A stretch of DNA of 64,000 bases, taken from an uncultured Methanosarcinales archaeon (GTDB lineage Archaea > Nanobdellota > Nanobdellia > Woesearchaeales > UBA10107). The DNA lies in contig OZ246410.1 in assembly GCA_965231065.1 (NCBI GenBank), forward strand, positions 42,396 through 106,395, read 5' to 3'. The notes under the pieces are model-generated. The model had not been told where the DNA came from. It ran no database searches and was given only the letters and a program-made list of their open reading frames with translations. The position numbers and the translations under genes are program-made. Below are positions 1 through 64,000 of the stretch, piece by piece (the first letter of the stretch is position 1; the number at the start of each line of letters is the position of its first letter).

Positions 1-1020
1 TAATTTATTTTGTTTATCGACAATTTTCTGTTCCAGAAGCCGTTCTTCGGTAGTGAGTTCGATGATTTTTTTTCTGAGTCCTTTCTCTTCATCCCGTTCA
101 TTGAATAATGCTGCTTTTTCCTTGTCGAGTGACTCCATCTCTAACCCAAGCTCTAGCTCTCTCTTATCCAAGGAAACGGCGAACTTAGCTAATTTCTCCT
201 CTCGGTTGTCAAGTTCTCTGTGCCGCTTGTCGAATTCAACACCAAGCGCCTTTCGTTTTTTATCGAGCTCTACATCGACGGCGATCGCTCGTTTGTCGAT
301 CGTAGAATTCTTCTTCTCTGCTGCTGAATATAACTCCTTAGCATCTTCCATCGCCTGATGCAATCGCTTGTTCTCTATCGATAATTCGCTCTGTGATTCG
401 TTGACTTGCGCCTTCAGTAACGTCTTCTGGCGTTCTAATTGATCGATCTCAGCAAGCAATGTCTTTCTTCTCTTCTCGAATGCATCACGTTCGACATGTG
501 TGATATGCGCTAACTTGTCGAGATCATGCTCCCGATCCTTAATTTCTTTGTTGAGTGCGTCAAAGTGTTTTTCTTTCGCAGAAATGATATGTTCCCGCTT
601 CTTGAGTTCCGCTGACTGCTCCTCGAATCTCTTTTGTTTGCGTGCGAGCATATCATGGATCTCTTCAGCGTCCCTGATCTGCTTCTTGTGATCTTTTAAT
701 TCTGCTCTGATGCGCTCTGCGTCATCAATAAGGCCGTCTTTTTCGAATCGTAGATCTTCTAATTCATCCCAGAGCTGTGCACGTACTTTCTTTAAGCCAT
801 GGATCTGATCTTCAAGATCGCGATATTCTTTTGCAAGGTTCTTTTCCTTGTCTGTCAGGAATTTTTCTTTCTGTTGAAGTTTGACGCGGAGATTCAGAAG
901 TTCATCTTCCTGTGAATTGAACTGCGTCTTGGAGATTCCTGTGGTCGGAACAGGTGGTTTTCCTAAGAGTTCATCCATACGTCTAGAAACATCAGTGCCT
1001 TTGCTCTTTGCTTTAAGCAT
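1..1020 (-). CDS. Coiled-coil protein; the first 340 aa are in the window and the C-terminus runs off the window start
   Basis: I checked every plus-strand triplet at positions 1 mod 3 from 1 to 1020 and found no tta, cta or tca, so the minus frame is open. ATG is the reverse complement of cat at 1018-1020. The protein begins MLKAKSKGTDVSRRMDELLGKPPVPTTG and continues as E/K/L/R-rich heptad-like sequence. The Ser-rich plus-strand ORFs 53..358 and 500..691 are its antisense shadow. Confidence 0.6.
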   Translation of the reverse strand, partial: MLKAKSKGTDVSRRMDELLGKPPVPTTGISKTQFNSQEDELLNLRVKLQQKEKFLTDKEKNLAKEYRDLEDQIHGLKKVRAQLWDELEDLRFEKDGLIDDAERIRAELKDHKKQIRDAEEIHDMLARKQKRFEEQSAELKKREHIISAKEKHFDALNKEIKDREHDLDKLAHITHVERDAFEKRRKTLLAEIDQLERQKTLLKAQVNESQSELSIENKRLHQAMEDAKELYSAAEKKNSTIDKRAIAVDVELDKKRKALGVEFDKRHRELDNREEKLAKFAVSLDKRELELGLEMESLDKEKAALFNERDEEKGLRKKIIELTTEERLLEQKIVDKQNKL

Positions 1021-1144
1021 GTCTTATCACTACCCCATTTAAATAGTCTTTACGGTCTATATATACTTTTTTAACTACTCTGATTTAGGGACAAAACACA
1101 CGAACGCCACAACCTTTATAAATAAAACCTTTCGTGGAAAGCAT

Positions 1145-1312
1145 ATGAGTAACGAAACAGCATGCACATCGTGCAAACGGAAAGTAACCAATGCAGAAGG
1201 AACAGTCATGTTTAGTTGTCCTTCCTGTAAATCAAAGCTCATCCGCTGCGGTCCATGCAGAGCAATCGGCGCGGCATACAAATGCAGCTGTGGCTTCACC
1301 GGTCCAAACTAA
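1145..1312 (+). CDS. Small Zn-ribbon protein (COG2888-like, four CxxC pairs)
   Basis: A 55-aa ORF absent from the track: MSNETACTSCKRKVTNAEGTVMFSCPSCKSKLIRCGPCRAIGAAYKCSCGFTGPN. Its stop lies 1 nt before the aEF-1beta start, an arrangement common in archaea. Confidence 0.6.
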   Translation: MSNETACTSCKRKVTNAEGTVMFSCPSCKSKLIRCGPCRAIGAAYKCSCGFTGPN

Positions 1313-1313
1313 G

Positions 1314-1589
1314 ATGGCACGAGTCATTGCGACATTGCGAATCATGCCCGACGGCACTGATGCTGACCTTTCTCAGATCGAAGCAGAAGCGAAACGAATC
1401 ATCACTGAATTCAATGGTACGATCATGACTGTTGAGAAGAAACCGATTGGTTTCGGCATTGTCTCTGTCGAAGTGAAATTCAACATGGACGAGAACAAAG
1501 GATCCACAGAACCGATCGAAGATGCGATCAGAAAGGTTTCTGGCGTCGAATCAGTAGAAATTATCGCTATTTCCAGAGCATTCGGTTAG
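1314..1589 (+). CDS. Translation elongation factor aEF-1 beta
   Basis: The in-frame ATG at 1314 of track ORF 1191..1589 gives 91 aa: MARVIATLRIMPDGTDADLSQIEAEAKRI...GVESVEIIAISRAFG. Size and sequence pattern match archaeal EF-1beta. Confidence 0.8.
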   Translation: MARVIATLRIMPDGTDADLSQIEAEAKRIITEFNGTIMTVEKKPIGFGIVSVEVKFNMDENKGSTEPIEDAIRKVSGVESVEIIAISRAFG

Positions 1590-1825
1590 AAGGTCTCTAC
1601 ATTCTTCATCGTATATGTATTCAGTTCTTCGACCGCGACATAGTCATTCTCTGCTTTGATATGACTCTCTAGTTTGAACTCGAGATATTTCGCGATGATT
1701 CCCAGTGCGGCTGTTGCCAATAGTGTTTCCATTGTGAATGTAAATGAGCCGCGAGTTTCCCCGCGGCCCAACCCCAACAAACAAAGGCTTTTGTGGAAAT
1801 CCGGACTAGAGATTTCCACAAGCAT
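1586..1825 (-). CDS. Doubtful small ORF (79 aa, or 48 aa from the internal ATG at 1732)
   Basis: This is the only ORF in a 248-nt convergent spacer. There is no recognisable domain, and its 5' part coincides with two perfect hairpins. It may not be coding. Confidence 0.2.
   Translation of the reverse strand: MLVEISSPDFHKSLCLLGLGRGETRGSFTFTMETLLATAALGIIAKYLEFKLESHIKAENDYVAVEELNTYTMKNVETF
1791..1821 (-). terminator. 11-bp perfect hairpin followed on the minus strand by a T-rich tract; candidate terminator of the HD-domain gene
   Basis: ttgtggaaatc (1791-1801) is followed by a 9-nt loop and then gatttccacaa (1811-1821). On the minus strand the hairpin starts 17 nt after the stop of gene 1838..2836 and is followed by cctttgtttgtt. 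Confidence 0.35.
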
Positions 1826-1837
1826 GCCTATGCATGA

Positions 1838-2836
1838 CTATGCTACCTGCTCCTCCAACAAATCATCCAAAGATGGTTTGCCAGGCAAGTAATTGATGAT
1901 TTTTATGACAGGATCTTTTGCCAAACGCTGTGAACCAGGAACACGATATCCGGTATCAAGTGCTAATTCAACACCTGCGCTCCACGGAGTATGCGGAGCT
2001 CTATTTGATTGCTTCCGTGTGATGATCGCTTCATCCTCATCACAGGCACTGACGATCTGCGTCAGTGGTGAAGGGAATTCGCCTGGTCTTCGCTGTCTTC
2101 CGTAGCTCAGCTTTGGCGCATATGCAGACGGATTCTTCCTCTTGAATTCTGCGATCTGTTCTGGCGATGAATCCTTGAGATTCCAATGATGTGTTTCAGC
2201 GACATCGATGATCTTATTCCACATGACAAACGACATATCCGGATTCATGATGCCGGGATGCTCACGGAGATACATGCACTGCCGTCTCATGAGTTTTCCA
2301 GCCGTGACTGGATGCACCGTTATCTTTCTGAATTGATCATCTGTCAATCCGTTTTTCGCGTAGATGACATCTGAATCGACATCATACTTCGTGACATCGT
2401 GGACCAACCCACCGAGATATCCAGCGACCATGAAACTAAACGGCTGCTTGAGATCCTTCGCAGCGACCGCTGCCAATGAACCGACTTTGGTGCCATGGAT
2501 GAGATTTGAATAATCTGAGTCATACTTCTGCATCAACTGCATATCAACCCCTTTCAGATGCGCGATATACGAGAGTGTCAATGTATCGATGTGTTTTGTC
2601 GCAGCCTCGTGTGCGACCTGTCTCACCAGCGCTGCGTTCTCCGGTGTGAATATGTTTCTGAATCGAGGATCAGCAAGAGATTTCTCAGTGTATGAACGCA
2701 GCACAATCTTTCCTTCCTCTGCTTTCTGTGCGAGGAACTCTGGTAATCGACTGCCGTATTCCTGTTCCCATGCAGCACGGATTCCTTCTAGGTAAAATAC
2801 CGGCCGTTCCATACTGATTGTGTTTTGTCTGTCCAT
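1838..2836 (-). CDS. HD-domain (HD-GYP-like) metal-dependent phosphohydrolase
   Basis: 332 aa. GGLVHDVTKYD (an HDxxK-like motif), ETHHWNL and IVSACDEDEAIITRK resemble the HD / HHE / D motifs of HD-GYP-type domains. Confidence 0.5.
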   Translation of the reverse strand: MDRQNTISMERPVFYLEGIRAAWEQEYGSRLPEFLAQKAEEGKIVLRSYTEKSLADPRFRNIFTPENAALVRQVAHEAATKHIDTLTLSYIAHLKGVDMQLMQKYDSDYSNLIHGTKVGSLAAVAAKDLKQPFSFMVAGYLGGLVHDVTKYDVDSDVIYAKNGLTDDQFRKITVHPVTAGKLMRRQCMYLREHPGIMNPDMSFVMWNKIIDVAETHHWNLKDSSPEQIAEFKRKNPSAYAPKLSYGRQRRPGEFPSPLTQIVSACDEDEAIITRKQSNRAPHTPWSAGVELALDTGYRVPGSQRLAKDPVIKIINYLPGKPSLDDLLEEQVA

Positions 2837-2909
2837 TGTGTCCTCATAGCTCTCGCTACTTTGTTTGTCTTTGGTGTTCGTAGTGGATAGAAAATCTACC
2901 CGCTCTTTT

Positions 2910-4091
2910 TTATATCGTATCCCTGAGCAATTTCTCTGCTTTTTTGAACAGAGCCTTATCCAGGTTGAATGTGATCTTTCTGATCTTCTTGTTTGCTGAT
3001 GATAACCAGCCGACTTCTGCTTTGATCAATCCTAGATCGTTGAAATTCACGAAAAAGGTCCTGACCATACGTTCAGTCAACGGTTCGACATTGTACTGCT
3101 TGCATAATTCGCAGTATTCCTTGAATACATCGCCGCCGATCTGTATCTTCTTCTGGTTTTTCAGCATCGTCAAGTATAGTATCTTCTGATGTTTCGTCAA
3201 TGATGCGACTGTGTTAAGGATTGTGTTGTTCTCTAAGTTTGAATCTGCCTCTGAGACCACATCTAAAGTGATTTTAGTCTCATTCTTCGCCATGGTGATC
3301 TTCGCGCATGCATCTAACAGTTCTAATGCTCTTCGTGCATCGCCGCCTCTGCTTGCTTCGATCTCTGCAATCTTTTTCAGGACTGCATCAGTGCAGACAT
3401 TCTGCTTCAATGCCATCTTGACTCTGTCTTTCAGGATATCTTCCAGTTCTTCTGCGTTGTATGGCGTGAAAATGATCTTGACCCTGCCGAACGCAGACTG
3501 TGTTCGCGGTTTGATGTAATCTGAAGCTCTGACGTCATTAGAAATGATAACTGTCGATATCTTTGATTTTAAGTTTGACTCATTGATTCTGCTCAATCGG
3601 TACAAAATATCATCGCCTGACTCCTTCAGCACATAATCCACTTCATCCAAGATGACTAAGATGTTTGATTCTTTCTTATCCAGTTCTTTGGTGAATTCTT
3701 CGATCGCTTTTGCCCGGTTCCACCCAAGCCTTGGATATTCCTTTTCTGGATTTAATTGCTGCAATAAGTCAATCAGGATTGTTGTTTCGGTCCTGTTCTC
3801 TGAGCAGTTCACATAGAGCTTGTTCAGTTCTATTTTTGTCTTCTTTGCCTCATGGCTCAGTTTTTCCGAAAGCTCCAGCATCAATGATGTCTTGCCGGTT
3901 CCTGGGTTGCCGTACACAAAGATGCAGGAAACAGCCGAATTCATCAGAATCGGAGCCAATTCCATGATCAGCTCATTCTTCTGTTCTGTTCGGTGCAAGA
4001 GACCCGTTGGTGGATTCAGTGCGTAGATCAGATCCCTGTTCTTGTATATCGCGTTCTTCAAGACGCTCTCAAAACTCATCTCTTCTGTCAT
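2910..4091 (-). CDS. cdc6: Orc1/Cdc6 replication initiator (copy 1)
   Basis: 393 aa. Walker A is GNPGTGKTS and Walker B is VILDEVDY. It has a C-terminal winged-helix-like region and typical Orc1/Cdc6 length. Confidence 0.85.
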   Translation of the reverse strand: MTEEMSFESVLKNAIYKNRDLIYALNPPTGLLHRTEQKNELIMELAPILMNSAVSCIFVYGNPGTGKTSLMLELSEKLSHEAKKTKIELNKLYVNCSENRTETTILIDLLQQLNPEKEYPRLGWNRAKAIEEFTKELDKKESNILVILDEVDYVLKESGDDILYRLSRINESNLKSKISTVIISNDVRASDYIKPRTQSAFGRVKIIFTPYNAEELEDILKDRVKMALKQNVCTDAVLKKIAEIEASRGGDARRALELLDACAKITMAKNETKITLDVVSEADSNLENNTILNTVASLTKHQKILYLTMLKNQKKIQIGGDVFKEYCELCKQYNVEPLTERMVRTFFVNFNDLGLIKAEVGWLSSANKKIRKITFNLDKALFKKAEKLLRDTI

Positions 4092-4287
4092 AAACCATCC
4101 CCAATGATAAGCAATGTTCCATTCATAAGAATCTTAAAATTGTACCTTATTTATATATCTTTCCTTTTTTTCCTTTTATGACATTACTTCCGATTGTTCT
4201 ATTGGTTCTTTTGATGATTATTAAGACGTATACAGCCGATACTATATAAAAGAGAAAGTATAAAAATAAGCTCGCGATTGATTACGC

Positions 4288-4854
4288 ATGGCTCTGTATG
4301 AGATATTGGTCAATAGGCCCTGTGTATGGATTTTAAAGGAACTATACGAGTCCGAGGTGACCAATAAAAAGCTGTATACCATTCGTGTTTCTGACCTTCG
4401 AAAATACCTAAATATAGCTGATCCTGAACAGTATGTCGCTATTCTTGAACAGAACGGATTATTGCACGTGGATGATATCTCCCAAGATAAGGTCATTTCC
4501 TTGAACTCAAAAGGAAAGGAATTCTTCAAATTGTTCGATAAATTGAAGGTGCTGACCGAGAGTCAGGTAAAAATAATTGAGGAACGTCCATTGGCTCGTG
4601 TTGAATACAGTCTGACGGATGCCGAGAAGAAAGCATTATTTACGGTGTATAAGATCACTAAAGAAGTCAGTGCTGAATTACCGATCAACTCACTTATTGT
4701 CGATGATCCAAAGCAGGAAGCTGCGTATGATAAATTGCAGAAATTAAATTTGATTGCTAAAGTGAAAAATCCGAAAGGTCGCGGTATGACGATTGAGCTG
4801 ACACCATCGGGAAAGAAAGTATTACAGCAAGAGATCAACGAGAGACTGAAATAA
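4288..4854 (+). CDS. Hypothetical protein with winged-helix-like DNA-binding segments
   Basis: 188 aa. It is divergent from orc1/cdc6 across a 196-nt AT-rich spacer. A TATA-like gtataaaaataag lies about 24 nt upstream of the ATG. Confidence 0.55.
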   Translation: MALYEILVNRPCVWILKELYESEVTNKKLYTIRVSDLRKYLNIADPEQYVAILEQNGLLHVDDISQDKVISLNSKGKEFFKLFDKLKVLTESQVKIIEERPLARVEYSLTDAEKKALFTVYKITKEVSAELPINSLIVDDPKQEAAYDKLQKLNLIAKVKNPKGRGMTIELTPSGKKVLQQEINERLK

Positions 4855-5911
4855 GAAGTTTACTTAATCCTTTGATACCGATTTTAGTTTTTATAGCATT
4901 CTCATTGTAATGCGTTCTAGTTGCGTGTGCTTTCTTCATCAATAATTCATAGTTAGGAACCTTCACTTTGAGAACTTTACACAGATTGTGCAGATCGTAG
5001 CTGCCGACGATATCCACTTCTTCATAGAGTTGTTGCAAAAGCTTCCTTGCTTCGCCATTAAAGTCTTTCATCATCCTCTTAACTAGATCCTTATCATTCA
5101 AAGAACCGATCCACAGAGGACCGATGGTGACGTAATCTTTCTTGTGATTAGCATCGGAAACTTCATAATCTAAGGTCTTTGGATTAAACAGAACAAATTT
5201 GTGCTGCTTCATGATCTCATCCACTGCAGTCTTGCCTTTCACGCATCTGAAGAATATCTTGACATAATGCTCTCGCGCATAAGAAAGAATCGGAATCAAT
5301 GCCTTATCATATTGTGCGGCGACCAACTGCACTCTACGAGCCAATATACGTAAAGCAGATTCATGCATGAAGCCATTCTTGTATGTCTGCGCGTCATACA
5401 ATCGTCTCGATGTCTTTGGATATGTGCCACATAACACCGCAGTATCAGTCGCAGTGACGCCTAAGATTCCGTTCCTTGATAATCTCTTTACCGAAGCATC
5501 CAGGAATTCATTCGGTGAACCAAACGGATCCAAGTCAATGTAATCAAAGCCGGTGCTTTGCAGTAAGAATTCAGAAGCATCTTTTGAGAACAGTTCTATC
5601 TTATCTTTGCTTGGTTTAATCTTGTTTAATTTAAAGTTACTTTTTATTTTATCGATCGAATGCAAGTCATTGACTGAGATGTTCTTTATCTTGCCTTTTT
5701 TCAATTCTTTAATGAATCGTATCGAACGAACACCAGTACCTGCCATCGGATCAGCGATCTGCATCGACATATTCTCAACGGCATTCAACAGCAATACAGA
5801 AACATCCCTGTTCAACTTCATCGCTGGATTGTAGAATACCTCGAGTTTTCTGGATATATGCGATGAATCAGCAACACCGATCATTGTCAGCCCTTCCTGT
5901 ATCTTCTTCAT
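4835..5911 (-). CDS. trm1: tRNA (guanine26-N2)-dimethyltransferase Trm1
   Basis: Motifs FYNPAMKLNRD and DPFGSP. I place the start at the internal Met (MKKIQEGL, cat at 5909-5911) because a TATA-like ttaaata lies about 25 nt upstream on the minus strand. The track ORF extends to 5995. Confidence 0.8.
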   Translation of the reverse strand: MKKIQEGLTMIGVADSSHISRKLEVFYNPAMKLNRDVSVLLLNAVENMSMQIADPMAGTGVRSIRFIKELKKGKIKNISVNDLHSIDKIKSNFKLNKIKPSKDKIELFSKDASEFLLQSTGFDYIDLDPFGSPNEFLDASVKRLSRNGILGVTATDTAVLCGTYPKTSRRLYDAQTYKNGFMHESALRILARRVQLVAAQYDKALIPILSYAREHYVKIFFRCVKGKTAVDEIMKQHKFVLFNPKTLDYEVSDANHKKDYVTIGPLWIGSLNDKDLVKRMMKDFNGEARKLLQQLYEEVDIVGSYDLHNLCKVLKVKVPNYELLMKKAHATRTHYNENAIKTKIGIKGLSKLLISVSR

Positions 5912-5954
5912 ATATCCATAAACCAAAAAGAGGTATTTAAGCATATCCACAAAA

Positions 5955-5963
5955 GATATAAAT
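5955..5963 (+). promoter_or_regulatory. TATA-like box for gene 5984..6343
   Basis: gatataaat is centred about 25 nt upstream of the ATG at 5984. Confidence 0.35.
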
Positions 5964-5983
5964 GAATCAGATACAGAGAATAC

Positions 5984-6343
5984 ATGGTGTTTCAATTCAT
6001 TAGCGTCATAAACCTCGCTCTGAATGGGTTCTTATCACAGCACATCACCTTCATCTCTCATGTCTTGGCAGCTGTCTTTCTGGTATTGACAGAAACAACC
6101 ATGAATATGCGAGTCGTTACGCCATTGTTGGACATCATGGAAGGTATGATGATCGGCAACATACCGATATTGCCGAATTTCATCACCGCCGCATTATTCA
6201 TCATCTGGGCGACCGTTTCGATCTTCGTCTATCAAGTCATATTCAAATGGGCATTGCTCAAATATCAGAGTCAATTGGGATTAATATTACTGACAACATT
6301 CGTTCTTATCACCATAGCGGTGAACATCAAATATAGAGACTAA
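5984..6343 (+). CDS. Small integral membrane protein
   Basis: 119 aa with several hydrophobic segments and its own TATA-like box. Confidence 0.5.
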   Translation: MVFQFISVINLALNGFLSQHITFISHVLAAVFLVLTETTMNMRVVTPLLDIMEGMMIGNIPILPNFITAALFIIWATVSIFVYQVIFKWALLKYQSQLGLILLTTFVLITIAVNIKYRD

Positions 6344-6376
6344 ACCTTTTTAAAGTACCTTTAAATCAGTATTTCT

Positions 6377-8131
6377 ATGCCAATCAGAAGCCCGATATGC
6401 ACGGTAGTCGGTCATGTAGACCATGGAAAAAGTTCTATTCTAGACTGGATCAGAGGCAGCTCTATTGTTTCTGCTGAGCCAGGCGCGATCACACAGGCGA
6501 TCGGCGCATCGAATGTTCCATTGGATGCCATCAAAAGAAAATGCGGTGACTTGCTGAAAGCAGTCAATATCCAATTCAATATTCCTGGACTTTTATTCAT
6601 TGATACTCCCGGTCACGCTGCATTTACGAACTTACGTAAACGAGGCGGCAATCTCGCTGACATCGCCATCTTGGTCGTCGATATCAACGAAGGATTTAAG
6701 CCGCAGACGATTGAAGCGATTGAAATACTGAAAAGTTACAAGACACCATTCATCATCGCTGCGAATAAGATTGATCTGATCAATGGTTGGCAGCAGAAAG
6801 AGAAGTTATTGCTTCCCGATATCACGGCACAGCATGCGCACATACAGCAGGCATTTGAAGAAAGACTGTATGGCCTAGTACGAAGTCTGTATGATGCTGC
6901 ACAATTAGATGGTGAACGATTCGATAGAGTCTCTGATTACACAAAACAGATCGCGGTGGTTCCCTGTTCAGCACGAACCGGCGAAGGACTTCCTGAATTA
7001 TTGATGACCATCATCGGCTTGGCGCAGAAATATCTTGAAAAAAGTCTTGAGATCAAGGAAGGAAATGCCAAAGGCATCGTCCTTGAAGTCAAAGAGGTCA
7101 AAGGATTAGGAAAAGCGCTTGACACTATTATTTACGACGGCACGCTGAAGGTGAATGACATACTTGTTGTCGGTGGATTGGAAAAACCAACGGTAACAAA
7201 AGTAAAAGCGATGTTTGTCGCTGCCGCTATGGGAGAATTGCGGGATAAGAAGACAAAGTTCGAATCAGTCAAGGAAATCACTGCTGCGGTCGGTTTACGT
7301 ATCTCGGCGAATGATATCGAAGATGTCGCATCCGGTATGCCGTTGATTTCTGTTGAAAAAGATGATATCGAAGAAGCGAAAGAAGAAGTGCAGAGAGAGA
7401 TTGAAGAGGTTACACTACAAACCGAGGAAGAAGGTGTTGTTATCAAAGCAGATTCTCTAGGAAGTTTGGAAGCGATGGTTGTGTTATTAAAAGAACGTAA
7501 CATCGCAGTATCTTCTGCATCCATTGGCAACATCACAAAAAAAGATATCGCCTCTGCAGAGACACAGTATGAGAAAGATCCGTTCAAGGGAATCGTACTA
7601 GGATTCAATGTTAATTGCGAGATTCCAACCGGCAAGGTCAAGGTATTGACCAACAATGTCATCTATCGTTTGTTGGAGGAGTTTGAAGCGTGGAAAGTTG
7701 CGCAGGAAAAGGTTCTTGAGCAGGTCGAAGTCGATAAGTTGGTACGTCCTTGTAAGATACAGTTATTGAAGAACTATGTATTCAGACAGTCAAATCCAGC
7801 AGTCATCGGTATCGAGGTTCTTGCAGGTAAATTGAAGTCAGGCATGCCGTTGATGAATGAGAAAGGAAAACAAGTTACTATTGTGAAAGGCATCCAGATG
7901 GAGAAAGAAAGTGTTACAGAACTGGAAGAAGGCAAGCAAGGTGCTGTTTCCATGGATAACGTTACTCTTGGCAGGACGCTCATGGGAGATGAGATATTAT
8001 ATTCAGCGATACCGGCAAATGATTTCATGAAACTGAAGGAGTTCAAGAAAGCATTATCTCCGCGGGAGATCGAGGTCGTAAAAGAGATCGCGAAGATCAT
8101 GCGAGAGGACAATCCGGTCTGGGGAATATGA
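6377..8131 (+). CDS. infB: Translation initiation factor aIF5B (IF-2 homologue)
   Basis: 584 aa. GTPase motifs are GHVDHGKSSILD, DTPGHAAF and ANKIDL. The length is typical of aIF5B. Confidence 0.9.
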   Translation: MPIRSPICTVVGHVDHGKSSILDWIRGSSIVSAEPGAITQAIGASNVPLDAIKRKCGDLLKAVNIQFNIPGLLFIDTPGHAAFTNLRKRGGNLADIAILVVDINEGFKPQTIEAIEILKSYKTPFIIAANKIDLINGWQQKEKLLLPDITAQHAHIQQAFEERLYGLVRSLYDAAQLDGERFDRVSDYTKQIAVVPCSARTGEGLPELLMTIIGLAQKYLEKSLEIKEGNAKGIVLEVKEVKGLGKALDTIIYDGTLKVNDILVVGGLEKPTVTKVKAMFVAAAMGELRDKKTKFESVKEITAAVGLRISANDIEDVASGMPLISVEKDDIEEAKEEVQREIEEVTLQTEEEGVVIKADSLGSLEAMVVLLKERNIAVSSASIGNITKKDIASAETQYEKDPFKGIVLGFNVNCEIPTGKVKVLTNNVIYRLLEEFEAWKVAQEKVLEQVEVDKLVRPCKIQLLKNYVFRQSNPAVIGIEVLAGKLKSGMPLMNEKGKQVTIVKGIQMEKESVTELEEGKQGAVSMDNVTLGRTLMGDEILYSAIPANDFMKLKEFKKALSPREIEVVKEIAKIMREDNPVWGI

Positions 8132-8631
8132 AGTACGTCAATTTCCTCAATTCAAAAGAATCGAAAGAACTCGCTAAACAGATTAATGAGCAGTGGGACG
8201 CTGACTTCTCCTTTGAAGACTTTGTCGCGAGGAGCAAGAAGGACAAGATCTACATCGTTTCCAGAGATCTGGAGAAGATCGACTTCAAGCATTATAATAT
8301 CGAGCAGTTCGGACTGTACATCGCACACATCAGCGACAAAGGCGAATTACGATTAAGCATCGAAGGTGCTCAGATCATTGGCCCAAATGCGAAGAAGAAC
8401 GTCATCGATATCGGAAAATTATCAAAGATCTGGATGGGCGGGCAGGATATTCCTTTCAAGACAAAGTGTACCGGCATGGTTATCATAAAAGATGGTGACG
8501 ATTACCTTGGTTGCGGCAAAGTAGTTACAAAAGAAGTGAACGTCTTTGATGCAGAAGGCAACGCGAAGAAAGAATCACAGCAAGTCATTCTGAATTTTGT
8601 GCCAAAAACCAGAAGACACGTTAAGGACTGA
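8128..8631 (+). CDS. Nip7-like / PUA-like RNA-binding protein (putative)
   Basis: 167 aa. The pattern KIYIVSRDL...GELRLSIEGAQIIG...GMVIIKDGDDYLGCGKV parallels Nip7-type pre-PUA plus PUA proteins. The start overlaps the infB stop by 4 nt. Confidence 0.45.
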   Translation: MKYVNFLNSKESKELAKQINEQWDADFSFEDFVARSKKDKIYIVSRDLEKIDFKHYNIEQFGLYIAHISDKGELRLSIEGAQIIGPNAKKNVIDIGKLSKIWMGGQDIPFKTKCTGMVIIKDGDDYLGCGKVVTKEVNVFDAEGNAKKESQQVILNFVPKTRRHVKD

Positions 8632-9079
8632 ATTTCCAGATATCATCACCGACGTAATGTATCGTCTTCACAACCCTTCCTTTCTTGTATGAATCAATCT
8701 CAGATGAAGAGAACAATGCGACGCCGACTGCCAGTGGTTTCTTGTTGTTTACATCCTGAACAACAATAAAATCACCTGCGCTGATACCTGCATCTGTCTC
8801 AACAATACCCGGGCGCATGATATCCGCACCATTTGCTACAAACTTCACCGCACCCATATCGACCGTGACTGTTTTTAAGAAGGGTTTCTTTAATATCAAT
8901 TTCAATGTTGGTGCCCACTGTTTGTCATGGAGGAAGAAAGACGGTTCTTTATTGACCAGCATGATCTTATCATCAGTGATCTGTACCAGATCCTTGACGG
9001 TGATGATCGCCTGACCGTATTTCATGATAAAGGTGTCTTCAAGCTTCTTGATATCTGATTTGCTGAATGTCCGTATCAT
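8621..9079 (-). CDS. PUA-domain RNA-binding protein (Tma20/MCT-1-like, COG2016)
   Basis: 152 aa with ANGADIMRPGIV, KPLAVGVALFSS and HYVGDDIW. Confidence 0.7.
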   Translation of the reverse strand: MIRTFSKSDIKKLEDTFIMKYGQAIITVKDLVQITDDKIMLVNKEPSFFLHDKQWAPTLKLILKKPFLKTVTVDMGAVKFVANGADIMRPGIVETDAGISAGDFIVVQDVNNKKPLAVGVALFSSSEIDSYKKGRVVKTIHYVGDDIWKFSP

Positions 9080-9618
9080 CGTTTGATCACCACAGGTCTG
9101 CTTTCGGTCAGATCAACAAGTGTTGATGGCCGGGCCTTCTTTGGTCCTTCATAGAGTATAAGATCAACTTTCTTTTTAATGCTTTTGTCCAGATTCGCTA
9201 ACGATGTCATGAACGGTTTACCTGAAAGGTTGGCAGATGTGGTGACAATCGGTCTGTTCAGTTGTGATGCGACTAATGAGATCCAATGCTTTGGAATCCG
9301 CACACCAAGTGTATCTTTTCCTTCATTGACTGCTCTTGCGATAGATTTTTTGTTCTTTAATCTCAGAATCAGTGTGTACGGACCTGGTAACTTATTTATC
9401 CACTTCTTTGAAGCAGCTGAAACAGAACAATTCTTCAGTATCCATTGTTTTGAAGGAGCGATGACTGAGAATGGTTTCGCATCTCTTCGTTTAATCTCTC
9501 TGATCCACTTTACCGCTCTCGTATTTGTCGCATCGCAGCCGATGCCATAGATCGTATCGGTCGGATATATGAAAATAATACCGTTTCGTATCTCATTCGC
9601 AAGTTCGGTATCTTCCAT
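9076..9618 (-). CDS. tsaC: L-threonylcarbamoyladenylate synthase (TsaC/Sua5/YrdC family)
   Basis: 180 aa with IYPTDTIYGIGCDA, PGPYTLIL, LGVRIP and TTSANLSGKP. Confidence 0.8.
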   Translation of the reverse strand: MEDTELANEIRNGIIFIYPTDTIYGIGCDATNTRAVKWIREIKRRDAKPFSVIAPSKQWILKNCSVSAASKKWINKLPGPYTLILRLKNKKSIARAVNEGKDTLGVRIPKHWISLVASQLNRPIVTTSANLSGKPFMTSLANLDKSIKKKVDLILYEGPKKARPSTLVDLTESRPVVIKR

Positions 9619-9674
9619 GGATGATTTAAAAGTTCATCTAAACTCTTATAAACTTTTCCCATAATCAGAAGACC

Positions 9675-10586
9675 ATGGCTAAATTAGCGAGAGTTGTCGA
9701 TGAGAAAGGCTTAGTTCCGGAAGATGTCTGGAAAAAGGTCGTGGATGATATCAAGAGTAAGACCTCTGGCAAGGCAGATAAGGAGCGACTAAAACAATCA
9801 ATCATCGAAGCAGTCAAGAAACGAATACCGAAGGAGCCGTTTGCGGTCTTCTTCTCCGGCGGTGTTGACTCTGCGTTAATAGCACTCATCTGCAAACAAT
9901 TAGATTTGAAATTTACCTGCTACGCAGTCGGATTCCAGCATGAGAATATGGAGATTCCCCAAGATATCTGGTTTGCGCGTGAGATGGCAAAGAAATTTGA
10001 CCTGAAGTATGTCGAGAAAGTATTCAATCTTAAAGAAGCGAAGGATATCATTACACAAGCAGTCAAGATATTTCCGAAACCAAAAGAATTCAACGCAGAA
10101 TATTACGTCACGATAGATGTCGCATCGGTCGTCATCGCAGCGAGATCGATCGCGAAAGAGAAGATATTTTTCTCAGGATTAGGCACAGAGGAGATTTTCG
10201 CAGGTTACAACAGACATCTGAAAGTCTCTGACGTGAATGAAGAGTGCTGGCGAGGATTACGAGAGATGTGGTCACGAGATTTGTATAGAGATGTTACGTT
10301 AGGCACTGCATTAGGCATTGATCTGCTGGTTCCATTCCTAGATGAAGAAGTCATCATCGAAGCGATGAAGTTCGACGGAGACAGGAAAATCAATGCAGAA
10401 CACAAGAAGATTATTTTGCGCGAGATAGCCGAGGAATTAGGATTGCCGAAAGAATTCGCCTGGAGAAGGAAACAGGGAGCTCAGTACGGCTCTAAGTTTG
10501 ATATGGCAATCGAGAAATTAGCGAAGATGAACGGTTTCAAGTATAAACAGGAATATTTGGAACAATTGATGAAAGAAGTCAAATAA
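9675..10586 (+). CDS. PP-loop ATP pyrophosphatase, asparagine-synthase C-terminal-domain-like
   Basis: 303 aa. The SGGxDS PP-loop is AVFFSGGVDSALIA. There is no N-terminal glutaminase domain. Confidence 0.6.
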   Translation: MAKLARVVDEKGLVPEDVWKKVVDDIKSKTSGKADKERLKQSIIEAVKKRIPKEPFAVFFSGGVDSALIALICKQLDLKFTCYAVGFQHENMEIPQDIWFAREMAKKFDLKYVEKVFNLKEAKDIITQAVKIFPKPKEFNAEYYVTIDVASVVIAARSIAKEKIFFSGLGTEEIFAGYNRHLKVSDVNEECWRGLREMWSRDLYRDVTLGTALGIDLLVPFLDEEVIIEAMKFDGDRKINAEHKKIILREIAEELGLPKEFAWRRKQGAQYGSKFDMAIEKLAKMNGFKYKQEYLEQLMKEVK

Positions 10587-10832
10587 TTATTCTTCTACAG
10601 TCTCTAACGCACCGACAATGCCTAACAGTTGTGTTCTCGTATAGGAATCAATATCAGAATTGGAAGCGAGTTCGTCCAATGCATGTGATGCTTTATTGAT
10701 TTTAATTGATAATTCCTCTTCTGCAGACAGGATAGTAACGATCTGACTGATCTTGCTCTTAATATTTTTCGTTGTTGAAGCATCTTCACAGACTTCATTC
10801 AATAACGTAACAATATCATCGACTGATGCCAT
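10587..10832 (-). CDS. UPF0147-family small helical protein
   Basis: 81 aa. The pattern TKNIKSKISQ...LDELASNSDIDSYTRTQL matches the archaeal UPF0147 family. It lies next to prefoldin beta. Confidence 0.55.
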   Translation of the reverse strand: MASVDDIVTLLNEVCEDASTTKNIKSKISQIVTILSAEEELSIKINKASHALDELASNSDIDSYTRTQLLGIVGALETVEE

Positions 10833-10836
10833 AGAA

Positions 10837-11151
10837 CTACTCCTTCCGTTCCTTCGTGAGCTGCTTCTGTATGACCGCAGCGTCGTCCTTGATCTTCTGT
10901 TCCTGCTTCTCCAATGTCTTCATACGTGTAGAAAATAATTCTTTTTTCTCTTCAAGATCTTTCTTCAAATCAGCTTTCTTGGCAGAGACCATGATGTTGC
11001 CGATGATCTTATAGGCAGTATCGGTCTTCTGCAGTTCAGCCAATGCCGATTCAACTTCAATCAATTGTGACTGGAACTGCTGCTTCTGCACCATGACAGA
11101 ATGCAAGGATTGCTCAAGAAGCTGTAAATGTTGGAATGATTCTTTATTCAT
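10837..11151 (-). CDS. pfdB: Prefoldin beta subunit
   Basis: 104 aa with two coiled-coil arms around KIIGNIMV. Confidence 0.75.
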   Translation of the reverse strand: MNKESFQHLQLLEQSLHSVMVQKQQFQSQLIEVESALAELQKTDTAYKIIGNIMVSAKKADLKKDLEEKKELFSTRMKTLEKQEQKIKDDAAVIQKQLTKERKE

Positions 11152-11165
11152 GGTGACTCAGGAAC

Positions 11166-11303
11166 TTAACGCGCCTTGACTTTCGTAGGCACTGATCGCT
11201 GCTTGTAAAGCATCTTACCGCCGCAATAAGGGCATCGGACCATTCTTCGTAAAGTAGTAGAATCGATCATTTTTCCGCAATCAAAACATTTGTACTCAAC
11301 CAT
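11166..11303 (-). CDS. rpoP: DNA-directed RNA polymerase subunit P (Rpo12)
   Basis: This is the last 45 aa of track ORF 11166..11609: MVEYKCFDCGKMIDSTTLRRMVRCPYCGGKMLYKQRSVPTKVKAR. It has a CxxC...CxxC zinc ribbon, and the ATG is cat at 11301-11303. Confidence 0.8.
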   Translation of the reverse strand: MVEYKCFDCGKMIDSTTLRRMVRCPYCGGKMLYKQRSVPTKVKAR

Positions 11304-11550
11304 GTTGTTCCTCTGTCTCTGCTTTTGATTCGTGCTTGACAACATATGCGGCGCCTGTGAATTTTGCGTTGCATGCATTGCAATGCCAGATTCCTGCAGC
11401 GACTCTTCGTACTTGTGATTTTGTGCAGTAAGGGCAGACCTGTCTCTTTCGCTGCTCTCGCTCAATATTAGAAATCTTTTCTCGGGTTGTTCTTCCGTAT
11501 CTGACGCCAAATCTGTTCGCTGCGCCTGCTTTCTTCTTTGCTTCTGCCAT
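11296..11550 (-). CDS. rpl37ae: Ribosomal protein eL43 (L37Ae)
   Basis: 84 aa with RFGVRYGRTTREK and CPYCTK...HCNACN. Confidence 0.85.
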   Translation of the reverse strand: MAEAKKKAGAANRFGVRYGRTTREKISNIEREQRKRQVCPYCTKSQVRRVAAGIWHCNACNAKFTGAAYVVKHESKAETEEQHG

Positions 11551-11579
11551 GGTGAATGTGAATTCTTATGCGTTTGAAA

Positions 11580-11685
11580 TGGGGCTGCCCGGATTCGAAC
11601 CGGGGTCACAAGGTCCCAAACCTCGAAGGATAACCAAGCTACCCCACAGCTTTACGCTGCTTTTAGGCTTACCAAAAGCAGTCCC
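11580..11685 (-). tRNA. tRNA-Pro(UGG) with a 32-nt non-canonical intron between positions 3 and 4
   Basis: By hand fold, exon 1 is GGG (11685-11683). Exon 2 (11650-11580) is GCUG UG GGGUAGCUUGGUUAUCCU U CGAGG UUUGGGA CCUUG UGAC CCCGG UUCGAAU CCGGG CAGCCCC A. After splicing the acceptor is GGGGCUG/CAGCCCC. Position 37 is G. The mature length is 74 nt and no CCA is encoded. Confidence 0.8.
11651..11682 (-). other. BHB (bulge-helix-bulge) tRNA intron, 32 nt
   Basis: The RNA reads UUACAG-UACG-GGA-CUGCUUUU-(GGUAAGCCU)-AAAAGCAG-CGUA-AAG-CUGUGG. That gives a 6-bp outer helix, a 4-bp central helix, two 3-nt bulges and an 8-bp inner helix. Confidence 0.75.
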
Positions 11686-11728
11686 GTACTGTAATTAGGA
11701 TAGCTTACAGCCTACACTTTCGAGAACG

Positions 11729-12340
11729 CTACCCATTTTTAAACCTATCGCTAAAGCCCAAGGAGGCCAAGAACTGCGGTATACTAGCTTGTCTGACCTT
11801 AAAATGCATGAATTTGGTAATCTTGCCGTCCTTTCTATTGTTACCTTTTGTGACCCAAATATCAGTGGTATCAACATTTAGCTCTTTTAACATATCTCTA
11901 AGGTCTTGCATGAATGCCTTGCCATTGTCAAGAATCATCTCGTTCTTTGCTAATCCGAATCTGATTCTTTTACTTCCGTTTTCTTTCCAAAATCCACCCT
12001 CACAGGCAAAGGCAACTTGCAGATATGATTTGCTAAATGTTGGATTTTCCTTTATCCATGCAGGAACTAAGAATTCTTTATTCACCTTGCTTCCTTTTGG
12101 TGTGCCAATCGAATGTAAAAATCTGGCAGTTTCACGATGGAATGCTCTATATTTTCTACTATGACCAAATCCTTGACCATCTTCATATCTTCCGACTAGA
12201 TTGAATTTTTGTTTGACCAATGATTTGAATTCCGACAGCATATCTTCTCTACTTGAAGAGAGATAAAAACATTTCAGATCTTCGGCAAGATGGCCGTCAA
12301 AAGTAAGGTAACTTACGATTCTTGTGGCGGCTTCGTCCAT
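11729..12340 (-). CDS. Free-standing double-motif LAGLIDADG homing-endonuclease-like protein
   Basis: The two motifs are IVSYLTFDGHL and YLQVAFACEGGFW, with the typical FLHSIGTPKGSKVNKEFLVPAWI segment between them. I place the start at ATG (cat 12338-12340). The track ORF begins at a GTG at 12376. Confidence 0.6.
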   Translation of the reverse strand: MDEAATRIVSYLTFDGHLAEDLKCFYLSSSREDMLSEFKSLVKQKFNLVGRYEDGQGFGHSRKYRAFHRETARFLHSIGTPKGSKVNKEFLVPAWIKENPTFSKSYLQVAFACEGGFWKENGSKRIRFGLAKNEMILDNGKAFMQDLRDMLKELNVDTTDIWVTKGNNRKDGKITKFMHFKVRQASIPQFLASLGFSDRFKNG

Positions 12341-12444
12341 AAAATAAAAAGAATAATTCTGTCTTAAATATCTCACGCGTACTTGTCTTGTGGGTCGTGA
12401 ACATTGCCGAAAGTAATATAAATGCTCTTATAACCTATTAATCC

Positions 12445-13551
12445 ATGGCAATAGACCCTAATGACCCATTAGCGAAGTACAAGCTCAAGAAGCTGTTGAA
12501 GAAAATAGAGAGCTTGAGCGCTCGTCATACAGAGCTCATCACTGTCTATGTTCCGCCCGGATATGATCTCATCAAAAAGATCCAGCAACTACAGGATGAA
12601 GTAGGCACTGCATCAAACATCAAATCATCTTCAACAAGAAAAAATGTCACCGAAGCGCTTGAAAAGATGATTCTGCTTTTGAAATCGATCGGCAAGACGC
12701 CAAAAAACGGACTCGCTGCATTTGCCGGCAATGTCGCCGAGAAAGAAGGTCAGGTCGAATGGTTCACCGAATACATCGATCCGCCATCGCCATTAAATCA
12801 AAATATTTATCGTTGTGATAAGAAATTTGTGACTGAAGGAATCAGAGACATGATCGCTTCCGAAGATATTTTCGGACTGATCGTATTAGACAGACGTGAT
12901 GCGACATTGGCTGTGCTCAGAGGAAAATCATTCAAGGTAATACAAAAGACACACTCAGAGGTTCCGGGGAAATTCAGGGCAGGCGGTCAGTCATCGATGC
13001 GATTCCAGCGAGTCAGGGAAGATTCAAAGCGAGAGCATTTCAAGAAAGTGGCAGAGATGATCAATGAACATTTCCTCAATATGCCCGGATTGAAAGGAAT
13101 CATATTAGGCGGTCCTGAAATCACGGTCGTTGACTTCCTGAATCAGGAATATATCACTGGCGATGTCCAAAAAAAGATCTTAGGCTACAAGCCATTGAGT
13201 TATACTGAAGAGTTCGGCATCGAAGAGCTCATCGATAAAGCGCAGGATCTGCTTGGTGAAGCAGAAGTCTCTGATGAGAAGAAGATCATGCAGAAATTCT
13301 TTGACTTATTGAATAAGAGAGAGAAGATTGTCGACTATGGTTATGATGCAGTCAAGAAAAAATTAGAAGCGGGAGCAGTCGACACGATTCTTGTCTCTGA
13401 AACACTTGAAGATGAAAAAATAGAAGAGCTCGAGGACCTGGCGAAGAAGTTCAGCACCAATTTCAAGATAATCTCTATCGACACCAGAGAAGGTGTTCAG
13501 TTACGGGAGATCGGCAAAGTTGCAGCAATCTTGAGATACGAAATACATTGA
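12445..13551 (+). CDS. prf1: Peptide chain release factor aRF1
   Basis: 368 aa with the NIKS motif (ASNIKSSS) and the GGQS motif (FRAGGQSSMRF). Confidence 0.9.
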   Translation: MAIDPNDPLAKYKLKKLLKKIESLSARHTELITVYVPPGYDLIKKIQQLQDEVGTASNIKSSSTRKNVTEALEKMILLLKSIGKTPKNGLAAFAGNVAEKEGQVEWFTEYIDPPSPLNQNIYRCDKKFVTEGIRDMIASEDIFGLIVLDRRDATLAVLRGKSFKVIQKTHSEVPGKFRAGGQSSMRFQRVREDSKREHFKKVAEMINEHFLNMPGLKGIILGGPEITVVDFLNQEYITGDVQKKILGYKPLSYTEEFGIEELIDKAQDLLGEAEVSDEKKIMQKFFDLLNKREKIVDYGYDAVKKKLEAGAVDTILVSETLEDEKIEELEDLAKKFSTNFKIISIDTREGVQLREIGKVAAILRYEIH

Positions 13552-14204
13552 TGACATTCCTACAAAAAGCATTAGTCGAACTGGGAATAGAGAAACCGTA
13601 TGAGACGGCGGTGAAGTATTCTGACCACTTCAACGATTATGGCGCGAATATACGAGTGTATCACGATAAGATAATTCTCAAGTTAAGCAAGGCGTGGAGA
13701 CACATCAGCGAAGAGATCAGGATCGGTCTGGCAGAGGAATTACTTGTTTCTCTATTCAAGATGAAGAAGAACACCATGAATATGGATCTGTATAACGGAT
13801 TTATTAAAAACCTACATATCGCGGTGAAGAAAGAAAAACCAGAACAGATGCTTCTTGATTCGTTTAATCGTGTGAATGAAAAATATTTCTTCAACGCTTC
13901 TGATATGCCAAACATCGTCTGGGGCGATATGACGACACGAAAACTAGGTTCATATGATTATCGGCAGGATACGATCACTATGAGTAAGGTGCTTGAGAAA
14001 CGTCCTGATTTTTTGGATCTGGTTATGCATCATGAATTGTTGCATAAGAAACATAAGTTCACTTCAAAGAACGGACGTTCGTTGCATCACTCTTCTACGT
14101 TCAGAAAAGAAGAGAAACAATTCGAGAACTTCGAAGCGTTGGAACAGGAACTGAAACGATATTTGGTGAAAGCTAATTTACGACGGCTGTTCAGTTTCTG
14201 GTGA
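13548..14204 (+). CDS. SprT/DUF45-like zincin metalloprotease (HExxH)
   Basis: 218 aa. The pattern WGDMTTRKLGSYDYRQDTITMSKVL...LVMHHELLHKKHKF fits this family. The start overlaps the prf1 stop by 4 nt. Confidence 0.5.
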   Translation: MMTFLQKALVELGIEKPYETAVKYSDHFNDYGANIRVYHDKIILKLSKAWRHISEEIRIGLAEELLVSLFKMKKNTMNMDLYNGFIKNLHIAVKKEKPEQMLLDSFNRVNEKYFFNASDMPNIVWGDMTTRKLGSYDYRQDTITMSKVLEKRPDFLDLVMHHELLHKKHKFTSKNGRSLHHSSTFRKEEKQFENFEALEQELKRYLVKANLRRLFSFW

Positions 14205-14366
14205 ATGATATAGAAAACTATATATACCAGTATAACGCCTTATAGTGTAGAAGAACATCAATTCTAAGCAAACGTTTATAAATTGAGTTTAACAAAAAAC
14301 ACGTAGAAATACGAAGGAAAAAACACGAAAGTCAAGCATAGCTTCACTTTCACAAATAAAGAAAAA

Positions 14367-16217
14367 ATGAAAATAAAAGAAAGAAAAATAACAGAAAAAA
14401 TAGAGAAATTGGTAGTGGACACATCAGTTCTCATAGAAGGATTAGTGTCTAAGAAGATACAGGAAAAGGAGATATCTCCAAAGAAGATATTCATCCATGA
14501 AGCGGTCATCGCTGAGCTTGAGAACCAAGCGAATTCAGGAAAAGAGATCGGCTACTTAGGATTAGATGAAATAAAGAAACTAAGACTTCTTGCAGAAAAA
14601 AATAAGTTTGAGATATCCTACACAGGAACCAGACCGAACGAATTCGAGATCCAACGGGCGAAATCAGGAGAGATCGATGCGTTGATACGAGAATTAGCGT
14701 ATCAGGAAAAAGCTCACTTCATAACGGCAGACAGAGTAAATGCTTTGGCTGCTGAAGCAAAAGGAATACAGACCATTCTTGTCGAGTTTGAGAAAGAATC
14801 AAGAGAACTTATGTTCGAGAAATACTTTGATGACACGACTATGTCGGTGCACATCAAGGAAAGCACAAAACCGGTCGCTAAAAAAGGAAAACCAGGCGAG
14901 TGGAGTCTTGTCGAAGTCGATGAAGAACTTGATGGCAAGACCATCGAGAAGATGGCGAAACAGATCGTCGAAGAAGCGACACGAAGACCTGATGCGTCCA
15001 TCGAAGTCGAACGGAAAGGATCGACCATCGTTCAACTAGGACGATACCGAACGGTCATCGTACGACCACCGTTCTCAGACGGATGGGAAATCACACTCGT
15101 ACGGCCAGTGAAGAAACTTTCATTGGAAGACTACAAGCTCAGCGAGAAACTGAAAGCACGATTGAACGGAAAAGCAGAAGGAGTCCTCATCGCAGGAGCT
15201 CCGGGCATGGGTAAATCAACATTCACTCAGGCGCTGACTGAGTTCTACGCAAAACAAAGCAAGATCATTAAGACAATAGAAGCACCACGAGATCTCGTTG
15301 TTCCTGATACAGTCACGCAATACGCGATTGGATTAGGAAGTTCTGAAGAGATCCATGACATCTTACTATTGTCAAGACCGGATTACACGATTTTCGATGA
15401 GATGCGAAACAAGGATGATTTTGAATTGTTCGCTGACCTGCGATTAGCAGGAGTCGGTATGGTGGGAGTCATCCACGCGACAAAACCGATAGACGCTATT
15501 CAAAGATTCATCGGCAAGATCGAGATGGGAGTGATCCCGCACGTCGTGGATACGGTCATATTCATCCAGAAAGGAACAGTCGCAAAAACATTCAGCATCA
15601 AGATGGAGATCAAAGTACCTGGCGGCATGACAGAAGCTGATCTGGCGCGACCGTGCGTCGTCATCAATGATTTCGAGACAGACAAACAGGAATACGAGAT
15701 CTACTCATACGGTAATGATACGGTCGTCGTTCCGATAACAGAGATCGCTGCGAAAGGAAGTCCGGTTCGGGAATTAGCGAAGATGGCTATCGAACGGGAG
15801 ATGGAACGATATGCAGATGAAGCTGAAGTCAGGATCGATTCAGACAATAAATTTACACTCTTTGTTCCGGAACATAATATCGCCTCGATCATCGGCAAAC
15901 AAGGAAAGAATATCGAGATGCTCGAGAAGATGTTCGGCATGAGCATCGATGTCCAGGAATTATCGGGAAAGACAACCGCGAAGAAGAAGCAGGGAGAATC
16001 AGTCTCATTCAAATCAGAATTCACCCACAAGAATGTGGTGTTGAAGATCGATGAGAGTTATGCAGGCAGAAATGTCAACATCTACATACGCGATGAACTG
16101 CTCATGACGGCCAATGTCGGCAAGAATGGCGAGATTAAGATCGGATCAGAGCATAAATTAGGAAAGACTCTGAAGAATGCACTGTCCTCAAAAGACAACG
16201 TTGAATTACGGATATGA
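14367..16217 (+). CDS. PIN-domain / PilT-like ATPase / KH-domain protein (archaeal COG1855 type)
   Basis: 616 aa. It has an N-terminal PIN-like KLVVDTSVLIEG, Walker A GAPGMGKST and a C-terminal KH-like IASIIGKQGKNIEMLEKMFG. Confidence 0.7.
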   Translation: MKIKERKITEKIEKLVVDTSVLIEGLVSKKIQEKEISPKKIFIHEAVIAELENQANSGKEIGYLGLDEIKKLRLLAEKNKFEISYTGTRPNEFEIQRAKSGEIDALIRELAYQEKAHFITADRVNALAAEAKGIQTILVEFEKESRELMFEKYFDDTTMSVHIKESTKPVAKKGKPGEWSLVEVDEELDGKTIEKMAKQIVEEATRRPDASIEVERKGSTIVQLGRYRTVIVRPPFSDGWEITLVRPVKKLSLEDYKLSEKLKARLNGKAEGVLIAGAPGMGKSTFTQALTEFYAKQSKIIKTIEAPRDLVVPDTVTQYAIGLGSSEEIHDILLLSRPDYTIFDEMRNKDDFELFADLRLAGVGMVGVIHATKPIDAIQRFIGKIEMGVIPHVVDTVIFIQKGTVAKTFSIKMEIKVPGGMTEADLARPCVVINDFETDKQEYEIYSYGNDTVVVPITEIAAKGSPVRELAKMAIEREMERYADEAEVRIDSDNKFTLFVPEHNIASIIGKQGKNIEMLEKMFGMSIDVQELSGKTTAKKKQGESVSFKSEFTHKNVVLKIDESYAGRNVNIYIRDELLMTANVGKNGEIKIGSEHKLGKTLKNALSSKDNVELRI

Positions 16218-17491
16218 TAGACATCAACCTATTGAGAACAAATCCTGAGTTGGTGAAAGACAACATCAGAAAAAAGTTCCAGAAAGACAAGATCAAACTA
16301 GTAGATGAAGCAGTCAAGCTCGATTCTGAGATCAAGCAATTAAAACAGCAGGCGCAGGATCTGCGTACTGAACGAAATACGCTCAGCATGCAGATCAATG
16401 ACGCCAAGAAAGCAGGCAAAGACGTCAAGAAGATTCTCGATAAGGCAAAGAAGATACCTGAGCAGATCAAGGAGATCGAAGACGAAGAGCTCAAACTGGA
16501 CCATAAGCTGACTGAGATCATCTACGCGTTACCGAACATGATGCATGCCTCGGTGCCGCTCGGAAGAGATGCATCTGAGAACAAAGAACTCAGGAAGATA
16601 GGAAAGCCGAAAGAATTCAAGTTCGAAGTGAAGAATCACGCAGAACTCGCAGAGAAGTTGCATGTCGCTGACTTCGATGCATCAGCAAAGACTTCGGGCA
16701 CTGGCTTCTACTATCTCGAGGGAGATTTAGCATTATTGAACCAAGCACTCATCAGATTCGCGATCGATACCATGGTCGATAAGGGATTCAGATATATCGA
16801 GACGCCCTTATTGCTGCGCGGAGATGTGATCTCAAACGTGACTGATCTTCATGACCAGAAGATGCAGATCTACAAAGTCCAGGATCAGGACTTATTCCTC
16901 ATCGGCACAAGCGAGCATTCGCTTATCGGCAGATACATCGATACGATCATTCCTGAATCTGCATTACCGATAAAACACACCGCCTATTCGATGTGCTTCA
17001 GAAAAGAGATCGGCAGTCATGGCATCGATGAGAAAGGACTATTCAGAACACATCAGTTCAACAAAGTAGAGATGATCGTAGTGTGTAAACCCGAAGACTC
17101 TATGCGGTTCTACGAGGATATGCAGAACATCACGATCAATATATTCAAGTCATTGGATATTCCGATCCGTGTATTGGGAATCTGTTCAGGGGATCTGGGA
17201 GATCTGAAACATGCGCAGGTCGATATCGAAGCATGGAGTCCGCGGAAGAAAGAATATTTCGAGGTCGGTTCCTGTTCCAATCTCACCGATGCGCAGGCAC
17301 GGAATCTGAAAATACGGGTCAACGGCGCGAAGGGAAAATACGCACCGCATACTTTAAATAATACTGCTATTGCTACATCTCGAGCGCTGGTTGCTCTCTT
17401 AGAGAATCATCAGAACGCAGATGGCAGCATCACAATACCAAAAGCACTTGTGCCGTATATGAACGGCAAGACTACCATACAAGGAGGTTAG
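16214..17491 (+). CDS. serS: Seryl-tRNA synthetase
   Basis: 425 aa. It has an N-terminal coiled-coil arm (MIDINLLRTNPELV...), plus FRKEIGSHG and GSCSNLTDAQARNL. Confidence 0.9.
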   Translation: MIDINLLRTNPELVKDNIRKKFQKDKIKLVDEAVKLDSEIKQLKQQAQDLRTERNTLSMQINDAKKAGKDVKKILDKAKKIPEQIKEIEDEELKLDHKLTEIIYALPNMMHASVPLGRDASENKELRKIGKPKEFKFEVKNHAELAEKLHVADFDASAKTSGTGFYYLEGDLALLNQALIRFAIDTMVDKGFRYIETPLLLRGDVISNVTDLHDQKMQIYKVQDQDLFLIGTSEHSLIGRYIDTIIPESALPIKHTAYSMCFRKEIGSHGIDEKGLFRTHQFNKVEMIVVCKPEDSMRFYEDMQNITINIFKSLDIPIRVLGICSGDLGDLKHAQVDIEAWSPRKKEYFEVGSCSNLTDAQARNLKIRVNGAKGKYAPHTLNNTAIATSRALVALLENHQNADGSITIPKALVPYMNGKTTIQGG

Positions 17492-17494
17492 ACT

Positions 17495-17707
17495 ATGGCA
17501 GACGATTTCGAAGACGAAGAGTTTACGGAAGAAGATAAAGAAGAGAAGGGTGAAGATGCTCTCGAAGAAGATCTTGAGAATGATGAGATAAAAGATTGGG
17601 AAGAAGGATTCAGCAAAGGAGAAGAAGAAGCTGAATACGAAGAAGAGAAGAAAGAAGAACCCAAAGAAGAAGGAGAGGAGGAAAAACCTGCTGAAGAAGA
17701 GTTCTAA
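17495..17707 (+). CDS. Extremely acidic 70-aa protein (E/D/K-rich) ending AEEEF
   Basis: The sequence is MADDFEDEEFTEEDKEEKGEDALEEDLEND...EEEKPAEEEF. Its stop abuts the ATG of orc1/cdc6 copy 2. Confidence 0.5.
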   Translation: MADDFEDEEFTEEDKEEKGEDALEEDLENDEIKDWEEGFSKGEEEAEYEEEKKEEPKEEGEEEKPAEEEF

Positions 17708-18790
17708 ATGGGGGTCTTCAACGATATCTTACGGAGTGACGAAACACTATTCAAGAACGTCATAGCGCTGGATTACGATTACATACCGAAATCTCTGCCA
17801 TTCCGTGAGGACAAGCAGAAATATATGGCGACCTGTATTAATCCATTATTTCAAGAACGAAGCGGTCGTAATTTATTTATCCACGGACCACCGGGCGTCG
17901 GCAAGACGGTGGCGTGCAGACATGTTCTCAAGGAACTTGAAGATGAATATGATGAGGTCGAACCGATCTACATCAACTGCTGGGAACGCAATTCTTCCCA
18001 CAAGATCATGATGGAGATATGTGATCGACTTGGTTATAAGTTCACGCACAATAAGAAAACAGATGAATTATTTAAGATTGTCAAAGAGCTGCTGAATAAG
18101 AAATCAGTCGTGTTTGTGTTTGATGAGATCGATAAAGCAGAAGATTATGATTTTTTGTATTGGATCCTGGAACAGGTGTATAACAAATCAGTGTTTCTGA
18201 TAACGAATTATAAGGATTGGCTGCTCGATCTGGATGAACGCATCAAGTCTCGCCTGAACGCAGAAATAATGGGGTTCAACCCCTATACGCTTCCTGAGAC
18301 GCGTGAAATTGTGCGGCAGCGAATAGAATTCGCATTCAAGGAAGATGTCGTGCAGCAGGATGCGTTTGACTCGATTGTCAAGAAAACATACGATATGCAG
18401 GATTTACGGAAGGGATTGTATTTATTGCGGGAAGCAGGGACGCTTGCTGAAGAACGAAGCTTACGGAAAATCACGATCGAGCAGATCGCCGCAGCGATCA
18501 AGAAACTCGATGATTTCACGATCAATAAAGAAGACGGATTGGATGCGGAGGAGAAGTTTGTCTTTGAGCTTATCAAGAAAAATCCAAATCAGAAGACCGG
18601 TGAGCTGTATAAATTATTTTTGAACAACGGCGGAACTGCATCGCAGAAGACATTCACGCGAAAACTGAAGAAACTAGAAGAAGGTAAATTCATATCCATC
18701 GAGAAGAGCGGCGGTGGCCTGGATGGAAATACGTCAACGATACGATTAGCATCACGGCAGCCGACTGAACGGAAGCTCACTGAATTCTGA
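17708..18790 (+). CDS. cdc6: Orc1/Cdc6 replication initiator (copy 2)
   Basis: 360 aa with Walker A HGPPGVGKTV, Walker B VFVFDEIDKA and a C-terminal winged helix. Confidence 0.85.
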   Translation: MGVFNDILRSDETLFKNVIALDYDYIPKSLPFREDKQKYMATCINPLFQERSGRNLFIHGPPGVGKTVACRHVLKELEDEYDEVEPIYINCWERNSSHKIMMEICDRLGYKFTHNKKTDELFKIVKELLNKKSVVFVFDEIDKAEDYDFLYWILEQVYNKSVFLITNYKDWLLDLDERIKSRLNAEIMGFNPYTLPETREIVRQRIEFAFKEDVVQQDAFDSIVKKTYDMQDLRKGLYLLREAGTLAEERSLRKITIEQIAAAIKKLDDFTINKEDGLDAEEKFVFELIKKNPNQKTGELYKLFLNNGGTASQKTFTRKLKKLEEGKFISIEKSGGGLDGNTSTIRLASRQPTERKLTEF

Positions 18791-18792
18791 CG

Positions 18793-19056
18793 ATGATACT
18801 GCGATTCCTTGGCCTCTGTGATCTGTTGATTGCGTTATTGATATTAGCAAGCGGATCATCTCATGTTCTGTTGATCGGCGCATTCATATTATTATTCAAA
18901 GGGGTTATATTTGCATCGTCAGGAGACCCCACCAGCTATATCGATATTGTTGTTGGTGTATATCTGCTCTTTTTCTCATTTGGAATTTCGTGGAGTATAT
19001 TTACCATCGCTTCTTTGCTATATTTATTCCAGAAGGGACTGCTCAGTCTTCTGTAA
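18793..19056 (+). CDS. Small membrane protein
   Basis: 87 aa and almost entirely hydrophobic. It starts 2 nt after the cdc6 stop. Confidence 0.5.
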   Translation: MILRFLGLCDLLIALLILASGSSHVLLIGAFILLFKGVIFASSGDPTSYIDIVVGVYLLFFSFGISWSIFTIASLLYLFQKGLLSLL

Positions 19057-19136
19057 GGCATAATCCCGCACCACAGGACAAGTGCGCGTGAGCTATTTAA
19101 ACAAATTCTCCCATAGAGATACTGAGGTGATACACC

Positions 19137-19365
19137 ATGCAGTACAAAGAAACAGCATATGAAATCCAGGGTTTGTTTTTCAACCAAGTGAAACAGCTCA
19201 CACGGATGACGTGCAAAGAGGAAGTTGTCTGCTATCGGTAAGACTATGAGACGAATCGAACAATTACTGAAACAATACAGCACTCAGAAATCAGTGCCAT
19301 CCATCTATGTCGATGGAAATTCAGTCTATACTGAAGATATCCTTTTGGGAAAAGTACATTCTTAG
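19137..19365 (+). pseudogene. Possible decayed GxxExxY-family (PD-(D/E)XK-like) gene remnant
   Basis: Two short ORFs lie in different frames. MQYKETAYEIQGLFFNQVKQL... resembles the ExTxxIIGAAxEVHxxL N-terminus, and ...VPSIYVDGNSVYTEDILLGK resembles the PVxYKGxxxxxxxxDLLV core. They are interrupted by a stop, a frameshift and a truncation. Confidence 0.25.
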
Positions 19366-19382
19366 ACGCCTAAACACCTCTA

Positions 19383-19410
19383 TTAGGCACAGCTTGATTG
19401 CTGTGCCTAA
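19383..19410. repeat. Perfect 11-bp inverted repeat with a 6-nt spacer
   Basis: ttaggcacagc ttgatt gctgtgcctaa lies 18 nt upstream of the TATA-like box of gene 19459..20145. Confidence 0.6.
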
Positions 19411-19428
19411 GGGGATTTCTGCATAATG

Positions 19429-19439
19429 TTTATATATAC
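19429..19439 (+). promoter_or_regulatory. TATA-like box for gene 19459..20145
   Basis: tttatatatac is centred about 25 nt upstream of the ATG at 19459. Confidence 0.4.
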
Positions 19440-19458
19440 GAAGTAAGACGTCTATAGC

Positions 19459-20145
19459 ATGGCAATAAGCATCTCTTGGCTTGTAACGAATCAATTTCCG
19501 CAGCAGGTCTATCAATTCGCTTCAGCGACACAGATACTCGGCATCATCGTCTGCTTCATGATCTGTTACCTTGGCTACAAGGCATACCAGATCACGAAAG
19601 ACAGAAAATACAAATACTTCTTCAACGGATTCTTATTCTTGGGATTGAGTTTCTTGGCGAACATCACACTGAAAACCTTATTGCAGTTTGGGTATGCAAA
19701 ATACTTCATCGAGAAACGGTATGAATTGGCACTAGCACCATTCTTCTTAGGATATTATTTCTTCCTCATCGGTACGATGCTAGCCTACGCATCATTCGCA
19801 GTACTGTATTCCGATATCAAACGATCAAATAAAGTCTGGCTGTTCTACTTCTGGACGGTTGTCGCAGGCATCTATACATTTAGGAATGAAGTGTTGTTCA
19901 ATCTGTTTTCAGCGATGTTATTGTCATTTACCGTATTATTCACATATGAGAAATATACCGAAAACAGAAATAAGGATCGCTTGAAAGTATTCTGGGCGTT
20001 CCTTTCATTGTTCTTATTCCACGCGTTGGTCATATTCCAGACGCAGATTCCCGTCTTCTTCGTCATCAGGAACATCATGTTGCTGACCGGTCTTGTATTA
20101 TTATTGATCACGTTATTGAAAATCCATGGCAGAACGAAGAAGTAA
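19459..20145 (+). CDS. Polytopic membrane protein
   Basis: 228 aa with about 7 hydrophobic segments. Confidence 0.6.
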   Translation: MAISISWLVTNQFPQQVYQFASATQILGIIVCFMICYLGYKAYQITKDRKYKYFFNGFLFLGLSFLANITLKTLLQFGYAKYFIEKRYELALAPFFLGYYFFLIGTMLAYASFAVLYSDIKRSNKVWLFYFWTVVAGIYTFRNEVLFNLFSAMLLSFTVLFTYEKYTENRNKDRLKVFWAFLSLFLFHALVIFQTQIPVFFVIRNIMLLTGLVLLLITLLKIHGRTKK

Positions 20146-20398
20146 ACACGAGATTATATTTGATATTCTGAATCTGATTAGCTCGAAGGGTGGAAAAGTC
20201 AAGCCGACACATATCTTATATGGCGGGAATTTAAGTCATGATCGATTAAAGAAGTATCTAAAAGAACTGATTGATGCTGGTTTCATCGCGCAGACGGAAG
20301 ATAAAGGAAAATTGTTATACGCGTTAACCGAGAAAGGCTATAAGTTCATCGAAGAATTCAAGAAGATCGAAGAGATGACTTCAGCGTTTGGAATCTAA
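20126..20398 (+). CDS. Small winged-helix transcriptional regulator (COG3432-like)
   Basis: 90 aa: RSKHEIIFDILNLISSKGGKVKPTHILYGGNLSHDRLKKYLKELIDAGFI. Confidence 0.65.
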   Translation: MAERRSKHEIIFDILNLISSKGGKVKPTHILYGGNLSHDRLKKYLKELIDAGFIAQTEDKGKLLYALTEKGYKFIEEFKKIEEMTSAFGI

Positions 20399-20400
20399 AC

Positions 20401-20916
20401 ATGATAGGAGCAAGTGATATTCTAAATAAAGAACCCGAGCAATTTGAGACTTATTTATTTGTGATTTTGGCACTCGTAATACCAGGTATGGCTCACATAT
20501 ACGCCACAAATCATGGAGTATTTATCTCTAGTTGGTCACAGCTTATTTCCATCCTTTTACTTTCAGTTTATTTTTCCCTACCTCTTTTTTTAATTGGATG
20601 GATAACAGTAATGTTTCTCCTATCCAAAATACCAAAGAAAATATCCAAACAAGAAGGAAAAACATTGCCTGCAACACTATCAAGAGCAAGACTTTTAGTA
20701 GGTTCTGTGGCAAGCCTACTTGTATATTTCATATCAACTCTTTTCGTAAGTCAAACTGTAGGATTATTTAAAAAACAACTACCGATACTAAATCTTAGTT
20801 ATTTAATTTTGTTTGGGGGAGGGGTTGTAACTAATTTACTTGATAAAAAGAAGTATAGTTGGTTGATACTTTTTTTGATTATGTATGCCTTATTTTTATT
20901 TATCTGGATTCATTAA
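20401..20916 (+). CDS. Membrane protein
   Basis: 171 aa with 4-5 hydrophobic segments. Confidence 0.5.
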   Translation: MIGASDILNKEPEQFETYLFVILALVIPGMAHIYATNHGVFISSWSQLISILLLSVYFSLPLFLIGWITVMFLLSKIPKKISKQEGKTLPATLSRARLLVGSVASLLVYFISTLFVSQTVGLFKKQLPILNLSYLILFGGGVVTNLLDKKKYSWLILFLIMYALFLFIWIH

Positions 20917-22328
20917 CCCTTCACCACACCCAATGGCTTCAATCTGACAACAGCCCGCGCAATGCCTAATTCATCAGAAACTTTCACAACTTCGTCGATA
21001 TCTTTGTAAGCGCCTGGCGCTTCTTCTGCCAAGCCACTCATGGAATGTCCTCTGATTGTAATCCCTTGTTCTCCTAATTCCTTAACCAAGGTCTGTCCTT
21101 TGAATTCGTCTTTAGCTTGATGTCTTGACATGACACGACCAGCGCCATGTGCTGTTGATCCTAATGATTCAGACATTCCTTTCTCTGTGCCGACCAATAC
21201 GTATGAAGCAGTTCCCATGGAGCCGGGAATGATGATTGGCTGTCCTATTTTTCTGTATTTCTCTGGTATTTCTAATCTGCCAGGACCGAATGCACGGGTA
21301 GCGCCTTTACGATGCAAATACACTTTTCTCTTAACACCATCAAATACATGCTCTTCAACTTTAACGATATTGTGAGCCACATCATACATCGTCTTTACAT
21401 CTTCACGCTTAATGCCAAATATCTTAACAAAGCAATTTCGAACGTTATCACCGATAATAAACCTATTGCACCATGCGAAATTAGCTGCAGCCTTCATCGC
21501 TTTGAGATATTCATCACACAATTGTGTACCGGAAGGAGCATACGCTAATTCTCTGTCGGGTAATTTCGCGAGTTCAGCAGGGAAAGCCTGTTCAATCTTC
21601 CGTAAGTAATCAGAACAGACTTGATGTCCTAAACCGCGAGAACCGCAGTGAATCATATAGACAATCTGTCCTTTCTTCAAGCCGAACGCCTTCGCTGCTT
21701 TTTCATCAAAGATCTGATCGACATATTGTATCTCGACAAAATGATTACCCGATCCGAGACTTCCTAATTGATTCTTACCTCGTGATCGTGCTTGCTCGGA
21801 GACTTTTGAATAATCTGCGCCTTTCATCGAGCCTGACTCTTCTGAATTTTCCAAGTCATCCTTCAAACCGATCTTATGTTCAAATGCCCAATTAGCGCCT
21901 TTGTTAAGAACATCATTCAATTCCTCTTTGGAAAGCTTGAGATTTCCTTCACCGACACCTGCAGGAACTGCTAGGTAAATAGAATCGATCAACTCTTTCA
22001 TTTTTGTTTCGACGTCTTTAAGTGTCAGAGGCGTTGTCATCAATCTGACACCGCAATTGATATCGTAACCGGTAACACCCGGAGAAATTCCTCCTTTTTC
22101 AAAGTCTAATGCGACAACACCACCGATTGGCGATCCATAGCCGCGATGGCAATCTGCCATTACTACGACTTTGTAAGCGCCGGGTAATGATGCTAAATTT
22201 TTAGCTTGTTCAAGTGATTCATCTTTCCTTACGATCTCAAGAAGCTTCTCATTACTGAGAACATCAACAGGAACTTTCGTGCCGACTATTTGCCAGTCAT
22301 TCTTATTCACTTTCTTAAGTTCGACCAT
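20913..22328 (-). CDS. rtcB: RNA-splicing ligase RtcB
   Basis: 471 aa with GSGNHFVEIQ, HCGSRGLGHQ and HGAGR. Confidence 0.9.
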   Translation of the reverse strand: MVELKKVNKNDWQIVGTKVPVDVLSNEKLLEIVRKDESLEQAKNLASLPGAYKVVVMADCHRGYGSPIGGVVALDFEKGGISPGVTGYDINCGVRLMTTPLTLKDVETKMKELIDSIYLAVPAGVGEGNLKLSKEELNDVLNKGANWAFEHKIGLKDDLENSEESGSMKGADYSKVSEQARSRGKNQLGSLGSGNHFVEIQYVDQIFDEKAAKAFGLKKGQIVYMIHCGSRGLGHQVCSDYLRKIEQAFPAELAKLPDRELAYAPSGTQLCDEYLKAMKAAANFAWCNRFIIGDNVRNCFVKIFGIKREDVKTMYDVAHNIVKVEEHVFDGVKRKVYLHRKGATRAFGPGRLEIPEKYRKIGQPIIIPGSMGTASYVLVGTEKGMSESLGSTAHGAGRVMSRHQAKDEFKGQTLVKELGEQGITIRGHSMSGLAEEAPGAYKDIDEVVKVSDELGIARAVVRLKPLGVVKG

Positions 22329-22362
22329 GTACTAACAGAAACAATCTCATTTAAAAAGCTTA

Positions 22363-22785
22363 TTATAGGTCCAGAACGACCTGTACCATTGCTTTGCCTG
22401 GCATATCCTGGATAATCATGTCATTATAGGTCACTGCCTTGATCGATGTCTTGAAATCGTACTTTTCGATGCCGACATCACCAGCAACGGTCGCGTTTAA
22501 CTTATATTTCACACCTTTCTGTATCTTCAATGAAACAACCGTGCCGATAACAAAATGTTCTACGTCTATCAAATAAAGAAATTTTTCAAGAAATTCATAT
22601 AATAATGATTTCAGATCTTCTGTTTCTATCTCGATGGTCTTCTGCAAGACCTGCTCGACTTCTTTGACTTCAACAACAAGATCAGTCAATGCCAATGCAG
22701 CATTGGAGAATGCTTCTTCCAATGATTCACCATATGCCTGAAACTTCGCATCAGCAGTATGCTCGAGAAATTTGTATTTGTCCAT
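22363..22785 (-). CDS. Archease (RtcB activator)
   Basis: 140 aa. The N-terminus is MDKYKFLEHTADAKFQAYG. It lies directly upstream of rtcB. Confidence 0.85.
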   Translation of the reverse strand: MDKYKFLEHTADAKFQAYGESLEEAFSNAALALTDLVVEVKEVEQVLQKTIEIETEDLKSLLYEFLEKFLYLIDVEHFVIGTVVSLKIQKGVKYKLNATVAGDVGIEKYDFKTSIKAVTYNDMIIQDMPGKAMVQVVLDL

Positions 22786-22794
22786 GTTAAATGG

Positions 22795-23100
22795 TCAATA
22801 TACCTGCAATGAATCCAAAAAGTCTTTTGAATTGTCATCCTTCTTTTCTGAGAAGATTCCTGGGATTCCAATATCAGATGAAGGAGTCGGTGATGAAGGC
22901 GATGAGTCAAACATGTTGAATAATCCATTGCCGTCTGATGGCGGAGTCTGAGTGGCAGGAGCGCTTGGTGTCTCCGAGAACATCGAGCTTGGTGTGCTTT
23001 CGTATCGTTTGCTGCTGCCGTTGACAGATATTGAGTGCAATAATTGGATGATGTGCCTGATATTATGAAGATCTTCCTTGGTGTCTATCTCTATTTTCAT
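22795..23100 (-). CDS. Hypothetical protein with a Ser/Pro/Thr-rich disordered C-terminal half
   Basis: 101 aa, tightly packed between neighbouring minus-strand genes. Confidence 0.4.
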   Translation of the reverse strand: MKIEIDTKEDLHNIRHIIQLLHSISVNGSSKRYESTPSSMFSETPSAPATQTPPSDGNGLFNMFDSSPSSPTPSSDIGIPGIFSEKKDDNSKDFLDSLQVY

Positions 23101-23133
23101 TAATCACTTTAAGAAGAAGGAACTATAAAAAGG

Positions 23134-23598
23134 TTATGCTTTTACGACTTCTAACTTCCTGATTGAAGGCCTCGCTTTCTTGAACAATGCCCTCACAATG
23201 AAGGCAGCGACAAATAAGACAACAAGTGTTCCCAATGCCTGTTCACCGAAGATCAAGAGAATGACCAATGCAGTAAGCGCAACCAGACCGGCAAAGAGAG
23301 GTACATTTTGTTTTTCGATGATATCACCCTTGAATGTTTTCTTGGTGATGATGTCATATAATCTCTGACGATGTCTGAATATCTGTAGCGGTGTCATGTA
23401 ATGGACCTCAATCTTCTGCTTATCTGCTTTCAAGAACAATCGATTATATTTTTCGTATTCAAAACTTCCTTTATGTCGCAATGCATCACGCTGTTTCAAT
23501 AATTTCTCGCATTCCTCTTCAAGAACTCGTAATAGATTCGTCCGTATCTGATCAGATTCTCTGATCTGTTTATCAGTGAGATTACCAAACGGTGACAT
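23134..23598 (-). CDS. Hypothetical protein with a helical N-terminal part and two C-terminal TM segments
   Basis: 154 aa. The ATG is cat at 23596-23598. Confidence 0.5.
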   Translation of the reverse strand: MSPFGNLTDKQIRESDQIRTNLLRVLEEECEKLLKQRDALRHKGSFEYEKYNRLFLKADKQKIEVHYMTPLQIFRHRQRLYDIITKKTFKGDIIEKQNVPLFAGLVALTALVILLIFGEQALGTLVVLFVAAFIVRALFKKARPSIRKLEVVKA

Positions 23599-23766
23599 TA
23601 TGTCAATATACTACTGTGTGTTTAAAAAGATTGCCCATGAGTATGTTTTGCCATCGGCTCAGTTCTTCATGTCATCACATATTGCAATTTTCTCTCTGGA
23701 ACCTCGAAAATTGCCATATATTGTCCGTAATTGAACTTCGCATATTGATGGCAAAACTAAAGAAAT

Positions 23767-24549
23767 CTAGAGAAACAGTCGTTGATAATTCATGAAGATA
23801 TTATCTTCAACTTCTTTGATGTCCATTTTCTTTATTATTGCTATCTCTTTGATTGTCTCCAATACATTGGCAGGCTCGTTTGGGACGCCTGTAGTTGGTC
23901 CACGCCACGGCGCGTCTGTCTCTGTCAGTAATTGGTTGATGTTCACCAATTCAACCAACATCCTGAAATGCTGATTCTTCTTTAGGATGGCAGGAACGGA
24001 GAAATAATATCCTAATTCAGCAGCCTTCTTTATCACGTGCTTTCTTCCTTCGAACATGTGCAATTGGACTTTTTTGACTTTATGCTTTTCTAGAAGTTCG
24101 ATGCAGTCTGCTTCTGCCTCTCTGGTGTGGATGATCAATGGCTTGTCGATCTTCTTCGCGAATTCGATTATTTTTATGAAATTTTCCTTCTGTTTCTCAT
24201 GATTTTTTGTATCCCAGTGATAGTCTAAACCGCACTCGCCGATGGCGAGGATGTCTTTCTTATGCTGTTCTATAAATTTCAATTCTTTATCCAGATCAAA
24301 TGGTTCTACTTGCCGTTCCAAGCCTGTTTCCTCAGTTAAACCAATCAGATCGATCGGATACAATCCTAAAGAAACTTTGATAAAATCTGGATATTTTTTG
24401 TGTAACGCTAATACTTCTCTATTGGTTGGAACATTGACACCGGAACAGATAACGGAAGTAACACCATTCGCTTTTGCCCGTTTGATGACGTCATCGAGCT
24501 GATTCTTCAGTAATTCATGCGTCAGATGGCAGTGCGCATCAATCAGCAT
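23767..24549 (-). CDS. tatD: TatD-family metal-dependent hydrolase/DNase
   Basis: 260 aa with MLIDAHCHL and GECGLDYH. Confidence 0.8.
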   Translation of the reverse strand: MLIDAHCHLTHELLKNQLDDVIKRAKANGVTSVICSGVNVPTNREVLALHKKYPDFIKVSLGLYPIDLIGLTEETGLERQVEPFDLDKELKFIEQHKKDILAIGECGLDYHWDTKNHEKQKENFIKIIEFAKKIDKPLIIHTREAEADCIELLEKHKVKKVQLHMFEGRKHVIKKAAELGYYFSVPAILKKNQHFRMLVELVNINQLLTETDAPWRGPTTGVPNEPANVLETIKEIAIIKKMDIKEVEDNIFMNYQRLFL

Positions 24550-25318
24550 CTTTTTTCACCGAAGTATCTATCAAGTGACCGCACTTGACTGATGTGTCAA
24601 GCCAGATCGGATAGCCTGCATTGTAGGCATCCATACAGAATGTGTAATCATCAAAGCTTGTCTTGGAAGCTCTGAAAGGTATCTTTTCCAAGACACTTTT
24701 ATGGATGAGCATGCAGCCTAAGCCGGTGAAGAATACTTCAATGAGACGTTCTTGTGTGACATCTGCAACCGATAATTGTACATGGATATCTTCAGGTCCT
24801 TTGATAACACCCGATTCTATCTTCTTTCTGATCTCAGTACCTTTGTATTTCGGATCTGTTTTTAATATGTTGAACTGTTCTTCTGTGACTTTCGCGTACG
24901 CGACCGGATGCGCTGTTGGTTTTCCAAAATTATCCTGGAAGAAATTCGCGTATAATCCCGAAACGACAGCGACGCCTCTGCTCATCAGTTTGCCGATCGC
25001 ATCTGGCGGCGGTGTGACGTCCTGTTCCAAGCTTAATAGGAAATCATATTTGCCTTCGATGAATTTGTCTCTGAGGATATTTCTTGATTTCGTGATCCGT
25101 TCCATCGGATCTCCGGTCGACGGTCCTTTGACGACCGGAATGCCTAACTTCTCTAGTTCTTTCTTATATTCATCTCCTTCGGAGTTATCTACTAGAAGGA
25201 TATCGTACGTAGGATAATCTAACTTCTTCAAAGCAGCCACGAATCTAGGTAATGCGTACTTCTTTCCGCTGTAGGTAGGACATCCTACGAGTACTCTTGG
25301 TTGCATGGTATCTATCAA
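24539..25318 (-). CDS. Family 2 glycosyltransferase-like protein
   Basis: 259 aa with VGCPTYSGKKY and ILLVDNSEGDEY (a DxD-like motif). Confidence 0.55.
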   Translation of the reverse strand: MIDTMQPRVLVGCPTYSGKKYALPRFVAALKKLDYPTYDILLVDNSEGDEYKKELEKLGIPVVKGPSTGDPMERITKSRNILRDKFIEGKYDFLLSLEQDVTPPPDAIGKLMSRGVAVVSGLYANFFQDNFGKPTAHPVAYAKVTEEQFNILKTDPKYKGTEIRKKIESGVIKGPEDIHVQLSVADVTQERLIEVFFTGLGCMLIHKSVLEKIPFRASKTSFDDYTFCMDAYNAGYPIWLDTSVKCGHLIDTSVKKDAD

Positions 25319-25380
25319 AAATGAGGCATATTTAAAGGATATGGTAAGATTTATAAATAAATTGGCGGGTCTAATGTCCT

Positions 25381-25788
25381 ATGACCATAATCGGATTTAA
25401 TTTCAGAAAAATAGTCGCTGAACGAAGCATCAATGCTTCCGGAAAGATCAACATAGCGAATAACGTCGCTTTGAAGAAGGTCGAAGAAGCAGCTGTCCCG
25501 ATGGGTTCTAAGAAGCAGAAGGCATTACGATTTACCTATGAATTTGTCACTAAATACGAGCCGAATATAGGGAACATCACAATTGAAGGAGATGTTCTGT
25601 ATGTCGCTGAAGAAGATGTCGTCGAGAAGACTCTCAAGACATGGAAGAAAGATAAAAGAGTGGATAAAGAAATCTTGAATCCATTGTTGAATACAATCTT
25701 AACACGCTGCTCTATCAAGGGCTTATTGATGAGTCAGGATCTGAACTTACCATCACCGATGCAATTGCCACGAGTGACGGTAAAGTAG
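25381..25788 (+). CDS. Hypothetical protein; weak pattern resemblance to SecB-like chaperones
   Basis: 135 aa. It has IIGFNFRKIVAER at the N-terminus and LNPLLNTILTRCSIKGLLMSQDLNLPSPMQLPRV at the C-terminus. Confidence 0.5.
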   Translation: MTIIGFNFRKIVAERSINASGKINIANNVALKKVEEAAVPMGSKKQKALRFTYEFVTKYEPNIGNITIEGDVLYVAEEDVVEKTLKTWKKDKRVDKEILNPLLNTILTRCSIKGLLMSQDLNLPSPMQLPRVTVK

Positions 25789-25890
25789 AATCGTTCTTTT
25801 TGTTTTAGAATGTGAATTAGCTGGTTTGAATTTAGAAACAGGCAGATAGAATTATTCCTGTCAAAACAAGAAACAATAAAAATTTCCTCA

Positions 25891-26187
25891 TTAATTTCTT
25901 ACCTCATAATACCATTGAACTCGATTCGTCATTATATTCCAGAGTGAAGAAGATTTACTCACTTTTACGTCTTGACTGGTTTCTTGGTATTCTATAGTAG
26001 TTGTATATATCCAATTAGCACACCATCCTAAGATATACGTTCCGCATTCTTTATGTTGAACTCGATATGGAATCCTAGTAATTCTGTGTTCTGTTGCTGA
26101 ATAATTGAAAGGAATTACAAATAAAGCAATCAGCACAGCAATTACAATAACTACCCAAGTTACTGTCTCGTTAGTTTTGTTTTTCAA
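25891..26187 (-). CDS. Small N-terminally membrane-anchored protein
   Basis: 98 aa with the TM segment WVVIVIAVLIALFVIPF. Confidence 0.45.
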   Translation of the reverse strand: MKNKTNETVTWVVIVIAVLIALFVIPFNYSATEHRITRIPYRVQHKECGTYILGWCANWIYTTTIEYQETSQDVKVSKSSSLWNIMTNRVQWYYEVRN

Positions 26188-26229
26188 GTATATTCCCTCA
26201 ATAAGTATTTACTTTGAGTTCTATATAAA

Positions 26230-26268
26230 TGTTACGCTGGTGTTACCCTTCTATTAAAATCGTGTTAC
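26230..26268 (+). promoter_or_regulatory. Three TGTTAC boxes in helical phase between the TATA-like box and the regulator gene 26282..26497
   Basis: tgttac occurs at 26230, 26241 and 26263, a spacing of 11 and 22 nt. They lie immediately downstream of ctatataaat (26221-26230). Confidence 0.35.
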
Positions 26269-26281
26269 GGTTAAAAGCTTC

Positions 26282-26497
26282 ATGGATATTAAGGAACGTA
26301 TCTTTCTAAAGAAGGGCAACCTGAGACGACTGGTCTATGAGCACTTGTCTGAACCTAAGACTGCATCAGATATTGCCAAAGAAATTGGAAAACACCGTTC
26401 CGCAGTAAGTCGAGTTCTTATAGAAATGGAGAGTGCCAAGATGATAAAGTGCATCAATCCAAAAGACAAGAAATTTAGGCACTATGTTAAAGTCTGA
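26282..26497 (+). CDS. Small winged-helix (ArsR/MarR-like) transcriptional regulator
   Basis: 71 aa: LVYEHLSEPKTASDIAKEIGKHRSAVSRVLIEMESAKMI. Confidence 0.6.
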   Translation: MDIKERIFLKKGNLRRLVYEHLSEPKTASDIAKEIGKHRSAVSRVLIEMESAKMIKCINPKDKKFRHYVKV

Positions 26498-26572
26498 CTT
26501 ATGCAGAGCTTGTGCAGAAGCCTTAGGCTTATGCAGGACAGTTTGTTTGTGCAATGCCTCAAAATCCAAAAT

Positions 26573-26582
26573 CTTTATATAC
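26573..26582 (+). promoter_or_regulatory. TATA-like box for gene 26608..26976
   Basis: ctttatatac lies about 30 nt upstream of the ATG at 26608. Confidence 0.35.
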
Positions 26583-26607
26583 AAGTACATACATCTCTGT
26601 ATATACA

Positions 26608-26976
26608 ATGCAAGACCTACTCGAGAATATAGACGTGCTTTGCAAGAAATGTAAGGCGCCAATGGAACGTGGAATAGCCATCAAGGATGGCTTTAAACTC
26701 CGTGTATTCCAATGTCCCACTTGCAAGGCACGCTATTTCCATCCTACAGATATAGACAATTACGACCAATTCCGAAAGCTTAAAGAGAAAGAGTATCATA
26801 TGAAACTCCGCCTCATAGGCAACAGCTTCTGTATCAGTATCCCCAAGGAACTGGTCAGATTCAACAATATCAAAGAAGACAGTATCGTCGCATTGTCCAT
26901 GGATGATGCGGAGCACATGAGAATCATTTTCAGAAGTCAGACGGTATACAGAGAGGGAAACCAAAATGGCAACTAA
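26608..26976 (+). CDS. Zn-ribbon plus AbrB/SpoVT-like DNA-binding protein
   Basis: The internal ATG of track ORF 26554..26976 is used as the start. The zinc ribbon is CKKCKAPM...CPTCKARY, and [30 protein letters not shown] is AbrB/MazE-like. The gene overlaps the cdc48 start by 11 nt. Confidence 0.55.
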
Positions 26977-29266
26977 AGAAATGAAGAAAGATGATGAATT
27001 AAGACTTAAGGTAGCAGAAGCGATGCCTGATGATGTCAATAAAGGCATCGTCCGTATCGATCACAAATTGATGAAAGATTCTAATCTCAGAGAAGGAGAT
27101 ATTGTTGAAATTGAAGGCGCTAGAAAAACAGTCGGTATCGTCGACCGATCATTACCAGGAGATATCGGTCTTGATATCATACGTATGGATGGTATCCTCA
27201 GAAGAAACGCAAAATCAAGCTTAGGCGAAGCAGTCACCGTCAGAAAAGTAGAGATAAAAGAAGCGACGAAAGTAACTATCGCTCCTGCACGACAAGGCGT
27301 CATGATCAGAGCGCCGCCGAATATGTTCAGACAAGGACTATTAGGCAGAGTCGCTATCAAAGGAGATATCATCTCCTTCGGCGGAACAAGACGCAGAAGA
27401 AAGACATTAAGCGCGAATCCATTCTTCGATGATATATTCTCATCAGTATTCGAAGAGGCATTCAACGTCGGATTCGGCTTTGGAGATTTAAAATTCATCG
27501 TAATAGACTCAAATCCGAAAGGAGCGGTCATCATCACAGAGAATACAGAGATCATAGTCAATCCGGAAGCAGTAGAACTGGAAAAAGAAGAAGCGATCCC
27601 TGAAGTCACATACGAAGATATCGGCGGATTGGATGAAGAGATAAAGAAGATAAGAGAGATGGTAGAATTACCATTGAAGCATCCTGAGATATTCGAACGA
27701 TTAGGAGTAGAGCCACCGAAAGGAGTTCTTTTGCATGGTCCACCAGGTACAGGAAAAACACTGTTAGCGAAAGCGGTAGCGGGCGAAACAAACGCACATT
27801 TCATTTTAATCAATGGTCCAGAGATAATGTCCAAATACTACGGTCAATCAGAAGAAAATCTCAGAAAGAAGTTTGAAGAAGCAGAAGCGAACGCTCCTTC
27901 AATCATCTTCATCGACGAGATCGATGCGATCGCAGCAAAGAGAGAAGAAGTCACCGGTGAAGTCGAAAAGAGAGTTGTTGCACAACTCTTGAGCATCATG
28001 GACGGTATGAAGTCACGAGGTAAGGTTATTGTGATTGCAGCAACGAATATGCCGAACTCATTAGATCCTGCACTCAGACGCCCCGGAAGATTCGACAGAG
28101 AAATTGAAATAGGTGTTCCCGGAAAAGCAGGAAGATTAAACGTATTGAAGATTCACACCAGAGGCATGCCGTTAGCAGAAGACATCAAGTTAGAAGAAGT
28201 AGCAAGTACCACATACGGATTTGTCGGCGCTGATATGTCTGCATTGGTGAAAGAAGCAGCGATGAGCGTAATCAGACGTGTCCTTCCTGACTTAAATCTA
28301 AAAGATGATCACGTCATACCAAAAGAAATATTGGAGAAATTAATAATCACAAAACAGGATATCACCGATGCACTGAAAGTCGTACGTCCAAGTGCGATGA
28401 GAGAAATTCTCGTCGAAGTTCCGAACGTCGAATGGGAAGACATCGGCGGACTGGAAAGCGTCAAACAGGAACTGAAGGAAGCGGTTGAATGGCCGCTGAA
28501 ACATCCTGAAGCATTCGTGAGAATGGGCATTTCGCCTCCAAAAGGAATCTTATTGTACGGACCACCAGGAACCGGTAAGACGATGCTTGCAAAGGCAATC
28601 GCAAATGAAAGCGACGCTAACTTCATCTCAGTCAAAGGACCTGAATTATTGTCAAAATGGGTCGGTGAATCAGAGAAAGCAGTCAGGAAGATATTCGAAA
28701 AAGCACGGCAATTGAGTCCTTCGATCATCTTCTTCGATGAGATAGATGCAATCGCTCCAAAGCGAGGCGTCAACAGCGATTCAGGAGTCACCGAACGGGT
28801 TGTCAATCAGTTACTGACAGAGATCGATGGTCTGGAAGAGATGCATGACGTCGTTGTCATTGCTGCTACCAACAGACCCGATATCGTCGATCCTGCATTG
28901 TTAAGACCGGGACGATTTGATAGGATGATACTCGCGCAGATACCTGACGAGAATATGCGGCAGCAAATATTCAAGCTGCATATGAAAGATATGCCATTGA
29001 AGAATGTCGATGTCAAGAAACTGGCAGAAGAGACAGAAGGCTATGTCGGCGCAGATATCGAGTCGATCTGCAGAGAAGCAGCGATCCTCGCGTTGCGTAA
29101 AGACATGACCGCAAAGGAGATCACACACAAACATTTCGAAGATGCACTACAGAAAGTCAGGCCTTCAGTCGATGCTGAGACTAAATTGGCATACGAACGG
29201 TTGGAAGCCGAATTGCGTTCTGCAAAGGCACGTGAAGTCAAGCCAAAGATATCATATTTCGGTTAA
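26966..29266 (+). CDS. cdc48: CDC48/VCP-type double-ring AAA+ ATPase
   Basis: 766 aa. It has two GPPGTGKT Walker A motifs, Walker B motifs IIFIDEIDA and IIFFDEIDA, and an N-terminal double-psi-barrel-like region. Confidence 0.9.
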
Positions 29267-29272
29267 AAAAGG

Positions 29273-30574
29273 ATGGCACCACATAAAGCGGGAGATAAAG
29301 TAGAGGTAGAGACAGTCGATGCTACATTCACCGGCATCGTGATGCCGAACGAGACCGCTTCTACGTTATTCTTGAAATTAAGTTCTGGATATAATGTCGG
29401 CATCGACAAGAAAAAGATAAAACAGATCGAGGTTCTTGAAGCGAATAAAGAAATCAAGAAAGAAAATAAGATAGATCTGAAAGAGAATAAGAAACTGCCG
29501 ACTATCTCTATATTGCATACAGGAGGAACAATCGCATCACAGGTCGATTACCGAACCGGCGCTGTCGTCTCACGATTCACACCGCAGGATCTCATCTCGA
29601 TGTTTCCGGAGATCAAAGACATAGCGAATGTAAGAAGTCAGTTAGTATTCCAGATGTTCTCAGAGGATATGGAGCCTGAACACTGGTCGATACTCGCGAA
29701 GAAAGTCGAGGAAGAGATAAAAAATGGAGCAGATGGAATCATCATCACACATGGAACAGATACCATGGCATACACTGCCGCTGCACTGTCATTTGCATTA
29801 CAGAATCTTCCCATTCCTGTTTTATTGGTAGGAGCACAACGAAGCTCAGACAGACCAAGCTCTGATGCTGCATACAACATAATCGCAGCTGCGAAATTCA
29901 TAGTTGATTCTGATTTTTCAGGTGTCGGTGTGTGCATGCACAAGAACGAGGACGATAATGTATGTCTCATACATTCTGGCGTTTCCGTCAGAAAGATGCA
30001 CACCTCAAGAAGAGACACATTCAGAAGCATCAATGCGATGCCGATCGCAGAGATAGACTACAAGACAGGAAAGATAAACTTCCTGAGAAAAGACTATGTC
30101 AAGAATGATAAGAACAGAAAGATTATTTTAAAAGAGAAATTCGAAAGAAATGTCGCGATCATAAAGATAAGACCAGGATTCAGCTACAAAGAACTTGAAG
30201 CATACAAGGACTTCAAAGGAATTATCATAGAAGGAACTGGGTTAGGACACGCTCCGACGAGCGTCCTTGATGAATTCACCAAAGATCATGCGAAACTGCT
30301 TGAAACAGTTAAGAAAATATCTAAAAATGCAGTCGTTGTAATGACTTCACAAGCTTTGTATGGAACTGTCAACATGAATGTATACTCAACGGGAAGGGAT
30401 TTATTATCAGCAGGAGTTATTTCAGGCAGCGGTATGACGACAGAGACTGCTTACGCCAAGCTCATGTGGATATTAGGACATGAAAAGAACTTGGATGTTG
30501 CCAAAAGAGAGATGCAGCAGAATCTTGTCGGCGAAATAAACGAACGAATAGAGAATAACACATTTTTGATCTGA
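29273..30574 (+). CDS. gatD: Glu-tRNA(Gln) amidotransferase subunit D
   Basis: 433 aa with the asparaginase-type motifs HTGGTIAS and HGTDTMAYTAAALSF. Confidence 0.85.
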   Translation: MAPHKAGDKVEVETVDATFTGIVMPNETASTLFLKLSSGYNVGIDKKKIKQIEVLEANKEIKKENKIDLKENKKLPTISILHTGGTIASQVDYRTGAVVSRFTPQDLISMFPEIKDIANVRSQLVFQMFSEDMEPEHWSILAKKVEEEIKNGADGIIITHGTDTMAYTAAALSFALQNLPIPVLLVGAQRSSDRPSSDAAYNIIAAAKFIVDSDFSGVGVCMHKNEDDNVCLIHSGVSVRKMHTSRRDTFRSINAMPIAEIDYKTGKINFLRKDYVKNDKNRKIILKEKFERNVAIIKIRPGFSYKELEAYKDFKGIIIEGTGLGHAPTSVLDEFTKDHAKLLETVKKISKNAVVVMTSQALYGTVNMNVYSTGRDLLSAGVISGSGMTTETAYAKLMWILGHEKNLDVAKREMQQNLVGEINERIENNTFLI

Positions 30575-30612
30575 TTCTTTAATCTCTATTTTAGAACATA
30601 TATACCGATTAG

Positions 30613-30624
30613 TAGAATATTCTA
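30613..30624. promoter_or_regulatory. Perfect 12-nt palindrome TAGAATATTCTA upstream of the Lrp/AsnC gene
   Basis: The palindrome is at 30613-30624. Related half-sites are tagaac at 30592 and tagaat at 30665. Confidence 0.35.
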
Positions 30625-30681
30625 TCCTTTATTATCTATATTATTAACTATATATTCAACTAAATAGAATAATATCATAAT

Positions 30682-30693
30682 ATTTATATATAA
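30682..30693 (+). promoter_or_regulatory. TATA-like box for the Lrp/AsnC gene
   Basis: atttatatataa is centred about 28 nt upstream of the ATG at 30715. Confidence 0.4.
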
Positions 30694-30714
30694 TCGGAAC
30701 AAATATTCAATAAA

Positions 30715-31119
30715 ATGGATGAAAAGGACCTAATTCTCATACAGGAACTGAAGAAGAACTCCAACCGCTCCATCCAAGAGTTATCAAAAGCGACAAAAAT
30801 ACCGCAGACAACCGTCTACAACAGGATCAAGATCTTAGAAAAAGACATCATAAAGCAATATACCATCAAGACAGACAACAAGAAACTCAACAGAATACAA
30901 GCCTTCTTTGAAGTCACGTTGAAACCGGAAGCAAACGTCAGCGAATTTCTAAAGAAAGCAAAAGCGACAGCGGATGACATCTATTCCGTTGCAGGAGATT
31001 ATCAATTTCTTATCAAAGCATCATTTGACGATCTTGGGGGTGTATATGTTTTCACGGCTCAACTCCAACAAGCAAAGGCCGAGAAAATAAAGACATCGGT
31101 GGTTTTGGATGAGCCGTAA
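30715..31119 (+). CDS. Lrp/AsnC-family transcriptional regulator
   Basis: 134 aa. It has the N-terminal HTH SIQELSKATKIPQTTVYNRIKILE and a C-terminal RAM-like domain. Confidence 0.75.
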   Translation: MDEKDLILIQELKKNSNRSIQELSKATKIPQTTVYNRIKILEKDIIKQYTIKTDNKKLNRIQAFFEVTLKPEANVSEFLKKAKATADDIYSVAGDYQFLIKASFDDLGGVYVFTAQLQQAKAEKIKTSVVLDEP

Positions 31120-31175
31120 CACCCTATGTTCTGAAAACTTGTCAGCGGCTGCCCGCCCCCATGGGCGCCCTGACG

Positions 31176-31188
31176 TTATATTTATAAG
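31176..31188 (+). promoter_or_regulatory. TATA-like box for gatE
   Basis: ttatatttataag is centred about 28 nt upstream of the ATG at 31210. Confidence 0.4.
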
Positions 31189-31209
31189 TAAATTGAGAAA
31201 GGACTGACC

Positions 31210-32619
31210 ATGGACTATCAGAAAATAGGATTCAAATGCGGATTAGAGATACATCAGCAGATAGAAGGAAAGAAGTTATTCTGTGACTGTCCGACCGAGA
31301 TAAAAGACGGCAAGCCTGACTTTGAATTCAAGAGAAAACTAAGGATATCTGCGGGAGAATCAGGCAAGATCGATATCGCTGCATTGGCAGAACAGGCAAA
31401 AGGAAAAGAGTTTGTCTACCAGGGATATCATGATGCCAACTGCTTAGTGGAGTTAGATGATGAACCGCCGCATGACGTGAACAGAGAAGCACTAACAACT
31501 GCGATGAAAGTAGCATTACTGCTCCATGCAAAACCGGTCGACGAAATACAATTCATGCGAAAGATTGTCGTCGATGGATCAAATACATCAGGATTTCAAC
31601 GCACAGCATTAATCGCAACAGACGGTTATATCGAGACATCAGAAGGAAAAATAAAAATCCCAACCGTCTGCTTAGAAGAAGAAGCAGCGAAAGTCGTCGA
31701 ACGGACACCAACAAGAGATATTTACAATATCTCACGGCTTGGAATTCCTTTGATAGAGATCGCCACTGATGCTGACATCAAATCAGCAGACGGTGCAAAA
31801 GAAGCTGCAATGAAATTAGGGATGATCCTCAGATCAGTCAAAGGAATCAAGAGAGGAGTCGGTTCTATCAGACAGGATGTCAATCTTTCTGTGAAGAACA
31901 CCAACAGAGTGGAGATCAAAGGCTTCCAGGAGATAGACACGATCAAAGACGTCATCGAAAAAGAAGCACAAAGAAGATTAAAGATCATAGAATCAGGAAA
32001 AATGCCAGAAGCTGAAGTAAGAAAAGCAGAAAAAGATGGTACAACAACATTCTTACGACCGATGCCGGGCGCTGACCGAATGTATCCTGAGACAGATGTT
32101 CCTCCTCTACGATTTGATTCATCTAAATTAGAACTGCCTGAACTGATATCAGACAAAGCAGAGAAGATAGGAGATTTAGGCTTAGGCAAAGACTTAGCAG
32201 AAGCATTGGCAAAATCAGGAAAAGCTGATCTCTTGACAGAATTCGTAAACCGATTCAAGAACGTGAAGCCTGCCTTCATCGCTGAAACGATCCTTACGAT
32301 GCCGAAGATCATGCGAAGGAAATACAATATTGAAGTAAAGCCAACAGACCAAGACTTTCAAGTTCTATTCGAAGCATTAAATGAAGGAAAGGTATCGAAA
32401 GACAACATCGAAGACATCTTCAAGGAACAGAAACCGGTAAAGGATATAATCACAAAGTATCACGTGATGTCTGACAAGGATTTAGAAGCACACATAAAGA
32501 AGATCGTCTCAGACAATAAAGACCTGCAATTCAACGCCCTGATAGGCAAGGTGATGGGCATCCTGAAAGGAAAAGCGGATTCAAAGAAGATCATAGAAAC
32601 ATTAAATAAATTAAAGTGA
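31210..32619 (+). CDS. gatE: Glu-tRNA(Gln) amidotransferase subunit E, unusually short (469 aa)
   Basis: It has GLEIHQQIEGKKLFCDCPT, VIDGSNTSGFQRT, FLRPMPGADRMYPETD and a C-terminal YqeY-like tail LIGKVMGILKGKAD. Confidence 0.8.
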   Translation: MDYQKIGFKCGLEIHQQIEGKKLFCDCPTEIKDGKPDFEFKRKLRISAGESGKIDIAALAEQAKGKEFVYQGYHDANCLVELDDEPPHDVNREALTTAMKVALLLHAKPVDEIQFMRKIVVDGSNTSGFQRTALIATDGYIETSEGKIKIPTVCLEEEAAKVVERTPTRDIYNISRLGIPLIEIATDADIKSADGAKEAAMKLGMILRSVKGIKRGVGSIRQDVNLSVKNTNRVEIKGFQEIDTIKDVIEKEAQRRLKIIESGKMPEAEVRKAEKDGTTTFLRPMPGADRMYPETDVPPLRFDSSKLELPELISDKAEKIGDLGLGKDLAEALAKSGKADLLTEFVNRFKNVKPAFIAETILTMPKIMRRKYNIEVKPTDQDFQVLFEALNEGKVSKDNIEDIFKEQKPVKDIITKYHVMSDKDLEAHIKKIVSDNKDLQFNALIGKVMGILKGKADSKKIIETLNKLK

Positions 32620-33213
32620 AACTTCCAAAGGTTTCTTCTCCATGAAATAAAGTACAACGAAAGCACCAATAGTTCCGCCTAAAAATCCAGCACATAACCC
32701 ATTCAGGAATGGATTTACACCAAGTTTGTAAAACAGATCCATCAAAGGCAGGATAAATAGCTCAAAGATTCCTGCATAGACAGAAAATAACGGACTGATG
32801 CGCGTCAAGGTCACGATTCTCTCCCCTAATAAAAACTTCATCTTGAACTTCATCATGTTGTAAACCAACACCAATATGAAGAATGATAGGAACACTGAAG
32901 CAAATCCAAATAACGCGTTGCCGATCAGTGATTCAACCGGCAATAAGAACTGTATGAAGAACAACACCATGATAAATAATCCGTTTGCAATAGAAGGGAA
33001 TACAATAGGAAAATCATGGATCTCATTTCCATTCAATTTAATCGGAGCGTATGAAGCAGTGAACTGATATAACCACAATACAATGATTGCAGGAATAAAT
33101 CCAACGAGAAATCCTGCATTAGCAATATTGACAGAATTCAAAACAAACAGAGAGATACCTTCAATGACAGCCAAGTACACGACAAGCCAATAGTTGAAGT
33201 TTTTTATTTTCAT
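32611..33213 (-). CDS. Polytopic membrane protein
   Basis: 200 aa with 6 hydrophobic segments. Confidence 0.55.
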   Translation of the reverse strand: MKIKNFNYWLVVYLAVIEGISLFVLNSVNIANAGFLVGFIPAIIVLWLYQFTASYAPIKLNGNEIHDFPIVFPSIANGLFIMVLFFIQFLLPVESLIGNALFGFASVFLSFFILVLVYNMMKFKMKFLLGERIVTLTRISPLFSVYAGIFELFILPLMDLFYKLGVNPFLNGLCAGFLGGTIGAFVVLYFMEKKPLEVSL

Positions 33214-33221
33214 GATATATA

Positions 33222-33296
33222 CGCGCCCGGGAAGATTCGAACTCCCGACCCCCGGCTTAGGATGCCGGTGCTCTATCCAGGCTGAGCTACGGGCGC
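33222..33296 (-). tRNA. tRNA-Arg(CCU)
   Basis: By hand fold: GCGCCCG UA GCUC AGCCUGGAUA GAGC A CCGGC AUCCUAA GCCGG GGGUC GGGAG UUCGAAU CUUCC CGGGCGC G. It is 75 nt. Confidence 0.85.
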
Positions 33297-33383
33297 ATAG
33301 CTTTTAAAGGTACCGACATTCTTTTAAACGTTTTGGTATTGATTCAACAAAGGTTTATTAACGAAACAGCAATAATTGACTTT

Positions 33384-34676
33384 ATGCAAAAAAATTGGAA
33401 AATGAGCGGAAAAGGTTCTGCTCAGGTGATTGCAATTTCGTTTATTGCACTTGCCTTGCTTGGCATCGGTATTTGGACCGGCTATAAAGGCCACATCATA
33501 ATTGATAAAAATAAAATAGATTATCCTCCTTCCATAGACTACAAGAATCCCCAAACAACCATTCGTCTTTCGCCTATTGTGAACGGCAACCCGCCGTGTA
33601 ATAAATCTGGTCGTGTTACATTTGCTACACCATTTATGAACCCTAATGACCTTAAAGCGATCTGGCCGCTCGGTAGAACCGCGAATGACCACGTCACTCC
33701 GACTGACCACCAGTACTATATCACTACCGATGCTGCTAGGAAAAATGGTACTGTTCTTTATGCCCCCGCGGATGGGATTATCTTTGGCATCATCAAGGAT
33801 GATATCAGTGAAAAGATTCCTAATCTACCTGAATCTGAGCGCTTCACATATGGTATAGCGATCTCCTATAGTTGTACCCAAGCTTTAACATTCGCTGGCA
33901 TTGCTGAACTAGTACCAGAATTGAAGAAATTTGCTTCTCCTAACAATGCTGGAGCTAAGGATATAAATATTCCAGTCAAAGCTGGGCAAATGATCGGCAC
34001 AATACATAAGGGCATGGAAAGTTGGTTAATCGATGCCACTTCAAAACTGACAGGGTTTATTGACGACGGAGATTATCTAGATGAAAATTGGAAACCGTAT
34101 TCACACAGCCTGTTCGATTATTTTGTGCCAGCTTTGCGCGACCAATACAATGCCAAGTCACTACGCAAGGTTGAACCGTTTGGTGGCAAGATTGACTATG
34201 ATCTTCAGGGCAAGCTCATTGGCAATTGGTTTAAACAGGGAGTATTGCCGTACTATATGCGACAAACAAATTTTTGGCAAAATGAACTAGCCATCTTTTA
34301 CGATTATATCGAACCAGACCAAATTCGTGTTATGATTGGCCAGTTTGCCGACAGTCATCCAGGTAATTTTGGTTTTGATGTTGTTGGAAATGCTCCTGAT
34401 CCTGCCACTATCTCGGTTGCTTCGGGACTAATAAAATACTCGCTCGTTGATTACCTTTATGCCGACGAATCTGGCCTTACTATTGATGAAATCGGGATCA
34501 ATATTGATGAGATGTCTGGCGATAAAGTCTGGCATGTCCAAAACGAAAAGTCAGTTTGGGGCGTAGCGTTAGTCCAGATGATTGAAGACAGAAAAATAAA
34601 GTTTGAAGTCTTTCCTGGTAAAACAGTCGATCAAGTCGATGGATTTACTGAAAACGCTCAAATATATGAAAGATAA
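33384..34676 (+). CDS. N-terminally anchored or secreted protein, possibly a degenerate M23/LytM-like fold
   Basis: I place the start at MQKNWKMSGKGSAQVIAISFIALALLGIGIW (signal anchor). VLYAPADGIIFGI and IPVKAGQMIGTI resemble M23 barrel strands, but no HxH motif was seen. Confidence 0.5.
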   Translation: MQKNWKMSGKGSAQVIAISFIALALLGIGIWTGYKGHIIIDKNKIDYPPSIDYKNPQTTIRLSPIVNGNPPCNKSGRVTFATPFMNPNDLKAIWPLGRTANDHVTPTDHQYYITTDAARKNGTVLYAPADGIIFGIIKDDISEKIPNLPESERFTYGIAISYSCTQALTFAGIAELVPELKKFASPNNAGAKDINIPVKAGQMIGTIHKGMESWLIDATSKLTGFIDDGDYLDENWKPYSHSLFDYFVPALRDQYNAKSLRKVEPFGGKIDYDLQGKLIGNWFKQGVLPYYMRQTNFWQNELAIFYDYIEPDQIRVMIGQFADSHPGNFGFDVVGNAPDPATISVASGLIKYSLVDYLYADESGLTIDEIGINIDEMSGDKVWHVQNEKSVWGVALVQMIEDRKIKFEVFPGKTVDQVDGFTENAQIYER

Positions 34677-35646
34677 AATAATTCACACTAAAATGTACAA
34701 AATAAAGCAGATTCTTGATGATTTCATAGTAAATGAAGTAATTGATGTGAAGCTTAATGCCAAGGGAAGTTACTCTTACTTCATTCTTAAGAAGAAAGAT
34801 TATGCGACACCATCTGCAGTCGAAAAAATAGCCAAGTTCCTTAACGTTCCTGTCAAGAAAATAGGATATGCAGGTGCGAAGGACAGGAGAGCAATTACGA
34901 CTCAACGGATATCGATAGAAGGGTTACCGGATAGGCTGAAAGGATTCAAGGATGATAACATCAAACTCGAATATAAAGGAAGAGGAGACACCGCAGTATA
35001 CCTTGGAAGGTTAAAAGGAAATGATTTCGAGATTGTTATAAGGAACATAAAGAAAAAGCCGAAGAAAATATCAAAATTCCTTAATCTGTTCGATAAGCAG
35101 AGATTTTCAATGAATAATGTTGCTATTGGGAGAGCCATCGTCAAGAAAGACTTCAAGAAAGCAGTTGAAATTTTGATCAAAAGCAATGGATATTATGAAA
35201 GATCAGTAAAGGAGAACTACCAGAATACAAATGATGCCGTAAATAGCCTGAGAAAGATACCGCATCATGTCCTTATGTTCTTCATCCATGCATATCAGTC
35301 AGAACTATGGAATCAATACGCCGAGAGATTAGGAAATTATAAGAAAAATATCGATCTTCCAATTGTTGGATTCGGAACAGAGATAAAAGATGATAAAATA
35401 AGAAAAGCTGTCGAAGATGTTATGAACAAAGAAAGAATAACACACAGGGATTTCATAATAAGACAGATTCCCGAGCTTAGTTCTGAGGGAAGTTCAAGAA
35501 GAGTATTTAGTGAAGTCAAAAAGCTGAATGTCGGAAAACTCGAAGATGACGAGCTGAACAAAGGAATGAAAAAAATAAAGTTAAAGTTCTTCCTTGACAA
35601 AGGAAGCTATGCCACGATGGCGATCAAGAACATGTTCATTTCTTGA
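34666..35646 (+). CDS. truD: tRNA pseudouridine synthase TruD/Pus7 family
   Basis: It has DFIVNEV and GYAGAKDRRAITTQ (the GxKD catalytic Asp motif). The start is ambiguous, either ATG 34666 or ATG 34693. The track ORF starts at 34603. Confidence 0.75.
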   Translation: MKDKIIHTKMYKIKQILDDFIVNEVIDVKLNAKGSYSYFILKKKDYATPSAVEKIAKFLNVPVKKIGYAGAKDRRAITTQRISIEGLPDRLKGFKDDNIKLEYKGRGDTAVYLGRLKGNDFEIVIRNIKKKPKKISKFLNLFDKQRFSMNNVAIGRAIVKKDFKKAVEILIKSNGYYERSVKENYQNTNDAVNSLRKIPHHVLMFFIHAYQSELWNQYAERLGNYKKNIDLPIVGFGTEIKDDKIRKAVEDVMNKERITHRDFIIRQIPELSSEGSSRRVFSEVKKLNVGKLEDDELNKGMKKIKLKFFLDKGSYATMAIKNMFIS

Positions 35647-36496
35647 TATACTTCATAAACGTATCAATCGTCATCACAAATCCAGCTGCTTTATCATGAC
35701 CACCACCGCCGTATTTCTCTGCCAACCGACGTGCTTTATCTCCTGAAACACCGCGGACATGAACTTTTACTTCATTCTTGTCAGGATAGATCACATACGC
35801 AACACCAATGCCGGTCCGTGATTTACGAGCTAAATAATTGCATAATTCAGATACAGAATGATTTGAATTCAAAGACAGCACCTCAATACCGTCAAAGTCT
35901 AGAACAGAAGCGTTTCGGCAATAGAATTCAACATCTTTCACCAATCGCTGATATAATATCTTTCCTTTATCGACTGATTCATCATAATCAAACTCAGTAA
36001 GCAATTTCTCATACGATGCCAGATCATCAGGCACCACAACCGTTTTGATGTATTGATCGACAAACTTAGAGTTCTTCTCCTGATCCCAGTTCCAGAGATC
36101 AGCGATCTCGATGAACTGCAATGCATCCGGCATTTTCTTGTCCTTGAAGAAATAATCCCAGACCGCGGTGGTTGCGCAGTGTTTTGGGTAGTAATGATAA
36201 TTTTTAACTTTATAATCGTGTGATACTTCATACTTCTTGATCAATTCATCAGCAGTGATGTGGTGATCGATGATGGTATACGTAACTCCTTTCTCGTCTA
36301 ACGCAGCTAAATCTTCAGGCAGCCCACAAATATCGACAAAATACACAGAATCTCCTTTCTTCAAAATTAAATCTTCCTTCCACTCCCATGAATGAGAGGT
36401 TGGATATAAAATAACGCCAGGCACTGCCTTCTTCAGAAGCACCGCAGACATAGAACCATCAGAGCATCCTTTGTGATAGATGCCATAGGTCTTCAT
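35636..36496 (-). CDS. DHH/DHHA1-family phosphoesterase
   Basis: 286 aa with HKGCSDGSMSA, IIDHH and GGGHDKAAGF. Confidence 0.7.
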   Translation of the reverse strand: MKTYGIYHKGCSDGSMSAVLLKKAVPGVILYPTSHSWEWKEDLILKKGDSVYFVDICGLPEDLAALDEKGVTYTIIDHHITADELIKKYEVSHDYKVKNYHYYPKHCATTAVWDYFFKDKKMPDALQFIEIADLWNWDQEKNSKFVDQYIKTVVVPDDLASYEKLLTEFDYDESVDKGKILYQRLVKDVEFYCRNASVLDFDGIEVLSLNSNHSVSELCNYLARKSRTGIGVAYVIYPDKNEVKVHVRGVSGDKARRLAEKYGGGGHDKAAGFVMTIDTFMKYIKK

Positions 36497-37128
36497 TTCT
36501 TCCTCAGAATCTTCAGAACTTCCTCAGCGATCGGGACCGGATCTCCCCAGCCGCTGGTCGTCTTCAACACTCCCTTCTTTCCGTAATAATCAATCAATGG
36601 CTGTGTCTCTTGTTTGTATAGATTAAGCCGGTCGCGGATGACTTTCTCATTGTCATCGCTTCTTTTAATTAAAGGAACATTGCAGATATCGCACATCTCA
36701 TCGTGCTTTGGTCTTAGCACTGTTGTCATATTATATTCTTTCTTGCATTTCGGACAGGATCGTCGTCCTAACAATCGATGGACCAATGGTCCTTCTTCGA
36801 CATGGAAATTGATGACCGCATCGAGTTTCATCAGTTTGCTCAACGTATCTGCCTGATATAATGTCCGTGGAAATCCATCAAGGATGAAACCATTCTTGCA
36901 GTCAGGCTCCTCCAATCGCTTCTTGACGATCGCGATGGTATCTTCATCAGAGACAAATCTGCCTTCGTTCATGAGCTTCTCAATCTTTCTTCCCAAAGGA
37001 GTTTTCTTTTTTATCTCTCTCCTGAACATGTCGCCAGTAGATATATGGGGGATGTGCAGCTGTTGACTTATCAGTTTTGCGATAGTTCCCTTTCCTGCAC
37101 CTGGTGCTCCTAAGAATATCAATTTCAT
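36493..37128 (-). CDS. adk: Adenylate kinase, bacterial-type long form with Zn lid
   Basis: 211 aa with GAPGAGKGT, LDGFPRT and the lid CPKCKKEY...CDIC. Confidence 0.85.
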   Translation of the reverse strand: MKLIFLGAPGAGKGTIAKLISQQLHIPHISTGDMFRREIKKKTPLGRKIEKLMNEGRFVSDEDTIAIVKKRLEEPDCKNGFILDGFPRTLYQADTLSKLMKLDAVINFHVEEGPLVHRLLGRRSCPKCKKEYNMTTVLRPKHDEMCDICNVPLIKRSDDNEKVIRDRLNLYKQETQPLIDYYGKKGVLKTTSGWGDPVPIAEEVLKILRKK

Positions 37129-37138
37129 GAGTGTGAAA

Positions 37139-37211
37139 AGCCTCTGGAGGGAGTTGCACCCTCGACCTCGGGTTTACAAAACCCGCGCAATGGCTACTAT
37201 GCTACAGAGGC
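37139..37211 (-). tRNA. tRNA-Thr(UGU) with an atypical T-loop and D-loop
   Basis: By hand fold: GCCUCUG UA GCAU AGUAGCCA UUGC G CGGGU UUUGUAA ACCCG AGGUC GAGGG UGCAACU CCCUC CAGAGGC U. It is 73 nt. Position 55 is G rather than U, and the D-loop has GC where GG is expected. Confidence 0.7.
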
Positions 37212-37252
37212 ACTATAGAATCCACTTAATAGTTGATTTAAATAGTTTATTA

Positions 37253-37840
37253 TTAGTCCGGGAGGCCTTTGGAAGGCTGCTGGACTGTCTCCTCTGCAAC
37301 AAAGCTTTCGACCTTGAAGAACTGCTTGAGCAATCCCTGCAATTTGTATGCTTCTGAATAGATATAATTCTTGTGTGATTCGAGCTCTTCCCTGAATATC
37401 TTCTTCCGGAATACATCATGCACCAATCCGAGAACTCCGCCTTTCTCCCATTCATCCCTGAAATCCATCTCGACCGATGGTGTGATGTAGAATTCGACCT
37501 CACCTTTGTACAGTTTCATCTTCCGTCCTTTGTGCATGATCTCGGTCTCCTGTGCATCACCTAAGAAATGCATCTCGACATTGAGATGGTAGCGGACATA
37601 GGACGTATCCTTGTTGCTATCCAAAGGAAATTTGATGTAACGCCACCACAACCACGCGTCAAGAAATGTTCCGCCTGCCAATAACTTATGCGTGTAGACA
37701 GTCTCAGGATCATCATCGTACTGTGGACTTTTATAACTATTTTCCTTATACCATTCGAACATGATCTCGATAAGATTGATCATATCGAATGAATCTTTCA
37801 CTCTCAGATTGACTTTTGGAAGATCAATGAATTCAGACAT
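37253..37840 (-). CDS. Hypothetical protein
   Basis: 195 aa with no recognisable motif. Confidence 0.5.
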   Translation of the reverse strand: MSEFIDLPKVNLRVKDSFDMINLIEIMFEWYKENSYKSPQYDDDPETVYTHKLLAGGTFLDAWLWWRYIKFPLDSNKDTSYVRYHLNVEMHFLGDAQETEIMHKGRKMKLYKGEVEFYITPSVEMDFRDEWEKGGVLGLVHDVFRKKIFREELESHKNYIYSEAYKLQGLLKQFFKVESFVAEETVQQPSKGLPD

Positions 37841-37921
37841 ACTGAGAATATATTGAAAAAGAGGTTATAAAGGTTGCGGAATCAGATAAGTTTTTATAAT
37901 ACGTATAAGCCCTGAAATCTC

Positions 37922-39121
37922 ATGATTATAGGCTTAGTGGGTGCACCATCATCAGGGAAAAGTTCGTTCTTCAAGGCAGCTACATTGGCGAATGTTGAGA
38001 TAGCAAACTATCCGTTCACGACCATCAAGCCAAACCATGCAGTCGGTTTTGTCAAGATCGATTGTGTTGACAAGTTTTTTGGCAAACAATGCAATCCCCG
38101 TTTCGGATACTGTATCAACCACAAACGATTCGTTCCGGTCGATATGATGGACATCGCCGGATTAGTACCGGGAGCCCACGAAGGACTTGGTATGGGAAAT
38201 CAATTCTTAGAAGATATCAGACAGGCAAACGTATGCATCCACATCGTCGATGCGTCCGGCTCGACGAATGAGAAAGGAGAATCTGTCGCTGCGTTAAGTC
38301 ACGATCCATTGAAAAATGTCACATTCCTGGAAGAAGAATTAGATTATTGGTATTTCGGAAGCTTGCAAAGAGGCTGGGAAAAGACAGCACGGTTATTAGT
38401 TCAGGAAAAAGGAGTTGTCTATAAGGCATTCGCAAAGCAGATGAGTGCCTTCGGTGTGACTGAAGACATGTCGAAAGAAGTTCTTGAGAAATTAAAATTG
38501 AACGAGAAGAAGCCGACTGACTGGACAGAAGCTGAATTATTCACTGTCGCAAAGACTTTCAGGAAGATGACAAAACCTGTCTTGATAGCTGCAAATAAGA
38601 TCGATATTCCGGGCACCGAGAAGAATGTTGAGCGGATGAAAAAGGAATTTCCAAACTATGTAATCATCCCTTGTTCTGCAGAGAGTGAATTAGCACTACG
38701 ACAGGCAGCGAAAGCAGGCGTTATTGATTATATTCCTGGTGAGAGTGACTTCAAGATCATTGATCCTGCTAAACTGAATGATTCACAGAAAAAAGCATTG
38801 GAATACATAAGAGAAAATATCCTGAAGAAGTTCGGCAGCACAGGTGTGCAGCAAGTGTTGAATTCTGCCGTCTTTGATTTCCTGAAATATGTGGCGATCT
38901 ATCCGGGCGGTGTTGGTAAGTTGGTAGACTCAGAAGGTCGTACGCTGCCTGATTGTTTCCTTATGCCTCCGGGTACAACAGCGTTGGATTTCGCTTTTAA
39001 ATTGCACTCTGACTTCGGTAAGAACTTCATCAGAGCGGTGAATGTCAAGACCAAGATGGCGATTGGAAGAGATGTTCCCTTGCAGAATGGCGATGTGGTT
39101 GAGATATTTTCTGGAAAATAA
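37922..39121 (+). CDS. Obg-family P-loop NTPase (YchF/OLA1-like) with a C-terminal TGS-like domain
   Basis: 399 aa with GLVGAPSSGKSSFF, NYPFTTI, DIAGLV, ANKID and the C-terminal LQNGDVVEIF. Confidence 0.75.
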   Translation: MIIGLVGAPSSGKSSFFKAATLANVEIANYPFTTIKPNHAVGFVKIDCVDKFFGKQCNPRFGYCINHKRFVPVDMMDIAGLVPGAHEGLGMGNQFLEDIRQANVCIHIVDASGSTNEKGESVAALSHDPLKNVTFLEEELDYWYFGSLQRGWEKTARLLVQEKGVVYKAFAKQMSAFGVTEDMSKEVLEKLKLNEKKPTDWTEAELFTVAKTFRKMTKPVLIAANKIDIPGTEKNVERMKKEFPNYVIIPCSAESELALRQAAKAGVIDYIPGESDFKIIDPAKLNDSQKKALEYIRENILKKFGSTGVQQVLNSAVFDFLKYVAIYPGGVGKLVDSEGRTLPDCFLMPPGTTALDFAFKLHSDFGKNFIRAVNVKTKMAIGRDVPLQNGDVVEIFSGK

Positions 39122-39505
39122 TTATTTCTTCTTCTGATTGAATACCGTATTGATGTCAATCACATATTTTCCTTCACCGATCTTAAAGATCAAAGGATCT
39201 TTCTTGAACAATCTGACTAGATCCAATTCAAACTTGCCTGGTTCGACGGAACGGATCGACTCGATATCTAAAATCACCGGTCGATCATCATCAGGACGTA
39301 ATTCGACCAGTTCGTACACTTCTTTCTCCATCTCTTTCTTCTCAGGCAGCGTCAAGTTTTTGATCGCTTCCAATGTCTCCTGATTCTGTCTCAGTTTCTC
39401 TTTCTTGACAAAGAAAAATATCTTAGCACCACACGAACATCCCTTTAAGATGATATCAGAACCATCATCATAGAATTTATTGCACCGGACACATTGGTGA
39501 GGCAT
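39122..39505 (-). CDS. Zn-ribbon protein conserved in archaea (recalled as DUF2072-like)
   Basis: 127 aa: MPHQCVRCNKFYDDGSDIILKGCSCGAKIFFFV. It is the last gene of a three-gene minus-strand operon. Confidence 0.6.
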   Translation of the reverse strand: MPHQCVRCNKFYDDGSDIILKGCSCGAKIFFFVKKEKLRQNQETLEAIKNLTLPEKKEMEKEVYELVELRPDDDRPVILDIESIRSVEPGKFELDLVRLFKKDPLIFKIGEGKYVIDINTVFNQKKK

Positions 39506-39510
39506 ATAAA

Positions 39511-39897
39511 CTACCTCCTTCGCTTCGGTTTCTCTTTGCTGAGCATCAACTGTATCTTTTCAGGATCTTTCTTGATCGCTTTGACGACCGATGCCGGACC
39601 GACGATCGTCAATCCTTGTCGATCTCCGAGAATCGCATCAATAAGATCGTTCTTGATCTTCGTCAAACCGACTTCTCTGCCGGTATGCGGATTGACCACT
39701 GCCAATTCAATGCCTTTGAATTCTTTGTTGATCTCTTCCATAGTGGCTTTGATCAGTTCTGTCTCTTCCTCTTTTTTCAAGCGACCTTGTAATAAAGCGA
39801 TCTTGTTCTCTTTCGCGACATTCAACAGCATGCGTATCCGGCCCAAAGAAGTCAATCCTTCTATTTTTGAATACGGAATCAGTTGTATTGTTACCAT
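39511..39897 (-). CDS. Conserved archaeal protein (recalled as DUF2073-like)
   Basis: 128 aa, lying between the GTPase and the Zn-ribbon gene with 3-5 nt spacers. Confidence 0.55.
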   Translation of the reverse strand: MVTIQLIPYSKIEGLTSLGRIRMLLNVAKENKIALLQGRLKKEEETELIKATMEEINKEFKGIELAVVNPHTGREVGLTKIKNDLIDAILGDRQGLTIVGPASVVKAIKKDPEKIQLMLSKEKPKRRR

Positions 39898-39900
39898 CGA

Positions 39901-40530
39901 TTAACCTACCAGCGCGAACAGCGCCTCATAGAAGGTGTCTATACCCTTCCCTTTTTTCGCTGACATCCCTATGACGTCATATTGAGGGAATGCAGACTGG
40001 ACTTTTTTTATGTTTGCTTTTTTCAGGTCTGTTTTGTTGGCGACAATCAGCACAGGGATGTCACGAGCAGCCAGATTGCCGATAACCGTGATATTGACCT
40101 GTGAGTACGGATCTTTTGTCGCATCAAGAACAACGACGACCGCATGCATGTTGTCAATCCACTTAATGGCTTCTATAACTCCTTTCGTCGCTTCTTTCGC
40201 ACGCTTCTTCGCAGATGCCTTATTCATGCCTGCTTTCAAGAATTCTTCGTAATCAATCTTCGTAGCGATACCAGGAGTGTCTGCGATCTGGAACATGAGC
40301 TTCCTGCCATCATGTTCTATCTCGACATCCTTCACCGCGACTGCACGTGTCTCGTGTGCGATCTCAGAAACTTTACCGATTTCCTGTCCGATCCAATCCT
40401 GACAGATCTTATTCGCTAATGTTGTCTTACCGGCATTAGGAGGGCCATAAAACCCTAGATTAAGCTGCTTTCGTGCAGAGAATATGTCCCTAAAAACCTT
40501 ATCTATGAACTTTTTGAAGATATCTAACAT
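39901..40530 (-). CDS. Small GTP-binding protein
   Basis: 209 aa with G1 GPPNAGKTTL, G3 DTPGI and G4 ANKTD. Confidence 0.75.
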   Translation of the reverse strand: MLDIFKKFIDKVFRDIFSARKQLNLGFYGPPNAGKTTLANKICQDWIGQEIGKVSEIAHETRAVAVKDVEIEHDGRKLMFQIADTPGIATKIDYEEFLKAGMNKASAKKRAKEATKGVIEAIKWIDNMHAVVVVLDATKDPYSQVNITVIGNLAARDIPVLIVANKTDLKKANIKKVQSAFPQYDVIGMSAKKGKGIDTFYEALFALVG

Positions 40531-40628
40531 CCAACCACCACTTGGAAAAATGGCTGATTAGCAAGTTTATAAATGTTATGGAAGCGTTCAATAAGGTTTA
40601 AATAAGGTCTATATTTAAATGAAATGTG

Positions 40629-41186
40629 ATGGACAAAAGAGTACAAGAGGACATCATTTCTGTGTTAAATCAGGCACTTGCATTGATACAAAAGCATGAT
40701 TTCAGCGAATTGAAGGAACTTTCTAACCATACGATCCACAATGCGTCTATCTTTCAGGACCAGGATTCTATACAGATCGCGGTCATTGTCTATTCTTTGG
40801 CGAAAATCATTGAGCGAGCAGAGCAGCAAGGCCAGACCATATCGATGAATGTGACCAAGACGATGGGAAATGCGCTTACATATCTCAGGGATGATGATGA
40901 ATCAAAGTATCATGATGAGATCAAGAAAGTATTGAAGCAGCTTTCTGAAAGCGACCAGCGGATTGTCATGTATGTACAGCAGGTTATCGAAAAAGCACAT
41001 ATTGTGAAAGGAGGTAATCTGTATCGCCATGGAATCTCCATGGGCAGAGCTGCTGAGATTCTCGGCGTCAACCAGTGGGATCTCATGAGTTTTGTCGGTA
41101 AGACTCGGATCGCTGATGAAGATGGCATACTCGGCAAGGTCAATGATAGATTGAGCTTCTCAAAAAAACTGTTCAAGGTACCATGA
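40629..41186 (+). CDS. Helical protein with a C-terminal UPF0175-like HTH (putative antitoxin-like or regulator)
   Basis: 185 aa from the ATG at 40629 (the track starts at GTG 40626). The C-terminus is HGISMGRAAEILGVNQWDLMSFVGK. The stop overlaps the next ATG (ATGA). Confidence 0.55.
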   Translation: MDKRVQEDIISVLNQALALIQKHDFSELKELSNHTIHNASIFQDQDSIQIAVIVYSLAKIIERAEQQGQTISMNVTKTMGNALTYLRDDDESKYHDEIKKVLKQLSESDQRIVMYVQQVIEKAHIVKGGNLYRHGISMGRAAEILGVNQWDLMSFVGKTRIADEDGILGKVNDRLSFSKKLFKVP

Positions 41187-41869
41187 GATCGATCATATTT
41201 GATGCAGGGCCGATCATCAGCCTGACGACGAACAACATGCTGTGGCTGCTCGAAAAACTGAAATTACGTTACGGCGGAGATTTTCTCATACCGCACGAGG
41301 TTGAGCTTGAATTAGTGCAGAAGCCTCTGGACATAAAACGATTCAAACTGGAAGCATTGGAAGTCAACCGTGAAATCAATAATGGCACTCTCAAAGTCGT
41401 CAATGATGTACGTGTCAAGAAACTAAAAGAAGAACTATTATCCATGATGAACAACTGCTTCATCGCCAAGGGAATGCCGATCAAGATCGTTCATCAAGGA
41501 GAGATTGCTGCAGTTGCCGCTGCATTGTTATATGATGCGGATGCGATCGTCATCGACGAGCGAACAACCAGGGAATTGATAGAGAATCCTGAAGGATTGG
41601 CTGAACTGATGAGCAAGCACCTCCACACGAACGTGGAAGTCGATCGGCAGCGACTGGCTGACATCAAAGAACGCATCGGCCACTTAAAAGTCATCCGTTC
41701 CATCGAGCTTGCGGTCATGGGTTATGAACTAGGATGGTTCGACAACTATCTGACGCATGACAAAGAGGCACGAAAGACTTTAATAGAAGCTATCCTTTGG
41801 GGCATCAAGATGAGAGGTGCGTCCATTTCACAGCAGGAGATTGACCGGATCGTGAAGATAGAAAAATGA
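41183..41869 (+). CDS. PIN-like nuclease domain protein (DUF3368/COG2405-like) with a C-terminal extension
   Basis: 228 aa. The acidic residues are IIFDAGPIISL (N-terminal Asp), HQGEIAAVAAALLYDADAIVIDERTTREL (Glu and Asp). This is longer than typical ~150-aa members. Confidence 0.55.
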   Translation: MRSIIFDAGPIISLTTNNMLWLLEKLKLRYGGDFLIPHEVELELVQKPLDIKRFKLEALEVNREINNGTLKVVNDVRVKKLKEELLSMMNNCFIAKGMPIKIVHQGEIAAVAAALLYDADAIVIDERTTRELIENPEGLAELMSKHLHTNVEVDRQRLADIKERIGHLKVIRSIELAVMGYELGWFDNYLTHDKEARKTLIEAILWGIKMRGASISQQEIDRIVKIEK

Positions 41870-42009
41870 TACAACCAATCTGCGACAGGTGCAAAAAAGA
41901 ATTGAAGGAATTTGGAGCGCTTCTCTTCAGTCCGCCGGAAGGCAAACAGGTGAAGAAATACCACATCTGCAGGGACTGCTATCGATTGCTTGAAAAAGAA
42001 GTACAGTAA
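41866..42009 (+). CDS. 47-aa Zn-ribbon-like protein
   Basis: An ORF absent from the track: MIQPICDRCKKELKEFGALLFSPPEGKQVKKYHICRDCYRLLEKEVQ (CxxC...CxxC). It has an ATGA overlap with the upstream gene and ends 3 nt before the herA-like ATG. Confidence 0.5.
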   Translation: MIQPICDRCKKELKEFGALLFSPPEGKQVKKYHICRDCYRLLEKEVQ

Positions 42010-42012
42010 CAT

Positions 42013-43527
42013 ATGAAAGGACAGGTTATTGGGGGAGATTACAGCAAAGTCATCGTCAGACAGAAGTCTGACGAGGATCTTGAGATAGGTGAACTGCTCG
42101 TCGCAGAATCAGGCGATGAGAAACTTCTTTTGCAGGTATATGATCTATTGTATGGCTCTCAGATCTCGCCGCAGAATCTTGAACTGATCTCTGGCATGAA
42201 GCTGGAAGAGAACACAGACTTCAAGATGATGGATTTACATTTACGTAACTACAAACTAGCGTTTCTGAAACCCCTGCTCAGTCTGAACAATTTCTCATTA
42301 TGCAAGACACTGCCAAAGATCTTCTCAGAGATACGGGAAGTCACCGCAGAAGATCTGAAAGGTCTGGAAAAGCCTAAGAATCCATTGAAATTAGGGTATT
42401 TACGTTCAGGATCAAAAGAATTGGACTTACCTGTGTATGTCGACGGCAAAGAAGTATTTGCGCACCACATCTTGATCACTGCGACGACCGGTCGTGGAAA
42501 GAGTAATCTATTGAAATGCATCCTGTGGGATCTGTTGGATAAGAACTATTGCAGTTCGTTGATATTAGATCCGCATGATGAATACTACGGCAGGAATGAA
42601 CTCGGATTGAAGGATCATCCGGCAAAAGAGAATCTGGTGTATTACACACCGAAGAATCCGCCTGCCGGCGCGAACACCTTCAAGATCAATGTGAAAGATC
42701 TGCTGCCTGAACACTTCTATGGTGTCTCTGATTTCTCAGATCCGCAGTGGCAGGCATTGTATCTGTATCGAAAACAATACGGCAATGGGTGGATCGAAGC
42801 AATCTTGTTGGAGAAACCAGTGCAGGGAATGGCATTCGATGAACGGACGACTGCCGTGGTAAAAAGAAAGGTCGCTTCAATCCTAAATATCATGTTTGAG
42901 AGTGATCGGTTTGTTTCACGCGGTGCATTCTCGATCAGCGTCGGTGAATCGACCGTGAGCAATATTTGCAATAATCTGGAGAACGGCAAGACTGTTGTGA
43001 TCGATACCTCTGTGTTTTCAGGTGATGCCGAGATATTAGTCGGTTCAGTAATTTGTTCTGAACTATTGAAGCGATATAAACGATACAAAGATGATGGAAC
43101 GCTAGATAAAAGACCGGTTGTTACTGTTGTTCTTGAAGAAGCGCCCCGTGTATTAGGAAAAGCTGTCTTGGAACGCGGACCGAATATATTTTCAACGATT
43201 GCGAGAGAAGGACGTAAGTTTAAAGTAGGATTGACTGCAATAACACAGCTGCCTTCATTGATACCACGAGAGATACTCGCGAACATGAATACGAAGATCA
43301 TATTAGGCATCGAGATGAAACCAGAACGCCAGGCGATTATTGATTCTGCCGCTCAAGACTTGAGCGAAAGTGATAGGAATATCGCTGCATTGGACAAGGG
43401 CGAAGCGATCATCACATCGAACTTCACACGCTTCGCAATGCCGGTCAAGATTCCTTTGTTCAAGACATTGGTACAGAATACGGTCCAGAAGAAGCTCAAG
43501 ACTGACTTTTCAGGCATTTCAGGATAA
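42013..43527 (+). CDS. HerA-type (COG0433/DUF87) hexameric ATPase with an N-terminal HAS-barrel
   Basis: 504 aa. It has the N-terminal barrel-like [33 protein letters not shown], Walker [13 protein letters not shown] and Walker [14 protein letters not shown]. Confidence 0.75.
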
Positions 43528-43559
43528 GGTTTTTATAGTAACGGACGGTACATAAGGAT

Positions 43560-43988
43560 ATGACTGAGACGGACAAGTTATTAGTGCTGAAGAGAAGAGA
43601 GATAGACCTCGTCAAGGCCGAGTACCTTAATCTGAAAAGAGCGATCGAACGCGCGTTGGAAGTCATTGAACATCAGCGCGAAGAAGATTTTCTGGTACAG
43701 AACCGTACGACATTATTGACGGGAATATTCGGTAAGCTCGATGAGATCATCAAGATCTGCGATGATGAGAAACGATTGGGCGGCATGAAGACCTATCAGA
43801 CACTCGCTATGCAGGTCAATCTGCTTTCATATCGGGCACGATTATATCGAAAATATTTTCTGGAGAGGACGATCAGCACAAAAGAACAGGCATATCATCA
43901 ATTCAGGAAAGTCATCAAGGAGTTCTTTGAAAGCAAGGTCGCGATCGCATTTGCGACGGTCATCGCAGAAGATAAGGTGGCGATCTGA
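43560..43988 (+). CDS. Hypothetical helical protein
   Basis: 142 aa, downstream of the herA-like gene. Its stop overlaps the next ATG by 1 nt. Confidence 0.5.
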   Translation: MTETDKLLVLKRREIDLVKAEYLNLKRAIERALEVIEHQREEDFLVQNRTTLLTGIFGKLDEIIKICDDEKRLGGMKTYQTLAMQVNLLSYRARLYRKYFLERTISTKEQAYHQFRKVIKEFFESKVAIAFATVIAEDKVAI

Positions 43989-44281
43989 TGGCAGAGATCA
44001 TTGGCTACAATACATTGGTACAAGCAGATGAAGATCTGGAAAAAGAGATAAAAGAAGCACTGGCTCAGAATAAATATCCAAAAGATCTGAAATTTCTGCG
44101 ATTTTTGAAACGGGCAAATGAATTGGATTATAAAAGAATCCATCACCACATGGATCTTTTGATACTTCAGATGAATATTTTCATCAAGAGAGGACAGTAC
44201 ACGACACATAAACAAGGCATCGATATCAAGATGAGGAAACAGAAATGGGAAACGTATTCGGATGAACTTAAGAACGGTTAA
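43988..44281 (+). CDS. Hypothetical small basic protein
   Basis: 97 aa. It is the last gene of the cassette. Confidence 0.45.
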   Translation: MAEIIGYNTLVQADEDLEKEIKEALAQNKYPKDLKFLRFLKRANELDYKRIHHHMDLLILQMNIFIKRGQYTTHKQGIDIKMRKQKWETYSDELKNG

Positions 44282-44820
44282 AGTTTTGCGTTGAGCTGAT
44301 ATTCATTTTTGCCGGTCATATAGGTTTCTCCAGTCTCTACATCGCCTTGCATAACATCATAGCGCTGATCTGATCGATAGGTGATGAGTTTTCTATTGCG
44401 AGAGCCGATGATAATCATGTCAAGCGTATTACCCTTTGGCAATGTCCTGTCGAATAACTTTCTCCGTTCATCCGGAACGACAATGCCTTTTTTTCGTTCA
44501 AAATCTGTTCCTTGGATGATGCCGTTGTTTTTATGGACGAGCTCAATCATCGGCAGATACTCTTTTAATACACATACATCCTTCAGCGCATCAAGTGTCT
44601 GGTTGGATTTTCTTTTGTATGCGGCTGCAGACGCTTCTGCAGTCATGGCTTCGATGAAAAGACGGACGCGTTTATTCACACGTTCTATGCGCAGCTCAAG
44701 GACCTTCTGTGGATTTTCTAAGTGCCATGACTTTGCATGGTTAGTGTAGAATGTAAGAAGATCAGTCTTATTGTGGAATGAGCCAAGAATGAGCTGCCAC
44801 GGAGATATGAGTTCTTTCAT
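44278..44820 (-). CDS. Hypothetical protein
   Basis: 180 aa. It is convergent with the cassette and divergent from mre11. No motif was recognised. Confidence 0.5.
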   Translation of the reverse strand: MKELISPWQLILGSFHNKTDLLTFYTNHAKSWHLENPQKVLELRIERVNKRVRLFIEAMTAEASAAAYKRKSNQTLDALKDVCVLKEYLPMIELVHKNNGIIQGTDFERKKGIVVPDERRKLFDRTLPKGNTLDMIIIGSRNRKLITYRSDQRYDVMQGDVETGETYMTGKNEYQLNAKL

Positions 44821-44921
44821 TGCCTGGCCAAAACTCAGGTGATATTTAAACTTTATTACCTACTGGATACGAAACAAATATTAATAACGTTGAGTGTATC
44901 ATGTGTCTATGGGGGCTAAAA

Positions 44922-46118
44922 ATGCGTTTTACACACTTTTCTGACTGTCACATCGGCGGCTGGAGAGACGAAAAATTGAGCGAATTAGGCTTGAAGGCCT
45001 TCAAACAAGCTATCGAGGAGAGCATCTCCAAACATGTTGATTTTGTGCTTATCGCAGGTGATCTGTTCAACACGGCACTGCCTCCCATCGACAAGCTTAA
45101 GGAAGTCGTTATCGCTTTAAAGAAGCTGAAAACTTCTGACATTCCTTGTTATGTGATTCCTGGCAGTCATGATTATTCACCTTCCGGCAAGACCATGATC
45201 GATGTTCTTGAACATGCAGGGATGTTGGTGAATGTCTGTAAAGGAATTGTTGAGAATGATACTTTGAAGCTGAAATTTACTGTCGATCCTAAAACAAAAG
45301 CTAAGATCACAGGTATGATCGGCAAGAAAGGAATGTTAGACAGAAAATTCTATGAGAATCTGGACAGAGAGTCATTAGAAAAAGAAGATGGCTTCAAGAT
45401 ATTCATGTTCCATACTGCATTGACTGAATTGAAACCGAAAGAATTGGAAAAAATGGAAGCATCTCCTGTTTCTTTGCTGCCAAGAGGATTTGACTATTAT
45501 GCAGGCGGCCATGTGCACATCATCGAGCACAAAGATCTGGACGGACATAAGAATGTTGTATATCCTGGCGCTTTATTCCCAAATAATTTCAGAGAGATCG
45601 AGAACTTCAAGCATGGTGGGTATTATTTATTTGAAGACGGCAGAGTTACATGGAATCCTGTCATTGTGAAAGAAGTCGAATGTCTTCATTTCAATTGTGA
45701 TAATAAGACACCTGCTGAAGTCGAGAAAGAGATTCTGATGAAGATAAAAGAGGTTACGGTCAAGGATAAAATTGTGACTATGCGTGTCAAAGGTACTTTA
45801 TTTACCGGCAAGCCTACCGATATCGCGTTCAATGAGATATTCGGTGTGTTATACCACAAAGGAGCTTATTTTGTGATGAAGAGCACTTCATTGGTTGAGA
45901 CGAAAGAATTTGAGAAAGTTCAGACGACTGCTTCATCCATTGAGGAAGCGGAAGAGAAGGTGATTAAAGAGAATATCGGACAATCTACTCTTAAGAATGA
46001 AACTGAATTGATAAAGAGTTTAATGAAAGTCTTTTCTTTGGAAAAACAGGAAGGCGAGACGAAATATAATTTTGAGAAACGATTGATTGAGGAAAGCAAG
46101 AAGATTATTGAGTTCTAG
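44922..46118 (+). CDS. mre11: Mre11/SbcD-type calcineurin-like DNA repair nuclease
   Basis: I place the start at MRFTHFSDCHIGG (ATG 44922). The phosphoesterase motifs are FSDCHIGG, AGDLFN, IPGSHD and GGHVHI. Confidence 0.75.
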   Translation: MRFTHFSDCHIGGWRDEKLSELGLKAFKQAIEESISKHVDFVLIAGDLFNTALPPIDKLKEVVIALKKLKTSDIPCYVIPGSHDYSPSGKTMIDVLEHAGMLVNVCKGIVENDTLKLKFTVDPKTKAKITGMIGKKGMLDRKFYENLDRESLEKEDGFKIFMFHTALTELKPKELEKMEASPVSLLPRGFDYYAGGHVHIIEHKDLDGHKNVVYPGALFPNNFREIENFKHGGYYLFEDGRVTWNPVIVKEVECLHFNCDNKTPAEVEKEILMKIKEVTVKDKIVTMRVKGTLFTGKPTDIAFNEIFGVLYHKGAYFVMKSTSLVETKEFEKVQTTASSIEEAEEKVIKENIGQSTLKNETELIKSLMKVFSLEKQEGETKYNFEKRLIEESKKIIEF

Positions 46119-47485
46119 ATTAATTTCTTCAGTAATTTAAGAACTTCATCAGCAGATGCAGCGCCTCTTGACTTGCGCATGACCTGTCCGACTAGGAAAT
46201 TAATCGCTTTATCGTTGCCGCCCTTGATATCAGCAACAACTTTCGCGTTCTCTTTGATGGCTTCCTTGCAGTAGTCTTCAAGAGCGCCTGAATCTTTCAC
46301 AACTTCCAATTTATTGTCTTTAACATATTTTTCAACGTCAAACAGTTTCTCGCCTAACTCATTCATTATCTTCTGGCCAATCTTCTCGGTTATTCTACCA
46401 GCATGAATCATTTTTAATAACGGAACTAATTCTTTCTCAGATATCTTCATCGCACCCAATTCAATCTTCTGATAATTAGCGATACGGACAAATTCTCTTC
46501 GCAGCCAACGCCCCGTCAAACCAGCATCAACGTGCTTTGAAATCTTCTCAAACAAACCAGCAAGAACGATCTCGGAAGCAAGAACCTCGGCATCTTCTCT
46601 CTCGATTCCTAACTTCTCGAAGTTCTTTATCTTTTCATCAGGCCGTTCAGGAAGTTTAGCTTGCAATTTCTTCAGATAATCAGCTTTGATCTCAATGGAA
46701 GGAAGATCAGGCTCTGGAATGAACATATAGTCGTTTGCAGTTTCTTTCGCACGCATGAAATAAGTAGCACCATTCGCTTCATCCCATGCCCGGGTATGCA
46801 TCTTGACTTCTTCACCATTTGCAACAACCTTGTGCTGTCGTTGCTCTTCAACCTTAATTACTTTAACAATTGAACTGAATGAGTTGACATTCTTGACTTC
46901 GACTCGCGGATGTCCTTCGATCGAAACATTGACATCTGCTTTGACACCAGCATCTCTGTGTATCGCTTTGATATATGACAACGTCGTCATCAGTTTCTTC
47001 AGCCATGATTCAACCTCCTCTGCTGATTTGAAATCAGGATCAGTAACAATCTCAATCAGAGGTAATCCAGAACGATTGTAATCGACTTTACCGGTGGAAG
47101 GTTCATATCGTGCAGGATCCTCTTCTAGATGAACCTGCTGGATTCCGATTCCTAAGAACTTTCCTTTGATACCGACCGGCATCGAATAAGAACCAGACAT
47201 CGTCTTCTGATAGCCATTCGGCAGATCAGGATAGGAATAATGCTTTCGCTGGAACATAAGAATAGGTGAAATCTTGCAGCCAAGCATCAATCCGATCTCG
47301 ACTGCTTTGTCGACAGCCTCTTTGTTCGGAAGCATCGGCTTGGAACCAGGCTGACCAGTACAGACAGGACAGACATTCGTATTCGGAGCGACGTCACCAT
47401 GTTCTGCGAAACACTCACAGAAAAGTTTCTTTTTAGATAATTCTACATCAATGTAACCGTGAATCTCTAAACCTACTTTGACCAT
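46115..47485 (-). CDS. gatB: Asp/Glu-tRNA amidotransferase subunit B
   Basis: 456 aa with GLEIHGYI, CPVCTGQPGSKPMLN and a C-terminal YqeY-like tail FLVGQVMRKSRGAA. Confidence 0.85.
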   Translation of the reverse strand: MVKVGLEIHGYIDVELSKKKLFCECFAEHGDVAPNTNVCPVCTGQPGSKPMLPNKEAVDKAVEIGLMLGCKISPILMFQRKHYSYPDLPNGYQKTMSGSYSMPVGIKGKFLGIGIQQVHLEEDPARYEPSTGKVDYNRSGLPLIEIVTDPDFKSAEEVESWLKKLMTTLSYIKAIHRDAGVKADVNVSIEGHPRVEVKNVNSFSSIVKVIKVEEQRQHKVVANGEEVKMHTRAWDEANGATYFMRAKETANDYMFIPEPDLPSIEIKADYLKKLQAKLPERPDEKIKNFEKLGIEREDAEVLASEIVLAGLFEKISKHVDAGLTGRWLRREFVRIANYQKIELGAMKISEKELVPLLKMIHAGRITEKIGQKIMNELGEKLFDVEKYVKDNKLEVVKDSGALEDYCKEAIKENAKVVADIKGGNDKAINFLVGQVMRKSRGAASADEVLKLLKKLI

Positions 47486-47491
47486 ATGAAC

Positions 47492-49231
47492 TTACTTCTT
47501 CTCTTTCTGTTCAATTTTCAATTTCAATACTGCAAGATCCTTCGCATCCAATGCGGAAGGAGAACCATCCATCGGTGATTCTGCTGACTTTGTTTTCGGG
47601 AACGCGATTACCTCACGGATATCATTGATGCCCTGCATCAATGCGACTAATCTGTCAAGACCTAAGCCCATACCACCGTGCGGCGGTCCGCCATAGGTAT
47701 ATGCTTCCAATAAAAATCCAAATCTGTCACGTGCTCGTTCCTGTGTCATGCCGGTGACTTTGAACGCTCTCTCCTGGATGTCTGGTCTGTTGATCCGGAT
47801 TGAACCAGAACCTAGTTCGATACCGTTCAGTACCAGATCATATTGATCGCAATATACTTTGCCTGGATCTTTTTCCAATAACGGAAGATGTTCCTTCTTC
47901 GGCATGCAGAATGGATTATGGCCAAAGTCCCACTTATCTTCATCTGCGTTAAACTCAAACATCGGGAAATCAAGTATCCAGCAGAACTTGAATTCATTTT
48001 CTTTGATCAATTTTAAGTCTTGCCCTAATTTATTTCGTAATTTGCCCAAGATCTCATTTGTTTTCCCTTTTGAATCTGCGATGAAAAACAATACGCCTGA
48101 TTTTATTTTTGAACGCTCAAGCAACTTCTTCTGTAATTCAGGAGAAAAGAATTTTACGATAGAACTCTCGAGTCCTTTGTCAGTCACCTTCATCCATGCC
48201 AATCCTTTTGAGCCTTGCTCTTTCGCCCAGTCAATCAGTTTATCGATATCGCCCCGGGTCATGTCTTTATTGACCGGCAGGCATTTGACTGATTCAGCGT
48301 CCTGGAACACCTTGAATTCTGATTTCTTGGCGATGTCATGGATATCGACCAATTCCAATCCAAACCTCATATCGGGTTTATCAGTGCCGAATCTGTTCAT
48401 CGCATCATCGTAACTTAAGGCAGGGAATGCTGATAGATTCAGATTAAGGATCTTCTTGAAAATATGCTTGTAGAGATTTTCGACCAATGCAATGACATCC
48501 TCACGCTCGACGAAAGACATCTCGAGATCGATCTGTGTGTGTTCCGGCTGTCGATCGGCACGAAGATCTTCATCCCGTAAGCAGCGGGCCAACTGGTAAT
48601 ACTTGTCCAAACCTGCGACCATGAGGATCTGCTTGAATAATTGCGGTGATTGCGGCAGCGCGTAGAAACTTCCCGGATGGACACGTGACGGAACAACATA
48701 GTCTCTGGCTCCTTCCGGTGTTGATTTGATCAACAACGGTGTCTCAATCTCAAGGAATCCCTGTGAAGAAAGATATTCTCTGGCAGCTTGAGCGACATTA
48801 TGCCTGAAGATCAATCGCTGCTGCATGACTGGTCTTCGCAGATCCAGATATCGGTATTTCAACCGCATCTCTTCGTTCGCTAAGACGCGATCATCGATCT
48901 CGATCGGCGGCACTTCTGATTTGTTCAAGACATGCAATGTATCGACAACAAGCTCGACTTCACCGGTCTTCAGATTCTTATTGATCATTCCTTCTTTTCG
49001 TGAGACAACCTTTCCGGAAACCTGTATGCAGTCCTCTCTTCTGAGTTTATCTGCCTCTTTAAAGAATTTGGAATCAGGATTGAAGACAGCTTGTGTCAAG
49101 CCATATCTATCCCTGAGATCAATAAAAATAATACCACCGTGGTCTCGTCTGGTGTTTACCCAGCCACAAATAGTCGCAGATTTGCCTATATTTGACTTGG
49201 TAAGCTCTCCGCAGGTATGTGTCCGTAACAT
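47492..49231 (-). CDS. aspS: Aspartyl-tRNA synthetase, bacterial-type (with GAD insertion; probably non-discriminating)
   Basis: 579 aa with MLRTHTCGEL, LRDEDLRADRQPEHTQID, HNPFCMP and GGMGLGLDRL. The length and the insertion are typical of bacterial AspRS. Confidence 0.85.
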   Translation of the reverse strand: MLRTHTCGELTKSNIGKSATICGWVNTRRDHGGIIFIDLRDRYGLTQAVFNPDSKFFKEADKLRREDCIQVSGKVVSRKEGMINKNLKTGEVELVVDTLHVLNKSEVPPIEIDDRVLANEEMRLKYRYLDLRRPVMQQRLIFRHNVAQAAREYLSSQGFLEIETPLLIKSTPEGARDYVVPSRVHPGSFYALPQSPQLFKQILMVAGLDKYYQLARCLRDEDLRADRQPEHTQIDLEMSFVEREDVIALVENLYKHIFKKILNLNLSAFPALSYDDAMNRFGTDKPDMRFGLELVDIHDIAKKSEFKVFQDAESVKCLPVNKDMTRGDIDKLIDWAKEQGSKGLAWMKVTDKGLESSIVKFFSPELQKKLLERSKIKSGVLFFIADSKGKTNEILGKLRNKLGQDLKLIKENEFKFCWILDFPMFEFNADEDKWDFGHNPFCMPKKEHLPLLEKDPGKVYCDQYDLVLNGIELGSGSIRINRPDIQERAFKVTGMTQERARDRFGFLLEAYTYGGPPHGGMGLGLDRLVALMQGINDIREVIAFPKTKSAESPMDGSPSALDAKDLAVLKLKIEQKEKK

Positions 49232-49315
49232 AGCTTATTTGGTTTAGAAGGGCATTTATAAAGGTTTTGAGGCATTAAAAAGGGTTAAATATGAGTTTCG
49301 TTTTGAAGGGAAATC

Positions 49316-49672
49316 ATGGGAACAGCATATACTACGGAACGTGCATCGCAGGCAGTTTTTGCATATGCCATGATGTATTCAACAATAAACCGTATATTGA
49401 AAGAAGATCAGCTGACGTTAGAGAAAATTGCATTAGGAAAGGTAGCTTATGACCATGCAATTAGTTTCGCCAAAGCTATTCCAAGAAATCTACTTGACAG
49501 TCTGTGCCAAGGACTTACTGAAAAAAATCTAGAAGCGATTTGTGAACCACTACAGGCGGAGACGCCCGGCGTCAAGGCCGAACTACCAGATGAAGATATG
49601 AGAATTGCCATCAGAAACGCATTAAACGTAGTAAGAAATAGAATCATAGGAGAGACAAGTGATTCAAATTAA
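49316..49672 (+). CDS. Hypothetical protein
   Basis: 118 aa. A TATA-like gcatttataaagg lies in the divergent spacer. Confidence 0.45.
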   Translation: MGTAYTTERASQAVFAYAMMYSTINRILKEDQLTLEKIALGKVAYDHAISFAKAIPRNLLDSLCQGLTEKNLEAICEPLQAETPGVKAELPDEDMRIAIRNALNVVRNRIIGETSDSN

Positions 49673-50794
49673 GTCTTTCAATTTATAGTTCTTCAAGAAG
49701 TTTCTTTTGTAAGCACTAAATCGTTTCTCTTTGATCGCTTTCCTAATCTCTTTCAGCATATTCTGAACGAAGTAGATATTGTGATATGAAAGATAATGAT
49801 AGACCGTATATTCATTCAGTTTCCACAGATGTCGTAGGTAAGCTCTTGAAAATGTTTTGCAGACATAGCATGAGCAGGTATCATCCAACGGACCTTTATC
49901 TTCAGAGTAACGGCCCTTATCTAACTTCAATAATCCCTTCTTTGTAAATATCGCAGCATGCCGTGCGTTCTGTGTCGGCCATTTTGAATCTAAAAGATCA
50001 ACACCGTGTGAGATGGCCTCAAGGATATCAGGAGGATCTCCAATACCCATCAGATATCTTGGTTTTTTGGCATCAAAGAATTTCTCGCAGTAATCAACTA
50101 CCTCGTATGATTGTTTTTTCGTCTCTCCCATGCCTAATCCGCCGATAGCGACGCCGTCAAAGTTTAATTTATTTATCGCGATAGAACTTTCCTTACGTAA
50201 TTTCTTATCGAGACCACCCTGGCATATTCCGAATAACAACTGTTTAGAATGCAATTTCTTTTTCATCTCAGCGTGATGTTTCTTGCAGCGTGCAGCCCAT
50301 ACTGCTGTTCGTCTGGTCGCATCTGCTATTATTTTTTTAGAATCTTTGACCGGATGCGGCATATGATCAAGACACATTGCCACATCAGAACCCAATCCTA
50401 ATTGGATTTCCATGCAACGCTCAGGAGTCAAGATTGTCTTCTGTTTTGTGAATGGATTGTGGAATTGTACTGCTTTGTCGTCGATTTCGATGAATAAAGA
50501 AGGCGATGCCATCTGAAAACCGCCGGAATCTGTGAATTGGATGCCATCCCATCTTGTGAATGAATGCAGTCCGTTCATCTTCCTGATAAAATCAACACCA
50601 GGTCTGAAAGATAATATCATCGCATTGGAAATGATCGCCTGGACTCCTGCTTCCTTGAGATCCATCGGAGACATGAACTTGACTGTGCCTTTCGTCGCGA
50701 CTGGCATAAAAAATGGCGTCTCTGCTTTTCTTTTTCCAACTTTTAGAACGCCTGTTCTCGCCCTTCCATCCTGTGCGATTAATCTAAAGCTCAT
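49664..50794 (-). CDS. tgt: tRNA-guanine transglycosylase, catalytic domain only
   Basis: 376 aa with FMPVATKGTVK, FTDSGGFQ and the Zn site CSCYVCKTFSRAYLRHL. It has no C-terminal PUA-containing extension. Confidence 0.8.
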   Translation of the reverse strand: MSFRLIAQDGRARTGVLKVGKRKAETPFFMPVATKGTVKFMSPMDLKEAGVQAIISNAMILSFRPGVDFIRKMNGLHSFTRWDGIQFTDSGGFQMASPSLFIEIDDKAVQFHNPFTKQKTILTPERCMEIQLGLGSDVAMCLDHMPHPVKDSKKIIADATRRTAVWAARCKKHHAEMKKKLHSKQLLFGICQGGLDKKLRKESSIAINKLNFDGVAIGGLGMGETKKQSYEVVDYCEKFFDAKKPRYLMGIGDPPDILEAISHGVDLLDSKWPTQNARHAAIFTKKGLLKLDKGRYSEDKGPLDDTCSCYVCKTFSRAYLRHLWKLNEYTVYHYLSYHNIYFVQNMLKEIRKAIKEKRFSAYKRNFLKNYKLKDLI

Positions 50795-51423
50795 AGTAGA
50801 ACAACATTCACTCCCTGCACTAATGATTTGAAATTCTCCGCTTCCTGGACCGTACCCATGATCGCGCCATAATGCATCGGAACAGCTGATTTCGGTTTCA
50901 GATAATTGACTAACTGCGCTGCCTCTGTCGGGTTCATGACAGTCTGACCTGATACCGGTACGAACATGATGTCAATGCCTCTGTATCCTTTCATATCAGG
51001 AATGACATCTGAATCACCAGTGTGATAGACGATCTTATTGTCTATCCGTACCACAAATCCGACCCAGTTGTTGTCGCGCATATGAAAATGACTCTTCATG
51101 TTGTATGCAGGCACCGCCTGTATCTCCAGGTCATCCAGCTTGAAATGATCGCCAGGATTCACCAACTTCACACCCCTTACTGTCAATCCTGTCAACTTAC
51201 TCTGACAATCAGCGACAGTGATGATTATAGTCTCTGGCTTGACTATCTTTCTGATATCAGCGATAGAACAATGATCATAATGTTCATGAGAAATAAAAAT
51301 ATAATCTGCTTTTTCTCCGACTTGGATCTGGAACGGATCAAAGTAGATGAATTTATTCGTTTTCGTAGTTATCTTAAAGCACGCATGCGCAATTCTGGTT
51401 ATCTCAAGACCTTCAACGAGCAT
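50791..51423 (-). CDS. Metallo-beta-lactamase-fold hydrolase
   Basis: I place the start at MLVEGLEITRIAHACF (cat at 51421-51423). It has the ISHEHYDH motif. The track ORF extends to 51576, inside gatA. Confidence 0.65.
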   Translation of the reverse strand: MLVEGLEITRIAHACFKITTKTNKFIYFDPFQIQVGEKADYIFISHEHYDHCSIADIRKIVKPETIIITVADCQSKLTGLTVRGVKLVNPGDHFKLDDLEIQAVPAYNMKSHFHMRDNNWVGFVVRIDNKIVYHTGDSDVIPDMKGYRGIDIMFVPVSGQTVMNPTEAAQLVNYLKPKSAVPMHYGAIMGTVQEAENFKSLVQGVNVVLL

Positions 51424-52774
51424 ATGCTTCCTCCATAAGGGAAAGCAACCGTTCTTCATCGAATGATTTTGCGAATATCTGCATACCGATCGGAACACCG
51501 TCGATCTCTCCTGCAGGAACCACGCCTGCACAGATTCCTGCGAGATTCGCAGGGATGGTGAATGCATCGGAAGCATATTCTGCTTTTGGATCTGTCTTCG
51601 AACCTAATTTTCTAGGCAATGTCGGTGTTACCGGCAAAACAATGAAATCGACCTTGTCAAATGCTTTGTTGATTGATTCTGCGATCAACTCTTTCGCTGC
51701 TAATGCTTTTCTATAATATTTACCGCCATGCTCTGCTTTTGATATCTCTTTACCGCCTAAAATCCTTCTCAATACTTCCTCTGAGCACGATTCTTCGATC
51801 TTCTTGCCGTATTTCCTGCCGTCTAATTTTCTTGTTCCTGAGTACAATTCAACGTAGACAATAGGATAATAGGTTTGGACAGCAAGCTCGACACTTGATA
51901 GATCGATATTTTCTATTTTTGATTTTGTTTTCTTGGCTAACTCTTCTGCTTTGCTCTTAATTAGTGCATAGATCTTCTTGTCCTGGCATAATCTTTCAAA
52001 TTCTTTGCTCATACCAATCTTCAGATTCTGGACTTTCTTCAGTTGTGAATAAGTTCCTACCTTCTTTTCATACGTGACTGGATCTTTCTTTGAATGACCC
52101 GCGATAACTTCCATCATCAGGGCCGTTCCGTAAACATCGTTGCATAAAACACCAATCTGGTCAAGACTCATGCTCAAATCAATCAAACCATATCGTGAAA
52201 CTCTGCCGTAGCTTGGCTTGATGCCAATGATACCGCAATGTGAGGCTGGACTTCGTATTGAACCGCCGGTATCTGTTCCTAAAGCGATGTCACACATATT
52301 CGCAGCGACCGCCGCAGCCGAACCCGATGAAGAACCGCCAGGTATTCTGTCGCAATTAGGATTTTTAGTTGCGCCGAACATCGATGATTCTCCCGAAGAG
52401 CCGCACGCGAAGCAGTCCATGTTTGTGATTCCGATGATTATTCCATCCTCTTCCTTTATTTTTTTAACAACATCAGCATCATATGTTCCATTGTAATTCT
52501 CTAATGTCTTGGAAGCGCAGCTGATCGGCATGTCTGTTACATTGATGCATGCTTTGACTGCGATCGCAAGTCCTGCTAACTTACCGGCCTTTCCTTTCTT
52601 TATCTTTTGATCAATTAGTTTCGCTTGTTCCACCGCTTCCTTCTCTGCGACATATAAGAATGCATTTATGTCTTTATTCTTTTTCTTAATTACGTCTAAG
52701 AATGATTTTATGTTGTCAACTGCTGAAAGCTTACCAGATCTTAATTTGAGAATTTTTTCTTTAGTGCCTACCAT
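51413..52774 (-). CDS. gatA: Asp/Glu-tRNA amidotransferase subunit A
   Basis: 453 aa with the amidase signature GGSSSGSAAAVA and GTDTGGSIRSPAS. Confidence 0.85.
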   Translation of the reverse strand: MVGTKEKILKLRSGKLSAVDNIKSFLDVIKKKNKDINAFLYVAEKEAVEQAKLIDQKIKKGKAGKLAGLAIAVKACINVTDMPISCASKTLENYNGTYDADVVKKIKEEDGIIIGITNMDCFACGSSGESSMFGATKNPNCDRIPGGSSSGSAAAVAANMCDIALGTDTGGSIRSPASHCGIIGIKPSYGRVSRYGLIDLSMSLDQIGVLCNDVYGTALMMEVIAGHSKKDPVTYEKKVGTYSQLKKVQNLKIGMSKEFERLCQDKKIYALIKSKAEELAKKTKSKIENIDLSSVELAVQTYYPIVYVELYSGTRKLDGRKYGKKIEESCSEEVLRRILGGKEISKAEHGGKYYRKALAAKELIAESINKAFDKVDFIVLPVTPTLPRKLGSKTDPKAEYASDAFTIPANLAGICAGVVPAGEIDGVPIGMQIFAKSFDEERLLSLMEEAYAR

Positions 52775-53001
52775 TGCTTCTTCTCCATCTGGAAGTAATC
52801 ATCTTTTATCTTCGGAGCGTTCTTGAAAATCCGTTTCCTGAATTCAGAGGAATCTTCACAGTCTTTCTCAGCAACTCGAACCTGCGCATCTCGAACAACG
52901 CCGAATTTATCAGAAACTTTGACTTTATCTAAAGCAATAATGAACTCATCCATTATCTTCTTTGCCTGTTTCAGAATCTCTTCATGATTTGTTTGGCTCA
53001 T
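52768..53001 (-). CDS. gatC: Asp/Glu-tRNA amidotransferase subunit C (putative)
   Basis: 77 aa, overlapping the gatA start by 7 nt. The C-terminal FKNAPKIKDDYFQMEK fits the GatC NAP...F pattern. Confidence 0.6.
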   Translation of the reverse strand: MSQTNHEEILKQAKKIMDEFIIALDKVKVSDKFGVVRDAQVRVAEKDCEDSSEFRKRIFKNAPKIKDDYFQMEKKQW

Positions 53002-53016
53002 AGCAACACCGCAAAA

Positions 53017-53589
53017 CTATTTTCGCAACTTCAGCTGCAATGCAAGATCTTCCAGCTTCTTCACATCGTATTTGATGCCGTCAAACTTACGACGTAATTC
53101 TCCATTCCTGAAATCAAACTGAGACAGCTCCCAGAATAATTCGTTTACCAGATCTTTGACTTTCAAAGCATTGTCTGTCTTGTCATCAATAACTTCATGG
53201 ATTGCGTTACGTACCAATTCACCGGATAGATCACAGATACCAAGCAAATATGATTCAGGATCAAGACCTAACTCAGTGTGCGTTGGTATCTTTCCGTTCT
53301 TGACGTATCCGTAATAACAGATTGCTTCGACATACTCTTGTAAAGCGATCTTTCGTGAACCGGAATATTCCAACTCGGATTCATCCGTCAATTTCAGGAT
53401 GCTTTTTACTTTTTGTTTGATCTCAATGACAGACGCATCAGCTTCCTTCATATCTTTCCGATGGATTGCATAGATTATCTTTTTAGAAAGCTTGACCACT
53501 TCCCTGGATTGAGCGATCAGATCCTCACGGACCTTGTCGAACTCTTCCATCTCCTTCCGCATTGCCTCAAAATCTTTCTTGTTTAGCAT
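53017..53589 (-). CDS. Translin-family protein
   Basis: 190 aa and all-helical. It has LQEYVEAICYYGY and YLLGICDLSGELVRNAI. Confidence 0.6.
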   Translation of the reverse strand: MLNKKDFEAMRKEMEEFDKVREDLIAQSREVVKLSKKIIYAIHRKDMKEADASVIEIKQKVKSILKLTDESELEYSGSRKIALQEYVEAICYYGYVKNGKIPTHTELGLDPESYLLGICDLSGELVRNAIHEVIDDKTDNALKVKDLVNELFWELSQFDFRNGELRRKFDGIKYDVKKLEDLALQLKLRK

Positions 53590-53707
53590 ATAATGACTAC
53601 AAAATCACGTTATTAAATAACTTTGCTTTGCGTATAACGCCACCACACAAGCTTTAAACGGGGAATTCAACGAAAGCTTTATATACAGAATAGCCTCATT
53701 TAAAAAC

Positions 53708-54259
53708 ATGGCAGAAACTGCTTTCAGAGGTGCGATAGACTTCTTTCAACGCCTAGGAATTTATGACGTTGTCCTTCCATTCTTATTGGTATTTACTATT
53801 GTGTTCGCGATTCTTGAACGGACAAAGATCTTCGGCACTGAAAAGATCGATAAGCAGGAATATACCAAGAAAAATCTCAATGCGATTGCTGCATTTGTCA
53901 TTGCACTGTTAGTGGTAGCATCCACACAGATCGTCCAGATCATCAATGAGAGTCTTGCAAAAATTGTTTTACTGTTATTGGTCTCAATATCATTCCTCAT
54001 ACTCATCGGAACCTTCTTTGGCAGCGAAGAAGTGAAATTAGAAAAAGGATGGAGAAACTGGGGCATGTTCTTCATGGCTGCCGGTGTGCTCTTGATCTTC
54101 GCAAATGAATTAGGATGGCTTGGTCCCTTCTGGGATTATCTCACGAGCAATTGGGACAGCAATGTTGTCGGCGCTGTTGCATTGATGATCCTCATCGTAT
54201 GGTTCATGGCATACGTCACCAAAGGAGAAAAACCAGGAAAACCACCAGAGGGAAAGTAA
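53708..54259 (+). CDS. Membrane protein, paralogue 1 of a tandem triplet
   Basis: 183 aa with the motif LGIYDVVLPFLLVFTIVFAILERTKIFG. Confidence 0.6.
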   Translation: MAETAFRGAIDFFQRLGIYDVVLPFLLVFTIVFAILERTKIFGTEKIDKQEYTKKNLNAIAAFVIALLVVASTQIVQIINESLAKIVLLLLVSISFLILIGTFFGSEEVKLEKGWRNWGMFFMAAGVLLIFANELGWLGPFWDYLTSNWDSNVVGAVALMILIVWFMAYVTKGEKPGKPPEGK

Positions 54260-54874
54260 ATGGCTTTGCAAGACGTACTCTACATACTTGACCAGATTGG
54301 TTTTACTGATGTATTCTTACCGTTCATTCTTATCTTCACAATCCTCTTTGCTGTACTGCAGAAAATAAATGTCTTCTCTCCAAAAGGAACAAATACAGAC
54401 AGCAGGAAATATAATTCAATCATCGCCTTGGCGATGTCGATTGGCGTCATCATACCGCACTCATTGAATAAATATCCGCCGGGAACAGACATTGTTGATA
54501 TATTGAATAAAGCATTGCCAAATGTCTCATTGCTCATCGTCGCTGCATTATTCCTATTAGTCCTTCTCGGATTATTCGGCGCTCAATTCACCTGGGGAAG
54601 CGGCATCATCGGCGGCATAGTCACGTTAGTCTCATTAGGTCTCATCACGACCATCTTTGGAAGTGCAGCAGGCTGGTGGCAGAACACTGGTGTACTATCG
54701 TTCCTGCAAGACCCAGACATACAGGCGACATTCCTCATACTTATTGTATTCTTCTTCATCATATCGACAATCACAAGCGACAGCAAAACCAATTACATGG
54801 AAGAGACAGGCAAATTCTTCGGCTGGACTCCACCACCTCCTCCACAGCAGCCACAAGGAGGAAGAACTCACTAA
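54260..54874 (+). CDS. Membrane protein, paralogue 2 of a tandem triplet
   Basis: 204 aa with the motif IGFTDVFLPFILIFTILFAVLQKINVF and the Pro/Gln-rich tail TPPPPPQQPQGG. The ATG lies directly after the previous stop. Confidence 0.6.
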   Translation: MALQDVLYILDQIGFTDVFLPFILIFTILFAVLQKINVFSPKGTNTDSRKYNSIIALAMSIGVIIPHSLNKYPPGTDIVDILNKALPNVSLLIVAALFLLVLLGLFGAQFTWGSGIIGGIVTLVSLGLITTIFGSAAGWWQNTGVLSFLQDPDIQATFLILIVFFFIISTITSDSKTNYMEETGKFFGWTPPPPPQQPQGGRTH

Positions 54875-55417
54875 ATGGTGACCTTCCTTGAATCAGGACT
54901 GATTGGATATTTCAACCCATTATTTGTATTCCTATTCATCTTAGTCGCTGTCTATGCACTGCTGAACACTGTCAACATATTCGGCAAGAACGCGTTCGTG
55001 AACGGCATCATATCATTCATCTTCGCCATCATGTTCGCTACATCAGCAAGAGCATCAAAGATTGTGGAGTATTCAACACCATGGATCATCTTATTGTTTG
55101 TAGTCCTGTTCTTCCTCATGCTCCTCTTCAAGTTCCTTTCAGGCGATGAGAAGGTCAATCCATTATCACTAAAGAATACGACGCTCGTAACCATCATCTA
55201 CGTTTTCATTCTGTTGATATTCATCTTGGCAGCAGGACAAGTGAGCAAAGAAAAGAAAGAAGCAGATCAGAAAGCAGGAATAGAACCGAATCCGGTATTG
55301 TCATTCCCTGCACGAGTCGGCGCAACGGTACGAGATCCAGCAGTGCTTGGATTGATCATCATCATGTTTATCGCAGTATTCGCGATTATGATGCTGGCAA
55401 GCGGACCATCAAAATAA
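54875..55417 (+). CDS. Membrane protein, paralogue 3 of a tandem triplet (more diverged)
   Basis: 180 aa with the motif IGYFNPLFVFLFILVAVYALLNTVNIFG. The ATG lies directly after the previous stop. Confidence 0.55.
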   Translation: MVTFLESGLIGYFNPLFVFLFILVAVYALLNTVNIFGKNAFVNGIISFIFAIMFATSARASKIVEYSTPWIILLFVVLFFLMLLFKFLSGDEKVNPLSLKNTTLVTIIYVFILLIFILAAGQVSKEKKEADQKAGIEPNPVLSFPARVGATVRDPAVLGLIIIMFIAVFAIMMLASGPSK

Positions 55418-55987
55418 TTACTTTTTCTTTAAAGACTGTGTAATTCGAGAAAGTTCATTCACATTTTCGACAAAGCCAGGCAATATCTTCTTGAAGACCT
55501 GCTCCAACGCCTTGATATCGGTGCCTACTTCCCGCATCGTAGAATCAGAATCATTGATACGCCCTAAGACGCCCTTCTGAAGTGATTCAAAATCAGCACG
55601 TAATCCTTTGATCTGCTCATCCATGGAAGTGAGCTTGATCTCCATGCTTGATTTCCATTCGATGATCCTATTGACATGATCAATGAGATCACTCCACTTC
55701 TCTTCGATGATAGATTCGGCAATCTCAGAAATCTTGCTCGCATCGACCGTTGGTGCCGGAGATGACTGTACCTCTGCGTATCCCTGATTGTATGTTGGCT
55801 GTAGTTCCTGGTAATCCATAGTATCACTACTGCTTTCCAATGCAGGCGTAAGTTCTGTTTCGCTCATTGCATCGAAAATCGCTGCGTTTGAATATCCTTT
55901 GTACAACAATCGTTGCACGATCTCATCATTGCCCAGACCTTGAGAACGTAATCCCGTCACCTCGTTTACAAGATCTTGTGCTGGCAT
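55418..55987 (-). CDS. Hypothetical protein: small N-terminal helical domain, acidic linker and C-terminal coiled coil
   Basis: 189 aa. It belongs to a minus-strand pair that is divergent from the pilus-type ATPase. Confidence 0.55.
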   Translation of the reverse strand: MPAQDLVNEVTGLRSQGLGNDEIVQRLLYKGYSNAAIFDAMSETELTPALESSSDTMDYQELQPTYNQGYAEVQSSPAPTVDASKISEIAESIIEEKWSDLIDHVNRIIEWKSSMEIKLTSMDEQIKGLRADFESLQKGVLGRINDSDSTMREVGTDIKALEQVFKKILPGFVENVNELSRITQSLKKK

Positions 55988-56022
55988 TATTTTACGGTGT
56001 TAATGGCGCTTTTTAAAACTTA

Positions 56023-56451
56023 CTATGATTTTCCCTTTCCGGGCAATAACTTATCCAGTTCCTGCCGTGTCACGAAATTCAACGGCTCCCAGTAGCTGAT
56101 ATATTTCTCTAGTATCTTGACTTCATCTTTCGTCGCGCTTAATTTCAGTTCCTTGACCAGTAAAGTGAGTTTTTCCTTCATATCGCTGATCTCTGCCTTG
56201 ACATCAAGTATCTCTGAGCTGACCATCTTGAGATCAGTGAATAGTTTCTTATCATTCGCGATCATATTCTGCTCAGTGACCTGCGATTTTTTACGCAAGG
56301 TGGTGAACCGGTCTTCCATAGTCTTCAATGTCCTGCTTACATTGTTGACCTGTGCAGCGATATCAGAAACAATATTAGCGCTCGGCTCTTCTTTGCCTCC
56401 AAAGATGCTCTTTTTCGTCTCTGGTCTCGGTGGTTGCGGTTGATCTGCCAT
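56023..56451 (-). CDS. Hypothetical coiled-coil protein
   Basis: 142 aa with a Pro-rich N-terminus followed by heptad-like sequence. It is divergent from the pilus-type ATPase. Confidence 0.55.
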   Translation of the reverse strand: MADQPQPPRPETKKSIFGGKEEPSANIVSDIAAQVNNVSRTLKTMEDRFTTLRKKSQVTEQNMIANDKKLFTDLKMVSSEILDVKAEISDMKEKLTLLVKELKLSATKDEVKILEKYISYWEPLNFVTRQELDKLLPGKGKS

Positions 56452-56534
56452 TTTTAAAGCGTTACTACCCTAATCTTTATATACCTTCTAATGCTTATTT
56501 TATTTATATAGAGGAAACTATATAATAGTTTGTT

Positions 56535-56546
56535 GCTATAAAAAAG
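56535..56546 (+). promoter_or_regulatory. TATA-like box for the secretion ATPase gene
   Basis: gctataaaaaag is centred about 25 nt upstream of the TTG start at 56566. Confidence 0.35.
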
Positions 56547-56565
56547 TAGTGTAAAAGGGGTTGGA

Positions 56566-58836
56566 TTGGCAGACGAAAATAACTACGAGGTTCTTCATGA
56601 AGGAGAGGAGACTATTCTCCGCGTCAATGCAGAGAATTGGCTGACAGTCCCTTCATTAGAGGATGATCCCATCACCATGTCCAGGACTACGGACATGCTC
56701 ATCGAAGTTTCTCAGGCAACCAGGATCATCTATTCACAAAAACGTGATTATGAGTATGACTATCCGCAGACACGTATGCTGGTCGAGATCGCATCGCTGT
56801 ACAATAAGCTCATCAAGGAGAAAGATGTCATCAGTTATGAACGACTCGATATCGAACACGGTGATCGCTTCCTCAATACGAAATATGCGAAACTGAAAAA
56901 TCTTCTGTTTTCGCTGATGAAATCAGATCCGCTCGGATGCTATGTTGAACTTATCCGTATGCTGCGGGAAGAGAAAACGAGTCTGGAGAAATTTCAGGAC
57001 ATCAGAGCAGCGCCGTTCCAGCAAAAGCTCATACAGTTGCTTGTGTACGTCCTGAGTCTATTCGAAAAGACACGGCTCATCATCCTGGCAAAACCATATC
57101 TCGCAGGCTACAAACTTGGCGAGAGAGATGTCTACAAGAAATTATTCTCACCGACCATTAAGCCTGATTTCATGTACACGAAGCTCATGTCGACCTATCC
57201 GGTCGATGCCGAGGAACTCGATAACTATTCAGTCGACAACAGCGAAGTGAGTATTTTCAAGACACCAGATACCATTCAATATCTGTATCATCTGAGTCCT
57301 CCGGAATTCAGGCTGAGCGAAGATCATTATGAACTCTTGGACCTCGCACGAAGGATCATGGCAGAACACCAGCCGGGAAAAGAGGAATTCGCAGAACCAG
57401 AACGTATGCGTCAGGTGTTCGGGAATGTCGGCAGAGATCTTATCGAAGAGTTGGCGAATTTCAGGAACATCAGATTATCACAGGAAGATCTCAACGAACT
57501 CACACAGATCCTTGTCAGGTATACGATCGGCTTCGGACTCATCGAAGTGTTGCTCAGCGACGATAAGATCCAGGATGTCACCATCAACAGTCCGATGGGA
57601 CACATCTCAATCTTCGTCGTCCATGGAGACTGGGGAGAATGCAGAACCAACATCATACCGACGCCAGCAGAAGCAGAAAGCTGGGCATCGAAACTCAGAT
57701 TGATATCGAGCAGACCATTGGACGAAGCAAATCCGATCCTTGATACAGAGATAGAATTCCCCGGAGCACGTGCCAGAGTCGGTGTCATCGCGCCACCGTT
57801 GAATCCAACCGGACTCGCATACGCGTTCAGACGACACCGAGACAAGCCATGGACACTTCCTTTGTTCATCAAGAATCGTATGTTGAATTCATTAGCAGCC
57901 GGTTTGCTGAGTTTCCTCATCGATGGAAACAGAACACTCTTAGTGGCAGGAACACGAAGCTCAGGAAAGACTTCATTATTAGGCGCGGTATTGACAAGCA
58001 TCTTGAGAAAATACAGAGTCATCACGATCGAAGATACATTGGAGTTGCCCGGTAAAGCGCTGAGAGAACTCGGCTATAATATCCAACAGATGAAAGTCGC
58101 ATCCGCATTATCAAAAGGAACAACAGAAGTTTCTGCTGATGAAGGCATCAGAACGACACTGCGATTGGGAGATTCTGCATTGTTTGTCGGCGAGATCCGA
58201 TCATTGGAAGCGAAAGCATTGTATGAAGCGATGCGAGTCGGTGCATTGGCGAATGTGGTCGCCGGAACTATCCATGGCGATTCACCCTATGGTGTCTTTG
58301 ACCGAGTCGTCAACGATTTGGAAGTTCCGAGAACAAGTTTCAAAGCTACTGATATCATTGTCGTCGCGAATCCGATCCATTCCGCAGACGGGCTCCATAA
58401 ATGGAGACGAGTCACTTCAATTACTGAGATACGAAAGGAATGGGAACGCGATCCATTGGTCGAGCGGGGCTTTGTCGATCTCATGAAATATGACGCTGCG
58501 ACAGATCAGTTGGTACCGACAGATGCGTTAATCAATGGCGAATCAGATATCATCAAGAGTATCGCAGGCAGCGTACGGGAATGGGCAGGTAATTGGGATG
58601 CGGTCTGGGACAATATAGAACTCAGAGCAAAAATCGAGCAATCGCTCGTCGATTATGCTGAAAAGACAAAAGACTCTGATCTTCTTGAGGCGGAATTCTC
58701 CATCTTATCGAACGATGAGTTCCATAAGATATCAGAACAAGTCAGAGACGAAGTCGGTTCGTTGGACAGCAAGCTTATATTCTTCAGATGGAATGAATGG
58801 ATCAAGATCATGATCAAGAAACGAGGGAAAATCTAA
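56566..58836 (+). CDS. Type II/IV secretion-family ATPase (FlaI/PilB/VirB11-like) with a long N-terminal extension
   Basis: 756 aa with a TTG start. Walker A is AGTRSSGKTSLL, the Asp box / Walker B is FVGEIR, and the His box is AGTIHG. Confidence 0.8.
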   Translation: MADENNYEVLHEGEETILRVNAENWLTVPSLEDDPITMSRTTDMLIEVSQATRIIYSQKRDYEYDYPQTRMLVEIASLYNKLIKEKDVISYERLDIEHGDRFLNTKYAKLKNLLFSLMKSDPLGCYVELIRMLREEKTSLEKFQDIRAAPFQQKLIQLLVYVLSLFEKTRLIILAKPYLAGYKLGERDVYKKLFSPTIKPDFMYTKLMSTYPVDAEELDNYSVDNSEVSIFKTPDTIQYLYHLSPPEFRLSEDHYELLDLARRIMAEHQPGKEEFAEPERMRQVFGNVGRDLIEELANFRNIRLSQEDLNELTQILVRYTIGFGLIEVLLSDDKIQDVTINSPMGHISIFVVHGDWGECRTNIIPTPAEAESWASKLRLISSRPLDEANPILDTEIEFPGARARVGVIAPPLNPTGLAYAFRRHRDKPWTLPLFIKNRMLNSLAAGLLSFLIDGNRTLLVAGTRSSGKTSLLGAVLTSILRKYRVITIEDTLELPGKALRELGYNIQQMKVASALSKGTTEVSADEGIRTTLRLGDSALFVGEIRSLEAKALYEAMRVGALANVVAGTIHGDSPYGVFDRVVNDLEVPRTSFKATDIIVVANPIHSADGLHKWRRVTSITEIRKEWERDPLVERGFVDLMKYDAATDQLVPTDALINGESDIIKSIAGSVREWAGNWDAVWDNIELRAKIEQSLVDYAEKTKDSDLLEAEFSILSNDEFHKISEQVRDEVGSLDSKLIFFRWNEWIKIMIKKRGKI

Positions 58837-61064
58837 TGGCCTTGTCGCAGAAAGAGATCCAGGATCTGGTACAGAAATATACGAAGCGCGTCGAGACGCA
58901 GCTCAATGTACCGGTCGAATCATTCTCCCAAGTGCCAATCACCACAAAGGATTATCAGGAGTTCAGAAAACAATATCTACCGACACAACTGAGCTTTTAC
59001 GAAAAACTCTGCAATATGAGCGAGAAGATCATCAAGGTCGCTCCGGGACCGAAAGATCTGCCGAAGATCCAGATGGCGATCAGGACTGCGCATCTGAACA
59101 TAACACCGACCGGAGCATACAGCTTCGCGATGCTCGCGCCTACGTTAATCGCGCTCATCGGCACACTTATCAGCTTCGCTCTGTTCAATTCCTTCTTCTT
59201 CGTATTTTTCTTTTTAGCGACTGCCTTGATCCTATACAAACCTTTGCAGAATATGCCGAACTTCATCGCTGATTCCTGGCGACTGAAGGCGAGCAACCAG
59301 ATGGTACTCGCTGTCTTCTTCATGGTCACCTACATGCGTCACACCTCAAATATAGAACGTGCTATTGATTTCGCAGCCAATCATCTCAGCGCTCCCTTAT
59401 CTCTTGATCTCAAGAAAATACTATGGGATGTCCAGACAGAGAAGTTCGATACCGTCAAAGATTCGTTGGAAGCATACTTAGACTCTTGGAAAGTCTACAA
59501 CATGGAATTTGTCGAAGCGATGCATCTCATCGAATCATCATTGTATGAAGGCTCAGAGGATAGACGAATCGAACTGCTCGAGAAGTCACTTGAACTCATT
59601 CTTGAAGAAACGTATGAGAAGATGCTTCATTATGCGCAGAATCTCAAATCACCGATCACGATGCTGCACATGATGGGAATCATACTGCCGATCCTTGGTC
59701 TGGTAGTACTGCCGTTAGTCGTCAGCTTCATCGGATTTATCGAATGGTACCATCTCGCCGCACTCTATAACATCGCCTTGCCGATCCTGGTTTACTACAT
59801 CGGTAAAAACATACTGTCCAAACGACCGACTGGCTATGGACAAGGAGACACTTCAGAGACAAATCCAGGATTGAAGAAATACAAGAACATTGTCGTAAAA
59901 ACACTCGGAAAAGAAGTACTGATCAATCCTGCCGTCATCGCACTTCTGCTCGGTGGCATATTTCTCATCATCGGATTCAGCCCCATCATCATCCATACAC
60001 TATCACCCGGTTTCGATGTCATCTATGATGCCAGCGGCGGACCAGAAGGAACCGGCGGATTAGTCACCGTCAGCGACTCGCAAAGTTTCATAGGAAACTC
60101 AAAATATGCATTGCTCGACTACAAGATAAGCACATCGACAGACCCTGCGAAAGTCGGGAAGATAATCGGTCCCTATGGATTGGGAGCGACCATATTGAGC
60201 CTTGCCGTTCCGATCGCATTAGCACTAGCGATCGGTCTGTACTATAAATTCAGATCCCAGAATGTAATCAAGATACGAGAGAATACCAAAGCGCTTGAGA
60301 AAGAATTCGCCGCAGCATTGTTCCAGCTCGGAAATAGATTGGCAGACGGCTTGCCTGCAGAGATCGCGTTCGAGAAAGTGGCCAATACCATGGAGAATAC
60401 GGTCTCTGGTTCATTCTTCAAAGCGATCTCAGCAAATATCAGAAGATTAGGCATGGGTGTCGAAGAAGCGATCTTCAATCCAAAGAAAGGTGCATTGTTG
60501 GCTTTCCCTTCAAGCGTCATCGAGAGTTCGATGAAGGTCCTTGTCGAATCATCGAAAAAAGGACCCGTCATCGCATCGAAAGCTGTATTGAGTGTCTCGA
60601 AATACATCAAAGAGATCCACCGCGTCAATGAACGACTGAAAGATCTCATGGCAGACATCATCTCATCTATGAAATCACAGATTGCGTTCCTTACACCCGT
60701 CATCTCAGGTATCGTGATCGGTATCACTTCGATGGTCAGCTCAATCATCGGAAAACTAGGAACTTCACTTGCAAAATCAGCCACTGCAGCACAAGCGCAG
60801 GCAGGACAATTAGGCGGATTGTTCGGAGATACGATTCCGACATACTACTTCCAGATCATTGTTGGTTTCTACGTAGTGCAGATCATCTACATCATGACGA
60901 TCCTGTCAAATGGTATTGAAAATGGCGAAGATAAATTGAATGAAGAATATCTGCTTGGCAAGAATATGATCAGCAGCATACGATTGTATTGCATCACTGC
61001 ATTGATCGTCATGCTGGTGTTCAATGTCATCGCAGCATCCATACTGACGACACCGACAGGATAA
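58836..61064 (+). CDS. FlaJ/TadC/PilC-like polytopic membrane platform protein
   Basis: About 742 aa from the ATG at 58836 (TAATG overlap with the ATPase stop). The track ORF starts at 58797. It has many TM segments separated by helical cytoplasmic domains. Confidence 0.7.
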   Translation: MALSQKEIQDLVQKYTKRVETQLNVPVESFSQVPITTKDYQEFRKQYLPTQLSFYEKLCNMSEKIIKVAPGPKDLPKIQMAIRTAHLNITPTGAYSFAMLAPTLIALIGTLISFALFNSFFFVFFFLATALILYKPLQNMPNFIADSWRLKASNQMVLAVFFMVTYMRHTSNIERAIDFAANHLSAPLSLDLKKILWDVQTEKFDTVKDSLEAYLDSWKVYNMEFVEAMHLIESSLYEGSEDRRIELLEKSLELILEETYEKMLHYAQNLKSPITMLHMMGIILPILGLVVLPLVVSFIGFIEWYHLAALYNIALPILVYYIGKNILSKRPTGYGQGDTSETNPGLKKYKNIVVKTLGKEVLINPAVIALLLGGIFLIIGFSPIIIHTLSPGFDVIYDASGGPEGTGGLVTVSDSQSFIGNSKYALLDYKISTSTDPAKVGKIIGPYGLGATILSLAVPIALALAIGLYYKFRSQNVIKIRENTKALEKEFAAALFQLGNRLADGLPAEIAFEKVANTMENTVSGSFFKAISANIRRLGMGVEEAIFNPKKGALLAFPSSVIESSMKVLVESSKKGPVIASKAVLSVSKYIKEIHRVNERLKDLMADIISSMKSQIAFLTPVISGIVIGITSMVSSIIGKLGTSLAKSATAAQAQAGQLGGLFGDTIPTYYFQIIVGFYVVQIIYIMTILSNGIENGEDKLNEEYLLGKNMISSIRLYCITALIVMLVFNVIAASILTTPTG

Positions 61065-61069
61065 GAAAA

Positions 61070-61143
61070 TGGGACAGGCCGGATTTGAACCAGCGACGCC
61101 ACGATCTTCAGTCGTGTGCTCTCCCAGGCTGAGCTACAGTCCC
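61070..61143 (-). tRNA. tRNA-Phe(GAA)
   Basis: By hand fold: GGGACUG UA GCUC AGCCUGGGA GAGC A CACGA CUGAAGA UCGUG GCGUC GCUGG UUCAAAU CCGGC CUGUCCC A. It is 74 nt with one U-U mismatch at 6:67. Confidence 0.85.
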
Positions 61144-61152
61144 ATAGGAAAA

Positions 61153-61560
61153 TCAGATAAATTCTTCTTCTGCATCTTCTGATTCATCTTCTTCAGAAAG
61201 ACTATCACCAAGCTCTTCTTGCTCTTCAAAATTCTTCAGGACCTTTTCCTGTTTTGGAGGAGCACCGGTGCCTTTTTCTATGACTTCGATCTTGCCAAAC
61301 TTACCTGCTGACAATTGACGTTCACCCTGCCATTCACCGACATAGCCATTGGTAAGCTTGATCTTGTCGCCGACATTGACTTTTTCGACATCTTCATTCC
61401 ATAATGTCAACGTGATGGTATCAGTACTGTCTTTGATCTTGGCGTTGCAGACTGTGCCCTTCTTGCCGAACTTATCAAACGTCCTAACTGGGCTCTTTTC
61501 GATGACTTCAGCAATGATCTCGACATTGCCTTCCCGTGCTTTCAAATCTTTGATGTTCAT
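61153..61560 (-). CDS. Single-OB-fold ssDNA-binding protein with an acidic C-terminal tail
   Basis: 135 aa. The OB core is VEIIAEVIEKSPVRTF...ITLTLWNEDVEKVNVGDKIKLTNGYVGEWQGERQL, and the tail is EEQEELGDSLSEEDESEDAEEEFI. Confidence 0.7.
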   Translation of the reverse strand: MNIKDLKAREGNVEIIAEVIEKSPVRTFDKFGKKGTVCNAKIKDSTDTITLTLWNEDVEKVNVGDKIKLTNGYVGEWQGERQLSAGKFGKIEVIEKGTGAPPKQEKVLKNFEEQEELGDSLSEEDESEDAEEEFI

Positions 61561-61602
61561 AGATTCTCAAGAAAAAGGACGATTTATATAGTTTTCTAAG
61601 GA

Positions 61603-62448
61603 TTAGGCGAAGGTAGGGGGCTCAGAAACCATGCTATTGGCTGTTTTAAAGGCTTCATCAATCTGCTCTGCTGACCAGCCGCCCTGGCTCAATGCCTGAC
61701 GGATCTGTTCTTCTTGGTATCCTTGTGACAGAGATGCTTTGATATATGACACTAATTCAAGATTTTCCTTGATCTCTGGCTTTTTCGTGTGCGTAAAGAT
61801 GATAGTTACAATAAGCACCACTAAGACCACCACACCGACAATGAAGTAGAACAGATATGAGATGATCGGTGAAGCGAGTCTTCCTTCAGCCTGCTTTGGA
61901 TTCAGGATCTGTTGGATCTCTTGTGCATTGAAATTCTTTTTGAGGAATGCACCGAATTTCTGATTGAATTCAGATGGATTCGCAAGCAACAATCCCGGCA
62001 AGACTTGTTTTGAAGGATATACATAAAAGTTTGCGCCAGCGCTCGTGCTTCGGAGTTGAGCAAATGTTACAGTAGGAATGAGCTGTTCCTTGAGCTTATC
62101 GTAACTGATGTAAGAGATGATGAAATCTTCCTTATCGACTCCTTTACAGTAAAGATCAGATGAACTCGTCACTGCAGTCACGCCGGCGACCTTGATGATC
62201 TCGTATGAATACTTTGTTGTCGGATTGATATTGACAATGAGACAGAGTGAACCTTCTTCTACATCTTTCAGAAAAGTGAGTTGAGGAACAACATCTTCCA
62301 GGTCTTTCAAGATAGACTCTTTTGCTATTGTGTCCTGTGTCGCTCTGCCAGTGACGTTGAACATGCCATTGGAATTGATCACGATGAGCACAGCAAATAC
62401 AAATATGAACAGAAGTTCCCACTCAATGATGCGCTTCGTGTGTTCCAT
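61603..62448 (-). CDS. Bitopic membrane protein with a cytoplasmic C-terminal helical mini-domain
   Basis: 281 aa. It has an N-terminal TM (WELLFIFVFAVLIVI), an extracytoplasmic domain, a second TM and the tail SLSQGYQEEQIRQALSQGGWSAEQIDEAF. Confidence 0.55.
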   Translation of the reverse strand: MEHTKRIIEWELLFIFVFAVLIVINSNGMFNVTGRATQDTIAKESILKDLEDVVPQLTFLKDVEEGSLCLIVNINPTTKYSYEIIKVAGVTAVTSSSDLYCKGVDKEDFIISYISYDKLKEQLIPTVTFAQLRSTSAGANFYVYPSKQVLPGLLLANPSEFNQKFGAFLKKNFNAQEIQQILNPKQAEGRLASPIISYLFYFIVGVVVLVVLIVTIIFTHTKKPEIKENLELVSYIKASLSQGYQEEQIRQALSQGGWSAEQIDEAFKTANSMVSEPPTFA

Positions 62449-62470
62449 GATCCTCTTTTATATACACTAT

Positions 62471-63985
62471 TCACTTGATGCTTTTAAAATCTATCTCTTG
62501 GCTTATGAGCTTTCTGAGTGTCTCTTTAAGGTCTTTGATCTTAATACGTATCTGTTTGGTTGTGTCCCGATCTCTTATCGTGACGTCGTTGTTCTTTAAT
62601 GAATCGTGGTCTATCGTGATACAATATGGTGTTCCGACTTCATCCTGTCGCGCGTATCTTCTCCCGATAGATCCTGAAACATCATAGAATGTCGTGAATT
62701 CTTTTCTGATCGCTTCATATACCTCAGTCGCTTTCTCATCAAGGCCGTCCTTCTTCATCAGAGGAAAGACAGCGATCTTGATCGGCGCTAGCTGCGGATG
62801 GAGGTTGAGAACGACATTGCCTCTTTGTTTGTCATCATGATATGCATTGACTAACAAAGCAAGGAATGCGCGTTCGATGCCAAAAGTCGGTTCGATGACG
62901 CGCGGTATGACTTTTGTTTTCGTTTCTTCATCGAATAACTCAAGCTTTTCTTTGCTCTCTTTAATATGCTGGTTGAGATCATACTGACCACGATTCGCGT
63001 TGCCCGCAATCTCCTTGGATCCGAACGGATACTGGTAGTCGATATCGAATGTCGCTGAAGAATAATGTGAAAGCTCTGTCTTCACATGCTCTCTGATCTT
63101 CAGATCCTCTTTTTTCAATCCTAACGAATATAACCATAGCATCTGCTCTGCAAGCCAGTATGCATGCCACTCATCCAATTTGCCTTTCTTGATCATCTCT
63201 GCGATGGTGACTTCCCTAAGTTTATCATTGCCTCTTTCCTGAGTCTCTGAATCAAGAAGCATGACCTTGAGATTGAGCTGCTGTTTGGTGAGTTTGTCAC
63301 ATTTCTTTTCATCAGGATGGATGAAGAACTCGAACTCTCCGATGGTGAATTCCCTGCTCCTGAACATGAAATCTCTCGGCGATATCTCATTTCTGAAACA
63401 TTTACCGATCTGAGCGATGCCGAATGGTAATTTACCCCTTGCTGTTTCGGCGATGAGTCTGAAATCAGTGAACATGCCTTGCGCTGTCTCACCTCTGAGA
63501 TAGGCAGTCGATGTTTTGCTCTCATCGGCGCCGACATAGGTCCTGAACAAGAGATTGAAATCTTTTAATTCTTCGAACGGTCCTTTGCATTTCGGACAGG
63601 ATAACTTATTTTCTTTGACAAGCTTGTTTATATCGTGCGCTTTCATACCTGCTGAATTTATTTTGAGCACGTCTTCGATAAAATGATCAGCTCTCAATCG
63701 ATTCTTGCACTTCGAGCAGATCAAAACCATATCACCAAAGTTATCCAAGTGACCTGATGCTTTCCAAACTCTTGGATTGGAGATGATACTTCCTTCCATG
63801 CCAACCATGTCGTTTCTGTCCTGGACGAAGAACTTCCACCAGTTTGATTTGATATTGTTGTATAATTCGACACCCAGTGGGCCGAAATCAAAGAAACCCG
63901 ATAAACCGCCATAGATCTCGGAAGAGGGGTATACGAAGCCTTTCTTCTTACAGAATATAGCCAGTTCCTCTATGCTTATTGACAT
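62471..63985 (-). CDS. glyS: Glycyl-tRNA synthetase (archaeal/eukaryotic-type, class II)
   Basis: 504 aa with YPSSEIYGGLSGFFDFGPLG and CFRNEISPRDFMFRSREFT. Confidence 0.85.
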   Translation of the reverse strand: MSISIEELAIFCKKKGFVYPSSEIYGGLSGFFDFGPLGVELYNNIKSNWWKFFVQDRNDMVGMEGSIISNPRVWKASGHLDNFGDMVLICSKCKNRLRADHFIEDVLKINSAGMKAHDINKLVKENKLSCPKCKGPFEELKDFNLLFRTYVGADESKTSTAYLRGETAQGMFTDFRLIAETARGKLPFGIAQIGKCFRNEISPRDFMFRSREFTIGEFEFFIHPDEKKCDKLTKQQLNLKVMLLDSETQERGNDKLREVTIAEMIKKGKLDEWHAYWLAEQMLWLYSLGLKKEDLKIREHVKTELSHYSSATFDIDYQYPFGSKEIAGNANRGQYDLNQHIKESKEKLELFDEETKTKVIPRVIEPTFGIERAFLALLVNAYHDDKQRGNVVLNLHPQLAPIKIAVFPLMKKDGLDEKATEVYEAIRKEFTTFYDVSGSIGRRYARQDEVGTPYCITIDHDSLKNNDVTIRDRDTTKQIRIKIKDLKETLRKLISQEIDFKSIK

Positions 63986-64000
63986 GTATAAACGCCTCAG

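Follow-up and report, generated by a model that had tools for sequence, protein, structure and literature searches.

How does a tRNA gene whose first three nucleotides lie apart from the rest of its acceptor stem yield a complete tRNA? The question is raised by the tRNA-Pro(UGG) gene on the minus strand of the window, which is the whole stretch of 64,000 nt analyzed here: G1-G3 (11685-11683) and G4 (11650) are parted by 32 nt. A preliminary description took these 32 nt for an intron that splits the gene after nucleotide 3, and the coordinates of this split were confirmed. We consider it very probable, from the sequence comparisons given below, that a functional tRNA-Pro(UGG) gene is interrupted here at position 3/4 by a 32 nt archaeal bulge-helix-bulge (BHB) intron. 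The predicted precursor consists of the following parts.

11686..11712, minus strand: 5′ leader of ~27 nt, its start estimated from the TATA spacing
11683..11685, minus strand: exon 1, G1 G2 G3, with the predicted 5′ splice site directly after G3
11651..11682, minus strand: predicted BHB intron of 32 nt, A CUGCUUUU GGUAAGCCU AAAAGCAG CGUA AA
11580..11650, minus strand: exon 2, G4 to C72 (11650-11581) and the discriminator A73 (11580)

Exon 2 comprises the D-arm, the anticodon arm (UGG), the variable loop, the T-arm and the 3′ acceptor strand CAGCCCC, and no CCA is encoded after it. Exon 1, the intron and exon 2 follow one another without gaps and in the regular order, with a single promoter-like element in front of them, so the gene does not belong to the split or permuted tRNA genes.

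tRNA detection and the splicing motif

The match of the Rfam tRNA model starts only at model position 4: positions 4-67 are covered with 37.7 bits, while the three other tRNAs in the window score 59-63 bits. The check with ARAGORN that the preliminary description had proposed gave a 76 nt gene with three A·C mismatches in the acceptor stem when the unspliced sequence was used, and a 74 nt tRNA-Pro(tgg) with a perfect 7 bp acceptor stem when the 32 nt were removed. Standard tools thus mis-annotate this gene, and the genomes of the clade could seem to be without a sound tRNA-Pro(UGG).

Every helix and bulge of the earlier proposal was found on the minus strand. The leader sequence UUACAG (11694-11689) forms the 5′ strand of the outer helix and pairs with CUGUGG of exon 2 over 6 bp, two of which are U·G pairs. 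The next three leader nucleotides, UAC (11688-11686), and G1, which closes the helix, pair with CGUA near the 3′ end of the intron in the 4 bp central helix UACG/CGUA. Two bulges of 3 nt lie on opposite strands with this helix between them: GG|A consists of G2, G3 and the leading A of the intron, and AA|G begins with the last two intron nucleotides. The inner helix, CUGCUUUU(GG)/(CC)UAAAAGCAG plus its loop, lies within the 32 nt intron and has 8 bp, extendable to 10. Both flanking helices, h and h′, therefore exceed 2 bp in the window. As exon 1 is only 3 nt long, the outside helix must use sequence 5′ of the mature 5′ end, and the leader nucleotides UUACAGUAC do lie in the precursor 5′ of G1. 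The cloverleaf is restored exactly if each bulge is cut behind its second nucleotide.

The preliminary description called this motif perfect. The canonical 4 bp register bears this out, but the minimum-energy structure given by RNAfold adopts a neighboring register with a 3 bp central helix, ACG/CGU, plus U·G4 and a bulge AAA. We rejected this register as that of cleavage because an extra A would stay in the acceptor stem and the 4 bp register is kept in all homologues. The folding of the 70 nt region has a z-score of -4.1. A strong BHB motif, with an outer helix of at least 6 bp, a central helix of 4 bp and an inner helix of at least 8 bp, has its sole match in the window here and was matched once in 20 shuffled windows, which gives a chance expectation of ~0.05 per window for a motif of this strength. 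In contrast, weak BHB-like motifs (4+4+4 bp) number ~40 per window and are equally frequent in shuffles. The frequency of weak motifs and the call of an uninterrupted 76 nt gene by ARAGORN would suit a different explanation, in which the hairpin is a chance structure beside a 5′-defective tRNA pseudogene, or in which UAAAGCUG, contiguous in the raw ARAGORN call, is the genuine 5′ acceptor strand. This strand was rejected for its three A·C mismatches.

Homologous loci and covariation

A search with exon 2 found matches in 91 genomes, over which the exon is nearly invariant; 86 of them carry a contiguous GGG|GCUG and 5 carry the intron. Further intron-bearing copies came from metagenomes and from contigs reached via the neighboring gene. 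The 3/4 intron is present in 12 distinct homologues from Woesearchaeota/Nanoarchaeota genomes and metagenomes, as assigned by record titles, with a length of 28-37 nt, and the insertion lies between tRNA nucleotides 3 and 4 (GGG|intron|GCUG) in all of them and in the window. The gene order tRNA-Pro, L37Ae, RpoP, prefoldin-beta is common to intron-bearing and intronless loci, and the L37Ae neighbor is retained in 50 of the 75 intronless loci checked. This shared order indicates that a single orthologous gene, tRNA-Pro(UGG), occupies the intron-bearing and the intronless loci; the 3/4 intron has been seen in no other gene so far.

Base pairs were counted in an alignment of 36 columns that was cut back to the ends of the helices; it replaced a MAFFT alignment of the full precursors, in which the variable inner helix was misaligned. 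The GGG of exon 1, which pairs with C70-C72 once spliced, is invariant in 12/12 homologues. The central helix always has 4 bp while its sequence varies (UACG/CGUA, UAUG/CAUA, AGUG/CGCU, AAUG/CAUU and GAUG/CAUU), and it is 100% paired in the 11/11 distinct alignment rows with double changes at three of the four pairs. The inner helix is 94.5% paired, and all five counted pairs show double changes. Over the whole motif, 89.7% of the cells are paired, compared with 18-51% when the partners are slid, both-sided changes occur at 9 of the 15 pairs, and the observed covariation score was reached by none of 500 shuffles. The claim that a BHB intron at 3/4 makes use of the 5′ leader is therefore backed by 12 homologous pre-tRNAs with compensatory changes and by 86 intronless genomes.

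These comparative data already contradict the chance or pseudogene explanation, to which we assign almost no probability: the motif is kept by compensatory changes in 12 distinct sequences, the gene sits in a conserved tRNA-Pro/L37Ae locus, and the near invariance of exon 2 and the low chance expectation of so strong a motif point the same way. The constraints on the different parts of the motif can be read from the natural variants of the predicted intron. The outer helix of the relatives has 1-6 bp and is followed by a further block of 8-10 bp between leader and exon 2, which was found in 11 of the 12 homologues. In L097, L102 and L113, only 1-2 bp beside the splice site precede an internal loop, and the motif is less strict.

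Non-canonical BHB introns at 3/4 are documented in Thermoproteales tRNAs (Sugahara et al., 2008, summarized in PMC4090602), and the earlier statement that introns at this position are rare and described for this group agrees with the review. The Thermoproteales introns share the insertion point, the kind of splicing motif and the 3 nt exon 1 with the tRNA-Pro intron. The two are likened by position and motif alone; the host here is a distant DPANN archaeon of the Woesearchaeota/Nanoarchaeota type with ~42% G+C, not a thermophilic crenarchaeon, and the intron is confined, as far as seen, to tRNA-Pro(UGG). Introns of this kind are rare but known; the new feature is the lineage, a Woesearchaeota-type archaeon, and the extreme 3/4 position is thereby extended from thermophilic Crenarchaeota to DPANN archaea. 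Literature searches, whose coverage is incomplete and which are no proof of novelty, found no 3/4 intron described in Woesearchaeota. Some relatives add further introns at about 37/38 and 59/60 to the 3/4 one, and these resemble the multi-intron tRNAs of Thermoproteales.

Leader, predicted promoter and proposed order of processing

The predicted promoter of the tRNA gene lies a short distance upstream of the leader.

11736..11750, minus strand: predicted tRNA promoter, cgatagg followed by TTTAAAAA, with a TATA-like box at 11743-11736

The predicted promoter lies within the upstream ORF, at its last codons (S-D-R-F-K-N). The same cgata(g)atttaaaaa block is also found 5′ of several other intron-bearing alleles, most clearly in L077, L093, L102, L109 and L111. 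The distance from the first T of the TATA-like motif to G1 is 58 nt in the window, whereas its mode is 31 nt in intronless relatives. This distance spans 47-64 nt in the intron-bearing alleles as opposed to 30-35 nt in 47 of 59 intronless ones, and the TATA box thus lies ~25 nt further upstream when the intron is present. The displacement makes room for a leader that also pairs over 8-10 bp with the D-arm region; in the window, AGCUAUCCUA (11705-11696) is complementary to U8-U17 of exon 2. The intronless relatives appear to transcribe tRNA-Pro with almost no leader, which suggests that intron gain was accompanied by a rebuilt promoter and leader. A GGCUG(U) sequence at the start of the leader might mimic the 5′ acceptor strand; as it is confined to the close relatives of the window, it was set aside as evidence.

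We propose the following pathway. Transcription would start ~27 nt 5′ of G1 from the upstream-displaced TATA box. The leader and exon 2 would form the 6 bp helix by the 3′ splice site and a ~10 bp helix with the D-arm region, while UAC of the leader and G1 would pair with CGUA at the intron 3′ end in the 4 bp central helix and the intron would pair with itself. EndA would then cut after the second nucleotide of each 3 nt bulge, GG|A and AA|G, and G3 would be ligated to G4 by RtcB with archease. The 7 bp acceptor stem would form only after ligation, so that RNase P would subsequently remove the leader and CCA would be added last. It is a sound inference from the geometry that splicing precedes RNase P cleavage, since a motif that needs the leader imposes splicing before 5′ maturation. 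This leader-dependent order is testable.

RtcB and archease, which the preliminary description had placed in the window, are both present according to Pfam annotation.

20913-22328, minus strand: RtcB RNA ligase, precomputed Pfam PF01139 on identical contigs
22363-22785, minus strand: archease, precomputed Pfam PF01951 on identical contigs

They would presumably be the exon-joining enzymes for tRNA-Pro, but their presence adds little because they are encoded 9 kb from the tRNA gene and are standard archaeal genes. No EndA was recognized within the window, either among the Pfam annotations of identical contigs or when 10 unannotated ORFs were scanned directly. In the literature, DPANN endonucleases that have an extra loop are linked to more disrupted tRNA genes (PMC5829648).

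The predicted splicing resembles that of the canonical archaeal 37/38 intron, where two 3 nt bulges also lie 4 bp apart, each is cut behind its second nucleotide, and RtcB ligates the exons. However, the 37/38 intron leaves the acceptor stem, D-arm and T-arm intact, whereas the 3/4 intron blocks the acceptor stem and sequesters the 5′ half of the D-arm. In the split tRNA genes of Nanoarchaeum equitans, the BHB is created by pairing between leader and trailer (PMC4090602). These tRNAs, which also belong to a DPANN archaeon, have a similarly long helix of flanking sequences that presents the splice sites to EndA. In contrast to N. equitans, both exons are placed here on one transcript and would be spliced in cis, the leader pairs with exon 2 and not with the trailer of a second transcript, and it would stay on after splicing and need separate 5′ processing.

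The upstream LAGLIDADG endonuclease-like gene

Directly upstream of tRNA-Pro, and outside the intron, lies a gene that overlaps the predicted tRNA promoter with its 3′ end.

11729..12340, minus strand: LAGLIDADG-type endonuclease-like gene, 203 aa from the ATG at 12340, or 215 aa if started at a GTG at 12376

Its product matches Pfam LAGLIDADG_3 with E = 1.2e-3 and 19.5 bits, below the cut-off of 22.5. It has 51 homologous protein clusters, most of which are annotated with PF14528 in precomputed matches marked as faint or weak. The LTFDGH and CEG motifs are invariant in the homologues, including the acidic residues D27 (FDG) and E126 (CEG) in 21 aligned members down to 35% identity, and in a profile alignment to the endonuclease domain of the TliVMA intein both residues align with its ADG and CDG motifs. 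The AlphaFold model (pLDDT 91) places two LAGLIDADG motifs, each with an acidic residue and Gly, in a predicted alpha-beta-beta-alpha-beta-beta-alpha double-domain fold. Foldseek matched this model to an intein homing endonuclease, I-Tsp061I and I-DmoI, and also to WhiA.

I-DmoI and I-Tsp061I belong to the LAGLIDADG endonucleases whose genes lie inside archaeal rRNA BHB introns. The upstream protein is like them in its single-chain, double-motif fold of ~200 aa (Foldseek E = 1e-7 to 1e-8) and in its association with an archaeal BHB intron, but identity is only 9-14%, and their genes are intron-internal whereas this gene lies upstream of the tRNA, outside the 32 nt intron. An intron-internal position of the gene was considered and rejected, as no orphan GGG or old exon 1 was found upstream of it.

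The gene is located immediately 5′ of tRNA-Pro(UGG) in 10/10 distinct contexts, in which aRF1, a SET-domain gene, a topoisomerase, a lysine-rich protein gene or nothing recognizable lies further upstream. Seven of the ten contexts carry the 3/4 intron, and the other three (L114, L117 and L118) have different 5′ sequences, GGGAUUG, GGGAUAG and GGGGUUG. Among the 75 intronless loci that have the uninterrupted canonical 5′ end, GGGGCUGUGGGG, and for which 800 nt or more of upstream sequence are available, none carries the gene. It thus adjoins the intron-containing gene in the absence of the uninterrupted sequence. Close relatives differ, as the gene is present in the window and not in L102, whose aRF1 is 80% identical, and the copy in L104 has an in-frame stop. 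Five lineages (L030, L077, L093, L101 and L102) have the intron without the gene, which indicates that the gene is unnecessary for splicing; a six-frame HMM search found no remnants at E < 1 in gene-less intron-bearing loci and intronless loci. L077, L093 and L102 retain the last codons of the gene as the predicted tRNA promoter. Where the gene is present, its conserved DRFKN codons at the C-terminus contain the TATA box of the tRNA; in a second subfamily, NKFIN codons do so.

This distribution could be explained by collaborative homing, in which the upstream gene encodes an active free-standing homing endonuclease that targets the 5′ end of uninterrupted tRNA-Pro, GGGGCUGUGGGG..., while the 3/4 intron splits the target and protects its carrier. 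Through double-strand-break repair, intronless alleles would acquire the endonuclease gene, the leader and the intron jointly. We regard this as unlikely; it extends the BHB-intron explanation and does not replace it, and if true it would explain the origin and spread of the intron. It is favored by the adjacency in every context, whatever lies further upstream, by the invariant acidic residues aligned with those of an intein endonuclease, by the fold shared with enzymes encoded in archaeal BHB introns, and by the lack of the gene in the 75 intronless loci together with an intron or altered 5′ sequence wherever it occurs. On the other hand, both activity and target are putative, the score of the window protein falls short of the Pfam cut-off, a search of phage records yielded no homologue, and the gene-intron associations are phylogenetically non-independent. 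Moreover, the gene diverges in parallel with its neighbors L37Ae, prefoldin and RpoP when identities are compared pair by pair, which indicates long vertical co-inheritance and not recent horizontal spread. These signs are indirect: presence or absence between close relatives and the pseudogenized copy point towards mobility, as may the promoter codons left in gene-less intron alleles, whereas the vertical-looking divergence points away from it. That the intron and the upstream gene form, or once formed, one mobile unit is a doubtful proposition.

LAGLIDADG folds have been domesticated as DNA-binding factors. The gene may quite possibly be a resident of this kind, without homing activity, or a mere source of a promoter at its 3′ end; the intron would then be an ordinary, vertically inherited BHB intron, and the link would reflect shared ancestry in one Woesearchaeota clade. 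Domestication would account for identities parallel to those of flanking housekeeping genes, a TATA box encoded in conserved codons, the WhiA-like fold matches and the persistence of the intron in five gene-less lineages. It accounts less readily for catalytic acidic residues that are invariant down to 35% identity, for a gene that is dispensable between close relatives and pseudogenized in one copy, and for its consistent separation from the uninterrupted canonical target.

How BHB tRNA introns are gained and move is unknown according to a review (PMC4090602); a LAGLIDADG endonuclease-like gene that is strictly linked to the intron is a concrete candidate and can be tested. Our literature searches, of incomplete coverage, found no endonuclease gene described as linked to a tRNA BHB intron. 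If true, the mobile unit would for the first time connect a short, protein-spliced tRNA intron of archaea with a mechanism of mobility at the DNA level, and would be a BHB-intron counterpart of collaborative homing. A precedent is F-CphI with the psbA group I intron, which comprises a self-splicing intron and an enzyme with an Endo VII motif whose cleavage has been shown (PMC6083498). In both systems an endonuclease-like gene lies beside, not inside, the intron-containing gene, the intron would interrupt the presumed target, and the gene is never found with the uninterrupted canonical sequence. Unlike psbA, tRNA-Pro would contain a protein-spliced BHB intron, and its neighbor encodes a LAGLIDADG-type protein of putative activity, with vertical-looking divergence.

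The interrupted tRNA-Pro(UGG) and its fold

The minus strand of the window carries a tRNA-Pro(UGG) gene in which 32 nt separate nucleotides 3 and 4. The precursor was laid out by reading of the sequence.

Layout of the tRNA-Pro(UGG) precursor
Leader, minus strand: ...GGCUGUA AGCUAUCCUA AU UUACAG UAC
11685-11683, minus strand: exon 1, G1G2G3
11682-11651, minus strand: intron, 32 nt, A CUGCUUUU GGUAAGCCU AAAAGCAG CGUA AA
11650-11580, minus strand: exon 2, G4 CUGUGGGGUAGCUUGGUUAUCC... CAGCCCC A73

Every helix and both bulges that the preliminary description had assigned to a bulge-helix-bulge (BHB) motif are present in the window: an outer helix UUACAG/CUGUGG including two U·G pairs, a central helix UACG/CGUA, the bulges GGA and AAG, and an inner helix of 8 bp, or up to 10 bp if extended. 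RNAfold predicted essentially the same structure for a 70-nt segment (−29.1 kcal/mol, z = −4.1), favouring a one-pair register shift to ACG/CGU plus U·G4 with the bulge AAA. Relatives keep the canonical register, in which the bulges are exactly 4 bp apart, and only in this register does cutting behind the second nucleotide of each bulge restore the tRNA.

ARAGORN, one of the checks proposed with the original reading, called a 76-nt tRNA-Pro(tgg) at 11579-11654 (−) in the unspliced sequence, leaving the interruption unflagged and placing three A·C mismatches in the acceptor stem; once the 32 nt were removed, it called a tRNA-Pro of 74 nt whose 7-bp acceptor stem is perfect. The Rfam tRNA model matched the window tRNA-Pro at positions 4-67 only (37.7 bits) and three other tRNAs in the window from end to end (59-63 bits). 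As both tools miss the interruption, automatic annotation of such genomes is expected to misplace the 5′ end of tRNA-Pro.

Minimal BHB-like arrangements (4+4+4 bp, G·U allowed, intron of 14-60 nt) occur 45 times in the window versus 31-52 times per shuffled window. When both strands were scanned for an outer helix of at least 6 bp, a central helix of 4 bp and an inner helix of at least 8 bp, the sole match in the window was the tRNA-Pro intron, with one match in total across 20 shuffled windows. The tRNA-Pro motif is moreover positioned so that its excision joins GGG to GCUG exactly.

Homologues, covariation and known introns

An exon-2 pattern scanned against one genome per species matched 91 times, chiefly in bins of Woesearchaeota, Pacearchaeota and Nanoarchaeota, with some matches in Thermoplasmata. 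GGG directly precedes GCUG in 86 of them, while the remaining five (the related loci L030, L036, L047, L077 and L093) bear the intron, reading ...GUACGGGA...CGUAAA upstream of GCUG as in the window. With further copies from a metagenome scan and from contigs reached via the neighbouring gene, we obtained 12 distinct intron-bearing sequences with introns of 28-37 nt. Across these, GGG and the next bulge A are invariant, the 3′ bulge reads AAG except for a single AUG, and the central helix has 4 bp throughout in five versions (UACG/CGUA, UAUG/CAUA, AGUG/CGCU, AAUG/CAUU and GAUG/CAUU). In the alignment trimmed to the helix ends, standard pairs fill 89.7% of cells versus 18-51% with the partners slid by 1-3 columns. 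Every sequence is paired in the central helix, where both sides change at three of four pairs, and both-side changes occur at all five counted pairs of the inner helix; none of 500 shuffles reached the covariation score. The spliced ARAGORN call and the covarying homologues confirm the observation and support the interpretation first offered, a tRNA-Pro(UGG) with a 3/4 BHB intron. Intron-bearing and intronless loci alike have the order tRNA-Pro, L37Ae, RpoP, prefoldin beta, indicating that they are versions of one orthologous gene rather than paralogues or pseudogenes.

Some relatives appear to carry additional introns. Placed by eye on the cloverleaf, tRNA-Pro(UGG) apparently contains two introns in L111:3585-3770 (3/4 and ~59/60) and three in L113:3575-3835 and L115:3585-3800 (3/4, ~37/38 and ~59/60); the T-loop introns of these three loci did not fit the strict hBHBh′ motif. 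ARAGORN also found a tRNA-Ile(GAU) with a 16-nt anticodon-loop intron in the related contig L118 (12-103).

Insertion at 3/4 has been described as an extreme case in certain Thermoproteales tRNAs (PMC4090602), which share position and motif with the window intron but belong to a distant lineage. The leader/trailer pairing of the split tRNAs of Nanoarchaeum resembles the flank-built helix seen here, whereas the window tRNA would be spliced in cis and its leader would survive splicing. Our literature search, of incomplete coverage, found no description of a 3/4 intron in Woesearchaeota, and a survey of disrupted tRNAs took in a single Woesearchaeota genome (PMC5829648). Introns of this type are rare yet known, and what is new is the lineage.

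The rebuilt leader and the proposed splicing pathway

The leader block AGCUAUCCUA (11705-11696) is complementary to U8-U17 of exon 2, far past the 6-bp helix. Such leader:exon-2 blocks of 8-10 contiguous pairs occur in 11 of the 12 homologues, and their variants (AGCUAUCC, AGCUGCCC, GGCUAUCC, AGCUACUC and AGCUACCC) differ only where the changes preserve pairing. With this pairing the precursor would display its splice sites on a long rod, and the 5′ half of the D-arm would stay sequestered until refolding after splicing. In intronless relatives (among L004-L094), the first T of a TATA-like TTTAWAW box lies 30-35 nt before G1 in 47 of 59 cases (mode 31), a spacing that suggests tRNA transcripts with little or no leader. 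Nearly leaderless tRNA transcripts have been reported from Nanoarchaeum equitans. The corresponding T lies 47-64 nt before G1 in intron-bearing alleles (58 nt in the window), and this displacement of the promoter-like TATA makes the motif-building leader a specific property of these alleles. The displaced promoter, together with a leader complementary to sequence of the D-arm region, shows a precursor visibly remodelled around its intron, which goes beyond the routine.

The window leader starts with GGCUGU (11712-11707, minus strand), identical to tRNA positions 3-8. This start is found also in L030, L077, L093, L102 and L109 and is missing from more distant intron-bearing relatives; minimum-energy folds pair it with CAGCC of the 3′ acceptor strand, as a pseudo-acceptor stem of the precursor.

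The best-supported explanation is standard archaeal protein-dependent splicing at an unusual position. Transcription would yield a precursor with a ~27-nt leader, in which EndA would recognise the hBHBh′ motif and cut at GG|A and AA|G, and RtcB with archease would ligate G3 to G4. Only then would the acceptor stem form and allow RNase P to remove the leader, followed by addition of CCA, needed because the tRNA-Pro gene sequence lacks it. The geometry implies that splicing precedes RNase P: the leader supplies all but one of the four nucleotides in the central-helix 5′ strand and the entire 5′ strand of the outer helix, so that its prior removal would destroy the motif, and the unspliced precursor, without an acceptor stem, would offer RNase P nothing to recognise.

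RtcB and archease, ordinary archaeal genes, lie at 20913-22785, ~9 kb from tRNA-Pro, in agreement with the preliminary description. A search of the window for EndA found no such gene, which matters little since the strict hBHBh′ motif is, to our knowledge, a substrate for every EndA type. Less strict motif versions and additional introns occur in relatives, which is in line with a reported association between an extra loop in DPANN endonucleases and more disrupted tRNA genes (PMC5829648). The gene for the RNase P protein Rpr2 is directly downstream of tRNA-Pro in L118 (1100-1411), so that some relatives, at least, have genes for RNase P components.

The LAGLIDADG-type gene upstream of tRNA-Pro

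The neighbouring gene outside the intron is as follows.

11729-12340, minus strand: LAGLIDADG-type ORF, 203 aa from the ATG also chosen by the assemblies' gene callers

The product alone matched LAGLIDADG_3 below threshold; of its 51 homologous clusters, most carry the annotation PF14528. Invariant LTFDGH and CEG stand where LAGLIDADG enzymes have their two catalytic acids and align with the ADG/CDG motifs of an intein endonuclease. Matches to the confident structure model (pLDDT 91) include intein endonucleases, the intron-encoded archaeal enzymes I-Tsp061I and I-DmoI, and also the non-catalytic WhiA. The last codons of the ORF (S-D-R-F-K-N) encode the TATA region of tRNA-Pro.

In all 10 distinct contexts examined (L047, L097, L109, L111, L113, L114, L115, L117, L118 and the window), the gene is immediately upstream of tRNA-Pro(UGG), with varying content further upstream. 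Seven of these contexts have the 3/4 intron, and the other three differ in 5′ sequence (GGGAUUG, GGGAUAG and GGGGUUG). Beside the uninterrupted canonical 5′ end, GGGGCUGUGGGG, the gene was found in none of 75 intronless loci with enough upstream sequence. This distribution is the pattern expected of a free-standing homing endonuclease whose carrier is protected by an intron in the target, an arrangement called collaborative homing and demonstrated for F-CphI with a group I intron (PMC6083498). Against this reading, pairwise identities of the gene parallel those of flanking housekeeping genes and point to long vertical co-inheritance; a domesticated gene would also fit these identities. We consider such homing rather unlikely. 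The tight link of the intron to an endonuclease-like gene is beyond routine and could be relevant to the movement of such introns.

The gene is missing from five intron-bearing lineages and is thus not needed for splicing. Among the gene-less loci, L102 is closely related to the window, with 80% identity in aRF1, and has aRF1 directly next to its tRNA; the last codons of the missing gene persist as promoter in L077, L093 and L102. The tRNA-Pro sequence is the same in L104:9675-10457 and L097:3256-4038; L097 has an intact gene, whereas the L104 copy has an in-frame stop and may be decaying.

The promoter context aaatagttttataaat lies ~23 nt before tRNA-Pro G1 in the intronless L032, L053 and L080, and instead ~21 nt before the ATG of the LAGLIDADG gene in L097:3350-3400 and L047:6490-6530. 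The gene appears to sit in place of the tRNA 5′ end, with a new TATA in its own 3′ end serving the tRNA. Small adjacent ORF pairs were observed upstream of the tRNA in the gene-less intron-bearing loci L030:6545-7228 (89+136 aa) and L077:1601-2411 (121+170 aa).

Follow-up and report, generated by a model that had tools for sequence, protein, structure and literature searches.

In the archaeal systems that have been characterised, DNA ends are prepared by Mre11-Rad50, and a HerA hexamer feeds DNA to NurA. The four genes form a herA-mre11-rad50-nurA end-resection operon in Sulfolobus and Pyrococcus, and a NurA-HerA-Mre11-Rad50 operon in Pontibacillus. HerA-family ATPase genes also adjoin putative nuclease genes in the SIR2-HerA, DUF4297-HerA and TdpAB anti-phage systems, and a PIN fold and an NTP-driven motor are encoded together or side by side in archaeal PINA, bacterial PhoH2 and yeast Nmd4-Upf1. 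VapBC-like modules, in which a UPF0175 protein (COG2886) is paired with a DUF3368 PIN protein (COG2405), are also close to the case considered here, together with the PADLOC candidate system PDC-S70. The locus described below resembles each of these in part. It lies in a 64-kb stretch of DNA (hereafter the window) that is part of a 774-kb contig, and a first-pass annotation had interpreted six of its genes as one operon encoding a nuclease-translocase system built around HerA.

We consider it quite probable that the stretch is instead a composite in the core chromosome of a member of the Woesearchaeota (DPANN), consisting of three layers and not of a single six-gene machine. The first layer would be HerA and the downstream Mre11, the ordinary double-strand-break end-processing genes of the lineage. 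The second would be a vertically inherited, translationally coupled and enlarged VapBC-type pair (g1–g2), and the third a set of lineage-specific fillers (g3, g5, g6 and an antisense ORF of 180 aa) that appear to have been inserted into the ancestral string.

Organization and setting of the locus

As the first-pass annotation had stated, the window's ORF list contains six co-directional ORFs on the + strand (g1 to g6), whose junctions, read off the sequence, are ATGA (g1/g2), ATGA (g2/g3), TAA-CAT-ATG with 3 nt between the genes (g3/g4), 32 nt (g4/g5) and TGATG (g5/g6). Its domain calls also stood, the products being a UPF0175-like HTH protein, a PIN-fold protein of the VapC type whose acidic residues are intact, a mini-protein with two CxxC motifs and a DUF87/HerA ATPase. 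Divergent from g1, on the − strand, are the origin-associated protein genes oapC-oapB-oapA (39122..40530), which form a conserved syntenic flank; OapB has a Pfam match in the window, and OapC/OapB are annotated in relatives. Core genes elsewhere in the window include those for Cdc6, aIF2, eRF1, tRNA synthetases and GatDE. The locus is thus conserved, syntenic core chromosome of its lineage, and the variable-island setting that had been raised as a possibility does not apply. The window also contains a PINA-like gene at 14367–16217.

The g1–g2 pair

The first gene, g1 (40629..41186, + strand, 185 aa; 186 aa from the alternative start at 40626), encodes a helical bundle followed by a UPF0175-like HTH. 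In the AlphaFold2 model, the bundle (residues 1–122) has a pLDDT of about 90 and residues 126–185 are of low confidence, and a PDB fold search with the model returned no significant match. The N-terminal bundle of about 120 aa carries a motif that is invariant in an alignment of 51 homologues (LSNHTIHNASIFQDxDS; SNHTIHNASIFQD), while the C-terminus contains the HTH stretch HGISxxRAAEILGxxQWxLMxxVGKT. The UPF0175 likeness noted earlier was recovered as a weak match, with an E-value of 0.012 and 15.7 bits against a Pfam cut-off of 27.9 (PF03683, residues 134–162 only) and an E-value of 1e-3 to the PADLOC PDC-S70 partner model. By these scores, g1 shows a resemblance to UPF0175 and not family membership.

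The second gene, g2 (41183..41869, + strand), encodes a 228-aa protein of the DUF3368/VapC type, predicted to be a PIN nuclease whose acidic active site is intact. Its AlphaFold2 model has a pLDDT of 91.8, and the top Foldseek matches are VapC toxins (probability 1.0, target-normalised TM 0.6–0.74), with Nmd4 bound to Upf1 also among the fold matches and NurA absent from them; the earlier PIN call was therefore borne out. The identification of g2 as NurA itself (PF09376 domain or fold) was considered and rejected, as there is no NurA fold match and the genuine NurA of the lineage, at about 340 aa, is a different protein. Across 51 homologues, E43, D125 and E126 do not vary, and D7 and E107 are conserved in at least 90%, the acidic residues being matched to the canonical four PIN positions by inspection. 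The full invariant or near-invariant set in the alignment comprises D7, E43, E57, E107, D125-E126, R130, R172-S173-E175, W206, K209 and G212, and the roughly 90 aa of helical C-terminal extension beyond the PIN domain are likewise conserved. The PADLOC PDC-S70 PIN model matches g2 at 1.3e-8. A precomputed Pfam table lists DUF3368 (PF11848) for g2 and most of its homologues (marked weak in locus L001), our own hmmscan of the window g2 returned no family at E<=0.1, and the UPF0175 and DUF3368 assignments of the window proteins are accordingly to be read as below or near the family thresholds.

g1 and g2 are an obligate pair that is conserved across the lineage. Of 57 loci, 56 have g1 upstream of g2, the two genes overlap by 4 nt in 83 of 113 pairs, and every related locus examined has a single copy of the pair in conserved synteny. 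The 506 relatives of g2 belong to Woesearchaeota/Nanoarchaeota wherever the source names them and align full-length (43–71% identity among the matches listed). None was found among 72,556 plasmids and 50,697 phage records, and a PHROG search gave no matches.

These data bear on the reading of g1–g2 as a selfish type II toxin-antitoxin (VapBC-like) addiction module of the ordinary kind, neighbouring HerA by chance. The HTH gene comes first and the PIN gene second, the genes overlap by 4 nt, and there is homology to UPF0175/DUF3368-type pairs; the PIN fold, the acidic residues and the similarity to the PDC-S70 models are further shared features. However, the pair occurs lineage-wide in a syntenic position, unlike patchy or mobile genes, and mobile toxin-antitoxin modules do not typically occur as a single syntenic copy per locus; no copy is found on plasmids or phages, and the pair appears to be vertically inherited in the core chromosome. 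Both proteins are also much larger than canonical members and have conserved extra regions (the N-terminal bundle with its invariant motif in g1 and the helical C-terminal region in g2), and the window proteins score below or near the Pfam thresholds of the two families. We therefore regard an addiction module as unlikely. In the composite reading, the UPF0175-like HTH and tail of g1 would most likely bind and restrain the PIN protein in an antitoxin-like manner, by analogy with such modules, and the new N-terminal bundle may serve in signal sensing or partner docking. We infer all activities, including the inhibition of g2 by g1 and any contact with HerA, from the observed gene content, folds, conservation and gene order.

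HerA, Mre11 and the dispersed NurA and Rad50

The 504-aa product of g4 (42013..43527, + strand), predicted to be a hexameric translocase ATPase, matches Pfam DUF87 (PF01935) at 1.7e-28 (100.7 bits against a curated cut-off of 23.2) and has a Walker A motif (TTGRGKS) at residue 158 and a Walker B motif (LEEA) at residue 374, which upholds its earlier assignment to the HerA family. For the N-terminal HAS-barrel (PF09378), the match reached an E-value of only 0.06 (13.9 bits; Pfam cut-off 25.2). The NCBIfam equivalogs HerA_Thermprot and helicase_HerA score 102.7 bits (cut-off 800) and 89.5 bits (cut-off 970), and by these profiles g4 is a divergent HerA family member, not an equivalog by NCBI thresholds. 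It has at least 569 relatives in GTDB genomes and is about 30% identical to the HerA of the Pontibacillus operon.

Immediately relevant is a Mre11 homologue (44922..46118, + strand, 398 aa counted from the conserved start) 1.4 kb downstream of g4 in the window, which the first-pass annotation had missed. It matches Metallophos at 1.4e-15 and NCBIfam Mre11_Pyroc at 1.5e-26 (model positions 1–399 of 438 aligned, below the NCBIfam equivalog cut-offs), and its best PDB match is Pyrococcus furiosus Mre11 (1ii7/4hd0, about 1e-22). Mre11 is the strongest conserved neighbour of HerA, being downstream of it in 40 of 48 relatives, with a gap of −4 to +1 nt in 10. We conclude that g4 is the ordinary, housekeeping-type HerA of the lineage. 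This, and the unlinked state of the cassette genes in relatives, are two of the three observations that the first-pass annotation had itself named as speaking against its proposal.

The same evidence weighs on the proposal of a new defence system against viruses or plasmids, in which HerA would scaffold a nuclease, the PIN protein would be the effector and three small proteins would be accessories. PADLOC HerA models do match g4 (best 4e-26), as do models of the candidate system PDC-S70 for g1 and g2, and the spacer between HerA and Mre11 turns over fast. In contrast, the best solved structures for g4 are canonical archaeal HerA (4d2i, 2e-27; 9x1l, 4e-23), whereas the HerA chains of the SIR2-, DUF4297- and Tdp-associated systems match at only 1e-9 to 8e-4. 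No Sir2 or DUF4297 domain was found among the neighbours in Pfam and PADLOC scans, as had been stated before, nor is there a TdpB partner, and the small proteins are not conserved. The full-length g2 relatives with their retained synteny are in line with vertical inheritance and not with the patchy distribution of defence genes. Because the locus lies lineage-wide in core syntenic chromosome, between oapABC and gatB/aspS and not in a defence island, and g2 is without plasmid or phage relatives, a defence function is very unlikely.

It had also been suggested that the PIN protein takes the place of NurA as the nuclease of HerA, giving a NurA-less resection machine. Indeed, no NurA was found in the 64 kb of the window, in agreement with the earlier observation on the neighbouring proteins, none was found among the scanned neighbours of HerA except in two loci (L022 and L045), and g2 abuts HerA in several lineages. 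However, canonical NurA (PF09376) has 729 relatives in the lineage (42–75% identity), several of them named as Woesearchaeota or Nanoarchaeota archaeon NurA; it lies at unlinked loci, alone in housekeeping contexts. In L022 NurA adjoins HerA, and in L045 it is encoded on one contig with g1–g2, HerA and Mre11. Since NurA is widespread in the lineage, the NurA-less reading fails; it is already largely refuted at the lineage level and can be regarded as scarcely credible.

Compared with the herA-mre11-rad50-nurA operon, the locus is similar in that its HerA is nearest to canonical HerA, Mre11 follows directly in relatives, and both NurA and Rad50 (seen once, in locus L156) exist in the lineage. 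It differs in that nurA and rad50 are dispersed, with Rad50 not linked to HerA at the loci of relatives and only herA and mre11 linked here, in that a PIN/HTH pair precedes herA, and in that the operon of the window is broken by lineage-specific ORFs. By analogy with the characterised archaeal systems, HerA and Mre11 would act here in end processing together with NurA and Rad50 encoded elsewhere in the genomes of the lineage.

Gene order in relatives

Gene order was compared across about 165 related Woesearchaeota/Nanoarchaeota loci. In 80 HerA-anchored genomes, the order is oapCBA, g1–g2, a variable gap, HerA, a second variable gap, Mre11 and gatB. g2 is upstream of HerA in 29 of 49 HerA-anchored loci, and in the set of 80 g2-anchored metagenome loci 10 of 22 have HerA no more than 4.5 kb away, so that g1–g2 and HerA are adjacent in only about half of the loci. 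The gap genes are mutually unrelated (GGDEF, DNA methylase, radical SAM, CorA, deoxyhypusine synthase) and frequently lie on the other strand, and the HerA–Mre11 spacer shows rapid gene turnover. Tight g2–HerA junctions (−10 to +81 nt) are nevertheless found in HerA lineages that span the divergence of the whole set (59–100% identity), and one locus (L014) is tight throughout. Because these junctions recur across divergent HerA lineages, g1-g2-herA-mre11 was probably an ancestral operon, as judged from distance clustering of HerA sequences and not from a rooted species tree. The single six-gene operon proposed earlier does not hold, as HerA follows g2 in about half of the g2-anchored loci and g3, g5 and g6 are absent nearly everywhere.

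A functional tie may have accompanied this linkage. On this account, g1–g2 would be an accessory of HerA-Mre11 end processing, in which a PIN nuclease gated by g1 acts with HerA on DNA ends, flaps or RNA-DNA hybrids, alongside NurA. The four genes are co-directional, and 4-nt overlaps occur at both the g2–HerA and the HerA–Mre11 junctions in several divergent lineages. In one subclade, RNase HII precedes g1 by 39–46 nt. L156 has a homologue of g2 at a distance of 1 kb from Rad50, and a NurA-linked HerA on a cyanobacterial plasmid shares its 3′ end with an overlapping, unrelated PIN gene. PIN proteins are known to occur as partners of, or in fusion with, helicases or ATPases, the fold match to Nmd4-Upf1 and the PINA-like protein of the window being in line with this; unlike in PINA, PhoH2 and Nmd4-Upf1, the PIN protein and the motor are separate genes here, and their linkage is facultative. 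Against a dependence on HerA, in about half of the g2 loci HerA is missing from the surrounding 4.5–8 kb, and the pair is often set apart from HerA by unrelated genes on the opposite strand. In L004, whose g2 is 67% identical, HerA is deleted in frame while g1–g2 is intact, and L001 and L002 retain g1–g2 with HerA absent from the locus; the catalytic residues of g2 are invariant in all three. Furthermore, the whole region (oapABC, gatB, aspS) is syntenic, and conserved order of g1–g2 and HerA alone is therefore weak evidence. We consider the accessory role possible but rather improbable. In the composite reading, g1–g2 was probably once co-transcribed with herA-mre11, and the pair clearly also works without an adjacent HerA.

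A broader form of this idea, which we offer only tentatively and hold to be doubtful, is that in Woesearchaeota the enlarged VapBC-like pair constitutes a fifth, lineage-specific component of archaeal DNA-end processing, once co-transcribed as g1-g2-herA-mre11 and working together with HerA and Mre11 alongside an unlinked NurA. If true, a toxin-antitoxin-type module would have been domesticated into a core repair operon. The reading of the pair as an end-processing accessory stemming from a tight, probably ancestral g1–g2–herA–mre11 operon seems to be undescribed.

Small genes of the locus

The remaining ORFs, g3, g5 and g6, are missing from nearly all of the related loci and are lineage-specific small genes. 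The antisense ORF (44278..44820, − strand, 180 aa), located with g5 and g6 in the HerA–Mre11 spacer, has no detectable relatives in Pfam or the related loci. g3 (41866..42009, + strand) is a 47-aa CxxC...CxxC mini-ORF between g2 and HerA and is absent from the gene calls of the source collection. Among 123 loci, a mini zinc-ribbon ORF straight after g2 was found only in the window and in L015, and in L004 the stop of g2 overlaps the HerA start directly, with no g3. g3 is thus of doubtful general relevance, but its two CxxC pairs within 47 aa and its perfect coupling on both sides suggest that it may be a genuine lineage-specific subunit and not a filler.

The 142-aa all-helical protein g5 (43560..43988, + strand) had no match in Pfam, PADLOC or PHROG. 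Its family is rare and fast-evolving, with only 7 representative clusters among 1.84 billion proteins, and its one relative among the loci (L029, 11246–11707) lies immediately before Mre11. The 97-aa ORF g6 (43988..44281, + strand), TGATG-coupled to g5, had no relative among the related loci searched. A TATA-like element (TTTTTATAG), spotted by eye, lies within the 32-nt spacer between g4 and g5, and g5–g6 may therefore have a promoter of their own.

Gene content of the locus

The six co-directional + strand open reading frames were recovered by ORF calling and reading of the sequence with the coordinates and junctions of the first-pass annotation: g1, an HTH protein (40626/40629-41186), g2, a PIN-domain protein (41183-41869), g3, a CxxC mini-ORF (41866-42009), g4, a HerA-family ATPase (42013-43527), and two small-protein genes, g5 (43560-43988) and g6 (43988-44281), with ATGA, ATGA, 3 nt, 32 nt and TGATG as successive junctions. 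The domain calls of that annotation were also good. A gene that it overlooked is the next one on the + strand after g6, at 44922-46118, which encodes a full-length Mre11 homologue (NCBIfam Mre11_Pyroc, 1.5e-26; Pyrococcus furiosus Mre11 structures, ~1e-22). The origin-associated genes oapA-B-C (39122-40530, - strand) are divergent from g1.

The g4 product matches the HerA central domain (Pfam DUF87) at 1.7e-28 and the HAS-barrel marginally (E 0.06), and carries the Walker motifs A (TTGRGKS, residue 158) and B (LEEA, residue 374). Searching plasmids with g4 by tblastn returned bacterial HerA genes of 25-30% identity in annotated operons, namely NurA-HerA-Mre11-Rad50 in Pontibacillus and NurA-HerA in Picosynechococcus, which confirms that g4 belongs to this family. 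The HerA and Mre11 of the window are members of known families. By analogy with the same families in characterised archaea, Mre11-Rad50 would process DNA ends and a HerA hexamer would drive DNA into NurA. Literature searches for Woesearchaeota with HerA, Mre11 or Rad50, and for DPANN with NurA, found nothing relevant.

We consider it likely that the locus is a composite: herA-mre11 repair genes of the kind ordinary in the lineage, beside them an enlarged VapBC-like pair (g1-g2) passed on vertically, and three small lineage-specific ORFs that were inserted into an ancestral operon. The earlier proposal of a six-gene nuclease-translocase system is unsupported, and two of the three findings that its proponent had named as counting against it were obtained. 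As first stated it would have been a new HerA-nuclease system; the evidence shows that it is none, and a false lead is thereby spared.

NurA and Rad50 in the lineage

A NurA-less machine was at first favoured. NurA was not seen beside ~94 HerA genes in Pfam scans, although the scan of 101 neighbour representatives reports the 25 commonest families and a NurA gene (that of locus L022) was in the batch yet outside them. With the NurA genes of the annotated plasmid operons (Pontibacillus, Picosynechococcus) as seeds, this gene was located in L022 (984-1994, - strand), transcribed divergently from HerA, and a second NurA lies 3 kb beyond Mre11 in L045 (12870-13796, + strand), on a contig that also carries g1-g2. 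The L022 protein as query then gave 729 relatives; among the matches listed, PF09376 is found in most, and several bear the name "NurA [Candidatus Woesearchaeota archaeon]" or come from Nanoarchaeota. On these finds the NurA-less machine was rejected. The suggestion that the PIN protein replaces NurA could draw on NurA not being found in the 64-kb window, where no Rad50 was found either; at the level of the lineage it is largely refuted by the canonical NurA, and we give it hardly any credence.

The NurA genes recovered in this way are stand-alone and lie in housekeeping contexts. Woesearchaeota NurA (L022, L045, L169, L170) is canonical (~340 aa, PF09376) and usually a lone gene far from herA-mre11, so the classical four-gene repair operon is dispersed in this lineage. 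L156 encodes a short Rad50 of 683 aa (9701-11752), in which AAA_23/SMC_N and a zinc hook are recognised; it is the only one seen in ~1.6 Mb of related sequence. The g2 homologue of that locus (7995-8681), 1 kb 5' of Rad50, is the only one without g1 upstream. Given NurA in L022, L045 and the 729 relatives, and Rad50 in L156, the lineage has a complete HerA/NurA/Mre11/Rad50 set, of which only herA-mre11 is still linked. DPANN archaea have tiny genomes, and the dispersal of nurA and rad50 from herA-mre11 is useful for annotating their repair capacity.

Gene order in relatives

Gene order was compared in a HerA-anchored sample (80 GTDB genome loci out of at least 569 relatives), an independent g2-anchored sample (80 metagenome loci out of at least 517 relatives) and a few long contigs. 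The recurring order is oapC-oapB-oapA (-), g1 g2, a variable gap, HerA, a second variable gap, Mre11 and gatB (-). The g1 gene precedes g2 in 56/57 loci with sufficient flank, and 83 of 113 pairs share a 4-nt overlap at their junction. Mre11 follows HerA in 40/48 loci, with a gap of -4 to +1 nt in 10 loci and of at most 127 nt in 16/50. Linkage of g2 to HerA is looser: g2 lies 5' of HerA in 29/49 loci of the HerA-anchored set, and HerA lies within 4.5 kb of g2 in 10/22 loci of the g2-anchored set. Where the two are adjacent, the gap is -10 to +81 nt in 10/44. Because these tight cases involve HerA lineages as divergent as the entire set (59-100% identity), and L014 has tight spacing throughout, a compact g1-g2-herA-mre11 operon is probably ancestral and was loosened later by insertions. 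The genes in the gaps are mutually unrelated and often on the opposite strand (among them GGDEF, DNA methylases, radical SAM, CorA, deoxyhypusine synthase).

In the main rival to the composite reading, g1-g2 would be a genuine accessory of DNA end processing. The ancestral operon speaks for it, as do precedents of PIN-motor partnerships and the presence, in one subclade, of RNase HII a short way 5' of g1. However, g1-g2 is decoupled from HerA in about 50% of cases and survives HerA loss, and we think this role unlikely. HerA appears to have been deleted in L004 (contig ERZ25039512 contig_81788), since only a 28-codon ORF remains (8684-8770), in which HerA residues 1-16 are fused in frame to the last 11 residues. 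The g2 of this locus, 67% identical to that of the window, overlaps the start of the remnant with its stop (ATGA); g3 is missing. Mre11 and the g1-g2 pair are retained, g2 with every invariant residue. The organism may be able to do without HerA or have a second copy, or the assembly may be in error. L001 and L002 likewise have g1-g2 without HerA nearby. If g1-g2 does act in end processing, a toxin-antitoxin-like module would have been recruited to housekeeping DNA repair, and an extra component would be added to a pathway whose study has been almost confined to thermophiles.

In the RNase HII subclade (L035, L040, L058, L065, L089, L104, L105, L152), the enzyme's gene lies 39-140 nt 5' of g1 in the same orientation, so that RNase HII-g1-g2 precedes HerA. 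A distinct HerA subclade (L036, L063, L064, L070, L072, L077, L083, L084) has no g1-g2 and no Mre11 within 7 kb, which may mean that the gene order differs or that a gene has been relocated; among its neighbours, scanned in L036, L063, L072 and L083, are a signal-peptide peptidase and a protein of metallo-beta-lactamase fold.

The g1-g2 pair

The AlphaFold2 model of g2 (51 homologues) has a pLDDT of 91.8, and its best fold matches in the PDB are VapC PIN toxins (probability 1.0, target-normalised TM 0.6-0.74), with NurA not among the structural matches. In the alignment E43, D125 and E126 are invariant, D7 and E107 almost invariant, and a C-terminal extension of ~90 aa carries a second conserved block (R172-S173-E175, W206, K209, G212). 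The PIN models of the PADLOC candidate system PDC-S70 match g2 at 1.3e-8, and its precomputed Pfam family is DUF3368. On the strength of these fold matches, residues and family matches, g2 is a PIN nuclease that is probably active and carries a family-specific extension, and its description as a longer-than-usual PIN-like protein is borne out.

Residues 1-122 of g1 are confidently modelled as a helical bundle and bear the invariant motif LSNHTIHNASIFQDxDS; a fold search with g1 returned generic helical bundles only and no significant structural neighbour. The conserved C-terminal HTH is modelled with low confidence, as is usual for the parts of antitoxins that become folded on binding the partner. 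Its UPF0175 resemblance is weak (E 0.012, below threshold), and g1 matches the PDC-S70 partner model at 1e-3. By analogy with antitoxins, g1 would bind and gate the PIN protein through this HTH and the tail. The two proteins are a UPF0175/DUF3368-type pair, which differs from other such pairs by extra conserved domains and is distinguished further by core-genome inheritance and a probable ancestral operon link to herA-mre11. That a toxin-antitoxin-type pair was domesticated into DNA-end processing seems to us doubtful. We found no publication on the pair and none naming DUF3368 with HerA. It is of modest but real interest that a PIN/HTH pair bearing two lineage-specific domains has been conserved beside HerA-Mre11 genes across hundreds of related sequences.

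Small proteins and spacer ORFs

The g3 product has 47 aa and two CxxC pairs; a mini zinc-ribbon lies directly 3' of g2 in 2/123 loci. No counterpart of g3, g6 or an antisense 180-aa ORF was found in any related locus compared, and the small proteins gave no match to PHROG. The g5 family comprises 7 representative clusters among 1.84 billion proteins, and its one counterpart among the loci lies directly before Mre11 (L029).

Many loci have a highly divergent, all-helical ORF of 140-300 aa 3' of HerA and on the same strand (e.g. L007 8555-9376, L009 7777-8679, L028 8726-9526, L031 4045-4785, L005 1283-1744), many of which terminate in ...AA, ...RA or ...VA. These may be one fast-evolving family including g5. 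An HMM from g5 and its L029 relative recruited none further, and g5 and the L005 ORF gave only E 0.03 in pairwise comparison. Proteins of 901 and 905 aa between HerA and Mre11 (L038, L052) were considered as Rad50 and rejected, having no Pfam match and no Rad50 motifs. A 471-aa protein 5' of HerA in L047 matched neither Pfam nor the PDB.

Ten loci encode a small, very basic protein, in the g2/HerA gap (L009 5859-6122, L038 2016-2459, L044 6487-6897, L051, L066, L074, L075, L078, L081) or on the - strand (L042 8544-8789). It consists of two tandem ~35-aa repeats (KVAKVGVKKxSGYLYFVDKxGDVSCAKMxRG), often with a long lysine/alanine-rich tail, and may be a chromatin protein of DPANN archaea or one that binds nucleic acids.

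Organism and chromosomal setting

Where named, homologues of g1, g2 and g4 are almost all from Candidatus Woesearchaeota or Nanoarchaeota (DPANN archaea); a few MAG records are labelled 'uncultured Methanosarcinales', Aminicenantes or Thermoproteota. Many contigs with typical Woesearchaeal synteny (L005, L011, L012, L017, L039 and others) come from MAGs that bear the title 'uncultured Methanosarcinales archaeon', and one comes from a MAG titled 'Candidatus Aminicenantes bacterium'. These Methanosarcinales and Aminicenantes labels are probably wrong, or the bins contaminated.

The window is core chromosome (two Cdc6/Orc1, aIF2, eRF1, SerRS, RtcB, CDC48, GatD/E, TruD, TGT, AspRS), G+C content is flat across the locus, and a search of 72,556 plasmid and 50,697 phage records gave no relative of g2. 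We regard a selfish toxin-antitoxin module as improbable and a defence system as very improbable.

The Cdc6/Orc1 genes (2910-4091, - strand; 17708-18790, + strand) and oapABC (39122-40530, - strand) all lie within 40 kb, and a replication origin is probably near them. Two + strand ORFs have no Pfam match, one of 447 aa (33333-34676) and one of 755 aa (58797-61064), the latter preceded by a gene for a 756-aa T2SSE-type ATPase. A 616-aa protein (14367-16217, + strand) with PIN, T2SSE-type ATPase and KH domains, the architecture of the archaeal Holliday-junction ATPase PINA, is a second PIN-plus-motor combination within the window. On the Picosynechococcus sp. PCC 73109 plasmid NZ_CP014001 (L167, 2435-6130), NurA-HerA is followed, with a 14-nt overlap at the HerA stop, by a 153-aa PIN gene and then by a 75-aa ORF. 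This PIN gene gave no match to g2 (phmmer against the loci), so that coupling of a PIN gene to a NurA-linked HerA is seen here a second time, apparently independently; alternatively, the gene may be an inserted toxin-antitoxin module.
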